DNA from: Woeseiaceae bacterium | Lineage (GTDB): Bacteria > Pseudomonadota > Gammaproteobacteria > Steroidobacterales > Woeseiaceae | Length of the DNA stretch: 64,000 nt | Assembly (NCBI GenBank): GCA_051007895.1 | Contig: JBPCYD010000336.1 | Span: forward strand, 1,194-65,193 | Reading direction: 5' to 3' | Part shown: one piece after another, positions 1-64,000 of the stretch | Layout: each line of letters opens with the position of its first letter | Numbering within the stretch: position 1 is the stretch's first letter | The notes under the pieces: generated by a model | What the model was told of the DNA's origin: nothing | What the model saw: only the letters and a program-made list of their open reading frames with translations | Database searches by the model: none | Translations under genes and position numbers: made by a program

Positions 1-1
1 G

Positions 2-652
2 GAGTGCGGAAAAACCGAATTCTGCAATGTTGCCCGCGACCAGTCCGAATATGCCGATTGGCGCCAGTCGAATCACGACGCGAACAATTGACGTTACTGC
101 ATGCGAAAGATCCCACAACATCTTTCGCGAACCGTCACTCGCATGACGCATCGCGAGTCCCAGCGCAACACCCCAAACCAGGATGCCGATAAAGTTACCA
201 TTCATTACCGCACTGACGGGATTATCTACAATCTTGAACAGCAGATTGTTGAGCACCTCGCCGATCCCCTGTGGCGGATTCATCGCAACGTCTGAAACGC
301 TCAACGTAAGGACCGTGGGAAAAAGCTTGCTCATTGTGACCGCCAGGAAGGCAGCACTTAGGGTTCCAACCAGGTACAAAACCACTATGGGTCGCAGCTG
401 CGCATGATGCCCGGCCTTTTGATTTGCCAGCGCCGAGGCAACGAGAACCAGAACCAGGACCGGCGCAACAGCCTTCAGCGCCTGCACGAACAGGTTACCC
501 AGCAGCATGGACTGGCTTGCCGCGGCCGGCCAAAGAAGAGCCAGGGCGATGCCGACGCCAATGCCAGCGGCGATACGATAGACAAGATTGCCGCCGAACA
601 GCCATTGCGTGACAGGCGAGTTTGCGCTTGTGGGCGTGTTTTCCAGCGACAT
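2..652 (-). CDS. sstT: Serine/threonine transporter SstT (DAACS family), N-terminal part; the gene runs off the left edge
   Basis: Absent from the ORF track because it is truncated by the window edge. My own minus-strand translation from the ATG at 652 gives MSLENTPTSANSPVTQWLFGGNLVYRIAAGIGVGIALALLW...LFVQALKAVAPVLVLVLVASALANQKAGH...NGNFIGILVWGVALGLAMRHASD. The frame stays open to position 2 and matches my recollection of the SstT N-terminal helices. Confidence 0.8.
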   Translation of the reverse strand, partial: MSLENTPTSANSPVTQWLFGGNLVYRIAAGIGVGIALALLWPAAASQSMLLGNLFVQALKAVAPVLVLVLVASALANQKAGHHAQLRPIVVLYLVGTLSAAFLAVTMSKLFPTVLTLSVSDVAMNPPQGIGEVLNNLLFKIVDNPVSAVMNGNFIGILVWGVALGLAMRHASDGSRKMLWDLSHAVTSIVRVVIRLAPIGIFGLVAGNIAEFGFSAL

Positions 653-732
653 GCAGCTCTTCTTTTTGTTGTATGAAGCGGCATTATCAGTGATTCGACG
701 GGAATTGGCGAGAATGACCAGGCCGATGCGTG

Positions 733-1500
733 TCAGGGAAATGCAATCACCGATCGCCATAGCAGGTAAGACCCGAGGACCAGCAAGGCGGACAGGAAGA
801 TCTTTTGAAACTGTAACTCGTCAACCTGCTTACGCGCCCAACGGCCAAGGTATATGCCAGTGAATGAGGGAATCAGCGCAACGACAGACAGCTTCAGGCT
901 GTCACCTCCCAGCAAACTGTTCGTACCCAGCGAAATAGTCAGCATGAGCGTCGAAATGGCAAAGAACATGCCCATCGCTTGCACGAGCATGTCCTTGGAA
1001 AAACCCAGCGCCTGCATGTAGAGCACGGACGGAACCATGAAAGATCCCGTGAACCCGGTCAGACCGCCGTTGACCGTACCCAGCACAACGGACAAGAGCG
1101 GCTCCTTCGCCCGATCCACGGTGATATGAAAATTTAGTAGCCGGGTCAGCGCGAAAAACAACAGCACGCCGCCCAGAAGTCCGGTAAGCAATTCGACATT
1201 CACTACCGTAAGGAAGCGCGACGCAATCAATATTCCAACAGCGGAGCAGACGAAATAGAGCCACATACGTTGCAGCACCGCTGATAAATACGGCCCCGAT
1301 AAGGCCTGCCAGATGTTCGTTACCAGCGTTGGTACGATGAGAATGGCGAGTGCTTCAAACAGTCCGATCGTCAGGGTGAGAATAACCAGTACGATTATGG
1401 GAAAACCAAAGCCGACGACACCTTTAACAAATCCGGCCAGAAAAAATGCAACCATTCCCGTTACGATAAGATCCATACGCTCATCGTATGCGACCCGCAC
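733..1500 (-). CDS. TauE/SafE (DUF81) family anion exporter-like membrane protein
   Basis: 255-aa all-helical membrane ORF with a glycine-rich first helix (FLAGFVKGVVGFGFPIIV) and an internal two-half repeat typical of TauE/SafE. The start is GTG at 1500; ATG at 1476 is an alternative. Confidence 0.7.
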   Translation of the reverse strand: MRVAYDERMDLIVTGMVAFFLAGFVKGVVGFGFPIIVLVILTLTIGLFEALAILIVPTLVTNIWQALSGPYLSAVLQRMWLYFVCSAVGILIASRFLTVVNVELLTGLLGGVLLFFALTRLLNFHITVDRAKEPLLSVVLGTVNGGLTGFTGSFMVPSVLYMQALGFSKDMLVQAMGMFFAISTLMLTISLGTNSLLGGDSLKLSVVALIPSFTGIYLGRWARKQVDELQFQKIFLSALLVLGSYLLWRSVIAFP

Positions 1501-1569
1501 GAACTAAAAAAGACGGTTGATTGCTCCCTGTCACTCAGAAAACTATCGTCTATGCGGGTGTACGCGGGT

Positions 1570-2763
1570 CTATGCGGGCTTTTTGGCCAGGGCCACCCGG
1601 CCAACGCGGACTTCGTTGCCGGGCGCCGGCCGGTCCGGAACATTCTGCGCCAGCGCCAGCGAACACGCTGCGAAAGCAGTTCCAACGAGGAAAACGGCGG
1701 CATTCGAATGTATCCATACCAGGCCAAGCGCAGCCGGGATAACTACGGCTGCAATGTGATTGATCGTAAACGAGACGCCCGCACTACTGGCAAAGTCCGC
1801 CGGATCAGCGATTTTTTGAAAGTAGGTCGACATGGCAATGTACAAAGCGAAGAACATATGATCGACGACATACAGGATTGCCGCGATGTAAGCGTTTTCG
1901 ACGAATGCATAGGACGTAAACACAACAATGAGCCCAACATATTCGATACTGAGTGAGTTTCGTTCCCCGATGCGCCTGATCAGAACGCCGATTCTCTCGG
2001 CAAACAGCCAGTTGAATGCGTAGTTGATCAGAAACAGAAGCGTGACCTGCGCCGCTGTATACCCGAACTTTTCCACCATGAGGAAAGCGGCGAAAACCAT
2101 AAATATCTGTCGCCGCGCTCCGGAAAGAAACGTCAGGCCATAATAGAGCCAATAGCGCTTCCGCAAAATCAGTTTACTGTGTTGCTCCGTTTCGCTTTTG
2201 TAATGCGGAAAGCCCATCCACATTACGACTGCCAGCCCAGCACAGATTGCACCCGCTATGAAAAAATTCCAGACATAGTCCAAATTGAATAATTCGAGCA
2301 AAAGCCAGAGTACGCCGTAGACAATCAACGACGTTATTGCCGCAACCGATATCAATCGACCCAGCACCCGTGGAGCCTCGTCAGTGCTTAACCATTGTAA
2401 TGCCAGCGATTGCTTGACCGCTTCGAAATAGTGGAAACCCAGTGACATAACGACCGTCGTGAAATACAGGCCATAAGTTGTCGGAAAAAATCCAGTGGCG
2501 GCAACACCCAGACCCAATAACGCAAGCGAAACGACAGCAAAAGTCTGCTCTCTAAGTATCAAGAGCACGAATACGGTTGTGAATGCGAGGAATCCGGGCA
2601 CCTCCCTCAAGCTTTGTAAGATTCCAATTTCGACGCCTGTGAATGCCGCGCGCTCTATCACAAAATTATTGAGCAGCGCCGTCCAGGCATTGAACGCGAC
2701 GGGCATGGCAATGCTCATGAGGACGAGCAACATGATTGGAGACTGCCACTTCTTTACTGTCAC
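1570..2763 (-). CDS. MFS-type transporter
   Basis: Long multi-TM ORF of MFS-like length and hydrophobic periodicity. The ORF-track start at 2901 overlaps the upstream gene. GTG at 2763 (7 nt after the upstream stop) or ATG at 2733 is more plausible. Confidence 0.6.
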   Translation of the reverse strand: MTVKKWQSPIMLLVLMSIAMPVAFNAWTALLNNFVIERAAFTGVEIGILQSLREVPGFLAFTTVFVLLILREQTFAVVSLALLGLGVAATGFFPTTYGLYFTTVVMSLGFHYFEAVKQSLALQWLSTDEAPRVLGRLISVAAITSLIVYGVLWLLLELFNLDYVWNFFIAGAICAGLAVVMWMGFPHYKSETEQHSKLILRKRYWLYYGLTFLSGARRQIFMVFAAFLMVEKFGYTAAQVTLLFLINYAFNWLFAERIGVLIRRIGERNSLSIEYVGLIVVFTSYAFVENAYIAAILYVVDHMFFALYIAMSTYFQKIADPADFASSAGVSFTINHIAAVVIPAALGLVWIHSNAAVFLVGTAFAACSLALAQNVPDRPAPGNEVRVGRVALAKKPA

Positions 2764-2770
2764 GATTAGA

Positions 2771-3532
2771 TCAGACTCCGAAATTCGGCATTGGAATGCC
2801 GCTGTCATGATAATAGTCGCGCCATTCTCGCGCCGGGTTTTTCGCACCGGACACAACAATATCCGTGAACATTGAATAGGCAGTCGCCGCTTCTTTGGCA
2901 ATTGACTCGTCGAATGCGGAAGGAAGTTCCAGTTCCCAGCGATACTGATGCTCGCGATTTACGGCCGCAGCATGCAGGAAGGACTGCTTCCAGTCTGCCT
3001 CCTCGTCCCAATCGTCCAGCCCAACCCGCAAAGCATCCAGCGTCTCGAGGTGCCAATACGAAATCCAGTACTCCCGCTGTGCGAATTGCCATAGATCCGG
3101 TGAATTGGTGTCTTTGTTCTCGCGCTCGTTCTCGCGAAACAGCGCCGACCGCAATTCATCATTGCACTCAAACAGCTGCGCCAGGTGTGACCCGAGCATG
3201 CCGCTGATCCCAGGCTGGTCACTCAGGCCAAACCTGTCTTTCTCGGGAGGAGGCGGGACCAGCAGGACCTGGTATGCAGCAAGCCTATGCATTACAGCCG
3301 CAAAACGCTCGCGACAAACCGCGATGGGGTCTCTTTGCTTGCAGATGTCATTGATTTCCAGGAATAGCTTTCGTGCCAGTTCGAGCCGCATCTGCTCATC
3401 GATGAACTGATGCAGCGGAATCTGGCTATAGACGACGGCCGATTGCTCAACGGCAGTTGCCAGGACAGGGTCTTTTCGCCCCTTGTCGACAGCGGAACGA
3501 CCCGAAAACAGATTGCCAATCCAGGTAAACAC
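2771..3532 (-). CDS. Hypothetical soluble protein (no family recognised)
   Basis: 253-aa ORF with GTG start, no TM segments, acidic and Trp-rich. It sits 7 nt upstream of the MFS gene on the same strand. No motif recognised. Confidence 0.5.
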   Translation of the reverse strand: MFTWIGNLFSGRSAVDKGRKDPVLATAVEQSAVVYSQIPLHQFIDEQMRLELARKLFLEINDICKQRDPIAVCRERFAAVMHRLAAYQVLLVPPPPEKDRFGLSDQPGISGMLGSHLAQLFECNDELRSALFRENERENKDTNSPDLWQFAQREYWISYWHLETLDALRVGLDDWDEEADWKQSFLHAAAVNREHQYRWELELPSAFDESIAKEAATAYSMFTDIVVSGAKNPAREWRDYYHDSGIPMPNFGV

Positions 3533-3716
3533 GGAGAATATCCAGGTAGTTGGTAAGGAGACCGAAGCCGGTCACTTTGTAGTGTAATAAAACAGAAAAC
3601 GGGCCGGTCTGCCATAGTGAATCAATGACGCTATTAGATTACTGCGACCACGATTTCATTTTCAGCGATGCGCGCTACATCACCAGAACGATATAGCGCC
3701 GACACGAAAAACCCGG

Positions 3717-4046
3717 GTGTATCTTTTGACCCACGTTCGCATTCAACATAAAACTACCGGCCGACTACTTGCCGATGGCCCGCTGGGATGGGGTATCACG
3801 CCGTTTGAAGGAAATTTATATATTCGAAAGAAGTATCTGCGGACTGACCAATTCAAGGTCAATTACGTACCTGGGTTGTGTATATACAAGTTTTTGTATG
3901 TCTGGCTCGACCTGTACCTGGATGACGGAAACCGGGTGCCGAATCTAGGCTGGCTCTACTGGTTTCCCAATCCGCTGTTGCCGTTTATCTGGTTCCGTGT
4001 CGCGGTGCCGCGAAATCATCCGGAACTGGTGACGGAAGAATATTAG
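3717..4046 (+). CDS. DUF427-like small protein
   Basis: 109-aa ORF with GTG start. FEGNLYI...C.YK...W.Y..P resembles the DUF427 pattern (EGN.YFP ... CP.KG.A.Y ... AW.Y..P). Local GC looks lower than the flanks. Confidence 0.45.
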   Translation: MYLLTHVRIQHKTTGRLLADGPLGWGITPFEGNLYIRKKYLRTDQFKVNYVPGLCIYKFLYVWLDLYLDDGNRVPNLGWLYWFPNPLLPFIWFRVAVPRNHPELVTEEY

Positions 4047-4071
4047 CCAGGGAACCACGAACCGACACCGG

Positions 4072-5346
4072 TCATCCAGCATCGTCAATCGGGTGCCTGG
4101 CGACCGTCCCCTCCACTAACTTTTTGATCGTCAGTCCCTGCACGATTATTGAAAAAAGCACCACGGCATACGTAATCGTCAGAATGGTCGGCTTGTATTC
4201 ATTGTTGGGCAGTGACAGTGCCAGCGCGACCGCAATGCCACCGCGCAGCCCACCCCAGGTAAGTATCGGAATTGCGCCCTTGGCAAATGTCTGCCAGGGC
4301 GAGAGTATGCTTATGGGTACAAAGACAGCGAACCACCTCGCGATCAAGGTAACCGGAATTAACAGCAGCGCAACTCCAACGTGATCTGCGCGCTGCGCGA
4401 CGATCAGAACTTCCAATCCGATTAGCAGGAATAAAACCGAATTCAAAATCTCGTCAAGCAATGACCAGAATTTCTGCACATAGTCTTTGGTCTTGTCGCT
4501 TACCGCGAATTTCATGCCCTTGTTGCCTATCAGGAGACCAGCAACAACCATGGCAATGGGGCCGCTCATATGCAGCTTTAAAGCAACTACGTAAGTAACC
4601 ATGACCAATGCAAGCGTTATCAATACTTCAAGATTATGCTCGTCAATCTCGTACATCGCGCGATAACCAATATAGCCGGCAATGAAACCCAGCACGGCAC
4701 CGCCGACCGCTTCGGTCAGAAACAACTCGGCAATAGTGAGCGCGCTCATCTCTCCGCCATGCCCGACGCCGCCGGTCGCGATTGCCACTACTACGGCAAA
4801 GACCACGACGCCAACCCCGTCGTTAAACAACGACTCGCCTGCCATTTTCGCTTCAAGAGATTTTGGAACCTCGACTGTCTTGAACAAACCCAGCACTGCC
4901 ACGGGGTCCGTCGGACTGATCAAGGCACCGAACACCAGCGCCCAGATAAACGGCATCTCGATATCAAACAGACCGAGCAGCCACCAGGTGACCCCACCTA
5001 TAAAAAAAGTGGAAATAAGAATACCTACGGTCGCCATTAGAGCGATTGCTCGTGACTGAGATTTGAACACCGAAAAATCGACGTGCAGAGCGCCGGCGAA
5101 CAGAAGAAAACTGAGCATGCCGTTCATCACGGCATCGTGAAAATCGATCTGATTCAGCATGCCTGTGATCTGACCTGCGATCTCTGTATTCGGACTGAAC
5201 AGTTCAATAGCAACGATTACCAGCGAGGCCGCCAGCGCGATCAGAACCAAACCGATGGTGTGCGGCAATTTAAGGAATCTGTGATTCACAAAGCCGAACA
5301 ATGCAGACAGGCCGATCAGGACCGCGCCAATTTCAAAAACGTTCAT
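4072..5346 (-). CDS. CPA1-family Na+/H+ antiporter (NhaP-like)
   Basis: 424-aa polytopic ORF with ISPTDPVAV and FNDGVGVV motifs characteristic of CPA1 exchangers. AGGAG lies 10 nt upstream of the ATG. Confidence 0.8.
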   Translation of the reverse strand: MNVFEIGAVLIGLSALFGFVNHRFLKLPHTIGLVLIALAASLVIVAIELFSPNTEIAGQITGMLNQIDFHDAVMNGMLSFLLFAGALHVDFSVFKSQSRAIALMATVGILISTFFIGGVTWWLLGLFDIEMPFIWALVFGALISPTDPVAVLGLFKTVEVPKSLEAKMAGESLFNDGVGVVVFAVVVAIATGGVGHGGEMSALTIAELFLTEAVGGAVLGFIAGYIGYRAMYEIDEHNLEVLITLALVMVTYVVALKLHMSGPIAMVVAGLLIGNKGMKFAVSDKTKDYVQKFWSLLDEILNSVLFLLIGLEVLIVAQRADHVGVALLLIPVTLIARWFAVFVPISILSPWQTFAKGAIPILTWGGLRGGIAVALALSLPNNEYKPTILTITYAVVLFSIIVQGLTIKKLVEGTVARHPIDDAG

Positions 5347-5550
5347 AGTGCAACTGCTCCTGTTCCGTGACCGCCTGTTCGATACCCGGAGAGTAGCATC
5401 GGCGTGCGTCGCTGCATCGAACCAATGGCGAAGCCTTTTTAAGGCGTATCGCTGTTGTCGACAATATTGCGATAAACTTGAGGATTGTGTAGCTTGCCAA
5501 GCTGTCGCGCACCTGGCAAATAGCGACCTGATAAAACCTTAAGGACCACA

Positions 5551-6732
5551 GTGATACAAGACGCGTTCCTGGTATTTTCGGATTCCCGACTGAATCACGT
5601 CAGCAATTCGACGAATGACAAAAAGAACGTCTCGTCTCTGTTCTCTGAGACAGAGATCAAGCAAGCTTATAAGAGCATCTCGACCTGGCCCGGCTACCGT
5701 CCGAGCCCCTTGCTTTCGCTTGCGGGACTCGCAAGTGTACTGAGCGTGCGCAAGATTCTGTATAAGGATGAAAGCAATCGATTTGGGCTCGGCAGCTTTA
5801 AGGCGCTTGGCGGGGCGTTCGCGGTAAGTCAAATGGCGAATGCGAAGACAGAGAAACCGGGAGCGTTGACAGTCACCACCGCGACAGATGGAAACCATGG
5901 TCGCTCCGTGGCCTGGGGTGCAAGACAACACGGTCATCGTGCCGTTATCTACATACATGCCGAGGTCAGCCCTGGCAGAGAACAGGCTTTGAAAGATCAG
6001 GGCGCCGAGGTCGTTCGCGTTGCTGGAAACTACGATGATTCGGTGCGCATTTGTTACGAAGCTGCAGCCGAGAACGGCTGGGACGTAGTCTCGGATACTA
6101 CCTATGACGGTGCAGGCCATGAAGTGGCGCGGACCGTTATGCTTGGTTATTCGGCAATGGTTTCAGAACTCGTCGCACAGTTTGGGGACGACATCCCAAC
6201 CCATGTCTTCGTCCAGGGCGGGGTCGGTGGATTGGCAGCAACGGTTTGCGAGTGCTTTCGAGTAGCTTACGAAGATCAAGCTCCCCGCACTATTGTAGTG
6301 GAGCCTGAACTTGCGGCGTGCCTTTACGAAAGTGCGAGAAACAAAGCGCCGACGACAGTCGAAATTGTGAACGAAACGGTGATGGCGGGACTTTCCTGCG
6401 GTGAAGTGTCGTCCGTAGCATGGCCTGTGCTGCGGGATCACGCTGACGACTTCATGACGATTTCGGATTCAATCGTGGCACCGACAATGACGCTGTTGCG
6501 GGACTCACCGTTTGGAGATGCACCCATAGTCGCCGGCGAATCCGCAGTCGCAGGATTGGCAGGGTTTATCGCCGCAAGACAGAAGGCCGGCGTTTCAGAT
6601 GCGCTGAACCTGGACGACGACAGTCGAATACTCGTGCTCGGCACTGAAGGTGCGACTGATCCAGCTGTCTATGAACGTATGACCGGCTGGACGGTTGATG
6701 GGCTTGCGCGTAGCGGAGTTTCCGGCGGATGA
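5551..6732 (+). CDS. dpaL: Diaminopropionate ammonia-lyase (PLP-dependent)
   Basis: Colinear with my recollection of E. coli YgeX: KDESNRFGLGSFKALGG (PLP lysine), TATDGNHGRSVAWGA, IVVEP, MAGLSCGE, GESAVAGL, GTEGATDP. GTG start with AAGGA 5 nt upstream. Confidence 0.85.
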   Translation: MIQDAFLVFSDSRLNHVSNSTNDKKNVSSLFSETEIKQAYKSISTWPGYRPSPLLSLAGLASVLSVRKILYKDESNRFGLGSFKALGGAFAVSQMANAKTEKPGALTVTTATDGNHGRSVAWGARQHGHRAVIYIHAEVSPGREQALKDQGAEVVRVAGNYDDSVRICYEAAAENGWDVVSDTTYDGAGHEVARTVMLGYSAMVSELVAQFGDDIPTHVFVQGGVGGLAATVCECFRVAYEDQAPRTIVVEPELAACLYESARNKAPTTVEIVNETVMAGLSCGEVSSVAWPVLRDHADDFMTISDSIVAPTMTLLRDSPFGDAPIVAGESAVAGLAGFIAARQKAGVSDALNLDDDSRILVLGTEGATDPAVYERMTGWTVDGLARSGVSGG

Positions 6733-6784
6733 AAATCGGCCCGGTGATCCCCGGTTACGCGCTTTCCTGCCTGAGCGCTTTTCC

Positions 6785-8134
6785 ATGATTGTCAAAGGGA
6801 CGGTCATTCACACACCGGTTCTCGGTCGTGTCGAGATCATCAGCGATGCATTGGTAACGGTCGACAATGATGGGCAGATAGGGAGCGTTCTTGGCACCGA
6901 CTCGAGTGAATACGAAACCTGCTTCGCCGCGGCTCGTACCGACAGTCATTTTGTAGAATTGCAACGCGGACAGTACCTGCTTCCGGGGCTGGTTGATCTG
7001 CACGTTCACGCACCGCAGTGGCCGCAGCTCGGCAAGGCTTTGCACCTGCCGTTGTATGACTGGCTGCAACAGTACACGTTTCCACTCGAGGCCCGATATT
7101 CGGACCTCGGGTTTGCGCGCACCGTTTACACATCATTGGTCGACAATCTCCTGGCCAATGGCACGACGACCGCAACGTACTTCGGCACGATTCACCTCGA
7201 GGCAACCAAGATACTTGCCGACATCTGTCAGGAACAAGGGCAACGAGCCATTATTGGCAAGGTCGTCATGGATAATTCTGACGAATGTCCTGATTTTTAT
7301 CGCGATGATTCATGCAGGTCGTCGCTCGATGAAACGAGTACGTTTGTTGAATACGTCAACGGCATTGGTGGAAAGGATTCGGGTAGAGTCCTACCTGCGG
7401 TAACACCGCGCTTTATTCCAAGCTGTACTGACGAGGCGCTGATGGGACTGGGCAAGATCGCGCGGGAATACGGCTGTCACGTACAAACACATTGTTCCGA
7501 GAGCGATTGGGAGCACAACTACGTTCTCGATCGGCATGGGATAAACGACACTCAGAGCCTGGATCGATTCGGCTTGCTGACCGACAAAACAGTCCTGGCG
7601 CACTCAAATCTGATCAGCCGTTCAGACATGACTACCGTAAGGGACAGGGACTGCGGTATTGCCCATTGCCCTTTATCGAATGTCTATTTCTCGAACGCGG
7701 TATTTCCCGCCCGCAGGGCGCTGGATTTTGGATTAACGGTGGGCCTGGGCACTGATATTTCGGGAGGCCCACGCGCCGATATTCTCAGCAACTGCCAGGC
7801 AGCGGTGAATGCATCCCGCTTGCTGGAAGAGGGTGTCGATGCCGATGCTGACGCCGCCAGGCGCGGCACTCCGGATTCAAGGATCGACTACCTGGAAGCA
7901 TTCTGGATGGCTACCGTGGGTGGCGCCAGGGCGCTTGACCTGAAGATAGGCCAGATTTCGGACGGCTACTGTTTTGATGCCATTGTTGTGGACACAGAAT
8001 CGCCGGATAGCAATCTAAAGACCTGGGACGGTATGGATACTGCGGAGGACATCTTGCAGAAGATTATCTACAACGCGGACAGGCGCAATATCGCCCGGGT
8101 CTGGGTGCAGGGGAAGTTGCTGAAAAGCAGTTGA
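6785..8134 (+). CDS. guaD: Guanine deaminase-family amidohydrolase
   Basis: LPGLVDLHVHAPQ metal-binding HxH motif, NGTTTA, TPRF, HCSES, GLGTDISGG; colinear with recalled GuaD. The ATG at 6785 avoids the overlap with dpaL implied by the track start at 6695. Confidence 0.75.
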   Translation: MIVKGTVIHTPVLGRVEIISDALVTVDNDGQIGSVLGTDSSEYETCFAAARTDSHFVELQRGQYLLPGLVDLHVHAPQWPQLGKALHLPLYDWLQQYTFPLEARYSDLGFARTVYTSLVDNLLANGTTTATYFGTIHLEATKILADICQEQGQRAIIGKVVMDNSDECPDFYRDDSCRSSLDETSTFVEYVNGIGGKDSGRVLPAVTPRFIPSCTDEALMGLGKIAREYGCHVQTHCSESDWEHNYVLDRHGINDTQSLDRFGLLTDKTVLAHSNLISRSDMTTVRDRDCGIAHCPLSNVYFSNAVFPARRALDFGLTVGLGTDISGGPRADILSNCQAAVNASRLLEEGVDADADAARRGTPDSRIDYLEAFWMATVGGARALDLKIGQISDGYCFDAIVVDTESPDSNLKTWDGMDTAEDILQKIIYNADRRNIARVWVQGKLLKSS

Positions 8135-8414
8135 TCAACCGCGCGCCAGATTCGTCTGATGCAGTAACCAGAGCCCGCAGCTGTTTGCGCCGACGTAGGT
8201 TTTTTGCTTCGGCTGTGCTGAAAGCCACTAAAATCAAGCGATTCAGCCTGCCGGCTCGAGCAGTCTGCGCTCGGTCTTTTCGAATTATCGTGTCATAATC
8301 GAAAAAAATAGCACCTGGGCCGCCCGTTGCGCGGCAAGTGCAATTTGCGCCTGGCTGTTGCCAGATCCAATCCTGAATACCATATCCACCTTGGTGGTCA
8401 ACGCCGGTCAAAGA

Positions 8415-9209
8415 ATGAAGTCACAGGAATCCTCCCTTCAGGTATCTGCCAGATTGCTGGCACCGCTGGTCATGGCCACCATCGCCGGCTGCATCTCGCC
8501 AGGCTCTAAGTCGGATTCCGGTGACGATGAATCGGTGGTCGATGTTGCTCCGGTGGTTCCGGTGGTTGTCGGACCGCCCGAAGATCTTAAAGAATCAGTG
8601 CCGGATGCGTGCGAGTTACTGCTCTCGCGGCTGGATGAAACTCATCCTCTGCTGAATGACCTTGATCAGACCCTGGCGGGGCAGGCGGCGCGCATTGAGG
8701 AGGCGCTCGATCAGATAAGACGACCAGTACCGGCGCCGCAGATCCAGGAGTGTCCTGCCGTTTCGGTCGGAGACATCGGCAACAAGGAAGTCATCGGGGC
8801 TATCGAGTGGTTGTACCTGGAACCGCCGGGTCGGCATTATCGTGCACGGATTGACAGTGGCGCCGAAACGTCGTCCCTGAGTGCCAGCAGCATAGTCGAG
8901 TTCGAGCGCGACAGTGATGATTGGGTACGTTTTACCTTTCAACACAATCCCGAAGAAGAGCCGATCGAACTGGAGCTTCCGGTCAAACGCGTCATCCTGA
9001 TCAGGCAACCTTCGACCATCCAAGCCGAGCGCCGGGTCGTGGTTGAGATCGACATTCGTCTTGGCGAGGAACTGCAGACTACAGAGTTTGCATTAACGGA
9101 CCGCAGCCACATGACCTATCCGATGCTTCTTGGCCGGGCGTTCCTGATGGATATATACGTCCTGGACGTCTCCAGGTCATATATCCACGAGCGCTACGAA
9201 GCATCGTGA
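8415..9209 (+). CDS. RimB-like retropepsin-fold protease (family annotated as ATP-dependent zinc protease), with predicted lipoprotein signal
   Basis: Aspartic-protease signature DSGA at 8853-8864 (ARIDSGAETSSL). The C-terminal PMLLGRAFL is typical of this family. The N-terminus has lipobox-like LVMATIAGC. Confidence 0.7.
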   Translation: MKSQESSLQVSARLLAPLVMATIAGCISPGSKSDSGDDESVVDVAPVVPVVVGPPEDLKESVPDACELLLSRLDETHPLLNDLDQTLAGQAARIEEALDQIRRPVPAPQIQECPAVSVGDIGNKEVIGAIEWLYLEPPGRHYRARIDSGAETSSLSASSIVEFERDSDDWVRFTFQHNPEEEPIELELPVKRVILIRQPSTIQAERRVVVEIDIRLGEELQTTEFALTDRSHMTYPMLLGRAFLMDIYVLDVSRSYIHERYEAS

Positions 9210-9213
9210 ATCT

Positions 9214-10752
9214 ATGAAATCACCTGCCCGGGCTCGCCAGTTTTCACTATTTGCCATCGTTGGATTACTGCTGGTACTGGGTCTTGGGCAGTCCATTCAC
9301 AGACATTTTGTGTACGACGTTCCCTGGATTCCCGGCACCGAAAAATCGATCTGGTCAATCGAGGCCAGCGTCCAGTTCTTTGCTCGCGGTGATCCCGTCA
9401 CCGTTAACCTGCGTCGGCCGAAAGATCAGTCCGGCTTTGCGATTCTCGACGAGAACGGCGCATCGCCGGGATACGGCTTGAGCTTTGTCGATGCTGGCGG
9501 ACAGCCAACCGCACAGTGGACCGTGCGCCAGGCGGATGGGCAGCAGGTTCTCTATTATCGCGCCGAGGTCTTGCAGCGGGATGCCGGAGAATACGACGAC
9601 GAACCACCACCAGATATTCGTTCGCCGAGCTGGGAAGAACCGTATGCGACGGTGGTAGAGGCAGTACTCGACCAGGCAGTCAGCCTGTCCGCCGATCCGT
9701 TCTCCCTGACGCGTCAGCTGATCAGTCAGTTTCGTGCCAGCGATCGCGGGCAGAATGAGCAGCTCCTGCTGGACGTGGTTGGCGGTCAGAATCTGACAAA
9801 CCTGCTCGCCAACATGTTGCAAAGTCGCGGCATTCCGGCGGCCACGGTATACGGACTATTGCTTGAGGATGGGCGGCGGCGCCAGCGTCTCAGGCCGTTG
9901 CTGCGCGTCTGGTCGGAAGAACAGAACGAAGTTTTTCCGCTTGGCATTGAGACCGGCGAAGAGGACCTGCCCCTGTTACTGTGGCAACCCACACAGGGGT
10001 ATGTACTTGATGTAACCGGTGGAACAGGCTCCGAACTGCGCTTCTCGATGATCCGGTCGGAGCTAACCAACTACGGGCAATTGGCCGGCACGCTTGGCGA
10101 AGCTAACGACTGGCTCGGTTTCTCCATTCATTCGTTGCCAATCGAGGAGCAGGCTATGTTTAAAACCATCCTGCTCTTGCCCATCGGTGCACTGGTCGTG
10201 TGCCTGCTGCGAATTCTGGTCGGCTTGAAAACATCCGGCACCTTTATGCCGGTGCTGATCGCTCTCGCGTTTATCGAAACCAGCCTGACAACCGGCCTGG
10301 TTGGCTTCCTCCTCGTCGTCGCCGTCGGACTGATGATCAGGAGTTACATGTCACATCTGAATCTGTTGCTGGTCGCCAGGATATCCGCGGTGATCATCAC
10401 GGTGATTACCATCATTGCGTTATTCAGCGTATTCAGTTTCAGAGTCGGTCTCACCGAAGGACTAAAAATAACTTTCTTCCCGATGATCATTCTTTCCTGG
10501 ACAGTGGAACGTATGTCTATCCTGTGGGAAGAAGAAGGCTGGCGAGAGGTGGCCATCCAGGGTTTCGGAAGTCTTACCACGGCCGTTGCAGCGTACCTGG
10601 CAATGACCAGTCTGCTGGTGCGACATTTGACTTTTAATTTTATCGGACTTCAGTTCGTCGTTCTGGCACTGATCATGATGCTCGGCAGTTATACCGGGTA
10701 TCGGCTATTGGAACTGGTTCGTTTCAAGCCGCTGGCTGAGCAGAACGGGTAG
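9214..10752 (+). CDS. Inactive transglutaminase-like domain fused to a 7-TM module
   Basis: 512 aa: an N-terminal TM, a ~300-aa soluble domain, then about 7 TM helices. The only Cys in the whole protein lies in a TM helix (ALVVCLLRI), so no transglutaminase catalytic Cys is present. The position between the protease and the ATP-grasp gene matches the conserved triad. Confidence 0.7.
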   Translation: MKSPARARQFSLFAIVGLLLVLGLGQSIHRHFVYDVPWIPGTEKSIWSIEASVQFFARGDPVTVNLRRPKDQSGFAILDENGASPGYGLSFVDAGGQPTAQWTVRQADGQQVLYYRAEVLQRDAGEYDDEPPPDIRSPSWEEPYATVVEAVLDQAVSLSADPFSLTRQLISQFRASDRGQNEQLLLDVVGGQNLTNLLANMLQSRGIPAATVYGLLLEDGRRRQRLRPLLRVWSEEQNEVFPLGIETGEEDLPLLLWQPTQGYVLDVTGGTGSELRFSMIRSELTNYGQLAGTLGEANDWLGFSIHSLPIEEQAMFKTILLLPIGALVVCLLRILVGLKTSGTFMPVLIALAFIETSLTTGLVGFLLVVAVGLMIRSYMSHLNLLLVARISAVIITVITIIALFSVFSFRVGLTEGLKITFFPMIILSWTVERMSILWEEEGWREVAIQGFGSLTTAVAAYLAMTSLLVRHLTFNFIGLQFVVLALIMMLGSYTGYRLLELVRFKPLAEQNG

Positions 10753-10753
10753 C

Positions 10754-11701
10754 ATGATGTTTGTATCCCCCGGCCGATTACGCAAACTCGGTATTGTCGG
10801 AATGAACAATCGCAATATCAATCTGATCGGCGAATTGAATCCCCGACACCTTTATCCGCTGGTCGATAACAAGCTCAAGACCAAACTTCTTGCTGCGGAG
10901 AAAGGACTGGCGACGCCGGCGCTGATCGGCGCACTTCGCACGCAGCATGATGTCCAGGGTCTTGAGTCATTCCTGGAGCCTCACGATGGCTTTGCAATAA
11001 AGCCGGCGAAAGGAAGCGGTGGTAAAGGCATTTTGGTAATCGCTGCCCGCCGCGAAGAATTTTTCGTCAAGCCCAATGGACAGGAATTGCCTATCGATGA
11101 AATCCGTCGACATGCGTCAAATATCCTGTCCGGGCTCTTTAGCCTTGGCGGCACGCCGGATTTGGCAGTAGTTGAGGAACTGATAAAACCACATGCCGCC
11201 TATAAGAACCTCTCGGTCGAAGGCGTGCCTGATATCCGCGTAATCGTTTATCGCGGCTTCCCGATCATGGCCATGATGCGACTGTCGACCCGAGAATCGG
11301 ACGGCAAAGCGAATCTTCATCAGGGCGCTATCGGCGTCGGCCTGACAATTTCCAGCGGACGACCGGTCAATGCAACTCAATTCAACCGCCGTGTGGTGGA
11401 GCACCCGGACTCGGGTGCAGACTTGATGTCGATACAGATTTCGGACTGGCCGGATCTCCTCGAAATCGCTGCACGATCAGCCGACGTCACCGGTCTTGGC
11501 TATCTCGGTTCGGATATCGTCGTCGACCGTCGTTATGGCCCGCTACTCCTGGAGTTAAACGCCCGACCAGGACTGGCGATACAGTTAGCGAACAATTGCG
11601 GATTGTCGCCTCGGATTCGGGCCATCGACAACTTAACGCCCGCCTGTTTCCGCCAGGGCCCGAAAATGCGTGTCGATCGCGCGATAGAAATGTTCGATTA
11701 G
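10754..11701 (+). CDS. Alpha-L-glutamate ligase-like (RimK-related) ATP-grasp protein
   Basis: GIVGMNNRNINLI...YPLVDNKLKTK N-terminus and FAIKPAKGSGGKGILVI ATP-grasp P-loop-like segment, followed by LLELNARPGL. The start lies 1 nt after the upstream stop. Confidence 0.8.
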   Translation: MMFVSPGRLRKLGIVGMNNRNINLIGELNPRHLYPLVDNKLKTKLLAAEKGLATPALIGALRTQHDVQGLESFLEPHDGFAIKPAKGSGGKGILVIAARREEFFVKPNGQELPIDEIRRHASNILSGLFSLGGTPDLAVVEELIKPHAAYKNLSVEGVPDIRVIVYRGFPIMAMMRLSTRESDGKANLHQGAIGVGLTISSGRPVNATQFNRRVVEHPDSGADLMSIQISDWPDLLEIAARSADVTGLGYLGSDIVVDRRYGPLLLELNARPGLAIQLANNCGLSPRIRAIDNLTPACFRQGPKMRVDRAIEMFD

Positions 11702-11715
11702 CCTGACTACTGCAA

Positions 11716-13083
11716 ATGCTGCATCGATTGATAATCGTCGTCATCCGGATTGTAACCAACACTTTCTTTCGCCGGATCGATATTATCGGTACAGAAAACA
11801 TCCCGGCAGATGGCCCCGTTATATTTGCTGGAAATCACCCGAATGCGCTGATGGACGGCTGGCTGCTGACCGCTACCTGCGGTCGCTGGCCGCTACATTT
11901 CGTCGTCAATGCAAAGCTCTGGCAATACCGGGCCCTCGTACCACTCCTGAACGCCTCCGGTGCGGTGCCGGTCTTTCGTCGGGAAGAGCACGATGGCGAA
12001 GTGGATAACCGAAAGGCCTTCACGCAGCTCTATGACGTCATGGAGGCGGGAAACTGCATGGGTATTTTTCCGGAAGGAGTCAGCCACACCGAATCGAGAA
12101 TGGTCAAACTGAAGACGGGTGCCGCCCGGATCGCTCTAACTGTGACCGCCAGGGGCAAGTCGCGCGTCCGTATCGTTCCCTGTGGCCTGAACTACATGCA
12201 TCGCCATCGATTCAGGAGCCAGGTTCTGATCGAGTTTGGTCCGCCTATCGTTATTGACGAAAAGTGGGTCAAGCGTTTTCAATCGGACGAATTGACTGCC
12301 ATTAACAGCCTAACCGATGATCTTGCCTCCGCACTGGCAGGCGTCACTTTGAATGCACCTGACTGGCGCACGCTGCGCTTCATTCAAACGGCCAGGAGAC
12401 TCTATAAGCCATCGTCGGTGGTTCTCAGTCCAGCACAATACGTCGAACTGAATCGGCGGTTCCTGGACCAGTATGATCTGTCATTGAGCAATCAGGAATT
12501 GAGCGAGTTGCGGCATGAGCTTGAAGATTACCAGGCGCAACTGGACCTACTGGGACTAAAGGATTACCAGCTGCGCCAACCCGTAACGTTAGGCCATGCT
12601 TTTCGAAAAATCATCGGCCGCGCCATGTGGATGCTGGTGCTGTTGCCATTGGCGATTCCCGGGGCATTGCTGCATCTGCCAATCGGCTGGATTGCCGCAA
12701 CAGTAGGAGAGCGGTTCAGTTACGAGATGGATGATGTCGCGACGCTTAAAGTGTTCGCCACGATACTGCTACTGCCGCTTTTATATCTTGGGATCGCCAT
12801 CGGCGTTGGTATGACATTCGGTGTGTGGTGGGCGATCGCTGTTGTCATCGGGCTGGTGCTGAGTTTCACGGCGTCTGTCCGAATTATTGAAGCAGAAGCC
12901 GGGATCCTCGTTTCAATAATGTCGGTAGCGAGGCTCGCTCGCCTGGACGCGGAAGTTGCCAATCTGCGAGCGACCAGGGCGATGCTTGTCGAAAAAGTCA
13001 GGGCACTGGTCGATAAACATGTCGACCCGGATATGCCGCGAATGTTTACGGAAAAAGATTTCGGCCGGAAAACAGAAACCTGA
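11716..13083 (+). CDS. PlsC-type lysophospholipid/glycerol-phosphate acyltransferase with C-terminal TM extension
   Basis: HX4D motif NHPNALMD and FPEGVSH block. The C-terminal third contains 3-4 hydrophobic helices. Confidence 0.75.
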   Translation: MLHRLIIVVIRIVTNTFFRRIDIIGTENIPADGPVIFAGNHPNALMDGWLLTATCGRWPLHFVVNAKLWQYRALVPLLNASGAVPVFRREEHDGEVDNRKAFTQLYDVMEAGNCMGIFPEGVSHTESRMVKLKTGAARIALTVTARGKSRVRIVPCGLNYMHRHRFRSQVLIEFGPPIVIDEKWVKRFQSDELTAINSLTDDLASALAGVTLNAPDWRTLRFIQTARRLYKPSSVVLSPAQYVELNRRFLDQYDLSLSNQELSELRHELEDYQAQLDLLGLKDYQLRQPVTLGHAFRKIIGRAMWMLVLLPLAIPGALLHLPIGWIAATVGERFSYEMDDVATLKVFATILLLPLLYLGIAIGVGMTFGVWWAIAVVIGLVLSFTASVRIIEAEAGILVSIMSVARLARLDAEVANLRATRAMLVEKVRALVDKHVDPDMPRMFTEKDFGRKTET

Positions 13084-13232
13084 AAGGCTTAGCAGCCTGT
13101 CGAAAAAGGCTCAGGCGAGTCCGAGACAAGGTGCAATTCGGCGAAAAAGCGCTGTGACTATGCGAATACATGAGCATTTTGAGCCGGTTTGCAACGCCGA
13201 ATCGTGCCGGCTGAGACTTTTTCGAAAAGCGG

Positions 13233-14252
13233 CTAGCTTGCCTTGCGCATGACGTTGCGTCCTTCGCGTTTGGCCTGATACAACGCGTCATCGGCCCTGG
13301 ACAGCCAGCTTTGTGCTGATTCGCTACCGCGGATTTCTGCGACGCCCAGTGAGATTGTGACTGCACTATTGGGTACCAATTCGTTCACTTCGACTAGCGT
13401 GCGAAGTTGTTCAGCAAGATGGCAGGCATCTCCCAGGCTCTGTCCGTCGGCAACAACAACGAATTCCTCTCCACCGATTCGGAACAGGCTATCGTTCAGT
13501 CTCGTTCTCAGATTGACGATGCCGACGACTTCACACAGAATCTGATCGCCGACTGCATGTCCGTGTATATCGTTCACCTTCTTGAAGTGATCCAGATCGA
13601 GGACAATAAGCGACGTTGGCAGGCCATTGCGCTCATAAGCATTAATCACTTTTGCCAACTTAACCTGTAGTGCGCGCCGATTTCCGGCGCCGGTCAGCGG
13701 ATCCCTCGTCGCAAGATTCAGCAGCTTTTCCTGTTGCCTGTTATTGATGATGGTGAAGGCGAACGTGAACGCAGTTGTAAGCAAAATCGTGACCGCTACG
13801 GTGCCGGCCACAAACGTCTCCAGGTTCTGGAAAATTACAGGCGTGATAAGCACATTGAAGGTTACCGTGAGAGTGATCGCTTCGAACGGCTTCAGCAAAT
13901 AGAAACAGGCCAGTACCACAGGGAACGCCCAGTAAACCTGCTGCACACCGCCCACGTACATCGTCATTAGCGCGCCGGCAACGGCGATAATTGCGATCGC
14001 AATGCTTGCTCCGCGAACCCGTCGTGTCTTATAGATATAGACGCCAAGCCCTACCAGGCCGACAACGATGACGGTATCAATCGCAGCGACCACCCAGTCG
14101 CCGTCCAGCCATCGCACAACGACGAATGGCGCAACACCCAGGGCCCCTGCGGCACTCAATACTAGCGGCAGGTAACCGGTAAGAGTCTCTCTTGAGGCCG
14201 GCACCTGGGTTATTTCGTGCCACGATTCTATAGCGGATTTATGTCTCGCCAC
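13233..14252 (-). CDS. Membrane-bound diguanylate cyclase (GGDEF)
   Basis: About 5-6 N-terminal TM helices, then DPLTGAGNRR, GGEEF active site and an RLND (RxxD) I-site 5 residues upstream. GTG start with AAGGA upstream. Confidence 0.85.
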   Translation of the reverse strand: MARHKSAIESWHEITQVPASRETLTGYLPLVLSAAGALGVAPFVVVRWLDGDWVVAAIDTVIVVGLVGLGVYIYKTRRVRGASIAIAIIAVAGALMTMYVGGVQQVYWAFPVVLACFYLLKPFEAITLTVTFNVLITPVIFQNLETFVAGTVAVTILLTTAFTFAFTIINNRQQEKLLNLATRDPLTGAGNRRALQVKLAKVINAYERNGLPTSLIVLDLDHFKKVNDIHGHAVGDQILCEVVGIVNLRTRLNDSLFRIGGEEFVVVADGQSLGDACHLAEQLRTLVEVNELVPNSAVTISLGVAEIRGSESAQSWLSRADDALYQAKREGRNVMRKAS

Positions 14253-14401
14253 GCACTATTCCTTTAGAGATGCCACACGCTAATTGGGCGGAATTTGAAG
14301 GATAAGAATAGCATCAAACTGCATCAGGACAGCGAAGGTTTCGTTGCGTGGGCTTCAAATGACCGGGAATCGGGCCGCGTTACCGGAGCCAATTTTACAT
14401 A

Positions 14402-15724
14402 TTATTCCGTACCCCACTTTGTCTCGACTTTAATGCCGATTTTCTGGAGAAACCCGGTCGGGAGAATTCCGCCGGCAGAGATAATGACGGCATCATTGCG
14501 AATCCGGGCCTGCTTTTCGCCCAGCGCAATGACGACTGAGTCGTCTCGAATTTCTTTCACATTTGAATTGAGAACAACCTGTACGCGCTTCGCGCGACTC
14601 ATCGATTCTATTTTTTCCCTGTTCTTTTGCTTCGCCCGGCTAAACGCACCGGAGCGGTAAGACAATGTGACAGTCGTCCCCTCTTCTTCTGCGATACTGG
14701 TCGCCGCCTCGAGAGCGCTGTCGCCTCCACCAACGACCAGCACATGTTGATTGCGGTACTGCTCCGGATCAATCAGGCGATAGGTCACTTTAGGCAGATC
14801 CTCGCCGGGCACCCCGAGTTGCCGCGGTGAGCCACGCCGTCCAATCGAAAGAAGGACAGCACGGGTGTCGTATTCGGCCCTGTTCGTGGTTACCCGGTAA
14901 CCGATCCGGCCTTCTGCTGGCACGATTTCGTCCACGCGCTCATCATAGTTGATTGCGATTCCGGTCTTCTTTTCCACGCCCTGCCAGAAGTCGATGAGAT
15001 CTTCTTTCTGTACTTCCTTGAATTTGGTTTTGCCGATGATGGGCAGTTCTGCAGGCTGTGTCATGACGAGCTTGCGGCGCGGAAAGTGAGCGACGGTTCC
15101 GCCCAGCTCCTCCTGCTCCACGGTAACGACCTTCAGGTTGTCGACCTTGGCCGCCAGCGTTGCTGAAAAGCCTGCGGGGCCGGCACCAACGATCAGCAGG
15201 TCCAGCTCGTTGCTGTGTCCCTCTGCAAGCAGCTGGCTAATGGACGCCATCGCCTGACGACCTTGCTCAATGGCGTTGCGAATTAGCCCCATGCCGCCTA
15301 ATTCGCCCGCAATAAAAATACCGGGCATGTCCGTTTCGAAATTCGGTTTGACGACGGGAAGATCGATACCGCGGGTAGCCGTACCGAATACAAGTGTAAT
15401 CGCGTTTACGGGACAAACGGTCTTGCAGGCACCATGGCCGATACAGTCTGAGGGCCCAATCAAACGGGCCTTTTTGCCAATCATCCCGAGCACGGGATGC
15501 GCATCCTGCTCGGGACAGGCCACCACGCAGGATTTGCAGCCAATGCAAATGGTCGGGTCGATTTCCGGGTGCAGGGTCGGCGGCTCAAGCATACCGGCTT
15601 CCGTTGCCGCCTTTAACGCCTCCAGGCTTTCCCGTTCCAGGCGATTATGACGACGGATATACCAGGCCACGATGGCCAGGATGGGCAAAACGTACAGGTA
15701 GGTTAGGGAGTCCGGATTAAACAT
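14402..15724 (-). CDS. Membrane-anchored 2x[4Fe-4S] ferredoxin domain fused to an FAD/NAD(P) pyridine nucleotide-disulfide oxidoreductase-like domain
   Basis: N-terminal TM helix (YLYVLPILAIVAWYI), cluster motifs CIGCKSCVVACP and CIGHGACKTVCP, dinucleotide folds VGAGPAG and VGGGDSA. The start is uncertain: ATG at 15724 versus TTG at 15811. Confidence 0.7.
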   Translation of the reverse strand: MFNPDSLTYLYVLPILAIVAWYIRRHNRLERESLEALKAATEAGMLEPPTLHPEIDPTICIGCKSCVVACPEQDAHPVLGMIGKKARLIGPSDCIGHGACKTVCPVNAITLVFGTATRGIDLPVVKPNFETDMPGIFIAGELGGMGLIRNAIEQGRQAMASISQLLAEGHSNELDLLIVGAGPAGFSATLAAKVDNLKVVTVEQEELGGTVAHFPRRKLVMTQPAELPIIGKTKFKEVQKEDLIDFWQGVEKKTGIAINYDERVDEIVPAEGRIGYRVTTNRAEYDTRAVLLSIGRRGSPRQLGVPGEDLPKVTYRLIDPEQYRNQHVLVVGGGDSALEAATSIAEEEGTTVTLSYRSGAFSRAKQKNREKIESMSRAKRVQVVLNSNVKEIRDDSVVIALGEKQARIRNDAVIISAGGILPTGFLQKIGIKVETKWGTE

Positions 15725-16089
15725 TTGTTTGCAGTAACGAGTCTTGAGGAAAGCATATCGCGGCCAAGAACAAAGCTCATGAAGCAGTTCACGCAACGGA
15801 AATTCTGACAACCCGCTACAGCGAGTCGACGTCTCGAACGCTCGCTAGCGGTGATTTTTTCTGCCTGTTTTTCGTTTCTCCGTGCGAATGATTCTCATTG
15901 CACCAAAAACTGTCGCCAGTGTGCGACACACATCTGATTTTATTAAGAATATCTGTGACACAGGGGAACCAAGACGAATGACAGAACGTGTATTTATACA
16001 AGGTACACGGACACGGCACCGGATGAGAGTTTCGTTGCCGTACCGCGTCAAGAAAAATCGTTGGTTTGTTTCAGATAAGGCTTGTGCAA

Positions 16090-16956
16090 ATGTCGATCAT
16101 GTTTTGGGGAATTGCGATTACGATGTTAGTTGTCGCGATAGGGGTGCTTGCAATACCCATGCGGGCGGGCAATGCCCGCCAGCCGATTATTGTCGTTATG
16201 CTGCTGGTGCCTGCGATTGCCGTTGGGCTTTATTCGAACATCGGCTCGCCGCAGGCCGCCTCGTTGGGCAGCGATGACAGGCAGGCCCAACCTGCAACGA
16301 GTGGCTCTGCCACAAACCGCGCAGCACAATCTCGTTCAGGACAATCTGTCGGCTCTGTCGCGAGCATGTTAGCGGGACTCGAAGGACGATTGGAACGCGA
16401 ACCGAACGATGCCGGAAGCTGGTTACTACTGGCAAAGTCATACCAGCATCTCAACCGGCTCGAAGATGCCGTCGCAGCCTACGAACGAGCGAGCGAGCTC
16501 GGAAAAAGTGACGTTGCCCTGGAAAAGTTGCTCGTCGAAGCCGGACAGGTAATCCAGCCTCCTGCAGATGATAGCCGCCCCGCGTTGCGTGGCCGGGTAT
16601 CGCTGTCGGCCGATGCCGATGAACTGGTCAGTCCTGATGACACCGTATTCATATTCGCAAAAGAATCTCGCGAACACCGGATGCCGGTCGTTGCTTTGCG
16701 CAGGCCCGCATCGGAATTGCCGCTTGATTTTATCCTGACCGACGACGACGCCATGGTCGCCGGCACGCGACTGGAGGATTACGAACAGCTCGTGATCACG
16801 GCGAAAATTTCACGATCTGGTATGGCGACAGACGCGGTCGATGGACTTGAATCATGGAGTGAAGCTGTTTCTCCGCGCGATCAACAGAAGATTGAACTCG
16901 TGATCACCGGAGGCGCCGCCGACGGTGCGCCAAATTCGGCAGACAACGATGAATGA
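16090..16956 (+). CDS. ccmI: CcmI/CycH-like c-type cytochrome biogenesis (apocytochrome chaperone) protein
   Basis: MSIMFWGIAITMLVVA... two N-terminal TM helices, a TPR segment (GSWLLLAKSYQHLNRLEDAVAAYERASELG) and a C-terminal block DTVFIFAKESREHRMPVVALRRPASELPLDFILTDDDAM...VITAKISRSG typical of CcmI. AAGG lies 9 nt upstream of the ATG at 16090. Confidence 0.7.
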   Translation: MSIMFWGIAITMLVVAIGVLAIPMRAGNARQPIIVVMLLVPAIAVGLYSNIGSPQAASLGSDDRQAQPATSGSATNRAAQSRSGQSVGSVASMLAGLEGRLEREPNDAGSWLLLAKSYQHLNRLEDAVAAYERASELGKSDVALEKLLVEAGQVIQPPADDSRPALRGRVSLSADADELVSPDDTVFIFAKESREHRMPVVALRRPASELPLDFILTDDDAMVAGTRLEDYEQLVITAKISRSGMATDAVDGLESWSEAVSPRDQQKIELVITGGAADGAPNSADNDE

Positions 16957-17857
16957 GGCGACTGCAGAGCGCGAATTTCCGCCCAACCCGCTGACGGGCC
17001 GGATCTTCGGCACGCGGGACAGCCGCCAGGGCAGCGCATTCTATGGCTACTCACTGACGACACTTGCAATCGGCATTGGCTGGTTGTTGCGCGACTATGG
17101 CCTGATCAATCCGGAGGAAGGTCTCGGGTACTGGCTCGGCATCATCGGCGGATCGATGATGCTGGTGCTACTCCTCTATCCCCTTCGGAAAAGGATAAAA
17201 GCGCTGCGTTTTCTTGGCGGCACGACGCGATGGTTCAGTGCGCACATGATACTCGGCATTGTGGGCCCCGTGCTCGTCCTGTATCACAGCAATTTCCAGC
17301 TTGGCTCGTTCAATAGCAGGGTTGCGCTGTACTGCATGTTGCTCGTTGCTGGCAGCGGGGTTGTAGGACGACACATCTATGCACACATTCATCGGGGTCT
17401 CTACGGGCAAAAAATCTCGCTGTCTGAACTGCGCAATGATCTAAATGACTCCCTGGAAAACAACCAAGGCCTCGCGACACTCCTGCCGGAGCTGACGGCG
17501 CGACTGAGCGTGCTGACGGCCGAGGTCCAGGGCGACAGCATCACAGGAGCGATGAGCACTCGCGCAAGCGTCATGTGGACCCTGAAGCAGTATTTCGTGT
17601 GGATATCGCTGCAATACACGGTTCATCGGGAGCTGAACGACCAGGCGGCAAGCTCTCCCGCTATCGCGAATGACCTGCCGCGACTCAAACGCACGAGCTT
17701 TGCCTATATACGAAATTTTGTTCGACTTACTGGGCGAGTAGCCCAGTTCACGCTGTACGAGAGACTTTTTGCGCTGTGGCACATCCTGCACATGCCGTTC
17801 TTTTTCATGATGGTCATTTCAGCCCTGATACACGTCCTGGCTGTGCATATGTACTGA
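16949..17857 (+). CDS. His-rich 5-TM inner-membrane protein (possible b-heme/quinone-linked module), family not recognised
   Basis: Four N-terminal TM helices, a ~110-aa soluble insert and one C-terminal TM. His residues sit within or at helix ends (SAHMILGIVGPVLVLYH, GRHIYAHIH, LWHILHMPFFFMMVISALIHVLAVH). The ATG at 16949 overlaps the ccmI stop by 8 nt. Confidence 0.6.
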   Translation: MNEATAEREFPPNPLTGRIFGTRDSRQGSAFYGYSLTTLAIGIGWLLRDYGLINPEEGLGYWLGIIGGSMMLVLLLYPLRKRIKALRFLGGTTRWFSAHMILGIVGPVLVLYHSNFQLGSFNSRVALYCMLLVAGSGVVGRHIYAHIHRGLYGQKISLSELRNDLNDSLENNQGLATLLPELTARLSVLTAEVQGDSITGAMSTRASVMWTLKQYFVWISLQYTVHRELNDQAASSPAIANDLPRLKRTSFAYIRNFVRLTGRVAQFTLYERLFALWHILHMPFFFMMVISALIHVLAVHMY

Positions 17858-17879
17858 ATCACCGTAAGCATTAACCAAC

Positions 17880-19448
17880 ATGACGGAGACAAGACGAGGA
17901 CTTTTTGGATTACTAGCGATGCTCGCAACAATCACAAGTTTGCCTGCGACTGCTCAGACCATTGAGTCGCTAGTCATGCCGGACGAAGTTATCGCGGGGC
18001 ATGCAGACATCGAGACCGAATGCTCCTTGTGTCACAAGGCGTTCAATCGATCCGAACAGCGTGCTCTGTGCCTCGATTGCCACGAGTTGGTCGCTATCGA
18101 TATAGAGCTGAATCTCGGCTATCACGGCAGAGCCAGTGACGCTCGTGAAGATGAGTGCGCGTCCTGCCACACCGATCACGAAGGGCGAGATGCAGAGATT
18201 GTCATTCTCGACGAAGAAGCCTTTGACCACGACTTCACGGATTTCGAACTGTTGGGTGATCACGCTGAGGCCGAGTGTATCGATTGCCATGTGCAGGAAG
18301 ACAAGCATCGTGACGCTGCAACCGAATGCGGCACCTGTCACGCCGATGACAAGCCACATGCTGAAGATCCCGCGGAGTTATGCACCGACTGCCACAACGA
18401 GTCCGGGTGGGACGATGTTCATTTCGACCATGACACAACGGATTACGAGCTTATCGGGAAGCATGCGGAGACCGCCTGCATTGACTGCCATGAAGTCGAG
18501 AAATTTGCCGACACGCCCGACAACTGTTTCGCGTGTCACGCCGAAGACGATGAACATGATGGACGCAGCGGCGAGCAGTGCGAAAATTGCCACAACCCCA
18601 GCGCGTGGAACGATTCGAGTTTCGACCATGAGCGCGACACGGACTTTTCACTGGTGGGACGTCACGCTGAATTGAGCTGTGATGATTGCCACAGTGACGA
18701 TCCCTTCAGTGATGAGATGGAAATGGCCTGTGTCGGTTGTCACCTGGAAGATGACGAACATGATGGTCACAACGGGACCGCCTGCGCCGACTGCCATTCC
18801 AATGACGCATGGACTGACAGCCAGTTTGACCACGCACGAGACGCTGACTATGCGCTAAACGGCTCGCACGCCGGGGTGGTCTGTGTTGACTGCCATATTG
18901 AACCTGTCTTCGAAACTAAATTGGAGCAAGACTGCGTGTCCTGTCACCGGGACGACGATCCACACAATGGTTCGCAGGGAAACGCCTGCGCCGATTGCCA
19001 CAATGAAACACAGTGGGAAGACGTTCCGTTCTTCGACCACGACCTGACCCGATTTCCGCTGCTCGGCGAGCACGGCAACATTGAATGCGAAGATTGCCAC
19101 GAGACGAAAGTATTCTCGGAAACCGAATCTGAGTGTCTTAGCTGTCACGTTGAGGACGATCCGCACGATGGCGTTTACACCGTTGAGTGCGAATCGTGTC
19201 ATAACCCTGTCGCCTGGGATCTGTGGCTCTTCGACCACAACACGAACACCGATTTCCTGCTTGGCGGCGCGCACCTGGATGTCGAATGCAGCGACTGCCA
19301 CAGAAGCTCCCTCCAATCCATGCAAAAGATCGGTGCTCGCTGCATCGATTGTCATCGAGCGGATGACATCCACGATGGAGAGTTCGGGCCAGACTGTGGG
19401 CGCTGTCATAGCGACACAACGTTTGAAGAAGTGAGGTCATTGCAATGA
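17880..19448 (+). CDS. 21-heme c-type cytochrome made of 7 tandem triheme (c7/c3-like) modules
   Basis: I counted 21 CXXCH motifs in 522 aa. There is an N-terminal signal peptide (cleavage near ATA-QT). FDH anchors at aa 115, 182, 248, 316, 385 and 451 give a ~67-aa module period, and each module carries at least 3 extra His. Confidence 0.95.
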   Translation: MTETRRGLFGLLAMLATITSLPATAQTIESLVMPDEVIAGHADIETECSLCHKAFNRSEQRALCLDCHELVAIDIELNLGYHGRASDAREDECASCHTDHEGRDAEIVILDEEAFDHDFTDFELLGDHAEAECIDCHVQEDKHRDAATECGTCHADDKPHAEDPAELCTDCHNESGWDDVHFDHDTTDYELIGKHAETACIDCHEVEKFADTPDNCFACHAEDDEHDGRSGEQCENCHNPSAWNDSSFDHERDTDFSLVGRHAELSCDDCHSDDPFSDEMEMACVGCHLEDDEHDGHNGTACADCHSNDAWTDSQFDHARDADYALNGSHAGVVCVDCHIEPVFETKLEQDCVSCHRDDDPHNGSQGNACADCHNETQWEDVPFFDHDLTRFPLLGEHGNIECEDCHETKVFSETESECLSCHVEDDPHDGVYTVECESCHNPVAWDLWLFDHNTNTDFLLGGAHLDVECSDCHRSSLQSMQKIGARCIDCHRADDIHDGEFGPDCGRCHSDTTFEEVRSLQ

Positions 19449-22156
19449 CTTTTGCAGAAATAGGTTTAGCGAGAGCGTCAGCGCGAGCCGAACATTTTGG
19501 TGTCGTCCTGCTGATTGCTGCACTGATTGTCACGGTATTCCAGGCACCGGCACACGCACAACAATCATTCGACCACTTCAGTACCGGATTCATTCTGGAC
19601 GGAGCACATACCAACGTCACCTGTGAAGGATGTCACGTCAGTGCGGCGTTTGGCCCGACAGACCAGAGTTGTACCAGCTGCCATTCTCAGGGCGGACTGG
19701 TGCGGGCATCCGCAAAACCAGTCAATCATGTATTGACGTCCGGGGAGTGCTCCGATTGCCACGTCACTGCGAACTGGAGTGCCATAGCCTACATGGATCA
19801 TTCTTCGATCACCGGAAGCTGCGCCACCTGTCACAACGGGATCCAGTCGACCGGGAAGACCCTGGATCACGTATCGTCAGGCGACCAGTGCGATGACTGC
19901 CATACGACCACGGCCTGGCTACCTGCAGTATTTGATCATAGCGGCGTTGTCGGCAACTGCGTGAGCTGCCATAACGGACTCAGTGCGACTGGAAAACACC
20001 AGGCACATATTGCCAGTGGCAATACCTGTGAAAACTGTCACACGACCATCGGCTGGGTGCCGGCCAACTTCGATCATGTGAACGTCTTTGGCAACTGCGT
20101 CAGCTGCCACAATGGCACAGACGCCACCGGCAAGAATCCGACGCACATCCAGTCAACCAATGTCTGCGAGGATTGCCATAGCCCAACAGTATGGATTCCG
20201 CCAATTATGGTCGACCATACGCAGGTTATAGGCACCTGCGGCTCATGTCATGACGGCACAACGGCGACCGGCAAGCACCCGACCCATATCGCCAGCAGCG
20301 ACAGCTGCGATGATTGCCACAGCACGATTGGCTGGGTGCCTGTCAATTTCGATCACGCAAACATCACAGACAACTGCTTTAGCTGCCACAACGGGTCGGA
20401 AGCCATAGGCAAACACCCGCTTCACGTACAGACAACGAACGTCTGTGAAGACTGTCACAGCACAAATGTCTTCTCGCCGGTAACGACTGTTGACCATACC
20501 CAGGTCATAGGTAGCTGCGCCTCATGTCACAACGGCACAGACGCGATCGGCAAGAGCGCCGCTCACGTACGAACAACGGACGTTTGCGAAGACTGTCATA
20601 CGACGGTCGCATTCGTACCCGTAACCATTGTCGATCATACCCAGGTGCTGGGGAGCTGCGGCTCCTGCCACGACGGGGTTACCGCGACGGGCAAAAACCA
20701 GGGGCATATCGCCAGCGGCAACAACTGCGACGACTGCCACAGCACGGTCGGCTGGTTGCCGGCCAACTTCGACCACGTGAATATCATGGGAAATTGTATC
20801 AGCTGCCATAACGGTGTTGATGCAACCGGCAAGGGACCCGCACATATCCAAACTACGGATGTATGCGAAGACTGTCATTCAACGAACGTATTTACGCCGG
20901 CAATGATCGTTGATCACACGCAGGTGCTCGGCACGTGCAGCTCTTGCCACAACGGTACGACGGCGACCGGCAAGAACCAGGGGCATATCGCCAGCGGCGA
21001 TACCTGCGACGATTGTCACAGCACGTTTGGCTGGCTACCGGCAAATTTCAATCACCTGAATATCATGGGCAATTGCATAAGTTGCCACAACGGCACCGAG
21101 GCAACCGGCAAGAACGTCGGGCACATCAATACATCTGACGTCTGCGAAGACTGTCATGCGACCAATGTATTTGCGCCGGTGATGACGGTTGATCATACGC
21201 AGGTGCTCGGCACGTGCAGCTCATGCCACGACGGCCTCACCGCCGTTGGCAAACATCCAACGCATATTCCCAGCGGCAATACCTGCGACGACTGCCACAC
21301 AACCGCAGGCTGGCTGCCCGCGACGTTCGACCACGCAACCATTACGGGTGGCTGCGTCAATTGCCACAACGGCGCTGACGCAACCGGTAAGAATCCAACG
21401 CATCCATTGACCACAAATGTCTGCGAGGACTGCCACTCCACTAACGTGTTCGTGCCCGTTATTGTGGTTGACCACACCCAGGTGCTGGGCGCGTGCGGAT
21501 CGTGTCACGATGGGGTTACGGCGACGGGCAAGTCGCCGAATCACATTACGAGCGGCAACAACTGCGACGACTGCCACAGCACAGTTGGCTGGCTGCCGGC
21601 CAACTTCGACCACGTCAATATTGCGGGTAACTGCTTCAGCTGCCATAACGGCACGGACGCAACCGGCAAAAATCCGACGCACGTTCAAACAACCAACGTT
21701 TGTGAAGACTGCCACACGACTAATGTGTTCGCGCCGGTATTCACGGTTGACCACACCCAGGTCCTGGGATCTTGCTCGACCTGTCACAACGGCGTATCGG
21801 CAGCGGGCCAGAATGCCGGTCACTTTAACACCAACGTCGAATGTGACGTCTGCCATACGTCAAATGGATGGACACCTGCGGACTATCGACATGCGACCCT
21901 GCCGTATGAACCGCAGGACCATCGCGGCAACCTGCAGTGTACCGAATGTCATACGCAGAATTCGGAGTTGATCCCCTGGCAGAACGCTGCGTTCCAACCT
22001 GACTGCGCGGGCTGTCATGCGAATGACTACCGACCCAACAAACACGAAGCTGCAAACGGTGGCAATGAGACTGTAAGTCAGAATCGCGATTGCGCGGGTG
22101 CGTGTCATCAAAAGAACAGTTTCCACAGAATTTCGGACTCGGGTTGGGACAGATAG
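19445..22156 (+). CDS. 36-heme c-type cytochrome: 3 N-terminal hemes, 15 tandem diheme (paired-CXXCH) modules, 3 C-terminal hemes
   Basis: I counted 36 CXXCH motifs in 903 aa. Signal peptide ...APAHA-QQ. The repeated unit is (F/V)DH-x7-C-x2-CH-(N/D)G-x3-(T/I)GK-x3-H-x6-C-x-(D/N)-CH. The start is an ATGA overlap with the upstream stop. Confidence 0.95.
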   Translation: MTFAEIGLARASARAEHFGVVLLIAALIVTVFQAPAHAQQSFDHFSTGFILDGAHTNVTCEGCHVSAAFGPTDQSCTSCHSQGGLVRASAKPVNHVLTSGECSDCHVTANWSAIAYMDHSSITGSCATCHNGIQSTGKTLDHVSSGDQCDDCHTTTAWLPAVFDHSGVVGNCVSCHNGLSATGKHQAHIASGNTCENCHTTIGWVPANFDHVNVFGNCVSCHNGTDATGKNPTHIQSTNVCEDCHSPTVWIPPIMVDHTQVIGTCGSCHDGTTATGKHPTHIASSDSCDDCHSTIGWVPVNFDHANITDNCFSCHNGSEAIGKHPLHVQTTNVCEDCHSTNVFSPVTTVDHTQVIGSCASCHNGTDAIGKSAAHVRTTDVCEDCHTTVAFVPVTIVDHTQVLGSCGSCHDGVTATGKNQGHIASGNNCDDCHSTVGWLPANFDHVNIMGNCISCHNGVDATGKGPAHIQTTDVCEDCHSTNVFTPAMIVDHTQVLGTCSSCHNGTTATGKNQGHIASGDTCDDCHSTFGWLPANFNHLNIMGNCISCHNGTEATGKNVGHINTSDVCEDCHATNVFAPVMTVDHTQVLGTCSSCHDGLTAVGKHPTHIPSGNTCDDCHTTAGWLPATFDHATITGGCVNCHNGADATGKNPTHPLTTNVCEDCHSTNVFVPVIVVDHTQVLGACGSCHDGVTATGKSPNHITSGNNCDDCHSTVGWLPANFDHVNIAGNCFSCHNGTDATGKNPTHVQTTNVCEDCHTTNVFAPVFTVDHTQVLGSCSTCHNGVSAAGQNAGHFNTNVECDVCHTSNGWTPADYRHATLPYEPQDHRGNLQCTECHTQNSELIPWQNAAFQPDCAGCHANDYRPNKHEAANGGNETVSQNRDCAGACHQKNSFHRISDSGWDR
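19793..21874 (+). repeat. In-frame tandem coding repeat with 138-141-nt half-unit and 279-nt full unit (diheme and tetraheme modules)
   Basis: VDHTQV anchor codons start at 20210, 20489, 20630, 20909, 21188, 21467 and 21746, giving spacings of 279, 141, 279, 279, 279 and 279. The first 47 nt of the units at 20909 and 21188 differ at 3 positions. An identical 32-nt run occurs at 20714 and 21551. Confidence 0.9.
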
Positions 22157-22162
22157 TCATCA

Positions 22163-24619
22163 ATGAGTGCCTGCTTCCAAAAACCGATAGCACTGCTTTC
22201 GTTAGTCCTTCTTTCAGCAGGCACATTTGCCGCCCCTGGCTTTATTGTTGGTTCGAAGATTAGGGGAGGCACGAATGTTGCCGAGATTACGATTCAATTC
22301 GCCTGTGCGGTTGAGTATGTCGATCATTTTCCGGCCAACGAATCCGATCGAGTAAGAATTCAAATCGAATCGACGACGTTGTGTAACGGCGTCCCGCCGA
22401 CTGTTGCCTACGCGCGCGAGCAACATCGGCCCGCAGATGCGGAGATAGCAAAGCTGCTTGAAATCACTTACGACGGCGAATCCGAGACCGACCAGGCATT
22501 AACACTGGCTTTTAGCGAAACGGTCAGCTTTGGAATCGAACAGAACGGCACGTCGAGCGACATGGTTATTCGCGTTTATCCAAACAAAGAAACGCAAGTG
22601 AAACAGCCGATTCCCCGATCTACCTCCGTGCGCACCGTCCAGGACACCGCTGAACCGTCATCCTATGTGATTAACCTGTCATCCAGTCAGATTCCACATG
22701 CACCGTCCGAAATGCAGGCCGTTTCTGTTTCAGCCGAACTCAAGGTTTTCGAATCTGAGGTCTTGCTTGCAGGTTCTACCTGGTATCGGTTGCGAGTCGG
22801 AACTTTCGAAAGCACCGGGGATGCACAAACCGAGCTTCGCAAACTACGTGCTCAGTATCCCGCGGCCTGGATTGACCGCGCACCGGAGTCGACGAACGGT
22901 GAAATCGGCAATGAACTAGCGGAAAGCGAACCCTTGCTCAATGACGCCGGTGACGTCGCAGCGGCCTTCGCGACGATGGGGCTTGATCAGATCGACCAAC
23001 TGATGGTGGACGCTCGATTGGCAATGGTGGCAGGTGAGACGTCCCGGGCTATACAAATTTACACCAAGGTTTTGCGAGGCCCATCCAGCGACCGGCACGC
23101 GCAGGCACAGGAATACCTGGCACTGGCGCGGGAAAAGAACGGACAAAAGGCGCATGCCAGGTCTGAATACCAGCGCTATCTGCAGCTTTACCCGGACAAT
23201 GAAGGTACCGCCCGGGTGCAGCAACGCCTCGCAGCATTGCTGGCCAGCGAGCGTCAGGTGGTGTCCGCCCCGGCAAGCACGCCGGGGACCGCAACAACCG
23301 GCAGAAGATCTGTTCGCAACCCGAGCGCTTGGCGGTTTCAGACGTTCTTTTCCCAGTACTATCGACGCGACGTCAATCAGCCCAACGAACAGGCTGACAT
23401 TGTCAGTCAGTCGGCACTCTATTCCGACATCAATCTGGACATCAGGCGGCGCGGCCAGAGATTCGATTTCAGCAGCAGGCTTTCTGCCGGCTATCGCAAT
23501 GATTTTCTCGACGAAGATCAGGGCTCGGGCGACCAGGCACGGGTTTCATATGCATACGCTGATCTTGCCGACGCCGAAACGGGACTGCGGGGAAGAATAG
23601 GTCGACAATCCAGAAACACCGGTGGCATCCTGGGCCGATTCGATGGTCTGAACATTGGCTACCAGGCAAGTGAACGCATACTGGTCAACGCAGTTGCGGG
23701 AATTCCGGTCAATTCAGCGTCAGACAGTATCGACTCTGAACGCACTTTCCAGGGATTGAGCGTCAACTACGGTCCGCTGCTCGACAACCTCGAGTTGGGC
23801 GCGTATTTCATTAGCCAGAGTATCGAGGGCATTGAAGATAGAACCGCGACCGGCGCCGAGTTTCGCTACTTTGGCGAGAACCACAACCTCTGGGGTCTCG
23901 TTGATTACGATACTTCGTACAGCGAACTTGGCAGTGCATTCCTGCAGGGCAGCTGGCGAGTGACGCCACGTCTCAGTGTACACGGCTCGGTTGACCGGCG
24001 GCACACCCCGTACCTGAGTTCGCGTAACGCGATGATTGGGCAACCAGTGCAAACATTCGCCGAGATGCTCGTGCTGTACTCCGAGGCCGAGATTCATCAG
24101 TTCAGCATTGACCGCTCGCCGCTCAGCGAGTCGTACACGATCGGATTGTCGCAGTCGTTCTCGCCCAGGCTGCAAATCAATTTTGATGCCAATCAAACGA
24201 CGATCGACGCTACGCCGGAATCGGGGGGTGTGTTGGCGATTCCGGAATCGACGTTTCGGTATGTTGCGACCACGCTGGTAGCAAGCAGCCTGATCACGGA
24301 AGGCGATGTACTGATGGTTTCTCTCCGGGCGTCAGATTCAAATACGACGAAGGTCTCCTCAATGACCCTGGATACTCGTTTCCCTCTGGGCAGATCCTGG
24401 CGTGTCAATCCGCGCCTACGTGTTGATCGACGACAAATTCTGTCCGATTCGTCCATTGAGTGGTTGTATACGCCCGGCCTGCGAATACAGATTCGTAACA
24501 GCCAGCGGTACCGCATCGATCTTGAGGCAGGCAAGCGTTTCTCGGAGCGCGACTCCCCAATACTGAATCTGGATCGCGAATCGTATTTCGTCAACCTCGG
24601 CTACCAGGTGTTTTTTTGA
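22163..24619 (+). CDS. Large outer-membrane protein: signal peptide, N-terminal beta-rich domain, SPOR-like domain, TPR region, C-terminal beta-barrel
   Basis: Signal peptide LLSLVLLSAGTFAAP. SPOR-like YVINLSS...WYRLRVGTFESTGDAQTELRKLRAQYPAAWI (about 22658-22876). TPR-like helices at about 22985-23236. About 430 aa of alternating amphipathic strands end in the OMP beta-signal NLGYQVFF. The start lies 6 nt after the cytochrome stop. Confidence 0.75.
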   Translation: MSACFQKPIALLSLVLLSAGTFAAPGFIVGSKIRGGTNVAEITIQFACAVEYVDHFPANESDRVRIQIESTTLCNGVPPTVAYAREQHRPADAEIAKLLEITYDGESETDQALTLAFSETVSFGIEQNGTSSDMVIRVYPNKETQVKQPIPRSTSVRTVQDTAEPSSYVINLSSSQIPHAPSEMQAVSVSAELKVFESEVLLAGSTWYRLRVGTFESTGDAQTELRKLRAQYPAAWIDRAPESTNGEIGNELAESEPLLNDAGDVAAAFATMGLDQIDQLMVDARLAMVAGETSRAIQIYTKVLRGPSSDRHAQAQEYLALAREKNGQKAHARSEYQRYLQLYPDNEGTARVQQRLAALLASERQVVSAPASTPGTATTGRRSVRNPSAWRFQTFFSQYYRRDVNQPNEQADIVSQSALYSDINLDIRRRGQRFDFSSRLSAGYRNDFLDEDQGSGDQARVSYAYADLADAETGLRGRIGRQSRNTGGILGRFDGLNIGYQASERILVNAVAGIPVNSASDSIDSERTFQGLSVNYGPLLDNLELGAYFISQSIEGIEDRTATGAEFRYFGENHNLWGLVDYDTSYSELGSAFLQGSWRVTPRLSVHGSVDRRHTPYLSSRNAMIGQPVQTFAEMLVLYSEAEIHQFSIDRSPLSESYTIGLSQSFSPRLQINFDANQTTIDATPESGGVLAIPESTFRYVATTLVASSLITEGDVLMVSLRASDSNTTKVSSMTLDTRFPLGRSWRVNPRLRVDRRQILSDSSIEWLYTPGLRIQIRNSQRYRIDLEAGKRFSERDSPILNLDRESYFVNLGYQVFF

Positions 24620-25224
24620 TGATCATAAATGCCAAGATATTCAAGCGATCCGGCATGTCCGGGCTTATCGGGCTAGTCGTCGTTTGCATCCTGGCTGGAT
24701 GCGCGGCATCCGCTCCTGAGATCAGGAACAAACTGGATCCGTCAACCGGGGTAACGATTACCTACAGCAGCGTGCCGCTGATCATGTATCGGGAAGACCC
24801 GGCGCAGGCGGCGTTCGCACGAAATTACGTACACGTCGGCCCGATCCAGGTAAATCGAAGTGGCAACTATCAGTATTTTCTGTGGCTTGGCGTATGGAAC
24901 AATATGCAGGATCTCAATTCAACGTCGCATCGGGACGGACTCGGCTCAATCGTTATTTTCGCCGATGGCGAACCGCTTTCGCTCGAGATAAGCGGCTGGA
25001 CACCGGACGCCATCGGCACGAGTGAGCCCGTTTACCTGAAGCCGGTTGCGTCATCCGCCGACGCCTACTACCGGGTTACTGCGGACCAGATCAGACTAAT
25101 TGCAGAGGCCACAGATATTCGCTTACGAACCTCGGGTGCAAAACCTCGGGAATTCGAGCCATGGGACGGTCAATTGGCCGCGCGAAACGATTTGCAGGAA
25201 TTTTTGCGGCGGACTTTATTCTAG
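24619..25224 (+). CDS. Small lipoprotein of unknown function (last gene of the cytochrome operon)
   Basis: MIINAKIFKRSGMSGLIGLVVVCILAGC lipobox. The start overlaps the stop of the outer-membrane gene (TGATG). No family recognised. Confidence 0.6.
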   Translation: MIINAKIFKRSGMSGLIGLVVVCILAGCAASAPEIRNKLDPSTGVTITYSSVPLIMYREDPAQAAFARNYVHVGPIQVNRSGNYQYFLWLGVWNNMQDLNSTSHRDGLGSIVIFADGEPLSLEISGWTPDAIGTSEPVYLKPVASSADAYYRVTADQIRLIAEATDIRLRTSGAKPREFEPWDGQLAARNDLQEFLRRTLF

Positions 25225-25274
25225 ATCGTTCAATTGCGATACGATGCAGCATCATATTCGTAACGAGCGTGACT

Positions 25275-26123
25275 ATGTCCGGCGACAGAAAAAACTACCG
25301 ACCGATGGAGGATTCCATCCGGACCGATCTGCAGGGAAGTATGCGCTACGGCGACTACCTGCAGCTCGACAGGATCCTGCAATCTCAACAGCCGCTGTCG
25401 TCAGAACATGACGAAATGCTTTTCATTATCATCCACCAGGCGAGCGAACTCTGGTTGAAACAGGCCTGTTTCGAAATTGCTGCCGCTATCGGCAACGTTC
25501 AAAACTCTAATTTCCGGCACGCATTCAAGGTCATCTCGCGCGTCAAGCAAATTCTCAATCAAATGGTCCAGTCGTGGGGCATTCTCTCGACGCTTACGCC
25601 GGTCGACTATCACAGCTTTCGCGACCGCCTGGGCAGCGCCTCGGGATTTCAGTCATATGGCTATCGGAAACTCGAGTTTCTGTTGGGGAACAAGAACGCC
25701 GATATTCTCAAGGTTCATAGGGATACTGGATTCGCCTATGAAGAACTGGAACGGGTTCTGCATGAACCGTCGCTTTACGACGAGGTGATCAGAAAACTGC
25801 ACGAGGCCGGCTTCGACATCGATTCGACCGTAATCGAGCGCGATGTCACACTGCCATACGAGCCGAATGACTCCGTCAAACAGGCCTGGCTGACGATTTA
25901 CAAAAACGCGGACAAAAACTTCGAGTTTTATGAGTTGGCAGAGAAGCTGGTCGATATAGAGGACGCGTTTCAGCAATGGCGATTCAAGCACATGTACACG
26001 GTACAGCGCATAATCGGCCAGCAGGTCGGAACCGGGGGTTCTTCCGGTGTCAGTTTCCTGAAGAAGGCGCTGGATATCAGCTTTTTTCCTGAACTCCTTA
26101 GCCTGCGTTCAGAACTCCCCTGA
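25275..26123 (+). CDS. kynA: Tryptophan 2,3-dioxygenase
   Basis: YGDYLQLDRILQSQQP.S..HDEMLFIIIHQASELWLK and GSSGVSFLKK blocks match bacterial TDO. The ATG at 25275 is preferred over the track start at 25161. Confidence 0.85.
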   Translation: MSGDRKNYRPMEDSIRTDLQGSMRYGDYLQLDRILQSQQPLSSEHDEMLFIIIHQASELWLKQACFEIAAAIGNVQNSNFRHAFKVISRVKQILNQMVQSWGILSTLTPVDYHSFRDRLGSASGFQSYGYRKLEFLLGNKNADILKVHRDTGFAYEELERVLHEPSLYDEVIRKLHEAGFDIDSTVIERDVTLPYEPNDSVKQAWLTIYKNADKNFEFYELAEKLVDIEDAFQQWRFKHMYTVQRIIGQQVGTGGSSGVSFLKKALDISFFPELLSLRSELP

Positions 26124-26172
26124 GAGCGAATCGCATTTACCTGGTTGATACCGGCATTGCGGAGAGGGCTCA

Positions 26173-27636
26173 ATGACTGCAGAAATCACCGACGTCATCA
26201 TCGTCGGTGCAGGACTGTCCGGTATCGGCTCAGCCTGCCACCTGCAACAGAAGTGTCCCGACAAACATTATCTGATTCTGGAGGGCCGTGAATCGGTCGG
26301 TGGCACGTGGGATCTGTTTCGTTACCCGGGAATACGATCCGACAGCGATATGCACACCTTAGGCTATGAATTCAAACCGTGGCGAGCGCAGAAAGCCATC
26401 GCCGATGGCCCTGCAATCCTCGACTACATTAAAGAGGCTGCCGCGGAACACCAGGTCGGGGAGCATATCCGCTATCAGCATCAGGTCAGGAAGGCTGACT
26501 GGTCCAGCGATGAGCATTTGTGGACGCTCGAGGTAACCGACAGCAAAACGGCTGCGGTCAAAAAATTCAAATGCAATTTTTTGCTGATGTGCGCCGGATA
26601 CTACGACTACAAGGGCGGATACGAACCGCAGATTAGCGGTCGAGCAGACTTTCAGGGCGACATTGTGCACCCACAGGAATGGCCGGAAGACCTGGGCTAC
26701 GGCGACAAGAATATAGTCGTGATCGGCTCCGGAGCTACGGCAGTAACGTTGATTCCGGAGCTTGCCAAAGAGGCTAAACACGTCGTGATGTTGCAGCGAT
26801 CGCCAACTTACATGGCATCCATGCCCGACACGGACCGCATCGCAAACTTCTTGCGCAAAGTACTACCGGAAAAATGGGCTTATACGGTAACCCGCTGGAA
26901 AAATGTCAAGCTCCAGCAGATCGTGTATTACAGTACCCGTGTCGCACCCAAATTCATCAAAAGAAAGCTAATCAAGCGGGTACGCAAGGAACTGGGCGAA
27001 AACGCCGATATCGAAAAAAACTTCACACCTCTGTATGACCCCTGGGATCAAAGACTTTGCCTGGTGCCCAATGGCGACCTGTTTGAGTCGCTACGGTCCG
27101 GCAGAGCTTCTGTCATAACAGACAAGATATCTGCGATTACCGCCAGCGGGATTCGCCTGGAATCCGGCCGTGAGGTTGGCGCAGATATCATTGTTACAGC
27201 TACCGGCCTTAGTTTGTGCCTACTTGGCGACGTGCAGGTCTCGGTTGATGGCGAATCGGTGAATTTCGCCGAAAAATACTCCTACAAGGCGATGATGTTT
27301 TCGGATGTGCCGAACCTGGTTTCAATCTTCGGTTACATCAATGCTTCATGGACACTACGAGCCGACCTCGTCGCGGACTATGCGTGCCGACTGATCAATC
27401 ACATGACGATCGCGAATTCCCGACAATGCACGCCTCGGCTGCGTGGAAGATATCGGGATATGAACGCAAAGCCGTGGATTGAAAATTTCTCGTCCAACTA
27501 CATTCAACGCAAGCAACATCTGCTGCCTAGACAGGGCGATCGTCACCCCTGGCTCAATACACAGAATTACTCAATGGAGAAGAAACTGATTCGCGACAGC
27601 GATGTCGTGGACGATGTCCTTGAGTTTCTCGGCTAG
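26173..27636 (+). CDS. EthA-like class B flavoprotein (Baeyer-Villiger) monooxygenase
   Basis: GAGLSG and GSGATA Rossmann motifs, BVMO fingerprint FQGDIVHPQEWP, and long colinear similarity to my recollection of EthA (GGTWDLFRYPGIRSDSDM, LQRSPTY, WDQRLCLVPNGDLF). GGAGAGGG RBS. Confidence 0.85.
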   Translation: MTAEITDVIIVGAGLSGIGSACHLQQKCPDKHYLILEGRESVGGTWDLFRYPGIRSDSDMHTLGYEFKPWRAQKAIADGPAILDYIKEAAAEHQVGEHIRYQHQVRKADWSSDEHLWTLEVTDSKTAAVKKFKCNFLLMCAGYYDYKGGYEPQISGRADFQGDIVHPQEWPEDLGYGDKNIVVIGSGATAVTLIPELAKEAKHVVMLQRSPTYMASMPDTDRIANFLRKVLPEKWAYTVTRWKNVKLQQIVYYSTRVAPKFIKRKLIKRVRKELGENADIEKNFTPLYDPWDQRLCLVPNGDLFESLRSGRASVITDKISAITASGIRLESGREVGADIIVTATGLSLCLLGDVQVSVDGESVNFAEKYSYKAMMFSDVPNLVSIFGYINASWTLRADLVADYACRLINHMTIANSRQCTPRLRGRYRDMNAKPWIENFSSNYIQRKQHLLPRQGDRHPWLNTQNYSMEKKLIRDSDVVDDVLEFLG

Positions 27637-27645
27637 AGACACGAG

Positions 27646-27676
27646 GCGCCCCGCTTAACTGTACGAGCCGGGGCGC
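27646..27676. terminator. GC-rich hairpin between convergent genes (possible bidirectional terminator)
   Basis: GCGCCCCG (27646-27653) pairs with CGGGGCGC (27669-27676) across a 15-nt loop. No clear U-tract on either strand. Confidence 0.4.
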
Positions 27677-27729
27677 GTCGCCTGTGCGTCGCCTGGATTC
27701 CAGAGTCTGGAATACCGTGGCGGTAGCAC

Positions 27730-29295
27730 CTATCGAATCATGGTTCGAGCGGAGCTGATACCCGGCATCTCCTTAAGCCTGGTTAACATTTCTTCCGCGG
27801 TCGCACTGTCTCCCGCGCCGGTGGCCGCTTTCGCCAGCCCTGAAATTGATGGCGTGCGCAGCGGTATCCATTGCAGCGATCGTTCATAGGCAGCCAGGGC
27901 CTCGACCGGTCGGCCTGCCGCCAGCAATATGTCGGCATGCAGCTCAACCGCAGGTTTCATCGGTACCGGCGGACCCGAGGGCGCCTTCATATCGCGCATT
28001 TCCATTTGTGCGGCCTCACGCGCATACGCGACCGCATTGTCCATGTCGCCACCGGCAAGGCTGAGCACCGCCATATTTTCCTTTTCAAGGATGGCGAGCT
28101 GCTTCGCAGCGTAATCGTTTCCGGCCGTTTCTGCTTTTTGACGCAGCATTGCGAGACGCGCAATAGCGTCTTTGGCAAGCGCATCGTTGCCACGATGTGC
28201 AGCACCCATCCCGACCACTGATACCCAGTTCGCATTGCTGCCCTCCACTGAATCGATTCCTGCGAGTTTGAAGTCACCCCAGTCTTCAGTTTCGAGGACG
28301 TGTCGCCCACGAATATTCAGGTAGCCGTTGTGGACTCTTGCAGAATCGGGATTGCGATCGAGGGTCGCCTTCGCCAGCTTAAGATCATCGGCCGCATCGT
28401 CAAACTGGCCCAGCATCAGGTAGGCGTAAGCACGCCATGACAGCGTATGAAAATCTTCCCGCCCTTCCGCAAGGCCGAACTTTTTGTTTACTGCAACCGC
28501 GGCGTTGTAGGCATCGATATTTGAGTCGACGACTTTCTGCCACTTACCAAGCTGCAGAAAAATATGAGAAGGCATGTGCAATGCGTGTGCGGCCGCCGGC
28601 GCAATACCGGCGTAAACCTCGGCGGCCGGCAATGCCAGGATCGCGTGATCGGGATCATCGAACGAATGAATGATGAAATGTGCAGCACCCGGGTGCTGTT
28701 CATTTTTCGCGAATACCGACTGGCTTATCGAAGCCGCCAGCGCCTGGCGTCGGTAACCCTGATCGCCCGGTCGCACCGTGCCCAGCAGCGACAAGGCATA
28801 AAATATTGATATCTCATCATCGTCAGGCCACCGCTCGTGCATGCGAGCCATATGTTCGGAATAGGCGAAGTCTCGCTGTAACTTGTCGCCCGGCGAGAAG
28901 TACAAAGTCTCAACCGCGGTCAGGAAAGCTTTTTCCTTTTCCGTTCCGGCTTTGGCCAGTCGACCTGCATGGGTTGGCGCCAGGCGTTTAAGCGCTGCAT
29001 TTGCCGCATCCATATCCTGCTGCGCCCACAGCGGGTGATTGTCGCTCATCGCCTGGCCCCAGTAGGCCAGTGCAAAAGAAGGGTCGACCTTTTGCGCTCT
29101 TTCGAAGGCGAAGCGTGCCTCGTCGAACTGGAAACTGTGTAACGCTTTTACGCCATCCAGAAAGTCAGTTTGTGCCGCCTTGGAACCCGAATTCGGGAAG
29201 CTGATACTGCCGAGCGACCCGTCCTGGGCAACGGCAATGCCGGATTGCATGAAAATCGCAACCAGGAAGTAAAAAATTGTTTTGCGAGCTGTCAT
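27730..29295 (-). CDS. Secreted TPR-like repeat protein of unknown function
   Basis: Signal peptide MTARKTIFYFLVAIFMQSGIAVA-QD. Helical repeat content throughout. GAGGAA RBS 7 nt upstream of the ATG at 29295. Confidence 0.6.
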   Translation of the reverse strand: MTARKTIFYFLVAIFMQSGIAVAQDGSLGSISFPNSGSKAAQTDFLDGVKALHSFQFDEARFAFERAQKVDPSFALAYWGQAMSDNHPLWAQQDMDAANAALKRLAPTHAGRLAKAGTEKEKAFLTAVETLYFSPGDKLQRDFAYSEHMARMHERWPDDDEISIFYALSLLGTVRPGDQGYRRQALAASISQSVFAKNEQHPGAAHFIIHSFDDPDHAILALPAAEVYAGIAPAAAHALHMPSHIFLQLGKWQKVVDSNIDAYNAAVAVNKKFGLAEGREDFHTLSWRAYAYLMLGQFDDAADDLKLAKATLDRNPDSARVHNGYLNIRGRHVLETEDWGDFKLAGIDSVEGSNANWVSVVGMGAAHRGNDALAKDAIARLAMLRQKAETAGNDYAAKQLAILEKENMAVLSLAGGDMDNAVAYAREAAQMEMRDMKAPSGPPVPMKPAVELHADILLAAGRPVEALAAYERSLQWIPLRTPSISGLAKAATGAGDSATAEEMLTRLKEMPGISSARTMIR

Positions 29296-29493
29296 TTTCT
29301 TGTTCCTCTTGTTACCGGGGAATCTGGCCCCTAAGTCCCGGATAATCGCCGCTTCTCCGGCGACCAGGCTATTGCATGATCCTACCATGAGCACCGATTG
29401 CTGCGGTCACATCTGTTGCCCCGCAGGCCGGCAAATCGGGCTTTTTCGGCGCACTTTGATATGCTGCCTGCCTTCTGAAAACGAGTAACGCCA

Positions 29494-30153
29494 GTGCCAA
29501 CCAAGCTCGATCTAACTGAAGCACGCATTATTGGCAGCCTGATCGAAAAATCAGTCGTAACGCCGAATCAATACCCGATGACCTTAAATGCGCTGACCAA
29601 CGCCTGTAATCAAAAATCCGGGCGCAATCCGGTTATGGCGCTAAAACAGGGTGAGCTGCAGGCGACGCTTAGAAGCCTGGCGGTACAGAACCTTGTTCGC
29701 GCGGACGAGAATTTCAAGAGCAGGACGGAAAAATACGTGCAGCGATTCTGCAATACGCGCTACAGCGAGTACCAGTTCGATCCTGCACAGCTCGCCATCG
29801 TGTGCCTCTTGTTGCTGCGCGGTCCGCAAACCCCCGGAGAACTCCGCTCACGAAGTGGCCGAATGCATACATTTGACGATAACTCAGCGGTGGTGATGGC
29901 GCTTAACGAGCTCATGGAACAGGATCTTGAGCCGCTTGTGGTCAAGCTGCCCCGCACGCCGGGTCGCAAAGATTCGGAGTATATGCACCTGTTTTCGGGT
30001 CCGGTCGACGCCGAAGCACATGCTGCCCGGGCCAAGGCTGCAAAGCCTGCGAACAGTTCTGCGCGGACCAGCACGTCAGATCTCGAGCGCCGCGTCAGCC
30101 AGCTGGAAAGCGAGGTCGCGGCACTGAAAGAAAAACTGGGAATGGATGGTTAA
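29494..30153 (+). CDS. yceH: YceH (UPF0502/DUF480) family protein
   Basis: LTEARIIGSLIEKSVVTPNQYPMTLNALTNACNQKSGRNPVM, RFCNT, LLLRGPQTPGELRSRS, YMHLFSG and the C-terminal coiled coil are all colinear with recalled E. coli YceH. Confidence 0.85.
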   Translation: MPTKLDLTEARIIGSLIEKSVVTPNQYPMTLNALTNACNQKSGRNPVMALKQGELQATLRSLAVQNLVRADENFKSRTEKYVQRFCNTRYSEYQFDPAQLAIVCLLLLRGPQTPGELRSRSGRMHTFDDNSAVVMALNELMEQDLEPLVVKLPRTPGRKDSEYMHLFSGPVDAEAHAARAKAAKPANSSARTSTSDLERRVSQLESEVAALKEKLGMDG

Positions 30154-30198
30154 CCGGTTCGAGATCGAACCTGCAACACCGTTACTTAAGTCACTGAC

Positions 30199-32127
30199 GT
30201 GCTTACACTCAACCAGATCAGCCTCCGTCGCGGGCGCAAACTTCTCGTAAAAGGCGTCAGCTTCCAGGTACATGCCGGGCAACGTATGGGCGTAATCGGT
30301 GCCAATGGCAGCGGCAAGTCAACGCTGTTTGCCATGCTGCTGGGAGAACTCGAGGCGGATGACGGGGAGCTTGGCCTGGCGGCGGGCATCGAAATCGCAC
30401 ATGTAGCCCAGCAAAGTCCCGACAGCCCGGCAAGCGCCATCGACTACGTAATGGACGGCGACGCGGAGTTGCGCCAGGTTCAGCGCGCTATCGCGAAGCA
30501 CGAAGCGAATTCAGGCAGTGACAGCTCGGCGCTGCACGCGCTTTATGAACGCATGGAGACGATAGACGGCTACAGCGCAGAATCGCGTGCAGCGAGACTT
30601 TTGCACGGACTTGGATTTGTGACCGGAGAAATTCAGAACCCGGTACGCGAATTCTCCGGTGGCTGGCGCATGCGCCTCAATCTCGCGCGCGCCCTGATGT
30701 GCCGATCAGACCTGCTGCTACTCGACGAACCCACCAATCACCTGGATTTGCCGGCGATCCTGTGGCTCGAGCGCTGGCTCAAGCGCTACGACGGCATCCT
30801 GCTGGTGATCTCTCATGATCGTGATTTTCTCGACCAGATTTGCACGCGCATGGCCCATATTGAACACCAGGAGGTACACACCTACACAGGGAACTACAGC
30901 CAGTTTGAGGCACAGCGCGCAGAGCAGTTGGCACAGCAACAGGCTCTCCACGTTCGCCAGCAAAAAGAGATCAAACATATCCAAAGCTACGTCGACCGGT
31001 TTCGCTACAAGGCGTCAAAAGCACGCCAGGCGCAGAGCCGCCTCAAAATGCTGGAGCGCATGACTGTCATCGCACCCGCTCACGTCGACTCACCGTTCCG
31101 GTTCCATTTTGCTGAACCGAAAAAGCAACCCCAGCATCTGCTTAACCTCATGGATGCCGCGGTAGGCTATGCCGACAGCGAAGATGGCCCCGTTCTGACC
31201 AACATCAGGCTGAACATTTCTGCCGGTGACCGAATTGGCCTGCTCGGCGTCAACGGCGCCGGCAAGTCCACGCTGGTCAAAGCCCTGTCGACGGGCAGCA
31301 CGCTCCTTTCCGGCGAGCGCGTACTGAGCAAAGATACCAACATTGGCTACTTCGCCCAGCATCAGCTCGACCTGTTGCAACCGGAGCAAAGTCCGATTGA
31401 TCATTTGCGGCAGTATCGTCCCGACGATCGCGAGTCCGACCATCGCAAATACCTTGGCCGGTTTGGCTTCAGCGGTGAGAGAATTTTCGAATCTGTCGCA
31501 CCGTTTTCCGGCGGAGAGAAAGCTCGTCTCGTGCTGGCGCTGATGATCAGCCAGGCGCCCAACCTGTTGTTGCTGGATGAACCCACAAATCACCTGGACC
31601 TCGAAATGCGCCAGGCCTTGAGTGTCGCACTCATCGAGTACACTGGTGCACTGGTCGTCATCTCACATGATCGACACCTGTTACGCAGCGTGTGCGACGA
31701 CCTGCTGATCGTGCACGATGGCGTTGTGGACCGCTTTAATCGCAGCCTGGACGAATATCCGGCCTGGCTCAAGGAACAACAAGCCGGCAACGACGATGAC
31801 GATGGCGCCGCACTGGCCAGAAATAAATCTGCCCCGCAAATAAGCAGGAAAGAGAAGCGCAGGCTTGACGCAGAACGCCGGCAGCGCTTGAAGCCACTAA
31901 CGGACAAAGTCCGCGGCGTCGAGTCAGACCTAACCACCAGGCGTAAAGAACTCGAGCGGCTCGAGTCGCAGCTTGCGGACGAGAACCTTTACACGGACGC
32001 AGATCGTTCCGGCGAACTGGCTGACCTGGTGCAGAAACAGTCAACCTTAAAAGCAGAGATCGAGACGCTCGAATGGAACTGGATGGAAGCAAGTGAGGCC
32101 CTGGAAAGTGCTGGCGAGGATCTTTGA
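30199..32127 (+). CDS. yheS: ABC-F family ATPase (YheS-like)
   Basis: Two ABC cassettes (GANGSGKST, GVNGAGKST; two LSGG-type signatures FSGGWRMR and FSGGEKAR), an inter-domain linker and a C-terminal coiled coil. Long colinear similarity to recalled YheS. No TM domain. Confidence 0.85.
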   Translation: MLTLNQISLRRGRKLLVKGVSFQVHAGQRMGVIGANGSGKSTLFAMLLGELEADDGELGLAAGIEIAHVAQQSPDSPASAIDYVMDGDAELRQVQRAIAKHEANSGSDSSALHALYERMETIDGYSAESRAARLLHGLGFVTGEIQNPVREFSGGWRMRLNLARALMCRSDLLLLDEPTNHLDLPAILWLERWLKRYDGILLVISHDRDFLDQICTRMAHIEHQEVHTYTGNYSQFEAQRAEQLAQQQALHVRQQKEIKHIQSYVDRFRYKASKARQAQSRLKMLERMTVIAPAHVDSPFRFHFAEPKKQPQHLLNLMDAAVGYADSEDGPVLTNIRLNISAGDRIGLLGVNGAGKSTLVKALSTGSTLLSGERVLSKDTNIGYFAQHQLDLLQPEQSPIDHLRQYRPDDRESDHRKYLGRFGFSGERIFESVAPFSGGEKARLVLALMISQAPNLLLLDEPTNHLDLEMRQALSVALIEYTGALVVISHDRHLLRSVCDDLLIVHDGVVDRFNRSLDEYPAWLKEQQAGNDDDDGAALARNKSAPQISRKEKRRLDAERRQRLKPLTDKVRGVESDLTTRRKELERLESQLADENLYTDADRSGELADLVQKQSTLKAEIETLEWNWMEASEALESAGEDL

Positions 32128-32219
32128 TACGCCGTCCGAATACCCTCGACTGGGCTTGCAATACTACGCAGCGACACAAAGATCTGGACACCCGCTCGTG
32201 AAACAAGAAAAACGATTCA

Positions 32220-34043
32220 ATGCCTGAGGACAACCATGCCGAAACCGGGTTCTTCGGTCGCGCGCTAGGCGTATTCGGATACAGCAGGCGTGCGCTGGAC
32301 CTGGTCTGGACGACGAGTAAACCGCTGACCCTGACCCTGGCCGTGCTGACGCTGATCGCAGGCATTCTGCCCGCGGCTATCGCTTACGTTGGCCAGCTCA
32401 TTGTGGACGGTGTGGTCGCTGCGATGTCGGCGGAAACACCCAATACGGAGCCCGTTCTGTGGTTGCTGGCGCTGGAGGCACTGATTGTCGTAATGGTTGC
32501 CGCCAGTCAGCGCGGCATTTCTGCGTGTCAGTCTCTTCTGCGCGCATTGCTGGGACAACGAGTTAACGTCATGATCCTTGAGAAGGCGCTGACGCTGCAG
32601 CTCGAACATTTTGAAGATTCGGAGTTCTATGACAAATTGAACCAGGCCCGGCGGGAGGCGTCCAGCAGGCCGCTCAGTCTCGTCAACAGAACATTCGGGC
32701 TTGTGCAAAACCTGATATCACTCTCGAGTTTTGCCATCTTGTTGTTCGCATTTTCGCCATGGGCGGTGGTAATTCTCATTGGCGCCGGCCTGCCTTCTTT
32801 CTTCGCTGAGGCGAAATTCTCCGGCGACGCATTTAGATTGTTTCGCTGGCGCTCACCAGAAACGCGCATGCAGATGTACCTGGAAACAGTCATCGCGCGT
32901 GAAGACGGCGTCAAAGAGGTAAAACTTTTTCAGCTGGGACCGCGCCTGCTGCAGCGGTACCGCGATATTTTCAGCAAGCTCTTCGTTGAAGATCGCAGGC
33001 TGACGCTGCGACGGGATGGCTGGGGCTTCATCCTCGGCCTGGTATCCACCGCGGCATTCTATGGCGCCTATGCATGGATCGTCATTGCTACTGTTAACGG
33101 CGAAATCACGCTTGGTGCAATGACCATGTACCTGCTCTTGTTTCGCCAGGGGCAGTCGGCGGTGGCGGCGATTCTTTCCTCAGTCAGCGGCATGTACGAA
33201 GACAATTTGTACCTCTCGAACCTCTATGACTATCTGGGTCAGCCGGTAATTGCCCGATCCGGAGATGCTGAACAAGGGCCGGATCCTGATCGTGGCCTCG
33301 AATTCAGGAACGTTTCGTTTGCCTATCCGGGCGCGGGTCAAAACGCACTCAGCAACATATCGCTGCAGATTCGACCCGGGGAAAGTCTCGCGCTGGTAGG
33401 CGAAAACGGATCAGGCAAGACGACACTGATTAAATTGCTTACCCGCCTGTACGAGCCAACTGAAGGCACCATACTGCTCGATGGGCTGCCGCTGCAGGAC
33501 TGGGATGTCGAAGCACTTCGCCAGCGCACCGGCGTCATCTTCCAGGACTTCGGTCGCTACCAGTTTTCCGTTGGCGAGAATATTGGCGCGGGGGATGTCC
33601 GCCATATCGACGATGCGGAACGCTGGGCGGAGGCTGCAGATACCGGGATGGCAGCGCCGTTTATTGACGCGATGCCGGATGGATACGAAACGCAACTGGG
33701 CCGCTGGTTCAAAGGTGGACGCGAACTGTCCGGTGGGCAGTGGCAGAAGATAGCCCTGTCGCGTGCGTTCATGCGAACCGATGCCGACATACTGGTACTC
33801 GATGAACCGACGGCCGCGATGGACGCGGCTTCCGAAGCGGCCGTCTTCGAACATTTTCGCTCGGCGAGCGACAGCAAAATCACTATTCTGATTTCGCATC
33901 GCTTCTCTACCGTGCGTGCAGCCGATCACATCATCGTTATTCACGATGGCGAAATTGTTGAGCAGGGCAACCATGAGAGCCTGTTGCGACTGGGCGGGCA
34001 ATACGCCAGCTTGTTCAAACTGCAGGCACAGGGCTACCAATAG
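32220..34043 (+). CDS. Fused TMD-NBD ABC exporter (MsbA/type-1 exporter fold)
   Basis: Six N-terminal TM helices, Walker A GENGSGKTT, signature LSGGQWQK, Walker B ILVLDEPT. Confidence 0.85.
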   Translation: MPEDNHAETGFFGRALGVFGYSRRALDLVWTTSKPLTLTLAVLTLIAGILPAAIAYVGQLIVDGVVAAMSAETPNTEPVLWLLALEALIVVMVAASQRGISACQSLLRALLGQRVNVMILEKALTLQLEHFEDSEFYDKLNQARREASSRPLSLVNRTFGLVQNLISLSSFAILLFAFSPWAVVILIGAGLPSFFAEAKFSGDAFRLFRWRSPETRMQMYLETVIAREDGVKEVKLFQLGPRLLQRYRDIFSKLFVEDRRLTLRRDGWGFILGLVSTAAFYGAYAWIVIATVNGEITLGAMTMYLLLFRQGQSAVAAILSSVSGMYEDNLYLSNLYDYLGQPVIARSGDAEQGPDPDRGLEFRNVSFAYPGAGQNALSNISLQIRPGESLALVGENGSGKTTLIKLLTRLYEPTEGTILLDGLPLQDWDVEALRQRTGVIFQDFGRYQFSVGENIGAGDVRHIDDAERWAEAADTGMAAPFIDAMPDGYETQLGRWFKGGRELSGGQWQKIALSRAFMRTDADILVLDEPTAAMDAASEAAVFEHFRSASDSKITILISHRFSTVRAADHIIVIHDGEIVEQGNHESLLRLGGQYASLFKLQAQGYQ

Positions 34044-34059
34044 CGGTTCCGACTTTTGA

Positions 34060-35577
34060 TCAGTTGACCGGACTGCCTGGCAACACCCCAAGGTTGCGAC
34101 CAATCCTTAAGGGAGCGTCGAATGACTGGGGGTCATAGAGTACGAAGTCGGTCAGGCCGTCTGCATCGAAATCAGAAAAACGAATGACGCCGGCGGTGGA
34201 CAGCTTCTGCAAAGCGGTGCGTTTATCGAACGGTCCCTTGTCGCCACCGAGATAAACTTCGATTCCCTTCCCACCAGCGGACATAACGAAATCCATCAAT
34301 CCGTCCGCGTTGAGGTCGATTTCGCCAGCTGGCATGAATCCCTTTGGCCGAAACGTGTCGAAACTGATGGCCGTACTGATCTTTCTGCTCGACCATGGTT
34401 TGGTGTTGAATCGTCCGTTGTCCTGCAATCGATGAATTTCCATGCGCACATCGACCTTACGTGTCAGCAACAGTTCGACGATTTCGAACACGCTGAATTT
34501 CAGCTGTATTCTCAGTAATTCAAAGGCATCATCCTGATCAACGTGCACCAGCAGATCTGAACTCAGCGACCCCTTGCTGACGAACCTGTCGTCCGGTTCA
34601 GCAATGTTCCAGCGATCGCCGCGATTGAGGTGAATTGTCGTCGTCGAAACCGTGTCGGAAAAAGTCCCCTCAACGTGGGTAATCATTAAGTCAAGACGAT
34701 CATCGCCGTTTATGTCTTTGACGGTTGTTACAACACTTCCGGAACCCCGCATGTGATCCCGCCCGCTGACGAGCTCGATGGGTATGGTATAGGTGGGTTG
34801 CCGCTTGAAACCGCCCAAGTCCTCACGCAGGAAAACCCGGATTTCATGGCGTGTGGTAGCGACGATGTCGGCCAGACCGTCGCCATTCACGTCACCGACA
34901 TTCAGCTTCGGCACGTCCAGGAACAGCTGAATATCACTTTCAACGGAGAGCAGACTCGAATCCCTGGCAATGAAATAATTGGCGCGTCGTCCAGTGTCAA
35001 TGCGCGCAACCAGGCTGCCGTCAGCCTTTAGCGCCGACAGCGCGCCGACCTGTGGCACGAGTATCCATGGCGCTGCATCGAACTCGCGGTACACCATGGG
35101 ATACCGGTCGAAACCCCTTTCATCGTCCGATGCGGCCACCGTGCTGGGCCCGTCAACCGGCAGGTCCCAGCGGGCAACCGAATCGTTCGCGAGTGACAGA
35201 ATCGTTATGCTGTCGGGACGCAGCAGCAATAGCTCCTCACCCGGCGTGTCTTTCAAATCCGCAACATCGTAGACAGCACTCCATGGAGGAATCGGTACAG
35301 TGCGACTTGCGACATCCGGGAACGTGCCATCTGGCCGCTGAAAGTGGACATTGATGGTGCGCGTCTCTGCTGGTGGAACACCTTTGAGCGTCGCCAGCAT
35401 CAAGTCTTTGCGTGAATCGCCGTTGAAATCGGCAAAGTGCGCTGTAACAACTCGACTGCCACCAGGCAGCTCATCAATCTCGAAGATCTTGTCGTCGGCC
35501 AGGGCAACCCGGCAAAGTCCGGCAACTGCCAGCAGCAGCACCACCGAAATAGTCACGGGCCATTTCTCAGTTTTCAT
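34060..35577 (-). CDS. Secreted FG-GAP/VCBS-repeat beta-propeller protein
   Basis: Signal peptide plus repeated Ca-binding-like loops DFNGDSRKDL, DVNGDGLADI, DINGDDRLDL, DLNADGLMDF and DFDADGLTDF. Confidence 0.75.
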   Translation of the reverse strand: MKTEKWPVTISVVLLLAVAGLCRVALADDKIFEIDELPGGSRVVTAHFADFNGDSRKDLMLATLKGVPPAETRTINVHFQRPDGTFPDVASRTVPIPPWSAVYDVADLKDTPGEELLLLRPDSITILSLANDSVARWDLPVDGPSTVAASDDERGFDRYPMVYREFDAAPWILVPQVGALSALKADGSLVARIDTGRRANYFIARDSSLLSVESDIQLFLDVPKLNVGDVNGDGLADIVATTRHEIRVFLREDLGGFKRQPTYTIPIELVSGRDHMRGSGSVVTTVKDINGDDRLDLMITHVEGTFSDTVSTTTIHLNRGDRWNIAEPDDRFVSKGSLSSDLLVHVDQDDAFELLRIQLKFSVFEIVELLLTRKVDVRMEIHRLQDNGRFNTKPWSSRKISTAISFDTFRPKGFMPAGEIDLNADGLMDFVMSAGGKGIEVYLGGDKGPFDKRTALQKLSTAGVIRFSDFDADGLTDFVLYDPQSFDAPLRIGRNLGVLPGSPVN

Positions 35578-35610
35578 CGTGCAGTTCCCACAGGAGTCAG
35601 AGACTGAATG

Positions 35611-37230
35611 TCACGACCATGGTTCCCTGACCCCACCGTAAGCGACTCCTGTCAATTGCGCCATATCCGTCTTATAGGTTGTGAGGTCGTCTGTGGAGAA
35701 ATCGCTTAGACACCGGTGGCCAGCTGCCCGGGCAAGGACGGTCATGAGCTCGACCGAAGCAGAGAAAAACCGTGCCAGGCGTTCGGCGGCAATTTCCACC
35801 GGCAGGCGCGCGCGCAAATGAGGTTTTTGGGTTGCAATGCCCACCGGGCAATTGTTGGTATGACATGCACGCATGCCAAGACAGCCGATCGCCTGGATGG
35901 CTGCATTGGAGACTGCAACGCCGTCCGCACCCAATGCCAACGCTTTGGCAAAGTCAGCCGGGTGCCGCAGGCCGCCCGTGATGATCAGCGTGACATCTGC
36001 TGCATTGCTGCCGTCGAGATGTCGGCGGGCGCGTGCCAGGGCCGGAATAGTTGGCACGGAAATATTGTCGCGGAAAATCAGCGGCGCGGCCCCGGTGCCG
36101 CCGCCGCGACCATCGAGGATGATGTAGTCGACGCCAATTTCCAGCGCGGCATCGATGTCCTTTTCAATGTGCTGCGCAGATAGTTTGAATCCAACGGGTA
36201 TACCACCTGTGTTCTCGCGGACCTCGGCTGCGAAATCCTTGTATTGTCGAATTTCGGTCCAGTCCGGAAAACGAGCGGGTGAAATGGCGGGCGTGCCAGC
36301 CTCGAGATCCCGGACTTCAGCAATCTTTCCCTGCACTTTTGATCCGGGCAGATGGCCGCCGGTGCCTGTTTTGGCGCCCTGTCCGCCCTTGAAATGAAAT
36401 GCCTGCGTCCTGTTTACCTTGTCCCAGGAAAAGCCGAATCGGGCAGACGCGAGCTCATAGAAGTACCGCGAATTTGCCGCCTGCTCTTCCGGCAGCATGC
36501 CTCCCTCTCCGGAGCAAATTCCGGTTCCCGCCAGCTCTGCACCCTTTGACAATGCCACCTTGGCCTCTTCCGACAGCGCCCCGAAACTCATGTCGGAAAC
36601 GAAAAGCGGTATGTCGAGCCGCAACGGCCTGGCCGCCTGCGGGCCGATAACGATACCGCTATCCACCTTCTCGTCATCAAGCAGCGGCAGCTTGTGCAGC
36701 TGACCAACGACAAACTGGAGATCCTCCCACTGCGGTAGCGAATCGCGAGATACGCCCATGGCGGCAGTAGGGCCGTGGTGCCCCAACTTGGTCAAACCCT
36801 CATTGGCGAGTTTGCGTATGAACTTCACATGCGGCTCGTCCTGCGTGCCGGTGTGATCCTGGTATTCGCCCTGGTACGCGTCCCGCTTATACGGTTGTGG
36901 ATGTTTTTCGGACCAGTCGCGAATCTCATCTTCATCGATAAGCACTGCACCCTTTTCAATCCACGAAGAAAACTTTGTCAGTGTCTCCGAGTGATTGTAT
37001 TCGCTCACGCCGGTGTCGAGCCTGTAGTCCCATCCGTGCACACCGCAAATAAGGTTCGGGCCATCAACGTGCCCGTCGGACATCAGGGCACCGCGATGCG
37101 CGCAACGCCCATAAAGGACTGAGACAGACTCGTCGTAACGAACAATGACCAGGTCGACATCGCCGACCAGGGCGTGTTGCGGTTCCCTGTCCGCCAGCTC
37201 ATCCAGTATTGCGATCTCAATCTTGTTCAA
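35611..37230 (-). CDS. Rieske [2Fe-2S] domain fused to a glutamate synthase-like FMN (GltB domain 2) oxidoreductase
   Basis: Rieske ligands CAHRG...CGVHGW in the N-terminal ~100 aa. Then GltS-FMN blocks: SDMSFGALS, FKGGQGAKTGTGGHLPG, LDGRGGGTGAAP, GGLRHPADFAKALALGADGV. TTG start supported by AAGGAAA 6 nt upstream. Confidence 0.8.
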   Translation of the reverse strand: MNKIEIAILDELADREPQHALVGDVDLVIVRYDESVSVLYGRCAHRGALMSDGHVDGPNLICGVHGWDYRLDTGVSEYNHSETLTKFSSWIEKGAVLIDEDEIRDWSEKHPQPYKRDAYQGEYQDHTGTQDEPHVKFIRKLANEGLTKLGHHGPTAAMGVSRDSLPQWEDLQFVVGQLHKLPLLDDEKVDSGIVIGPQAARPLRLDIPLFVSDMSFGALSEEAKVALSKGAELAGTGICSGEGGMLPEEQAANSRYFYELASARFGFSWDKVNRTQAFHFKGGQGAKTGTGGHLPGSKVQGKIAEVRDLEAGTPAISPARFPDWTEIRQYKDFAAEVRENTGGIPVGFKLSAQHIEKDIDAALEIGVDYIILDGRGGGTGAAPLIFRDNISVPTIPALARARRHLDGSNAADVTLIITGGLRHPADFAKALALGADGVAVSNAAIQAIGCLGMRACHTNNCPVGIATQKPHLRARLPVEIAAERLARFFSASVELMTVLARAAGHRCLSDFSTDDLTTYKTDMAQLTGVAYGGVREPWS

Positions 37231-37269
37231 TGTAGGTTTCCTTCTTAGACTGCGTTGCGAAAACCGGGA

Positions 37270-38031
37270 TTAGTCCGGGCATTGCACCGGCCAGCCTGGC
37301 GCCCGTTCGACGCCAAAACGTGCCTGTAGATCGGCAACCACTCCTTCTGCTTCGAGCACCGCCAGGCTGCCATTGATCCGGCTCTGAATTTCCGATTGCC
37401 CCAATGCCAAAACGAAACCGTAGTTTTCGTTGGCAATGCCTGCTGCCAGCACCTTAAGCCGTCCGTCTGACTCCCTTGCAGCGCCTACGGCGTCGAACTC
37501 ATCGACTATCCACGCATCAATGGAATCGTTTAGCAACGAGCTGACGCCCTCACCATCGTTGAGCGAAACATGCACGCCGTCGATTAACTGCATTGCCAGG
37601 AATGAAGTGCCTGTGCCGGACGCACCAATGCGCTTCCCTGCAAGGTCGGCCACCGTCTGCGGCTCTGACGAGCCACGCCTCACGACCGCGACCTGGCAGG
37701 TTGTAAAGTACGGGACAGAAAACAGATAGGTCTTCTGCCGCTCGGTCGTAATTCCGGTGGTCGCTGCAACCAGGTCGTGAGTCCCCGTCGTAAGCCCCGC
37801 AAACAGATCGGCATACGACAGCACAACGACTGCGGGTTCGTACCCGGCGTGAATCGCGACAGCTCGCGCAAGTTCTACATCAAACCCTGTCGCTCGACCT
37901 GAATCGTCGATCTGGTGAAAGGGCGCGAAAGTCGCGTCAGTGGCGATGCGTAATTCGGGTGGGGTCGTCTCTACACCGCACGCGGTCATTAACATCAGGC
38001 ACAGCGTGGGGATTGGGCGTGTTTTCTTCAT
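37270..38031 (-). CDS. Family-3 (amino-acid type) solute-binding lipoprotein
   Basis: Lipobox LMLMTAC and the ATDATFAPF...GFDVELARAVA signature of polar amino-acid SBPs. No permease or ATPase gene is adjacent. Confidence 0.75.
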   Translation of the reverse strand: MKKTRPIPTLCLMLMTACGVETTPPELRIATDATFAPFHQIDDSGRATGFDVELARAVAIHAGYEPAVVVLSYADLFAGLTTGTHDLVAATTGITTERQKTYLFSVPYFTTCQVAVVRRGSSEPQTVADLAGKRIGASGTGTSFLAMQLIDGVHVSLNDGEGVSSLLNDSIDAWIVDEFDAVGAARESDGRLKVLAAGIANENYGFVLALGQSEIQSRINGSLAVLEAEGVVADLQARFGVERAPGWPVQCPD

Positions 38032-38127
38032 TGCGGAAGATTATCATTTGCTTACCCGGTAACCCATCCCGTCATCGTGACAGGCGTGCGGCCCGGTAAA
38101 TGAATTGGACGTTCCAGGAGATTCCGA

Positions 38128-38628
38128 ATGACAATCCGACGCCTCTTGTTTATGAGTCTTCTGATACCTGTGCTGACAGCGGCACAGGATTCCGATCCAA
38201 CAATCGATTCAATAGAGGCTGTGCTCGACGATTTTCACGACGCGGCAGCGCATGGCGACAAGGCACGCTACCTGGGCCACATGACCAAAAACGGCGTATT
38301 TATGGGCACCGATGAATGGGAGCGCTGGCCAAAAAATCCGGATTTTACCGATTACGTCGACGGCCGTTTCAAAGATGGCGGCGGCTGGAGCTACCGGTCT
38401 GTCGACAGAAAAGTGCAGCTGTCAGAGTTTTCCAATGTAGCGTGGTTTGACGAAGTTGTTTTCTCGGAGACAAATGGCCGATTCCGCGGCACGGGCGTGC
38501 TGGTGCTTGAAGAGGGCGAGTGGAAGATTGCACACTACGCTATGTCATTCCTGGTGTTTAACGAGATCTGGGAAGACGTGATCAAACTAACAAAGCAAAC
38601 GCAGGCAGAGAAAGACAAGGCCAGGTAG
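38128..38628 (+). CDS. Secreted NTF2/SnoaL-like fold protein
   Basis: Signal peptide, then LDDFHDAAAHGDKARYLGHM...W.IAHYAMS, typical of the DUF4440/SnoaL-like fold. Confidence 0.55.
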   Translation: MTIRRLLFMSLLIPVLTAAQDSDPTIDSIEAVLDDFHDAAAHGDKARYLGHMTKNGVFMGTDEWERWPKNPDFTDYVDGRFKDGGGWSYRSVDRKVQLSEFSNVAWFDEVVFSETNGRFRGTGVLVLEEGEWKIAHYAMSFLVFNEIWEDVIKLTKQTQAEKDKAR

Positions 38629-38645
38629 CACAAGGAGTTTTCAGC

Positions 38646-38912
38646 GTGGCAGGTGGATTCGCGAAAGACGGGGCCGTTCAGGACCAGATTGATGCGACGG
38701 TCGAGGATGCGGTCAAGCGTGCCCGCGACAATTTGCCGCAGGGTGAAAGCCCGAAGGAGTGTGAGGCATGTGACAAACCGATTCCCGCTGCGCGACGGGA
38801 AGCCGTACCCGGCGTGCGGTTGTGTGTAGCCTGTCAGTCGGAACACGACAAGCAGGAGGCCAGGTTTTGTGGTTATAACCGGCGTGGCAGTAAAGACAGT
38901 CAGCTCAGGTAA
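38646..38912 (+). CDS. TraR/DksA-family C4 zinc-finger protein
   Basis: CEACDKPIP...RLCVACQ four-Cys finger. GTG start with AAGGAG 8 nt upstream. Confidence 0.75.
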   Translation: MAGGFAKDGAVQDQIDATVEDAVKRARDNLPQGESPKECEACDKPIPAARREAVPGVRLCVACQSEHDKQEARFCGYNRRGSKDSQLR

Positions 38913-39020
38913 CCTGGCAACCAAAACAGTTTAAACGAGGCGGACTGGCGAATTTCACCCGAGGTGCCGCGCATACCGCTATTGGCATGGTCCGATGGTA
39001 TTGAATAAAGGAAATTGGCT

Positions 39021-39596
39021 ATGATTCGTAACGGCAAATTCTGGACCGGTATGGCAGTGTTTCAGATCGCCTTCGGCCTGGGCGTTTTTGCGCTCACGCG
39101 ACAATACTACCTGGAACCGCCAACGCCGATCAGTAGTGCACCGGCTACATCGAACGACAGTGGGCCTGGCTGGTCGGAAAATATCACCGCGGCGAACCTG
39201 GAACAGTTCGACCTTTCGGTACCCAGTCAGACGGATATGCGGGATCCGGTCGACCTATCACGCCAGGCGAACAGCTATTTCGCCAACGGACAATATGCGC
39301 AGGCTGCCGACCTATACGAGAAATTGCTGGTATTCGGCCCTGACAACGCGGATACCTATAACAACCTCGGGCTGACCTTGCACTACCTCGGCCGCTCGGA
39401 TGAAGCGCTCGCTCGACTCAATGAGGGTATTGCCGCAGATGCAAGTCACCAGAGAACCTGGCTGACCATAGGCTTTGTCAATAGCCAGTTGGGCAATACC
39501 GAATCGGCGCGAACGGCCCTCACAAATGCCGTAGAGATGGGTGCGGACGCCGAGATCAAGCGTTCGGCTACGGAGATGCTGAACAGACTGCCCTGA
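39021..39596 (+). CDS. Membrane-anchored TPR protein
   Basis: One N-terminal TM helix, then 3-4 TPR units (ANGQYAQAADLYEKLL..., YNNLGLTLHYLGRSDEA...). Confidence 0.65.
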   Translation: MIRNGKFWTGMAVFQIAFGLGVFALTRQYYLEPPTPISSAPATSNDSGPGWSENITAANLEQFDLSVPSQTDMRDPVDLSRQANSYFANGQYAQAADLYEKLLVFGPDNADTYNNLGLTLHYLGRSDEALARLNEGIAADASHQRTWLTIGFVNSQLGNTESARTALTNAVEMGADAEIKRSATEMLNRLP

Positions 39597-39611
39597 AGCG
39601 GGCGCTCAATT

Positions 39612-39651
39612 CAGAACGAGCGGTAGCGATCATCGGAATCGTTCTGTTTTT
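39612..39651 (+). terminator. Rho-independent terminator
   Basis: CAGAACGA (39612-39619) pairs with TCGTTCTG (39639-39646) and is followed by TTTTT (39647-39651). The loop is long (19 nt). Confidence 0.55.
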
Positions 39652-39748
39652 CGAGTGCATCTGTTGTCATACTTCTCGCCCACAGTTTTACTCGCTAAGC
39701 TTGTCCTCTCTATGCACAAATATCGCGAACCCAAGGCCCCTGTGACGA

Positions 39749-41950
39749 ATGTTCATTAGTCGATCGACACTGATTTCGACGCTTTTAGCGAGTGCTCTCC
39801 TCCTTACGAGTGCGCTTGCTCAGGATGCCGCAGATATTGAGGAAACGGTCACGCCGGATCTGCAGGCACTGCAGTCCGATTGGTGGACCTACTTCGAGGG
39901 CCCGCGCGAAGATGTCGAAACGCGAATCGCTGCCATTGACGAAATCGTTAGTGCGCAGGTCGAAGATCTTGAGGTCCAGAACCAGGAGACGGCAAGGTCG
40001 CTGCTGGCAACCGTCCGCGAAAATTTCGTGGCCTATCTTAATGTACTGGACACAACGGACGTCGCAATGCCGGGACAGCCGCCGGAGGCAGCCAGCTATT
40101 TACTTGAGGAACTGCTGGAGCTCGCGGACGTTGCGCGCGAAGCGCGTACCAATGCTACTGAGGAAAGATTGGAGGTAGAGCGTGAAGAACGCACGCTGGC
40201 GGGAGCCAGGAGACAGCGTGATACCGCTTTCAGGGAATACGCCGCTTCAGCCGAAGGCGATGAGCGATGGCTATTGGCACTGAGACTGGTGCAGGCTCGC
40301 GTCGTGCAGGCAATATCGGCTGAGCGTCTTGAATTACTGACCGAAAGATATGAGGCCGGGACCGACTTTGCGGATGAGACAGAAGAGCGTGTTGATCTCG
40401 CACGCCAACGACTCGCACCGACGGGCAATGAGACGGAACTCGCGGATCTCGAACAACGCGTCGCCGTCGATGAAACAGCGGTTGCGGCAGCGCGAGCGGC
40501 GCTGGCATCCGCCCAGGTTGCCGCAAGCACACTCGACTCCGATACCGCACAGGGTCGATCTCAGGGTCGGCTGCAGCAACAGAGGTTTCTCACCGCGGAG
40601 ATTGATTTCGCCCTTGCCGAGGAACGTCGCGCGCGATCGAGCGCAAAATACTGGTGGACTGCATTAAGAACGGATACGAACGTAGATCTTGCTGTGCTCG
40701 AAACGCAGGTGCTCGAATGGTCGGAGTCGGTCAGGAACATCGAACAACGTGCGCCGGAGTGGCAAAGCGACACGGAAGCCGAATTGCTGGCCGTGCAAAG
40801 CCAGAATCGCGACGGACTTGATCAAACAGCAAACAATCTGCTCGACCAACGCCTCGAAACGGCACAAGAGACCCTCGCGAAAATAGTAGAGCTTGAGGCA
40901 ACCAGCGCTGATCTCGAACTGCTGATGCAGGTCGTGGACGGCGCAATTGCGGACTACTCCGGCGCATTCAGGTCTTGGTTATCAAGCATGAATCGTGCGA
41001 TCAAGACTGCCTTCATGCGCGTTACCGGTCTTGCCGACACGACGCTGTTCTCGGTCGGGGAGACGCCTGTAACGGGCGGCGATATCCTGCGTGTCATCAT
41101 CATCCTCGCCTTGGCGCTGCTGCTATCGCGCGGCATACAACTGGCCATTCGCCGCGTCGGAGACAGCGAATACAGTGGCACCCAGGCCTCGATGTATACC
41201 GTCGGTCGCCTTACTCACTATGCCATTGTCATTCTCGCGGTGTTTGTTGCGTTGACATCAATCGGGCTGGATTTCAGCAATCTTGCGCTCGTCGCCGGCG
41301 CGCTCAGTGTCGGCATCGGATTCGGGCTGCAGTCCATCGTTAACAATTTCGTATCCGGCCTGATTATTTTATTCGAGCACTCACTTCGGGTTGGAGACTA
41401 CATAGAACTCGACACCGAACTTACCGGTACAGTGAAAGCGATTAACGTCCGCAGTACGTTGATTAATACCAACGACAATATTGATATTGTCGTACCAAAT
41501 TCTGAATTTGTAACGACTCGACTAACAAACTGGACGCTGGGAGAAAGGATTTTACGAGTCAGGATTCCTTTCGGCGTAGCCTATGGCAGCGACAAGGAAT
41601 TAGTAAAGAAGGCTGCTATGGAGGCGGCCGCCGAAGTTCCGTATACACTAACCAACATGAAAGGCAGGGAAACCGATGTATGGCTGGTCGAGTTCGGTGA
41701 CAACAGCCTGAATTTCCTGCTGCTGGTCTGGGTCAATCGACAGGGTGCAAGACGGCCGACGCGAACCCGGGCAGCTTATCTTTGGGCGCTGGAAACTGCG
41801 CTTGGCAAATACGGAATCGAGATTCCATTCCCGCAACGCGACCTGCACCTGCGGTCCGGCTGGCCACCGAAAACCACCGACGACGAAATCGGCATATTTG
41901 AGGAATCTGAAATTGAATCCGCCATCAGCAACCTGGCGGAGAAACCCTGA
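39749..41950 (+). CDS. MscK/KefA-like large mechanosensitive channel
   Basis: Signal peptide, a ~400-aa coiled-coil periplasmic region, TM helices and the MscS core (NFVSGLIILFEHSLRVGDYIEL...GTVKAINVRST...VPNSEF). Confidence 0.8.
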   Translation: MFISRSTLISTLLASALLLTSALAQDAADIEETVTPDLQALQSDWWTYFEGPREDVETRIAAIDEIVSAQVEDLEVQNQETARSLLATVRENFVAYLNVLDTTDVAMPGQPPEAASYLLEELLELADVAREARTNATEERLEVEREERTLAGARRQRDTAFREYAASAEGDERWLLALRLVQARVVQAISAERLELLTERYEAGTDFADETEERVDLARQRLAPTGNETELADLEQRVAVDETAVAAARAALASAQVAASTLDSDTAQGRSQGRLQQQRFLTAEIDFALAEERRARSSAKYWWTALRTDTNVDLAVLETQVLEWSESVRNIEQRAPEWQSDTEAELLAVQSQNRDGLDQTANNLLDQRLETAQETLAKIVELEATSADLELLMQVVDGAIADYSGAFRSWLSSMNRAIKTAFMRVTGLADTTLFSVGETPVTGGDILRVIIILALALLLSRGIQLAIRRVGDSEYSGTQASMYTVGRLTHYAIVILAVFVALTSIGLDFSNLALVAGALSVGIGFGLQSIVNNFVSGLIILFEHSLRVGDYIELDTELTGTVKAINVRSTLINTNDNIDIVVPNSEFVTTRLTNWTLGERILRVRIPFGVAYGSDKELVKKAAMEAAAEVPYTLTNMKGRETDVWLVEFGDNSLNFLLLVWVNRQGARRPTRTRAAYLWALETALGKYGIEIPFPQRDLHLRSGWPPKTTDDEIGIFEESEIESAISNLAEKP

Positions 41951-42017
41951 TCTGCCAACCACCAGAACTCAATGCGGGTGGCCCACGCCTACACAAAGAA
42001 TAGTATTGGTGTGACTG

Positions 42018-43859
42018 TCAGGCGCCCGAACGCTTTTTTTCAATGCCAAATGATTTCATTTGGTAAGCGAGCGTGGAGGGCTTCATACCGAGCAGCTCGG
42101 CTGCACCCCCGGGTCCCCAGGTCTTCCAGTTGGCGTTTTCAAGCGCTGCCTTCAGGTTTGCCTTCTCAAATTCTTTAAGCTCTGCGACAGTAAGAAACCC
42201 ATCTGCATCTGCCGTCGTCAGAGCCTGCTCGGCATCCAGCGTCGTAGCCATACCTGGCACAGCAAGGTCCAACCTTAAGCGATTTCCCGGTGACGAGATT
42301 ACCGCGCGTTCGATGACGTTTTTGAGCTCGCGTATATTGCCTGGCCATTCGTGTTTACGCAGCGATGCTAACTGGGTTTGTGTAATTCGCATCGTGTCGC
42401 GACCGAGTTCGCAACATATCGACTCGAGAAAATGCAGTGCGAGTGGGGCAATATCCTCTAATCTGTCACGCAGGGGCGGAACGTCAAGCGGAAAGACACT
42501 GAGCCGATAGTATAGATCCTCGCGAAAGCGACCCGCCTTTATTTCGTCCATCAGGTTCCTGTTCGTAGCTGCAACTACGCGAACGTCGACACTTATTGTC
42601 TGGTCATCGCCAACCCGTTCAAATTCGCCCTCCTGCAGCGCTCGTAATAGCTTTCCCTGTTGGGACATAGGTATTTCACCGATTTCGTCAAGAAACAATG
42701 TCCCACCCGCGGCCAATTGCAATCGACCCACACGATCCTGATGCGCACCGGTAAATGCGCCGCGGACGTGACCGAAAAACTCGCTCTCGAATAGATCCTT
42801 TGGTATCGACGCGCAGTTAACCTTTACGAGCGGCATGCTGCAGCGATTGCTTTTGTTGTGTATGGCCCTGGCAATCATTTCCTTGCCAACCCCCGATTCG
42901 CCAAGAATCAGGACGCTGACGGGTGTGTCTGCGACTGCTTCAATCTGCGCAAGTGCCCGGCGTAGCGCTTCGCTTTCACCGATAATTTCTCCGAAATTTG
43001 CGGCAACATTTATCTCATCACGAAGATAGTCTCGTTCCTGTTCAAGTTGATCTTTAAGTTCCTTGATCTCATCAAAAGCCGCTTCGCGCTGTTGCTCGAG
43101 CTCTTTGCGAGCCGAGATATCACGAAACACGACAACGGCGCCGTCTGGCCTGCCGTTCTTCATGATCGGTGTGCTGGTGTATTCGACCGGCACTGGGTTT
43201 CCGTTTGCGTGCCAGAACACTTCGTCGTCGACGCAATGTACCTCGCCATCTTTCAACGCTGCATAAATTGGGCAGTCTTCTCTTGGATAGCTGCTGCCAT
43301 CGGCGTAGGAGTGATGATGAACATCATGTGCCCGTTGACCAATCACATCCACCGCCGCCCAGCCAACTATCGAATTCGCCGCCGCGTTGCCGAACGTAAT
43401 CGAACCGTCGCAGTCAAGACCATAAATTCCCTCACCGGCTGCATCCAAGATCAGACTTTGCTGGGTTTGCAGTGCTTCCAGTTGCTCCATGGCGTCACGA
43501 TACAAACTGACGTCCGTGGCGGTGACTACGACGCACGGTTGATCGTCGTCGTGCTGCCTGGCACGCCAGGCGCCAATGCGACAAGGAAGAATTCCCGCGG
43601 ACAACTTGAGGCCGATAGCCGCATTCACGATTGGCTCGCCTTTGCTGATCACAGCGGAAAAACGCTCTGACAACTCCGGATCGCTATCGAAATCGAACAA
43701 ATCTTTCGCGGACAAAGCTTTGCTCTGTGCAACTTTTTTATCGAGGCGATTCCGCCAGGCACCTGCCATGTTCTGGCAGACAAGCGCCTCGTCCAGCACC
43801 AGCACCAGCGAAGGTGCGTCCTCGAACAGCCATCCGTGATGGTTTGCAGTCATATGCAT
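42018..43859 (-). CDS. Sigma-54-dependent transcriptional activator with N-terminal PAS domains
   Basis: AAA+ core [14 protein letters not shown] loop (VRGAFTGA), ESEFFGH, and a C-terminal Fis-type HTH. Two PAS-like segments lie upstream. The ATG at 43859 or 43853 is preferred over the track start at 44039. Confidence 0.85.
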
Positions 43860-43879
43860 CACCCCAGTTTTTTGAGTAT

Positions 43880-43917
43880 ATGACCACAAAAAACTGATGA
43901 CCACAATTTTCTGTGGT
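43880..43917. promoter_or_regulatory. Candidate activator binding sites (UAS): ATGACCACAA direct repeat plus ACCACA-N6-TGTGGT palindrome
   Basis: ATGACCACAA occurs at 43880-43889 and 43897-43906. ACCACA (43900-43905) and TGTGGT (43912-43917) form an inverted repeat. The sites lie about 70-107 nt upstream of the predicted sigma-54 start site. Confidence 0.35.
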
Positions 43918-43960
43918 TTTTGTTTCTCGTAAGTCATTGTTTTTATTACACGTCCGGTGT

Positions 43961-43976
43961 TGGCATGGTTACTGCA
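43961..43976 (+). promoter_or_regulatory. Sigma-54 (-24/-12) promoter
   Basis: TGGCATGGTTACTGCA compared with the consensus TGGCAC-N5-TTGCA. The GG-N10-GC spacing is exact. It lies 33-50 nt upstream of the candidate ATGs of the next gene and is divergent from a sigma-54 activator gene. Confidence 0.65.
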
Positions 43977-44008
43977 ATAGCTATAGCAAATCAACCACGA
44001 AATCACCG

Positions 44009-44584
44009 ATGGAAATGACAATGTGCATGACGACGTCACTTACGAGCGAGACAAAAAGCAGCAGGATTCTGCAGGCCGTTTTCTTCATCACCGCTATGAC
44101 GTCCATCTCACTGCACAACAGCTTTGCGCTGGCGGCGGTCGTCGCTCCGAATTCCGTTCGCGTGTTGGGCGAGGTTGGTCGCATCGAGGACACCACCCTG
44201 ATTGCCGGGACCTTCACTGTTCGGCCTCCCCGTCGGTTTGGAATCAGCCGACTTGAAGCGACATTGGGAGGACTCACAACTTCCGAAGAATCGAGATCTT
44301 TTATTTCTTTCGGTCCTGTTTGGGGTACGCCAATCACCGGCGATGCTTTCTATTTCGAGTTTGGCATTAGCCCGACCTTGCTCGGCGGATCTTCAATTAA
44401 CGGATCCGATATTGGTGGCAACTTTCACTTCACATCATCAGCGTCAATCGGAAGAACGTTTGGTGTAACGGGCACTTTCACTTTGGCGCTGCGTGTTCAA
44501 CACACATCCAACGGTGGCCTCTCCAGCGACAACCCTGGCATTGACATGGTTGGCCTGAATTTATCGATGAACATTTGGAATTGA
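44009..44584 (+). CDS. PagL-like acyloxyacyl hydrolase (lipid A deacylase family) outer-membrane protein
   Basis: Signal peptide ...SLHNSFALA, beta-strand-rich, with the conserved block RVQHTSNGGLSSDNPGIDMVGLNLSM (H-x-S-N motif). Several in-frame ATGs at 44009-44027 make the start ambiguous. Confidence 0.6.
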   Translation: MEMTMCMTTSLTSETKSSRILQAVFFITAMTSISLHNSFALAAVVAPNSVRVLGEVGRIEDTTLIAGTFTVRPPRRFGISRLEATLGGLTTSEESRSFISFGPVWGTPITGDAFYFEFGISPTLLGGSSINGSDIGGNFHFTSSASIGRTFGVTGTFTLALRVQHTSNGGLSSDNPGIDMVGLNLSMNIWN

Positions 44585-44610
44585 TAATTGACTTCCACAG
44601 GAGAACAGGC

Positions 44611-44808
44611 ATGACAAATCGAATAGCGCTTATTGAACAGCAAGAAAACCCGGACCAATCATTTACGGATGCCGATTACGGTGAACTGCCGGTCACCGCG
44701 CAAATCGGCGCGCTGGAAGCCTATCGCGCATTTGATGACGGCACATTGGCCGAGGCGCCTTTCGCTCTGGCGGCCTACGTTTCGAGTCAACAGCAGTTCA
44801 GCGTCTAA
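44611..44808 (+). CDS. Small acidic hypothetical protein
   Basis: 65-aa ORF with a GGAGAA RBS before the ATG at 44611, packed inside the operon. No family recognised. Confidence 0.4.
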   Translation: MTNRIALIEQQENPDQSFTDADYGELPVTAQIGALEAYRAFDDGTLAEAPFALAAYVSSQQQFSV

Positions 44809-44820
44809 GGATTCGTATTC

Positions 44821-45231
44821 ATGCAACGTCTACCACTACCGCCATTCACCTACCAATCAGCATTGGCGAAAGTCAAAGCCGCAGAGGATGCGTGGAATAC
44901 CCGCGATGCGCGAACGGTAGCGCAAGCTTATACCGTCGACTCGGCCTGGCGAAACCGCGATGAGTTTTTCTCTGGTCGAGCCGCAATTGAGGAATTCCTG
45001 ACAAGAAAGTGGGCGCTCGAACTTCACTATCGCCTGACGAAAGAGCTGTGGGCCTTTACCGATAACCGGATTTCTGTGCGCTTCGTATACGAATGGCAGC
45101 ACGCAAAGACGGGACGATGGTACCGAACACATGGAAACGAACACTGGGAATTTAATCCGGACGGATACATGCGGCGGCGCGACATGAGTGCCAATGACAT
45201 TGAAATTGGCGCGGATGAACGACGCCTCTAG
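44821..45231 (+). CDS. DUF1348 (NTF2-like) protein
   Basis: [43 protein letters not shown] and [12 protein letters not shown] match the DUF1348 signature as I recall it. Confidence 0.7.
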
Positions 45232-45264
45232 TACCGGTACACCTGCACATTATTGGAGAACATC

Positions 45265-46005
45265 ATGAAAACACGCTTAAAAATCACCGCCATTATCCTG
45301 GCAATGGCTGGATACATACACTCGGCCAGCGCCGCGTTACCCGATCCGGGCATGGAAGTCGTAGCGGGCCGTACGGCAGTGCTAATTACGGATCCGCAAA
45401 ATGACTTCTTAAGTCCCGAAGGAGTTGCGTGGGGAGTGGTTGGCAAGAGCGTTACCGAAAACCACACGGTGGAGAATATTGACTCACTATTCAAGGCGGC
45501 GAAAGCCAATGACATGCCTGTGTTCGTTTCACCACACTACTACTACCCGACTGATCATGGCTGGCATTTCGAAGGTGCGCTTGAAGCACTGATGCACGCT
45601 ATTCATATGTTTGATCGAGAGGGCGCTCTGACGACAGATGGCTTTGAGGGTTCCGGCGCTGATTTTCTGGAGCAGTACAAGAAGTACATCAACGACGGTG
45701 CAACAGTCGTCTCGAATCCGCACAAGATCTACGGACCCGAAACCAACGACCTGGTCCTGCAACTGCGCAAGCGCGGCATAGACAAAGTCATTCTTGGCGG
45801 TATGTCGGCCAATCTCTGCACAGAATCACATATGCGCGAACTCATGGAGCAGGGTTTCGAGGTAGCCGTCGTATCTGATGCCACTGCCGCCGCGATTGTT
45901 GAAGAAGGCGATGGTTATGAGTCGGCGTTGGTGAACTTTCGGTTCATCGCGAATGCCGTCTGGTCGACCGAAGAGGCCGTTCGGAAAATAGGCGGCGCGG
46001 ATTAA
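45265..46005 (+). CDS. Secreted isochorismatase-family cysteine hydrolase
   Basis: Signal peptide MKTRLKITAIILAMAGYIHSASA. The Asp block is VLITDPQNDF and the nucleophile block is LGGMSANLCTESHMRE. GGAG lies 6 nt upstream of the ATG at 45265. Confidence 0.75.
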   Translation: MKTRLKITAIILAMAGYIHSASAALPDPGMEVVAGRTAVLITDPQNDFLSPEGVAWGVVGKSVTENHTVENIDSLFKAAKANDMPVFVSPHYYYPTDHGWHFEGALEALMHAIHMFDREGALTTDGFEGSGADFLEQYKKYINDGATVVSNPHKIYGPETNDLVLQLRKRGIDKVILGGMSANLCTESHMRELMEQGFEVAVVSDATAAAIVEEGDGYESALVNFRFIANAVWSTEEAVRKIGGAD

Positions 46006-46034
46006 TCTCACTCACCGATTTTGGAGAACTTGAA

Positions 46035-46496
46035 ATGAAAACCATATCCGGAAACGCCCACTGGCTGCTGCGCTTGGCGCTTGCAAGCGTATTCGTATTC
46101 CACGGCGTCCTCAAATTCCAGAACCTCGAGGGGTTTGCACAGATGCTGCCAATTACCTATCTGCAGACTGTCCTTGTCGCACTAGCGGAAACCGCTGGTG
46201 GCCTCCTGGTGCTACTGGGCGGGTTTCGCCGCGACGCTGTATCGGACTTCGCAACGCGCTTAGGGGCGGCCATCAATATTCCCGTTCTGATTGGCGCGAT
46301 ATACCTGGTCCATTGGGGGCGTTGGAATTTCGTACCTACTGAATCGCACCCGATGGGAGGTTTCGAGTTTCAGGCCGTTCTGCTCCTGGTCAGTTTGTTT
46401 GTTGTTATCACTGGGAATCAGGGAATAGCAGCTTCGAGCTTGCGCGTAGATGGCAATCGCCAATATTCAACCAGATCAGCTGCCGGTGCACATTAA
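46035..46496 (+). CDS. DoxX-family membrane protein
   Basis: About 4 TM helices with LLRLALASVFVFHGVLKF, typical of DoxX. Confidence 0.7.
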   Translation: MKTISGNAHWLLRLALASVFVFHGVLKFQNLEGFAQMLPITYLQTVLVALAETAGGLLVLLGGFRRDAVSDFATRLGAAINIPVLIGAIYLVHWGRWNFVPTESHPMGGFEFQAVLLLVSLFVVITGNQGIAASSLRVDGNRQYSTRSAAGAH

Positions 46497-46526
46497 CCAC
46501 TTGTCACACAACCAGGAAGAACGAAT

Positions 46527-47573
46527 ATGAGTAACAAAATTATCAACAAAATGCTGGTCGGATTGACGTTTCTGATGTTCGGCGTCGCAATTGCAGGGTC
46601 AGAAGCAGCGGCAGCAAACGCCTTTGGTATTTCGTACCGTACGGTAGAAGTGGACGGTGTAGAGATCTTCTACCGCGAAGCTGGCAATCCGGAACGCCCT
46701 ACTCTTTTGTTGCTACATGGATTTCCAACGTCGTCCCACATGTTTCGAGACCTTATACCGAGACTGGCAAACGAATATCACCTGGTCGCACTGGACTATC
46801 CCGGATACGGCTTCAGCTCGATGCCAACTGTCGAGGACTTTGACTATTCATTCGAAAATATTGCGACCCTCGTGTCCCGCTTTACGGACGAGCTAGCTCT
46901 GGATCGATTCAGCCTCTACCTGATGGACTACGGTGCGCCGATCGGATTTCGCGTGGCGGCTGCAAACCCTGAACGAGTTGATTCCCTGATTATCCAGAAT
47001 GGGAACGCCTACGATGAAGGCATTGATAACAACTTCTGGGAACCAATTAAAGCGTACTGGAAAGACCGCGCCGCCGTTAACCAGGGCCTCGACAATGACT
47101 GGTGGAAAAACGTCAAAGCAGCGTATCAGCAACCGGTGATGGCGAACGAAGACGCGCTTCGATTCCTGGTCACGCTCGGTGCCACCCAGTGGCAATACAC
47201 CAACGGCGTGAGAGATGTCGAATCCGTCAGCCCGGACACCTGGGACCACGTACAGCCGCTACTGGATCGAGCCGGCAATGAAGATATCCAACTGCAGATG
47301 TTCTACAGCTACGGCTCCAATCCGCCCCTATATCCCGTCTGGCAGGACTACCTGCGGAAGTATCAGCCACCTACACTAATTGTCTGGGGCAAGAACGACG
47401 AGATATTTCCGGCCGCTGGCGCAGAGCCCTACAAAAGGGACTTGCGGGACGTCGAGTACCACTTGATCGACACAGGACACTTCGCACTGGAAACGCATGG
47501 CCAGGAAATCGCTGACCTGATGCGTGATTTTCTTAACCGAAAGGTTGATAGCGTCCCCCTGGCGGCGAAATGA
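46527..47573 (+). CDS. Secreted alpha/beta hydrolase (epoxide hydrolase/haloalkane dehalogenase-like)
   Basis: Signal peptide, [19 protein letters not shown] oxyanion-hole block, nucleophile elbow LMDYGAP (Asp type), C-terminal DTGHFALE. Confidence 0.75.
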
Positions 47574-47586
47574 AGCCATCGCCTGT

Positions 47587-47617
47587 GCGGCCGTGCATTG
47601 CGCGGCCGCCATTTTTT
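47587..47617 (+). terminator. Rho-independent terminator ending the sigma-54 operon
   Basis: GCGGCCG (47587-47593) pairs with CGGCCGC (47603-47609) and is followed by CATTTTTT (T-run 47612-47617). Confidence 0.7.
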
Positions 47618-47630
47618 GAGACTTGAGGCC

Positions 47631-48206
47631 ATGACACACAAATTTGCCGATCTAACCTTTACGGAAAGCGTAAAAGCGGCCCAAGACCAATATGGGTCCC
47701 GTGCTCATAATGATCGCCTGCAATCCAATTTCGGTCCGAATGATGCATTGACTGCGAAGGAAATCGATTTCATTCAGCGGCGCGACTCGTTCTATCTGTC
47801 AACTGTAAGCGAGACCGGCTGGCCATACGTGCAGCACCGCGGTGGTCCGCCAGGATTTCTCAAGGTCGTCTCATCCAACCGGCTAGCCTACGCAGACTTT
47901 CGTGGCAATACCCAGTTAATTACTGTCGGTAATGCTAAAAGGAACGATAAATGCTCAATAATACTCATGGACTATGCGAGACGCCGCCGACTCAAGATAC
48001 TTGGTCATTTACGTGTGGAGGCGAGCGCGTCCGTCGATGACGCTACACTTAAATCGGTAGCATTACCCGGCTATCGTGCTCAGGTGGAACGTGTCTTCAT
48101 TATTGACGTCGCTGCGTACGACTGGAACTGTCCGCAGCACATTACGCAGCGATATACGGTATCCGAGTTCAATGAAAAATTCGGCCTGGATCAAACGAAC
48201 GAATAA
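47631..48206 (+). CDS. Pyridoxamine 5-phosphate oxidase-family (FMN-binding split barrel) protein
   Basis: RRDSFYLSTVSETGWPYVQHRGGPPGFLKV block. The ATG at 47631 lies downstream of the terminator, whereas the track start at 47598 would fall inside the hairpin. Confidence 0.7.
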   Translation: MTHKFADLTFTESVKAAQDQYGSRAHNDRLQSNFGPNDALTAKEIDFIQRRDSFYLSTVSETGWPYVQHRGGPPGFLKVVSSNRLAYADFRGNTQLITVGNAKRNDKCSIILMDYARRRRLKILGHLRVEASASVDDATLKSVALPGYRAQVERVFIIDVAAYDWNCPQHITQRYTVSEFNEKFGLDQTNE

Positions 48207-48255
48207 CCTTGCAGTTATTCTGACCTGAAGTTTCTATTACAAGAAGGTTTCTCAA

Positions 48256-49632
48256 ATGCAGCAGAAATACGACGCCATAATAATCGGCACCGGCCAGGCC
48301 GGACCTGCACTTGCCGGTCGTCTGAACCGGGAAGGTCTAAAGACCGCGATCATTGAGCGCCATCGCGTTGGTGGAACGTGTGTCAACGTAGGATGCATAC
48401 CGACGAAAGCCCTTATCGGTAGTGCCAGGGCGGCGCGCATGGCGCACCAGGGAGAGGCGTTCGGCGTGTCGATTGACGGTGATGTAACTGTCGATATGCA
48501 AAAAGTCAAAGCGCGTAAAGATGAAATCTCCGGTTCCTCGAATCAGGGTGTGACCGATTGGCTTAGCAGTATGGAAAATGTCGATCTTATTATGGGACAT
48601 GCGCGCTTCCTTGATGCCTCCACCGTTGAAGTCAATGGCGATAAGTTGCTGGCTGACAAGGTATTTATCAATGTTGGGGCCAGGGCGCGAATTCCGGACT
48701 GGAAAGGACTGGAAGCCGTTCCTTACCTGACCAATTCCAGCATTATGGACGTTGATTTTCTGCCCGAGCACCTGGTCATCATTGGCGGCAGTTACATTGG
48801 TCTGGAGTTCGCGCAGATGTACCGTCGGTTCGGCAGCAAAGTCACTGTTGTTGAAATGGCCGACCGCATTATCGGCCGTGATGACAATGATGTATCAGAT
48901 GCTGTACTGGAGATTCTGGAAGGAGAAGGCGTCGAAATTCGGTTGGGCGCTGACTGCATTGAGGCGCGCAAGACCGAGTCCGGAGTCGCCGTTCGTGCAG
49001 ATTGCAGTGATCACTTCGAGGAAATAGAAGGATCGCACATGCTGCTCGCCGTTGGACGCATTCCGAATACCGATGATCTTGGTCTGGAGAATGCCGGTGT
49101 CGACACAAATCGATTTGGCTACATCGAAGTCGATGACCACTTGCACACGAGCGCACCTGACATCTGGGCACTTGGCGACGTGAATGGCCGCGGCGCATTT
49201 ACCCATACCGCCTACAACGACTTTGAGATTGTCGCAGCCAACCTGTTTGACGGCGATCCTCGAAAAGTCTCCGATCGGATTCTCAGTTACGGCTTGTATA
49301 CGGACCCGCCGTTGGGACGAATTGGCATGACCGAACGCGAGGTTCGCGAGTCCGGGCGAAAGGCCTTGATAGGCAAGCGCATGATGACGCGCGTGGGCCG
49401 CGCCCGGGAATTCGGCGATACGCGTGGCTTCATGAAAATAATCGTCGATGCCGAAAATGACGAAATACTCGGCGCCGCCATGCTCGGAATGAATGGCGAC
49501 GAGGTGGTCCACGGACTACTCGACATCATGTATGCGAAAAAACCTTATACGGTCATATCGCGCGCCGTCCATATCCATCCGACCGTGTCTGAGCTGATCC
49601 CAACGGTATTGCAGGAAATGCAGCCTTTGTAG
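48256..49632 (+). CDS. Class I FAD-dependent pyridine nucleotide-disulfide oxidoreductase (mercuric/glutathione reductase-like)
   Basis: GTGQAG FAD fold, redox-active GGTCVNVGCIPTK, second Rossmann IIGGSYIGLE, dimerisation-domain HIHPTVSE. Confidence 0.8.
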   Translation: MQQKYDAIIIGTGQAGPALAGRLNREGLKTAIIERHRVGGTCVNVGCIPTKALIGSARAARMAHQGEAFGVSIDGDVTVDMQKVKARKDEISGSSNQGVTDWLSSMENVDLIMGHARFLDASTVEVNGDKLLADKVFINVGARARIPDWKGLEAVPYLTNSSIMDVDFLPEHLVIIGGSYIGLEFAQMYRRFGSKVTVVEMADRIIGRDDNDVSDAVLEILEGEGVEIRLGADCIEARKTESGVAVRADCSDHFEEIEGSHMLLAVGRIPNTDDLGLENAGVDTNRFGYIEVDDHLHTSAPDIWALGDVNGRGAFTHTAYNDFEIVAANLFDGDPRKVSDRILSYGLYTDPPLGRIGMTEREVRESGRKALIGKRMMTRVGRAREFGDTRGFMKIIVDAENDEILGAAMLGMNGDEVVHGLLDIMYAKKPYTVISRAVHIHPTVSELIPTVLQEMQPL

Positions 49633-49785
49633 CCAGCGCGACCCCGATGTCTGCGCGGATCAATACGCCCGCTCATTCATGATTTACTGTATCGCCTGGC
49701 GCCGCGATACCGGACATTGGAGCTCGTCTGTAGCGCCCCTGTCAGCGGACTGAATCAACTATACTGCAACAAAATTCTCCGGGTG

Positions 49786-50841
49786 ATGCGGATGGAATAC
49801 GTCTACAACTTTTTTCAGATTTTCATCATAGGAGTCTTGCTGGGGGTTGGTATAAAGTTTGCCAATCAGAGGCTGGTTGCACATTATGAAGGTCGCACAC
49901 ACCTGACTTTCCGGCGCCAGCTTATCCAGATTGGCGGCATCATTCTCGCGGTCCTGCTGGTAATTCTGTTTATGCCATTCGGCGACGTGCTGCGTGGCCA
50001 GTTGTTGAGCCTGTTCGGCCTGATCATTAGCGCGACTATTGCACTCTCGTCGACGACGCTGGTGGGCAACGCAATGGCCGGAATCATGCTCAAGTCAATT
50101 GGCAGCTGCCGTCCGGGCAATTACATTACGGTCGGCGATCACTTCGGCAGAATTTCAGAGATGGACTTACTGCATACTGAAATTCAGACTGAAGAACGAG
50201 ACCTGACAACGCTCCCGAATCTCTACCTTATTACGAACCCCGTGCGCGTGATGCGGGAGTCAGGCACGGTTTTGTTTGTCGAGTTATCGCTCGGCTACGA
50301 CGTTTCCAGGCACGTCGTCGAGGAATTGCTAGTAGAGGCTGCAAAAGCATGTTCGCTTGAAAGTCCTTTTGTACAGATACGTAACCTTGGAGATTACTCG
50401 GTTACTTACCGAATCTCCGGTCTGCTGCGGGAGATTAACAGGCTGCTGGACAAGCGCAGGGAATTGCGACGCCGAACCATGGATGCTCTCCACGCCGAGG
50501 GCATTGAGATTGTCTCGCCGACATTTATGAACACACGCAGCCTGTCGAAAACAGCTCCGGTCATTCCCGATGGGGCCGAAAGCGCTGAAACCGCAGTGCC
50601 TAAGCAATCAACTGACGCATTAGTTTTTGACAAGGCCGAGAAAGCCGAATCGCTTGAGCGCCTTCGCGAAAAACTTGCGGATATTGATACCCGGATCAGT
50701 TCGGCGAAAAACATTCTGGAGGAGCCCGGCAACGAACAAACGGTATTGGCTGCTGAGAGAGAAATCGAAGACCTTGAGAAACGGAAGAACAGAATTCAAT
50801 CGCTGATCGACCGAAAAGAGGCAAAGATCTCGGCATCTTGA
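49786..50841 (+). CDS. MscS-family small mechanosensitive channel with C-terminal coiled coil
   Basis: Three TM helices, the GNAMAGIMLK pore helix, then VGDHFGRISEMDLLHTEIQT beta-domain. The start is ATG at 49786 or 49792. Confidence 0.7.
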   Translation: MRMEYVYNFFQIFIIGVLLGVGIKFANQRLVAHYEGRTHLTFRRQLIQIGGIILAVLLVILFMPFGDVLRGQLLSLFGLIISATIALSSTTLVGNAMAGIMLKSIGSCRPGNYITVGDHFGRISEMDLLHTEIQTEERDLTTLPNLYLITNPVRVMRESGTVLFVELSLGYDVSRHVVEELLVEAAKACSLESPFVQIRNLGDYSVTYRISGLLREINRLLDKRRELRRRTMDALHAEGIEIVSPTFMNTRSLSKTAPVIPDGAESAETAVPKQSTDALVFDKAEKAESLERLREKLADIDTRISSAKNILEEPGNEQTVLAAEREIEDLEKRKNRIQSLIDRKEAKISAS

Positions 50842-50905
50842 ACCGGATGTTCAACAGGTATGGGATACAGCTAAAGCTTGGCAATTGCCCGCCGATAACC
50901 CGAGC

Positions 50906-51088
50906 ATGCATTCAGTAACCGACAACAATATAGGGGATACGGTACGCATCCGTCGCCCGGCACGAATTACGACTGACGAGATCGGTCGCAATACCTGGAT
51001 GGGCGATGTAGATCCGCATCCTCTGGAACTCGTGGTCGAAGAAAATAACGACCCTTACAACAGTACGGCTCCAGACTGGGAGCACTAG
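50906..51088 (+). CDS. Small hypothetical protein (weak call)
   Basis: 60-aa ORF in an otherwise empty 375-nt gap. Acidic, with no motif recognised and no convincing RBS. Confidence 0.25.
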   Translation: MHSVTDNNIGDTVRIRRPARITTDEIGRNTWMGDVDPHPLELVVEENNDPYNSTAPDWEH

Positions 51089-51215
51089 CATTTTTTGCTC
51101 CGCATTCCACTGCGGGGCAGCACTCGTTATTCCGCCGAACGTTCACTAACTGTCCATGATATTTCCGATACGCTAGACTCCTGTGCAACATTCGCACAAA
51201 AGGATTCCATCGGTG

Positions 51216-52022
51216 ATGCGCTCAATTCTCACTGCTATTCTCGTCACTTTGAGCGGCCTCGCCGCGGCTGAAACAGTTCTGGTGACCGGGTCTAATCGCG
51301 GCATCGGTCTTGAGCTGGTGTCTCAGTACGCCGCGGACGGCTGGGACGTCATCGCAACCAGTCGTTCTCCCCATGACGATTCAGAGCTCCAGGAACTCGC
51401 ACAGGAACGAGAAAATGTCACGATTGAAACTCTGGACGTGACAAATATGGAGCAGATCGCGGCGCTCGCAAGGAAACTTGAAGGAACGCCGATCGACGTA
51501 CTGATTAACAACGCCGGCTTACTCGGCGGCAGGCCAGGCCAGGATTGGGGGAACCTGAGTCCGGATCTTTTCTCTGAGCTAATGGCAGTGAATGTGTTCG
51601 GACCGATGAAGGTATCCGAAGCATTCGCCGATCACGTGGCCACAAGTGGCCAAAAGAAAATTATCGTTATCTCCAGCACCATTGGTTCGATTTCGAGAAT
51701 GAAGAATCCGACACCCTTCCCGATACTCGCTACCAGTAAAGCAGCGGTCAATATGGCGATGCGTACCGTTGCGATGCAGTTGAAAGAGCAGGACGTTACG
51801 GTCGCTATGCTCATGCCTGGAGTCGTGCGGACGCGCATGATGTACCAGGCTGGAGGCATGTCTCTTGAGGAGGCCAGCAGACAGACGGAATTCGAATTCG
51901 ATCGACCGGGGACCATCACTGCCCAGGAAAGCGCGATACGCATCAAAAACGTAGTTGCGTCGATTGACGGCTCGGAAACCGGGGTTTTTCTGAACAACGA
52001 CGGCTCACACATCGACTGGTAG
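51216..52022 (+). CDS. SDR-family oxidoreductase with hydrophobic N-terminal leader
   Basis: VLVTGSNRGIGLE cofactor motif, NNAG, ISSTIGS, ATSKAAVNM. The N-terminal MRSILTAILVTLSGLAAA looks like a signal peptide or anchor. Confidence 0.7.
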   Translation: MRSILTAILVTLSGLAAAETVLVTGSNRGIGLELVSQYAADGWDVIATSRSPHDDSELQELAQERENVTIETLDVTNMEQIAALARKLEGTPIDVLINNAGLLGGRPGQDWGNLSPDLFSELMAVNVFGPMKVSEAFADHVATSGQKKIIVISSTIGSISRMKNPTPFPILATSKAAVNMAMRTVAMQLKEQDVTVAMLMPGVVRTRMMYQAGGMSLEEASRQTEFEFDRPGTITAQESAIRIKNVVASIDGSETGVFLNNDGSHIDW

Positions 52023-52036
52023 GCCTGGCGATCCAG

Positions 52037-52624
52037 CTAGTCCGTCGTTCCTGGGTTTTTCTCAAAGCAGGCATGCAGCAATGTCCTGAGCTGGTCACTT
52101 CCCATGTTGTTCATTCGTTCAATATTGCGTTGCGGGACCTGGTCAATATCCCGATAACCGGCTATCGCTCGCTCAAGGCTCTCCTCGCGCAACAGGTGCA
52201 ACATCGGATAAGGTGACCGGTTTGTGAAATTCTCGGCGTCTTGGGCATGCGTTCCGCCAAACTGGTAACTGGGATGAAAACTTGCAATTTGATAGACGCC
52301 ATCCAGGTTCATTTCGATGAGCAATCTATCGGCGAGATCCAGAAACTGGTTGTAGTCGAAGAAATCCTGCAGCACGAATGGATGAATCAACAGCGTCGTT
52401 TCGACACCGGTGTTGCCGGTCAGAAACGCCAGCTCGAATTGTAGTGCTTCCAGCAGACCTTCCTCCGAACGCTGATCCGTGGTCGAGAAACGAACACGAT
52501 CTGCATCAAGCTCACGTTTGGCAAACGGGCAGAGGTTGAGACCAACAACGACCGAACTAACCCATGTACGAACAGCGTTTTCTACCTGCTCCTTTTGCAT
52601 TGAATCAGTATTTTGCTGTCGCAT
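52037..52624 (-). CDS. DUF1415 protein
   Basis: VVGLNLCPFAKREL block and a size typical of DUF1415. The start is uncertain (ATG at 52624 or 52600; track start 52693). Confidence 0.55.
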   Translation of the reverse strand: MRQQNTDSMQKEQVENAVRTWVSSVVVGLNLCPFAKRELDADRVRFSTTDQRSEEGLLEALQFELAFLTGNTGVETTLLIHPFVLQDFFDYNQFLDLADRLLIEMNLDGVYQIASFHPSYQFGGTHAQDAENFTNRSPYPMLHLLREESLERAIAGYRDIDQVPQRNIERMNNMGSDQLRTLLHACFEKNPGTTD

Positions 52625-52728
52625 CAGCGGAATCGGACCTCGTAGCAACTCCGGACCTCGATACGTTGCTGCAAATCTCTGCCGAAACGGCATTAGCCAC
52701 TATTGAGCGAAAAAGCGCTTTCTCCAAT

Positions 52729-53175
52729 TCACCGGGATTCCGTTTCATTCGCTTCCGACCAGGCCCCGAAGCCACCATCGAGGTATAGCGGATCTCGTAT
52801 GCCCATATCTTTGGCGACTTTAGCAGCCAGTAGCGAACGCCCGCCGGTGGCACAGTAGAAGATCACACGCTTGCCGGAGCTGAATATGTCCATGTGCATG
52901 GAACTCTTAGGATCTATGTAGAACTCGAGGACGCCGCGAGGAACGTGTACCGAACCCTCTATTTCACCGAGCCGATCAATCTCGTCTTTTTCCCGTACAT
53001 CGACGAATACTGTGGAATCATCGCGGACGAGATTCTGTGCATCTTCCATGTTGATCGCAGAAACGGCTGCTTCGGCTTCTGCTTTGTAGTCAGCGACACT
53101 CTTGATTGCCTGCGCCGAACAGGTACCGCTCGCAAATATCAAACTCGTCGCAAATATATAAACGGCTAGCTTCAT
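52729..53175 (-). CDS. Periplasmic rhodanese-domain sulfurtransferase
   Basis: Signal peptide MKLAVYIFATSLIFASGTCSA, rhodanese fold with active-site loop FYCATGGRS. Confidence 0.75.
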   Translation of the reverse strand: MKLAVYIFATSLIFASGTCSAQAIKSVADYKAEAEAAVSAINMEDAQNLVRDDSTVFVDVREKDEIDRLGEIEGSVHVPRGVLEFYIDPKSSMHMDIFSSGKRVIFYCATGGRSLLAAKVAKDMGIRDPLYLDGGFGAWSEANETESR

Positions 53176-53376
53176 GGTGTTACCTGGCCTGTCGAGCCCT
53201 GGAAAGTTGAACAGGGAATATATCAGGGCGATCATGAATTTCCGACTTCGACTGCGAGAGTAACTTACGCCACTCCTGCTCGGGGATTAATTGCCATGGA
53301 ACTCGTCCACAGCAGTTGTCCCGCTGTGAACCAATGCTATTCTGTCAGCGCTAATGAACTATATGCGAGCGCGCCC

Positions 53377-54450
53377 ATGAATCTGGCCTTAACACTTGCG
53401 GCACTGGCCGCGGCGAGTGCTGCAGATATGCAGTCAATAGTAGACCAGTTCCGGGTGGACCAGCAGATTCCCGGCGTGAGCGTCGTCGTCACGCAAGAAG
53501 ATGATGTGCTATTTGCCGGCGGCAGTGGCTTCGCTGACCTGGAAACTGACCGGCCGATGACGCCCGATACGATCCTGTATGCGGGCTCTTTGTCCAAAAT
53601 CTATACCGGCGTGCTGACCTTGAACCTGGCCGCGAAAGGCAGGCTGGAGCTTGATGCCCCAGTTGCGGGCATTGGCGTGACTCCGGATCGGAGTGATAGC
53701 CGAATTACCGTTCGACATCTCCTGACACATGCCTCCGGACTCGACAGGGAAGGTGATTTCGGCTACTGGTTCAGCGCAAAATTTCCGGACGACCGTGCGC
53801 TTGCCAGCTACCTGGCGGCGACTGAACTGCGCTCTGTGCCGGGAGAAGAATTCCACTATTCCAACATTGGCTACGCAATGCTCGGCACTGTCGCCGCGCG
53901 TGCCACTGGCCAAAGCTACAATGACGCACTTCACGAACGTGTACTGCAGCCGCTTGGCCTGAACTCGTCGGGATCTCCCGGGCCGGTCACGGATATGGCG
54001 GTCGGCTATTCTCCGGTCAACCGCGTCATTCCAAGCAGGGAGCGACCTTTTGCAGGACTAGGTCGACAGGTCGGCGATCGTTACGTCCGTGAATATCACG
54101 ACGCCAAAGCGATGACGCCCGCATTCGGTATCTACACGACTGCGAATGATTTGAGTCTGCTTGCTCGCTTTTTACTCGGTTTCGGAGGAAACGCCGTTTT
54201 ATCCGACACATTGCGTTCACAAATGCTGTCAGCACAGGACTCGGGATGGGGCTTGGGGATCAAGATCGATCGGCTGATGGGTCGCCCTGTGGCGCGGCAC
54301 AGCGGATGGTTTGCAGCCCACAAATCCCACCTGCTTCTGGATCTTCAGTCAGGTATCGCAGTTGTTGTAATGGCCAACGCCGATAGCGCTGCGCCAGCCG
54401 CCATCGCGGAGACGCTTGTCAGCAGCGCACTGGGCCTGACAACGCAATAG
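53377..54450 (+). CDS. Serine hydrolase of the beta-lactamase/PBP (class C-like) family
   Basis: Signal-like N-terminus, SxxK motif (AGSLSKIYTG), a YSN motif (FHYSNIGY) and an HSG motif (ARHSGWFAAH). Confidence 0.75.
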   Translation: MNLALTLAALAAASAADMQSIVDQFRVDQQIPGVSVVVTQEDDVLFAGGSGFADLETDRPMTPDTILYAGSLSKIYTGVLTLNLAAKGRLELDAPVAGIGVTPDRSDSRITVRHLLTHASGLDREGDFGYWFSAKFPDDRALASYLAATELRSVPGEEFHYSNIGYAMLGTVAARATGQSYNDALHERVLQPLGLNSSGSPGPVTDMAVGYSPVNRVIPSRERPFAGLGRQVGDRYVREYHDAKAMTPAFGIYTTANDLSLLARFLLGFGGNAVLSDTLRSQMLSAQDSGWGLGIKIDRLMGRPVARHSGWFAAHKSHLLLDLQSGIAVVVMANADSAAPAAIAETLVSSALGLTTQ

Positions 54451-54513
54451 GCTGCACGGCATCGTTTCCGAACGTTGAAAGCGGATATTCAGCTGACTAT
54501 GCGCGCACCCCCC

Positions 54514-56451
54514 TCAGAATGGACCATTGATAACGGTTGGTACGAACCAGTTCGAAACCCACACGGCCTCGTCACGAATATAGAACACGGTATCGTCGTG
54601 AATGAACGCCCGACTTCGCTCCACGTAGGGAATTTCGACTCCCGGACGGGGCGGAACAATGGACCCGACTGAATTCAATGATGACAATGCAGGTTGATCT
54701 TTGTCGCGAATCTCAAACAGAAACAGCCCGGACTCCACGAACTGCAAGCTACCATCGCTCCCGTAGACGTTCGCGGGAATCGTAAACCGGTCAATTCCGT
54801 TTACATCAGTTTGATAGGTAAATGCGTGGCGATCGTAACGCGCCTCGCTGTAGGAACCTGCTCCGCCCAGGGTTGTGCTGCCCCGTGACAACGGCTGCGA
54901 TACATTGGAAACGTCAAACAGTTCAAGCTTGACTCCGCCATTGGCCCCGGCGCCAAGGCCCAGCAGCAGTTCATCATTGACCGGATGCAGAAAATCGGAG
55001 AATCCGGTGACGGTGAGTTCGCCCGCAATGAACGGATCGCCTGGATCCAGCATATCGATTACGTACAGCGGGTCGATCTGTTCAAATGTGACGGCATAGG
55101 CACGATCTCCGAGGAAGCGAACGCCATATAACGCCTCATTCGGTTTACCGATTTCTTCGGGCCGCGCGGCGTTCGGAAGCTCGGATACGATCTCGAGTTC
55201 ACGGGCAGTTGAAGACTCCCGCAGGACATACAGTTTGTGATCCAGACTGTCCTCGTTACTCCAGTCAAATTCGGTGGCAAGAACACGTAGATCGCCAGCG
55301 TACTCGCTCATGCGAAAGTCTGCCTGACCACCGCGCCATACCTGCCCCGTGATGTCAGCTGACCCTCTGTAGTTCACGGACGTGCTGGAGAGCGCGAACT
55401 TGTGAATGCGCGTGTTGTACTGGCTCAGTGACGTGTCGGTACGAAACTCCGTAAAGTAGATCGCGTTCTCCGATACGTAGGCACCATAGGCTTCTTTGTT
55501 GTAACAGGTTGTGGAGAATGCGCTCGGGTCGTCGATCGGCACAGCCGTGATGCTTGTGATGACGGGGTATCCAGAGTCGACATCGGCATTGTCGATATAG
55601 CAGCGCTCCGGAGCGACTAGCGATCCATCGACGCCGTTCACGGTAATCTTTGGCAGCAGATCACCCAGTGAAACGCCGTCCAGAATTGCGTGGTTGCTGG
55701 CCTGTTGTGCAGCTGTCGTCACGGCGTAATCCAGACCATCGATCCACGGCGCATAGCGGCTGACGATGTATACCGTATTACCGATACGCCGGCTTTCGAC
55801 AAAGACGCCGTCGATCGTTGCCTCGATGTCCAGCTGCGGATTGCTTGGATCCGCCATATCGTAAATACTGAAGCCCAGTTTTTCGGGCGCCCATATTGCA
55901 ACGTCTGCCCACATTCCCCCGAAATGACCGTAGATAGATGTTCCTGTCAGGGCAAACATTCGATCATCCGCAACGTACATGCCTTGTATCGACACGTCGT
56001 CATCTAGCGGAATCGTGCTCGCCAGCGCCGCCGTTCCGTTGTCGGGGTCAGTCGCCAGGACACGTATCGACCGTTCCGGTGCGACACTTGTCCCGGTCGA
56101 CTCGGCCGCAACAAAGCAGCAGTGAAAATATCGACGTGGCGCAACATAAAGATTCGAACCGTCGTACCGGACCGCATCGAACTCATCGACGCGCGTCTCC
56201 TGCGTATAGGTTCCGGTGAAGTTTCCAGCCGGCGCGGCCGCGGCCTGTAAATCGGCAATCTCCTCTGCGCTGCGCATCACCGAAAACCCGGACTTTATGG
56301 AGTTTTCGAGCTCTGCTGGACTGGATACCTGCTTCAACAGTCCCTGAATCGGTGGCACGGGTTCACGATCACCCGTGGAGCCACCGCCGCCACATGCCGA
56401 GATCGTCAAACTGACGCTCACAAGCAATATCCCTGGCAACAAACGATTCAT
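54514..56451 (-). CDS. Beta-propeller-domain lipoprotein (Beta_propel/COG4880-like)
   Basis: Lipobox LTISACGGGG. The signature block is LYGVRFLGDRAYAVTFEQIDPLYVIDMLDPGDPFIAGELTVTGFSDFLHP. Confidence 0.7.
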   Translation of the reverse strand: MNRLLPGILLVSVSLTISACGGGGSTGDREPVPPIQGLLKQVSSPAELENSIKSGFSVMRSAEEIADLQAAAAPAGNFTGTYTQETRVDEFDAVRYDGSNLYVAPRRYFHCCFVAAESTGTSVAPERSIRVLATDPDNGTAALASTIPLDDDVSIQGMYVADDRMFALTGTSIYGHFGGMWADVAIWAPEKLGFSIYDMADPSNPQLDIEATIDGVFVESRRIGNTVYIVSRYAPWIDGLDYAVTTAAQQASNHAILDGVSLGDLLPKITVNGVDGSLVAPERCYIDNADVDSGYPVITSITAVPIDDPSAFSTTCYNKEAYGAYVSENAIYFTEFRTDTSLSQYNTRIHKFALSSTSVNYRGSADITGQVWRGGQADFRMSEYAGDLRVLATEFDWSNEDSLDHKLYVLRESSTARELEIVSELPNAARPEEIGKPNEALYGVRFLGDRAYAVTFEQIDPLYVIDMLDPGDPFIAGELTVTGFSDFLHPVNDELLLGLGAGANGGVKLELFDVSNVSQPLSRGSTTLGGAGSYSEARYDRHAFTYQTDVNGIDRFTIPANVYGSDGSLQFVESGLFLFEIRDKDQPALSSLNSVGSIVPPRPGVEIPYVERSRAFIHDDTVFYIRDEAVWVSNWFVPTVINGPF

Positions 56452-56694
56452 GTCACTTTCTCCCGTTCAAATCTGTATTTGAGTCTATGCCTGCGGAACC
56501 ATTGAATCTGTGCAAAAAGTTGGGGTGAATTGTCGGAATTTGTAATACAGGCGCTTTACATTATTCGACAATTTCAATACACCTTCTGTTACGACCCGGA
56601 CTAAGGAACTGTCACACTCCTAAGCCAAATACAGTGTATTCCCAGGAAATCCGACGACAACCGTGACAGCCCAAAGGCGGTAGGCGGCTCAACC

Positions 56695-57561
56695 ATGAAA
56701 TTAAAGACGGTCATTATGCTCCTGACGATTTTGACGTTGCCTACGAGAATCGCTTCCGCATCGGAGACGAATCCGCAGGAGCCCTCGCCTGCGTCGACCA
56801 GTACGGTCGCTGCGGCAATGTCCGATCCCGGTGCATCCCGGTGGCAGTTTGGTATTGCGCTCGGTTACGGATTGCGAACGAATCCGCTGATTCAGTCAGA
56901 CGATATTCCAATTGTCGTTGACATCGATATTGGGTGGTTTGGCGACCACTTCTTCTTTGACAACGGCGACGTCGGACTGACATTCGTCGACAATAACTCG
57001 CTGACCGCCAGCGTCGTCGCACGTGTCAACAGTGACAGGATCTTCTTCGGGAAAACCGATACGAAATTCGTCAACGTCGACCTTGCAGGCCAACCCATTG
57101 CGTCGGAAGTTGAGCTGACGATTCCGGACCGGGACTATGCCATCGAACTAGGGTTCGAAGTGCTCGCCGATGGTAACTGGGGTCATCTCCAAATTGCAGC
57201 GCACCACGATGTTAGTGGCACGCACGATGGTTACGAAGTCGATTTCAACTATGGCATCGGATTCCGAAATCAACGCTGGTATTTAGAGCCCTCTGTCGGC
57301 GTGACGTACAAAAGCAGGGCGATGAACGATTATTACTGGGGCATAAACCCCGGCGAGTCCAGCGAAGCATTACCCACCTACTCAGCGAATTCCGGTCTCA
57401 ACACTCATGCACGCTTGCTTTTTAGCTATCAATTGAATCAACACTGGGCGTTTACGCTCGCCAGCGAGTTCGAACGTCTTAATGACGAAGCTGCGGCGAG
57501 TCCGATTGTCGGTGATCAGAACGTCCTGGGTTATTTCGCCGGTTTCGGTTACAGGTTTTGA
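56695..57561 (+). CDS. mipA: MipA/OmpV-family outer-membrane protein
   Basis: Signal peptide, beta-strand periodicity and terminal GFGYRF. The size and pattern match MipA/OmpV. Confidence 0.7.
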   Translation: MKLKTVIMLLTILTLPTRIASASETNPQEPSPASTSTVAAAMSDPGASRWQFGIALGYGLRTNPLIQSDDIPIVVDIDIGWFGDHFFFDNGDVGLTFVDNNSLTASVVARVNSDRIFFGKTDTKFVNVDLAGQPIASEVELTIPDRDYAIELGFEVLADGNWGHLQIAAHHDVSGTHDGYEVDFNYGIGFRNQRWYLEPSVGVTYKSRAMNDYYWGINPGESSEALPTYSANSGLNTHARLLFSYQLNQHWAFTLASEFERLNDEAAASPIVGDQNVLGYFAGFGYRF

Positions 57562-57565
57562 TGTG

Positions 57566-57961
57566 ATGCGTTGGCTTCCGGTTTTCCTTCTGTTTTCTCT
57601 TTCACAGGCCTCCTTGGCGGCCGATGATTCACCCGTACAGCTCAAGGTGAAGCCGGTTCTTTGTATAATCGACGCCAGGACACCGAGTTGCCAGATGTCG
57701 TTCCTGGTCATATGGCAGAGCGCGGAGAGCGGTTATTATTGTCTCTATAACGACTTCGGAGACGTCCCGGTACGCTGCTGGACCGATGAGAGCGCGGGCG
57801 AAGTCGATGACGAGCGCAATGTGCAGAGTGCGTTCAACTATTGGATGACCGGTGACGATGGGCAAGCGCGACTTGCTGTAGTCTCCGTCGAAGTGTTGCG
57901 TATGGATTCTGACGATCGGCGCCGCAGGCGCCGCGGGCGGCACGTATGGGACATTCTTTGA
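57566..57961 (+). CDS. DUF3019-like secreted four-Cys protein with poly-Arg C-terminus
   Basis: Signal peptide MRWLPVFLLFSLSQASLA, Cys pairs (CIIDARTPSC; YYCLYNDFGDVPVRCW), tail DDRRRRRRGRHVWDIL. The gene sits between mipA and a two-component system, as I recall for DUF3019. Confidence 0.55.
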   Translation: MRWLPVFLLFSLSQASLAADDSPVQLKVKPVLCIIDARTPSCQMSFLVIWQSAESGYYCLYNDFGDVPVRCWTDESAGEVDDERNVQSAFNYWMTGDDGQARLAVVSVEVLRMDSDDRRRRRRGRHVWDIL

Positions 57962-58677
57962 ACGACTCTGCCATCGATATCCTCCTGGTCGAGGACGATC
58001 GGCGTCTCGCTGATCTCACCGCTGAGTATTTTCGGCAGAACGGCTTGTCGATAGCGGTTGAATCTCGCGGTGATCTCGCCCTTGCCCGATTCAAGAGCGT
58101 ACAACCACGAATTGTCCTCCTTGATCTGATGCTGCCTGGAGCCGATGGGCTGACCGTGTGCCGCGAGCTGCGTGAGATCTTCAGCGGACCCATACTCATA
58201 TTCACTGCAAGAGACTCCGATATCGACCAGGTAATCGGCCTGGAGGCGGGTGCCGACGACTACGTGGCGAAGCCGGTTGACCCGATGGTTCTGTTGGCGC
58301 GAACCAGGGCGTTGTTGAGGCGGGTAGAAGATGGTGGTCCACAGCAAGTGCTGGCTAACGATATCGCATTGGGTAGTTTGAAAATCAGCGAGGCCTCGCA
58401 GGAAGTATCGTTAGACGGACAGATCGTCGAACTTACGACGCAGGAATTCGAGCTATTGCAGCTGCTTGCTCGTCACGCCGGAAAGATTCTAAGTCGGGAG
58501 GAAATTTTTCATCAATTGCGCGGTATTGACTATGATGGTCTCGATCGCTCGATCGATGGAAGAGTTTCGAAACTCCGCCGAAAGCTCGGCGACAGTGCGA
58601 CTAAACCAACCCGTATCAAGACCGTCTGGGGTAAAGGCTACCTGATCGTACCTGACGCCTGGGGCGATCAACAGTGA
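57946..58677 (+). CDS. OmpR-family response regulator
   Basis: Receiver domain (ILLVEDD, DLMLPGADG, KP) and winged-helix output (LTTQEFELLQLL...VWGKGY). Overlaps the upstream gene by 16 nt. Confidence 0.9.
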   Translation: MGHSLNDSAIDILLVEDDRRLADLTAEYFRQNGLSIAVESRGDLALARFKSVQPRIVLLDLMLPGADGLTVCRELREIFSGPILIFTARDSDIDQVIGLEAGADDYVAKPVDPMVLLARTRALLRRVEDGGPQQVLANDIALGSLKISEASQEVSLDGQIVELTTQEFELLQLLARHAGKILSREEIFHQLRGIDYDGLDRSIDGRVSKLRRKLGDSATKPTRIKTVWGKGYLIVPDAWGDQQ

Positions 58678-59966
58678 GCGGATTTTTCGTTCGCGGCCAC
58701 CGGCAGTTTCTATTTAGAACCTACTTATTTCTTGTAGCTGGACTGCTTGTCGCCGCGATAATTCTCGATATGGGCTTCAGTTACCTGGATTCGACCCAGT
58801 CCCCGGCGGAAGACAGATGGGTCAGTACCAGTCTTGACCTCATTGAGCGGGAATTACGCTCCGTGCCCGAAGCCGAGCGGCCCGCAATCGTACAAGTAAT
58901 GAGCCAGGAGCTCGGCATTGCAATTCAGTTGTTGAATGAAGATGAGATTGTGACCTCCGCCGTTACGCCGTCAGCGACTACGAGGCTCGTTGATGCGAAC
59001 GGAAATACCTACTACCTGCGTGACGCGCCGATGCTAGGACGTCTTGTTCGTTTGGGGCCCGTCGCAATTGAACAGGATCGAATCCTTCTCAACCTGCTGC
59101 CGCCTCTTTTCTACCTCTCCATTTTCATTGTCGTTGGACTGTGGTTGCGACCGTTACTGAAAGAACTCAACCTCATCACCAACGCATCACAACGATTCGC
59201 CGCGGACTATCGTGAACCATTGTCAACGGCAGATGAGACATCACAGCTAAAGAGCCTCGCGGTTAATCTTGATGACATGTCGAAACGCATAAGTGGTTTG
59301 TTTCGCAGCCAAAAAGAACTGATTGCAGCACTGTCACATGAAATGCGCACGCCGTTGGCTCGAATTCGGTTCGCGTTGGCCGTCATGGGAAACAAGGATA
59401 AGGAAGACGTCCAGGCGCAACTGGATGAGCTGAACGACGATGTTCTGGAAGTCGACCAGCTCATTGGTACGATGTTGAACTACGCCAGACTGGATCATCC
59501 GGAGCTGCGCATGAACTGGCAGGATGTTCCGCTTGAAGAGTGGCTCGACCAAACTGCGGATAAATGCCGTCAACCGGGCAGAACAATAACTGTCGTCAAG
59601 AACGGACAGCCTGATACGGCTCGAATGGACCCCAGGCTGATGGGGCTTGCATTGAGTAATCTACTCGTAAACGCCTGTCGGTACGGCAAAGAAGCAGTGT
59701 ATTGCGGTGTCACCTGTAGCAATGGGCAAAACCAAATGGTTGTCGAAGACGACGGAAAAGGAATTCCCGACTCGCAGCGCGAGTCTGTTTTCAAAGCATT
59801 CACGCGCATCGATGATAGTCGCAGTCGCGAAACGGGTGGCTACGGGCTTGGCCTTGCGATCGTCTCCCGCATCACTGCACTTCATGGCGGACAGGTATCT
59901 ATAGATGCATCCGATAGTCTCGGCGGCGCCAGGTTTACAATCTCCTGGGACCAGACCAGCGACTAA
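58674..59966 (+). CDS. Sensor histidine kinase (two TM helices, HisKA/HATPase_c)
   Basis: H-box LSHEMRTPLARI, N-box LLVNACRYG, G-boxes EDDGKGIP and GGYGLGLAIV. GTG start overlaps the regulator stop. Confidence 0.9.
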   Translation: MSGFFVRGHRQFLFRTYLFLVAGLLVAAIILDMGFSYLDSTQSPAEDRWVSTSLDLIERELRSVPEAERPAIVQVMSQELGIAIQLLNEDEIVTSAVTPSATTRLVDANGNTYYLRDAPMLGRLVRLGPVAIEQDRILLNLLPPLFYLSIFIVVGLWLRPLLKELNLITNASQRFAADYREPLSTADETSQLKSLAVNLDDMSKRISGLFRSQKELIAALSHEMRTPLARIRFALAVMGNKDKEDVQAQLDELNDDVLEVDQLIGTMLNYARLDHPELRMNWQDVPLEEWLDQTADKCRQPGRTITVVKNGQPDTARMDPRLMGLALSNLLVNACRYGKEAVYCGVTCSNGQNQMVVEDDGKGIPDSQRESVFKAFTRIDDSRSRETGGYGLGLAIVSRITALHGGQVSIDASDSLGGARFTISWDQTSD

Positions 59967-60027
59967 TGCTCTATTGAGTAGACAACGAGCAGTCAAAACT
60001 CTGACATTATCCAGATTGCGGCAATCG

Positions 60028-62232
60028 CTAGCCTATTGTGAATGACAACAAACCTTCGATGGTATCGGACCGCAGATCGATATTTTCGTACACATCACTT
60101 GAGCTGTCGCCTTGTTCGTCAAGATTCTCCAGCACGGTATGCAGGGCTTCCGGACGATGTACAGCAAACCCCTGCGCATAGTGCACGCCGAGTTCTTTTA
60201 GTCGAGCTCTGACCAACGCGTTCTCAACGTGTTCGGCGACCGTTGTCGCACCAATATCCTGCGCCATCTTGACTACAGAGGACACGATCGTATTCGAAAG
60301 GTCACACTCAAGGAGATCGCGAACGAAGGAGCCGTCAATTTTCAGAATATCGACTGGTAAAGTCTTTAGGTAGGCGAAAGAACTGTACCCAGTGCCGAAA
60401 TCGTCCAGAGCGACCTGGCAGCCAAGTCTCTGAATGCGCTTGACGAACCGCTGCGCTCTATCGATGTAGCGCACGAGCGAAGTTTCGGTTATTTCGAAAC
60501 AGAGAATTTCTGGCGGAATATTAGTTTCCGAAATGCGCGACTCGATGTAGTCCACGAACGTGTCGTCTTGTAAAGACTGCGCCGAAACGTTGATACAGTA
60601 AGAGTTCGAATGGACCCCGAGTACGTTATCGGCTTTTGCAAGCGTTTCCAGCACTGCATTGACGACCCAGCGATCCAACGCTGCCATCATCTGGTAGCGC
60701 TCTGCCGCCTGCAGGAATTGATAAGCGTTTCCGTCCTCTACACTGTCATCGAACAGTCGTATAAGTAGCTCGAATTTCCGAACGCCATCTGTATTGATCG
60801 GCTCAATTTTCTGGGCGAATATCGTGAACCGATCCTCTATGAGCGCCATTTGCAGGAAGCCGACTTTATCGACGTCGCTGCGGCGCTGAATGATGCTGCC
60901 ATCATTCCCCTGGTAAGTCGCACATTGATTTCCGCCCCGATCCTGGGCGCCCCTTGCTGCGACTTCCGCCAGGATCAGCAGCTCTTCACTGCTCTTCGCG
61001 GTCGACTCAGTCGTTGCGATTCCTGCACTTGCGGAGAAACGAAGAGATTTGTTGGTGTTCTCAATGGACTCATCAGAGAATTGTCGCAGTATCTGTTCTA
61101 TCTTTAACGCGCCCGTGTCTGCCGAGGCACCGGGCATGAACAGTGCGAAGCGATCGCCACCAAGATGCGCAGCGACGTCATTGCTGCCGGCGCATTCAAT
61201 GAGTACTTCACCGAACTTTGCCAAAGCTCTGTCGCCGTTGGAATATCCGAACGCGTCATTGATGGCGTGCATTCTATCGATATCGAAATATGCCAATGTG
61301 TTTGAGAGCGGAGACTGCACCAAAAGTGCGGTCTCGATTCTGGCCAATATGTCTGTGCGACTGACGAGAGATGAGGGTGCGTGCTCGGTTCCGGGCAAGG
61401 AAATAACCTTGGTGCTTAGCGATCTCAAGGCACTGGTTTGTCCGGGCTTCTTCGTTCTATCGATGAGAATGGCCAGACCGTCTGATTTTCGTTGACCTCG
61501 ACTCAATGGGACACAGGTCGCAACGTGATTTTCGCCGTTGGGCAATTCGATTTTCACGGAAATGGCCTTCTTTTTCATTTCCTGTACGGCGAAAAGCTTT
61601 TCTGCAAGCGCTTTGAGAAATTTATCCAGGTTGGAATCGGTGGGTGAATTGATGAGCTTCCGCTTTCCGGGAATATAAACCGAGACATACGCACATCCGA
61701 TTGTCTCGCGAAAAATATCCATTAACGTTTTTACATTTTCATCGAAACTTCCGTTTAACCTGGCTGCGTTCAAGTTAACGACAAGATTGTTGCTACGATT
61801 TGTCGTCGCGCTAACAAGAGATTTCATTGTCAGCGAGGTGTCGATTCGAATTTGACGACTCAGGCACTCAAGCGCCGGCGCGATCGCTTCACTAACATAG
61901 CTTAGACTCGACGAGTCAAGTGTGTTTACGGTCAGGCGAAGCAACAATGGTGGCGTGTCCACCTGGAGCAGAGGAAAGTCATAGGCGACTATATTCTGCT
62001 GCAAGCTGCGCTTTACGGGAATGTGCAAGTCCATTGTGCCCGGACCTTCGGCATCGGACATCAATACGGGGTTGGTTTGGTTTCTCAGGCTCCACCTCGG
62101 CGTTCCGGCCTGATCAAAAATGATCAGATCCGCAACATCTGCCACAGCCTCAACGATTTCGCGTACGTACACCGCAATGACCTGATCATCCAGGACCAAT
62201 TCTTCGCCAACTTCCCTATTGCTATCGACCAT
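60028..62232 (-). CDS. GGDEF(degenerate)-EAL c-di-GMP protein with uncharacterised ~300-aa N-terminal region
   Basis: GGDRF replaces GGDEF. EAL-domain blocks are ELLIRL, CFEITET, ALDDFGTGYSS, LKIDGSF and AEHVE. Confidence 0.8.
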   Translation of the reverse strand: MVDSNREVGEELVLDDQVIAVYVREIVEAVADVADLIIFDQAGTPRWSLRNQTNPVLMSDAEGPGTMDLHIPVKRSLQQNIVAYDFPLLQVDTPPLLLRLTVNTLDSSSLSYVSEAIAPALECLSRQIRIDTSLTMKSLVSATTNRSNNLVVNLNAARLNGSFDENVKTLMDIFRETIGCAYVSVYIPGKRKLINSPTDSNLDKFLKALAEKLFAVQEMKKKAISVKIELPNGENHVATCVPLSRGQRKSDGLAILIDRTKKPGQTSALRSLSTKVISLPGTEHAPSSLVSRTDILARIETALLVQSPLSNTLAYFDIDRMHAINDAFGYSNGDRALAKFGEVLIECAGSNDVAAHLGGDRFALFMPGASADTGALKIEQILRQFSDESIENTNKSLRFSASAGIATTESTAKSSEELLILAEVAARGAQDRGGNQCATYQGNDGSIIQRRSDVDKVGFLQMALIEDRFTIFAQKIEPINTDGVRKFELLIRLFDDSVEDGNAYQFLQAAERYQMMAALDRWVVNAVLETLAKADNVLGVHSNSYCINVSAQSLQDDTFVDYIESRISETNIPPEILCFEITETSLVRYIDRAQRFVKRIQRLGCQVALDDFGTGYSSFAYLKTLPVDILKIDGSFVRDLLECDLSNTIVSSVVKMAQDIGATTVAEHVENALVRARLKELGVHYAQGFAVHRPEALHTVLENLDEQGDSSSDVYENIDLRSDTIEGLLSFTIG

Positions 62233-62460
62233 AGCAACACTATCGGCTTCCGGACTAATTTCTTTAGAATTTCAACGATATAGATCGCAATGGCGCCGCC
62301 ACCGATCGACCTGGAACAAATAGGCTTCGAATCTTTTTCGGGGCTCTGCTCGCCGCCTGGCAGCATCGACCTTGCGCCGGGCAACCAGGTTCCGGAAGCA
62401 GGTGGATTCCTGCCAGCCGTTTAACACCGAATGGACCAGTTGCAATGGCTCGCGTCGATA

Positions 62461-63663
62461 TTATGTGAGTATTTTGGGCAGTGACGGGTTCAAATGCATA
62501 AGGGTGTCGTAGACTGATGTGCTGCTCGATGATGCAAGTGCATTCGGGTGAATTGCAGCATGATCTGGGCCCATCAGGGTCGCAACATCACCTATGCTGA
62601 CGTTGCGTTCGTCTCCAATCTCGATAATGGTATGACTGGCGCTCACGGCGCCGATGACCGGATAAAGCCTGCCATTGACCAGCACCCGTGAACCATCGAC
62701 CGCCGTGCGCGGAATACCGTCAGTATGCCCTGCGGGAATTGTGGCCACCCATACCGGCTTGTCGGCGACATAGTGACCTCCGTAGCTGACACTGTCCCCT
62801 TTACGTAATTTCTCGGTTCGAACGATTCGCGCCTTCAGGCTGACGGCCGTCTGCAGCTTGGCAATTTCACTCTCCGCTGTGTGATCGGACGGGTACGCAC
62901 CGAATAAAGCAATGCCCGGCCGTACCTGGTCCAGATGAGCATCAGAAAAATTGAAGACAGCATGTGACGAAGCCGCGTGCAGTGGACCTAGCTCTGCACC
63001 ATTCTCGAGCGCTGTATCGGTGAATTCCTTGAAGCGCCTGAGCTGCTCTCGATCAAACTCCGATTCTTCGGTGAATCCCATGAAGGTACCCTTGATATCG
63101 ATATCAAGTCCGGCCACTTGTTCCAGCACCGGCATGGCCCGGTGGTACGGAATACCCATGCGGCTCATCCCCGTATCCAGGTAAAACTGCGCTGTAGGTC
63201 GCCGGCCGGCTCGGCCGGCAGCCCGCATGACACGAGCTGCCGCATCGTCTGTACAGAGGCTGAACTGGATATCCCGCCTCGCCAGTTCCTCGCCGTCCCG
63301 TTCAGAAAACAACGCGAGTAACAAGACAGGCTTGCGTACGCCCGCATCGCGCAACGCAATGGCCTCCGCCGCTTTGACGACTGCAAATCCTCTAATCTCC
63401 GACATTGGCTCGAGCACGGATGCGACGGTTGTCAAACCGAGCCCGTAGGCATTGTTCTTGATCACCGCCAGGACTGGACGGCCGCCGGCTAGCCTGGAAA
63501 CCGTTTTGGCGTTGTATTGAAGCGCGGCAGCATCAACTTCTATCCATGGGTCGAAACGGTCGGCATCGATTGATGCTACCGCTGCCTCGGACACCGCTGA
63601 TAGTGAAGCCAACACTGGAGCGGACGCCAGCCCGCCAACAATTTCGCGTCGTGTAATACCCAT
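62461..63663 (-). CDS. alr: Alanine racemase-family PLP enzyme with twin-arginine signal peptide
   Basis: MGITRREIVGGLASAPVLASLSAVSEA (T-R-R-x-hydrophobic). The PLP lysine block is AVIKNNAYGLG, and GDSVSYGG is present. GGGAGGAA RBS 6 nt upstream of the ATG at 63663. Confidence 0.75.
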   Translation of the reverse strand: MGITRREIVGGLASAPVLASLSAVSEAAVASIDADRFDPWIEVDAAALQYNAKTVSRLAGGRPVLAVIKNNAYGLGLTTVASVLEPMSEIRGFAVVKAAEAIALRDAGVRKPVLLLALFSERDGEELARRDIQFSLCTDDAAARVMRAAGRAGRRPTAQFYLDTGMSRMGIPYHRAMPVLEQVAGLDIDIKGTFMGFTEESEFDREQLRRFKEFTDTALENGAELGPLHAASSHAVFNFSDAHLDQVRPGIALFGAYPSDHTAESEIAKLQTAVSLKARIVRTEKLRKGDSVSYGGHYVADKPVWVATIPAGHTDGIPRTAVDGSRVLVNGRLYPVIGAVSASHTIIEIGDERNVSIGDVATLMGPDHAAIHPNALASSSSTSVYDTLMHLNPSLPKILT

Positions 63664-63746
63664 CAGGCATTCCTCCCGGATCCAAATTCCCGCCAATTGC
63701 CCGGCTCATACTATAGACCCTGACCGAAGTCAGAAAGTACAGCGCA

Positions 63747-64000
63747 TTACTGCAATGGCTCCTCGTCAATTTTTATCAGCAAATACAAATAGTTTTCTTC
63801 GGGCCCGATCAACAGTTGATGTGCCGCACCGGGTGGTATGTGCATGACATCTCCCGGTGTGAGTTCTTGTCGCGTGCCCCCTTCGATTGAAGTGCCACGT
63901 TGCTGTTTTCGTGGCAGGGATTCCGCGTTGATCAAAGTGCCGCCGACAATCGAAGTAGCCCTGCCGCGGATGCTGATCTGTACGTCAGACTCCGTCTCGT
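63747..64000 (-). CDS. Cupin-domain protein, C-terminal part; the gene runs off the right edge
   Basis: The frame is open from the window edge to the stop at 63747. PGDVMHIPPGAAHQ is a typical cupin motif-2 strand. The track's TTG start at 63935 is probably internal. Confidence 0.55.
   Translation of the reverse strand, partial: ETESDVQISIRGRATSIVGGTLINAESLPRKQQRGTSIEGGTRQELTPGDVMHIPPGAAHQLLIGPEENYLYLLIKIDEEPLQ

Follow-up and report, generated by a model that had tools for sequence, protein, structure and literature searches.

Domain architecture of the outer-membrane protein of a PCC3-type porin-cytochrome cluster in Woeseiaceae and its candidate role as a peptidoglycan-tethered sheath

A secreted outer-membrane protein with periplasmic modules ahead of a predicted 22-strand barrel

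The outer-membrane protein (OMP) of a PCC3-type porin-cytochrome cluster, encoded within a 64,000-nucleotide stretch of Woeseiaceae DNA (the window), was found to be a secreted protein which, according to its AlphaFold2 (AF2) model, consists of an AMIN-like beta-sandwich, a SPOR domain, about 2.5 tetratricopeptide repeats (TPR), and a 22-strand C-terminal barrel. The PCC3 cluster as such is already known and was published in 2017 as a prediction (PMC5566968). The modules of OMP could fix two giant multiheme cytochromes (MHC) in place across the envelope. The periplasmic architecture of the protein appears to be undescribed so far, as searches of the literature for PCC3 together with SPOR or with tetratricopeptide returned nothing relevant, and the supplement of Hoover et al. 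2023 (PMC10734462) displays AF2 models, with porin domains absent from the text. On balance, we lean toward a role of OMP as the outer-membrane subunit of a PCC3-type conduit, in which it would serve as a peptidoglycan (PG)-tethered sheath for a multiheme rod; it is possibly an export channel as well.

The OMP open reading frame extends from an ATG at 22163 to a TGA at 24617-24619 and encodes 818 amino acids. Homologs were detected in number (701 by word-index search and, by exhaustive search, 2,859 clusters when grouped at 50% identity); thus, the reading frame has not arisen by chance. A tblastn search of a plasmid collection returned no match. The same 2,859 clusters, from the OMP family alone, indicate that PCC3 is widespread, and the family was found in the abundant Woeseiaceae of marine sediments as well as in chemosynthetic symbionts. 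The AF2 model had a pLDDT of 80 overall and of 85-94 within domains, and was composed of an N-terminal helix (residues 6-21) within the signal peptide followed by four folded units, with disordered linkers at residues 143-165, 243-266, and 365-385. Feature coordinates are collected in Table 1.

The four domains proposed in the initial annotation, which was made from the sequence alone, proved essentially correct, with boundaries near the AF2 units (28-139, 167-240, 265-362, and 389-817). Of these, the SPOR call (~166-238) passed the PF05036 threshold and was recovered as a fold at 167-240, and the barrel assigned to the last ~430 residues was confirmed at 389-817. The other two calls were upheld in part: (i) the AMIN-type domain (~35-140) was supported by its fold, with AmiC and PilQ as best, borderline matches, and not by sequence, as no HMM matched; and (ii) the TPR helices (~275-358) were apparent across the family and in the model and fell just below the Pfam cut-offs in OMP itself.

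Table 1. Positions in the window of the OMP gene, its predicted domains, and the neighboring genes
Feature	Position	Strand	Basis
Membrane-anchored 2x[4Fe-4S] and FAD/NAD(P) oxidoreductase, divergently transcribed	14402..15811	-	Pfam
CcmI/CycH-like cytochrome c maturation factor	16066..16956	+	Pfam Ig_CycH, 83 bits; conserved in 45 loci
PCC3 inner-membrane protein (IMP), 310 aa, two WX3HX13H and SGXXG	16925..17857	+	
21-heme cytochrome, PCC3 'periplasmic' MHC	17880..19448	+	21 CXXCH
36-heme cytochrome (35 CXXCH and 1 CX3CH), PCC3 predicted 'extracellular' MHC	19445..22156	+	
Outer-membrane protein (OMP) of PCC3 cluster, 818 aa	22163..24619	+	ORF, translation, AF2 model, homologs
Predicted signal peptide, residues 1-24, cleavage between TFA and AP, without lipobox	22163..22234	+	Sequence reading
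AMIN-like beta-sandwich, residues 28-139, invariant Cys48 and Cys74	22244..22579	+	Fold only
SPOR domain, residues 167-240	22661..22882	+	PF05036, AF2 topology, DamX alignment
TPR-like helical module, residues 265-362, ~2.5 repeats	22955..23248	+	Model helices, family profile
Predicted C-terminal 22-strand beta-barrel, residues 389-818, end YQVFF	23327..24616	+	DSSP, strand amphipathicity
Loop L7, residues 615-653, 39 aa, sole long extracellular loop, helical, conserved	24005..24121	+	Model, strand analysis
Conserved lipoprotein, lipobox LAGC	24619..25224	+	Directly downstream of OMP in 66/70 loci

The locus carries the four genes that define PCC3

The PCC3 porin-cytochrome cluster was proposed by He et al. 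2017 (PMC5566968) on the basis of sequence prediction, and is also treated by Hoover et al. 2023 (PMC10734462). Its published components are a porin, a periplasmic MHC with few residues per heme, an extracellular MHC, and a ~300-aa inner-membrane protein that carries WX3HX13H twice along with SGXXG, with median heme counts of 21 for the periplasmic and 34 for the second MHC (PMC5566968); marine gammaproteobacteria, chemosynthetic symbionts, and iron oxidizers are the carriers named. All four defining genes were present at the locus in the published content and order, here with 21 and 36 hemes, and we assign it to the predicted PCC3 type by gene content, order, motifs, and heme counts rather than by comparison with reference porins. 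The names Sideroxydans ES-1 and Leptothrix SP-6, the sources of those reference porins, did not occur among the best 120-150 matches listed per search. In the IMP, the WX3HX13H motifs were located at residues 103 and 285 and the SGXXG motif at residue 144. PCC3 clusters hold some of the largest MHCs known, and both cytochromes of this locus are densely packed at ~25 residues per heme (24.9 in the 21-heme protein). The mature 21-heme cytochrome is strongly acidic, with a pI of 4.3 and a net side-chain charge of -102. This protein is also the more constant of the two across lineages: a count of 21 hemes in the periplasmic MHC was shared by 42 of 47 loci and by the three distant loci analyzed, while the counterpart of the 36-heme protein ranged from 16 to 70 hemes.

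The genes of the cluster are tightly packed, with 6 nt between the 36-heme gene and OMP and the ATG of the lipoprotein gene overlapping the OMP stop codon (TGATG). The gene order was shared by 70 Woeseiaceae-like loci and three distant ones and was kept in relatives of only 33-36% identity, including a Solemya symbiont; in every one of these 70 + 3 loci, multiheme cytochromes adjoined the OMP family gene. Two genes are additional to the four published components, namely (i) the downstream lipoprotein, for which neither Pfam and NCBIfam nor a profile search of the PDB gave a match; and (ii) the divergent FeS/FAD oxidoreductase, which was present in 45 loci and, of the three distant loci, recurred in L071 and L074 at 59% identity. 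A scan of the cluster for promoters and terminators yielded no signal exceeding the shuffled background.

The N-terminal half combines AMIN-like, SPOR, and TPR modules

When modeled alone, the N-domain was predicted with a pLDDT of 92.8, and its best matches in the PDB were structures that contain AMIN (AmiC 4bin, and PilQ 4aqz and 4av2, with 3jc8 at rank 7). These matches were borderline, with E-values of 2e-3 to 9e-3 and TM-scores of 0.51-0.59. The Pfam AMIN model (PF11741) did not match the full OMP at E <= 1, and a set of 21 N-domain sequences likewise gave no match at E <= 10. In two of the distant loci, L071 and L074, the counterpart of the N-domain is a secreted protein of its own (163-168 aa), encoded directly upstream of OMP; this splitting into an adjacent separate gene indicates that the domain is autonomous. 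The secretin PilQ offers a parallel, as it too is an outer-membrane channel whose N-terminus carries PG-binding modules, joined by flexible linkers and differing in number (PMC5285504, PMC2572700), its AMIN domains being responsible for PG binding and for localization of a trans-envelope machine (PMC5285504). OMP differs from PilQ in that (i) its barrel is predicted to be monomeric and 22-stranded, whereas PilQ is a multimeric secretin; (ii) SPOR and TPR modules are added; and (iii) the sequence similarity of its N-domain to AMIN is undetectable, the closeness to the AMIN-containing AmiC and PilQ structures being structural.

The SPOR domain was recognized by PF05036 in OMP at 27.5 bits (cut-off 21), with model positions 35-74 of 76 covered, and in 47 of 48 OMP family members, and the whole domain could be aligned with the DamX SPOR domain (2lfv). 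Its modeled topology is b-a-b-b-a-b and RNP-like, with strands at residues 167-175, 195-202, 205-215, and 236-240 and helices at 181-185 and 218-228 as assigned by DSSP. With the SPOR proteins FtsN, DamX, DedD, and RlpA, the module shares the Pfam match, the RNP-like fold, and residues of the beta-sheet face (S174, W207, and R209/R211); binding-face residues were kept in 88-96% of 367 SPOR instances. The canonical glycan-contacting Gln (RlpA Q270, FtsN Q251, and DamX Q351) is replaced by Asn171, which is invariant in the close family and predominates among the 367 instances (317 Asn and 21 Gln). Asn retains the amide group, on a shorter side chain than that of Gln. Further differences from the known SPOR proteins are the fusion to a barrel, the location within an electron-transfer operon, and the copy number, which varies from 0 to 4 across the OMP family. 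In the introduction of PMC6895207, all known SPOR proteins are placed in cell division or morphogenesis, and measured against the roles given there the SPOR domain of OMP would be an uncommon case.

The TPR module was modeled as five to six helices arranged in helical hairpins. Scores of OMP for the Pfam models were below the cut-off (23.3 versus 23.5 bits for TPR_14, and 23.8 versus 32.7 bits for TPR_16), and such sub-threshold matches were also obtained for 20-37 of 48 relatives. The OMP family profile aligned with the TPR domain of CpoB at E = 9e-6, the family's own TPR sub-HMM matched all but 3 (fragmentary) of the 160 distant relatives tabulated, and one family member was matched by the TPR_Slam model. 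The TPR module and the barrel are the invariant core of the family. In some lineages the AMIN-like module has a gene of its own upstream of OMP, and some relatives are apparently without SPOR and/or N-domain modules, from which both appear to be dispensable for the core function.

The predicted barrel has 22 strands and a conserved, arginine-rich lumen

In the published description of PCC3, the whole OMP is treated as a barrel, with 'up to 42' strands and a correspondingly very large pore (PMC5566968). In the present model, 22 strands are predicted, and they are preceded by 385 periplasmic residues with the AMIN-like, SPOR, and TPR modules; the published strand counts are revised on this basis, and the picture of a giant barrel of ~40 strands is corrected to that of a 22-strand barrel with cell-wall-binding-type modules. 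A barrel of 16 strands or fewer had been set beforehand in the initial annotation as a result that would count against it, as had failure of SPOR and TPR at their HMM thresholds; the 22 predicted strands exceed that limit, SPOR passed, and TPR was marginal in OMP itself and consistent among its relatives. The C-terminus reads NLGYQVFF, with the usual terminal Phe. Invariant strand residues were concentrated on the lumen face, with 48 facing the lumen (~18 of them Arg) and 17 facing the lipid. The C-alpha radius is ~20 A, as estimated from strand number and sequence rather than from coordinates. Apart from L7, the loops on the extracellular side are only 2-14 aa long; in L7, P616, L618, S619, G626, Q627, F632, E643, D650, and R651 are invariant. 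In the model, this helical loop may occupy the barrel lumen, where it could form a constriction or a possible contact with a cytochrome.

Foldseek comparison of the barrel with the PDB returned generic barrels only (TM <= 0.5, RMSD >= 8 A, and 7-13% identity), among them AlgE and PelB, and with the FimD/PapC ushers highest in query-normalized TM-score (TMq 0.30). Two candidate families were rejected: (i) MtrB/PioB, for which no match was found by Pfam, NCBIfam, PDB sequence profile, or within the Foldseek top 50; and (ii) the TonB-dependent receptors, which are of the 22-strand type, were unmatched in Pfam and NCBIfam, and gave only a generic Foldseek match (PqqU, rank 45).

The likeness to MtrB of MtrCAB is one of setting and proposed function, as in both cases an outer-membrane barrel is encoded beside multiheme cytochromes, and MtrB is a proposed insulator of a heme wire (PMC7198977). 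Contact between MtrB and MtrA involves only 22 of the 26 MtrB strands (PMC7198977), which, like the ~20 A radius estimated for OMP, is in line with a sheath. By comparison, OMP is predicted to have 22 strands and very short loops, whereas loops of ~45 A close the exit of MtrB; OMP has ~360 periplasmic residues with PG-binding-type and TPR modules that MtrB is without; and its partner cytochromes carry 21 and 36 hemes, against 10 and 10 for MtrB. A barrel narrower than MtrB and the presence of the conserved L7 loop are features that speak against a sheath.

OMP as a candidate PG-tethered sheath for a multiheme rod

In the arrangement that we infer, as regards the cytochrome in the barrel, the binding of PG, the partner of the TPR module, and the direction of electron flow alike, OMP would be exported by Sec, and BAM would then insert its C-terminal 430 residues as a barrel of 22 strands. 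The arginine-rich lumen would sheathe part of a rod-like acidic multiheme cytochrome, as MtrB does with MtrA, and the sheathed cytochrome would provide a heme chain across the outer membrane. At the periplasmic mouth, the short TPR module may act, on its 21-residue linker, as a docking platform for a cytochrome or for the AMIN-like module. The SPOR and AMIN-like modules, on flexible linkers of 23 and 24 residues, would bind the glycan strands of PG and so fix the barrel laterally, in register with an opening in the cell wall for the 21-heme rod of fixed length. This periplasmic rod would pass through the cell wall toward the di-heme inner-membrane protein. The initial annotation had already proposed that a PG-anchored, TPR-scaffolded barrel could hold or thread a heme rod; we infer the same, and the proposal fits the Arg-rich lumen, the acidic 21-heme partner, and the short loops. 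Such an arrangement would be a structural model for how a rod of ~20 nm may be held across the periplasm and cell wall.

Export, tethering, and polymer secretion as alternative functions

An export or assembly channel is an unlikely alternative, in which the barrel would thread the holo 'extracellular' cytochrome across the outer membrane in a manner like that of ushers, Slam, or two-partner systems. The TPR module would then be a periplasmic receptor for the substrate and the PG modules a fixed platform; OMP might stay behind as an anchor, which is compatible with a sheath. The conserved cluster is without type II secretion genes, yet one of its cytochromes is predicted to be extracellular (PMC5566968). 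That extracellular site of the 36-heme protein is a prediction only, and a type II system elsewhere in the genome could serve, as it does for MtrC. Insertion of MtrA was called 'stalled excretion' in the MtrAB paper, and the loops of OMP are nothing like the long MtrA-trapping loops of MtrB that would block passage (PMC7198977). The top TMq of the FimD/PapC ushers among the barrel matches is in line with export, as are the single TPR_Slam match in the family and the TPR-plus-barrel layout, which is shared by known exporters. Countering these points, neither an energy source nor a chaperone partner is evident for an export channel, and the high conservation of the lumen fits the constancy of the 21-heme protein more closely than the variability of its partner.

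The layout in question is that of BcsC, PgaA, PelB, and Slam, in which a periplasmic TPR region is fused N-terminally to a barrel, as in OMP. These exporters have long TPR arrays and 16-strand barrels (14 in Slam) and are encoded in polysaccharide or lipoprotein-export operons. OMP has ~2.5 TPRs, a predicted 22 strands, and linkage to cytochromes only; the resemblance to BcsC and PgaA pointed out in the initial annotation is thus one of theme only.

We consider it improbable that OMP is an envelope tether of the OmpA/Pal type or a plain diffusion channel, for example for Fe(II), that houses no cytochrome and leaves electron exchange to the periplasm. A barrel with two PG-binding-type modules would suit such a role, L7 could be a porin-like constriction, and MtrB is outside the top 50 fold matches and without a sequence match. 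The linkage to two giant cytochromes is strict, however, with overlapping or near-abutting genes in >70 lineages; conservation of the lumen face with its ~18 invariant Arg is excessive for a general pore; and a 36-heme rod would be without obvious role if the substrate diffuses in.

A third possibility, that OMP exports exopolysaccharide in the manner of BcsC, PgaA, PelB, or AlgE and is simply encoded beside cytochrome genes, would be consistent with the TPR-plus-barrel layout, the AlgE and PelB fold matches, and the Arg-rich lumen, but was rejected and is close to refuted, since no glycosyltransferase, synthase, or polymer-modifying gene was conserved nearby in the 70 + 3 loci (linkage to exopolysaccharide genes having been named beforehand in the initial annotation as evidence against its reading), the fold likeness is generic, ~2.5 TPRs are not a long array, 22 strands compare with 16-18, and the exporter families were unmatched in Pfam and NCBIfam. 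The lumen of AlgE is arginine-rich. An arginine-lined lumen would suit the export of an anionic polymer equally well.

Returning to the PG-tethered sheath, a bolder and rather doubtful extension is that division sites are where PCC3 conduits are installed, as fixed machines that span the envelope. The AMIN-like and SPOR modules would bring the barrel to the septum as it forms, in the manner of PilQ in type IV pilus machines; the giant extracellular cytochrome would be threaded out by the barrel and afterwards be held by it; and the outcome would be polar, wall-locked conduits, with the SPOR copy number (0-4) tuned to the geometry of the envelope. This suggestion builds on the AMIN and SPOR classes recognizing denuded septal peptidoglycan. 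It also supposes that the 21-heme rod, being rigid and wider than the ordinary pores of PG, would be built through the wall during septal rebuilding.

A conserved PCC3-type gene cluster encodes the outer-membrane protein

The outer-membrane protein (OMP) is encoded by a real open reading frame, translated as 818 aa. A word-indexed search returned 701 homologs, nearly all full-length among the best 120 of the 701, and an exhaustive profile search placed 2,859 clusters at 50% identity in the family (1,102 with E ≤ 1e-30). From the CcmI-like gene to the lipoprotein gene, intergenic gaps were −32, 22, −4, 6, and −4 nt in order, with the OMP stop codon and lipoprotein ATG overlapping as TGATG. The inner-membrane protein (IMP) carries the motif WX3HX13H twice as well as SGXXG, and the two multiheme cytochromes (MHCs) have 21 and 36 hemes at about 25 aa per heme. 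Two WX3HX13H motifs plus SGXXG are hallmarks of the PCC3/PCC4 IMP, and the heme medians of PCC3 are 21 and 34 (He et al. 2017, PMC5566968). Because IMP motifs, heme counts, and aa:heme ratio fit that description, the locus is a PCC3 cluster, a membership that the initial annotation had missed; PCC3 is a published bioinformatic proposal of predicted function (He et al. 2017, PMC5566968). The OMP is a further member of this already published, predicted class, but its own periplasmic architecture appears not to have been described. PCC3 was linked with SPOR or TPR in no searchable paper, and the Woeseiaceae literature mentioned multiheme cytochromes only generically; public annotations of OMP relatives already read "SPOR domain-containing" or "TPR repeat protein".

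Coordinates of the features (window nucleotides, OMP residues from the AlphaFold2 model, or positions within other loci)
Feature	Position	Strand
Unrelated three-gene set: 7TM-inactive transglutaminase fusion, sugar-transfer-associated ATP-grasp enzyme, acyltransferase	window 9214-13083	+
GGDEF diguanylate cyclase, adjoining the cluster	window 13233-14252	-
2x[4Fe-4S] + FAD/NAD(P) oxidoreductase, membrane-anchored, divergent	window 14402-15811	-
CcmI/CycH-like cytochrome c maturation factor	window 16066-16956	+
IMP, 310 aa, without Pfam match, directly after the CcmI/CycH-like gene	window 16925-17857	+
21-heme cytochrome	window 17880-19448	
36-heme cytochrome, predicted 'extracellular'	window 19445-22156	+
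OMP (ATG 22163, TGA 24617-24619)	window 22163-24619	+
Lipoprotein, ~200 aa, lipobox LAGC, downstream of OMP	window 24619-25224	+
Signal peptide	OMP 1-24	
Beta domain (N-domain)	OMP 28-139	
Disordered linker	OMP 143-165	
Beta-alpha-beta-beta-alpha-beta domain	OMP 167-240	
Linker	OMP 243-266	
Five to six helices	OMP 265-362	
Linker	OMP 365-385	
Barrel	OMP 389-817	
Solo AMIN-like N-domain gene	L071 8498-9004	
Solo AMIN-like N-domain gene	L074 8493-8984	
70-motif cytochrome, 1,694 aa (Solemya pervernicosa gill symbiont, CP054491)	L072 3897-8981	

Linkage was followed across 70 OMP loci of species-representative genomes, nearly all labeled as Woeseiaceae or unclassified gammaproteobacterial MAGs. 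Where the contig was long enough, the order was FeS/FAD oxidoreductase, CcmI, IMP, 21-heme MHC, large MHC, OMP, and lipoprotein. Matches were found for the OMP in 70/70 loci, the lipoprotein in 66/70 (immediately 3′ of the OMP), the large MHC in 62/70, the 21-heme MHC in 59/70, the IMP in 47/70, and the CcmI-like factor and the oxidoreductase in 45/70 each. The downstream Trp dioxygenase and FMO genes recurred in only 2 and 4 of the 70 loci; thus, the conserved module ends after the lipoprotein. Three distant OMP relatives (33-36% identity; a Gammaproteobacteria MAG, the Solemya pervernicosa gill symbiont, and an ENA contig) lie in the same cluster type, in which the 21-heme cytochrome is followed by cytochromes of 26, 24 + 70, and 7 + 21 hemes, and the lipoprotein was not found in these three loci. 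In two of them (L071 and L074), the oxidoreductase is 59% identical, with lower values for the cytochromes (43-44%), IMP (38-43%), and OMP (34-36%). Of 47 evaluable loci, 42 encode a first cytochrome with exactly 21 hemes, as do all three distant loci; in the other five, the ORF is apparently truncated. The downstream cytochrome, in contrast, ranges from 16 to 53 hemes in evaluable close loci and to 70 when the distant loci are included. The 70-motif cytochrome is encoded directly upstream of an OMP homolog and adjoins 24-heme and 21-heme cytochromes. Exopolysaccharide genes, linkage to which the initial annotation had named as speaking against its reading, were seen in none of the 70 + 3 loci.

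The cluster includes the CcmI/CycH-like gene, which shares 32 nt with the IMP gene; this suggests a dedicated aid in loading the 57 hemes. The conserved presence of the FeS/FAD oxidoreductase suggests that the conduit is linked to pyridine nucleotides or ferredoxin. The lipoprotein, which is outside the four published PCC3 components and without match in Pfam, NCBIfam, or PDB, may, like LptE or PelC, act as the partner of a barrel.

Periplasmic modules of the OMP

The AlphaFold2 model of the OMP, built with 48 homologs as input, had a mean pLDDT of 80 (85-94 within domains), and the domain boundaries proposed in the initial annotation agreed with it to a few residues. The SPOR module proposed there was borne out by PF05036 (27.5 bits, cut-off 21), which was also matched by 47/48 OMP relatives, and the alignment of the family profile with the solved DamX SPOR domain spans the entire domain. 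The position of DamX Q351 (equivalent to RlpA Q270 and FtsN Q251) is occupied by Asn171, invariant in the family alignment; in the RlpA structure, this Gln is the sole highly conserved residue contacting glycan (PMC6895207). The remaining binding-face positions are S174, W207, and R209/R211. Over 367 SPOR instances of the wider family, the Gln position carried Asn in 317 and Gln in 21, and the other face positions were conserved in 88-96%. The binding face is thus under selection, with a family-specific Gln-to-Asn replacement.

The TPR and AMIN proposals were supported in part. Pfam scores in the OMP fell slightly under the cut-offs (TPR_14, 23.3 vs 23.5 bits; TPR_16, 23.8 vs 32.7 bits), but TPR matches recurred among relatives, the family profile matched the CpoB TPR domain (E = 9e-6), and helical hairpins were modeled in this region. 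For the N-domain, the AMIN HMM found no match in the full OMP at E ≤ 1 or in 21 N-domain sequences at E ≤ 10; by fold, however, residues 25-145 modeled separately (pLDDT 92.8, pTM 0.86) matched AmiC 4bin, the PilQ B2 domain 4aqz, and PilQ 4av2 best in the PDB, with 3jc8 at rank 7, all of which contain AMIN domains, at borderline E-values of 2e-3 to 9e-3 (4aqz: TM 0.59/0.53, RMSD 4.0 Å). The modeled N-domain is therefore AMIN-like by fold, as a borderline assignment; its Cys48 and Cys74 are invariant. In L071 and L074, a secreted protein of 163-168 aa consisting of this domain alone (E = 1e-22 and 6e-17) is encoded directly upstream of a shorter OMP, a case of gene fission or fusion. Its occurrence as a fused domain in some lineages and as a separate gene in others shows that the N-domain is a self-contained unit that acts together with the barrel. 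AMIN fused to outer-membrane transporters, fused to TPR repeats, and solo was catalogued in 2008 (PMC2572700).

When sub-HMMs from the family alignment were run against 160 distant representatives, the architectures were N-domain-SPOR-TPR-barrel in 78, N-domain-TPR-barrel in 26, SPOR-TPR-barrel in 19, and TPR-barrel in 13, and two to four SPOR copies were found in 19. By these profiles, TPR plus barrel is the invariant core, with the distal modules shuffled. SPOR copy number is highly variable: P0229 (1090 aa), P0160, P0164, P0172, P0128, and P0129 place two to four tandem copies ahead of the core, and other relatives are seemingly without SPOR.

Barrel and proposed function

DSSP assigned 22 strands to the modeled barrel, for a Cα radius of ~20 Å as estimated from strand number, vs ~23.5 Å for 26 strands. 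The strands are amphipathic, with 63 aliphatic and 28 aromatic among 139 lipid-facing residues, and 27 R/K, 18 D/E, and 59 small polar among 141 lumen-facing residues; invariant strand residues number 48 on the lumen side (~18 Arg) vs 17 on the lipid side. Foldseek matches were all generic (AlgE, Occ porins, FimD/PapC, and PelB; TM ≤ 0.5, RMSD ≥ 8 Å, 7-13% identity), and MtrB was absent from the top 50. Strand counts by PRED-TMBB were 22 for the Leptothrix porin, 40 for a Riftia symbiont, and "up to 42" overall, the high PCC3 counts being taken as a very large pore (He et al. 2017, PMC5566968). The model suggests that periplasmic modules were scored as strands in the high published counts.

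The most economical reading is that the OMP is a peptidoglycan-tethered outer-membrane sheath, the functional steps of which we infer throughout. From the barrel outward, the modeled order is TPR, SPOR, and AMIN-like, joined by flexible linkers of 21, 24, and 23 residues; with this order and flexibility, the TPR region would serve for docking where the barrel opens into the periplasm, and the peptidoglycan-binding-type modules could reach the wall. AMIN, SPOR, and LysM are motifs that bind denuded peptidoglycan, and the precedent for the OMP is PilQ, whose AMIN domains bind peptidoglycan and bring a trans-envelope machine to sites of cell division (PMC5285504). Since the periplasmic rod has a fixed heme number, inter-membrane geometry would be fixed and cell-wall registration useful. 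The mature 21-heme protein has a pI of 4.3 and a net charge of −102 (127 D+E vs 25 K+R), and the conserved lumenal arginines would complement the extreme acidity of this invariant rod. Either cytochrome may occupy the barrel, as the 36-heme protein scores 150 bits, in six stretches and below cut-off, against the DmsE/MtrA decaheme model, vs 35 bits for the 21-heme protein.

In MtrAB, MtrA (~80 × 30 × 35 Å) is touched by 22/26 MtrB strands and trapped by long surface loops (PMC7198977). On the periplasmic side of the OMP barrel, turns are 2-7 aa. Its surface loops, in contrast to those of MtrB, are minimal: extracellular loops are 2-14 aa, except for L7 (residues 615-653), a conserved helical loop of 39 aa. 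A rod could therefore protrude or pass through, which keeps alive the alternative that the OMP is a translocon.
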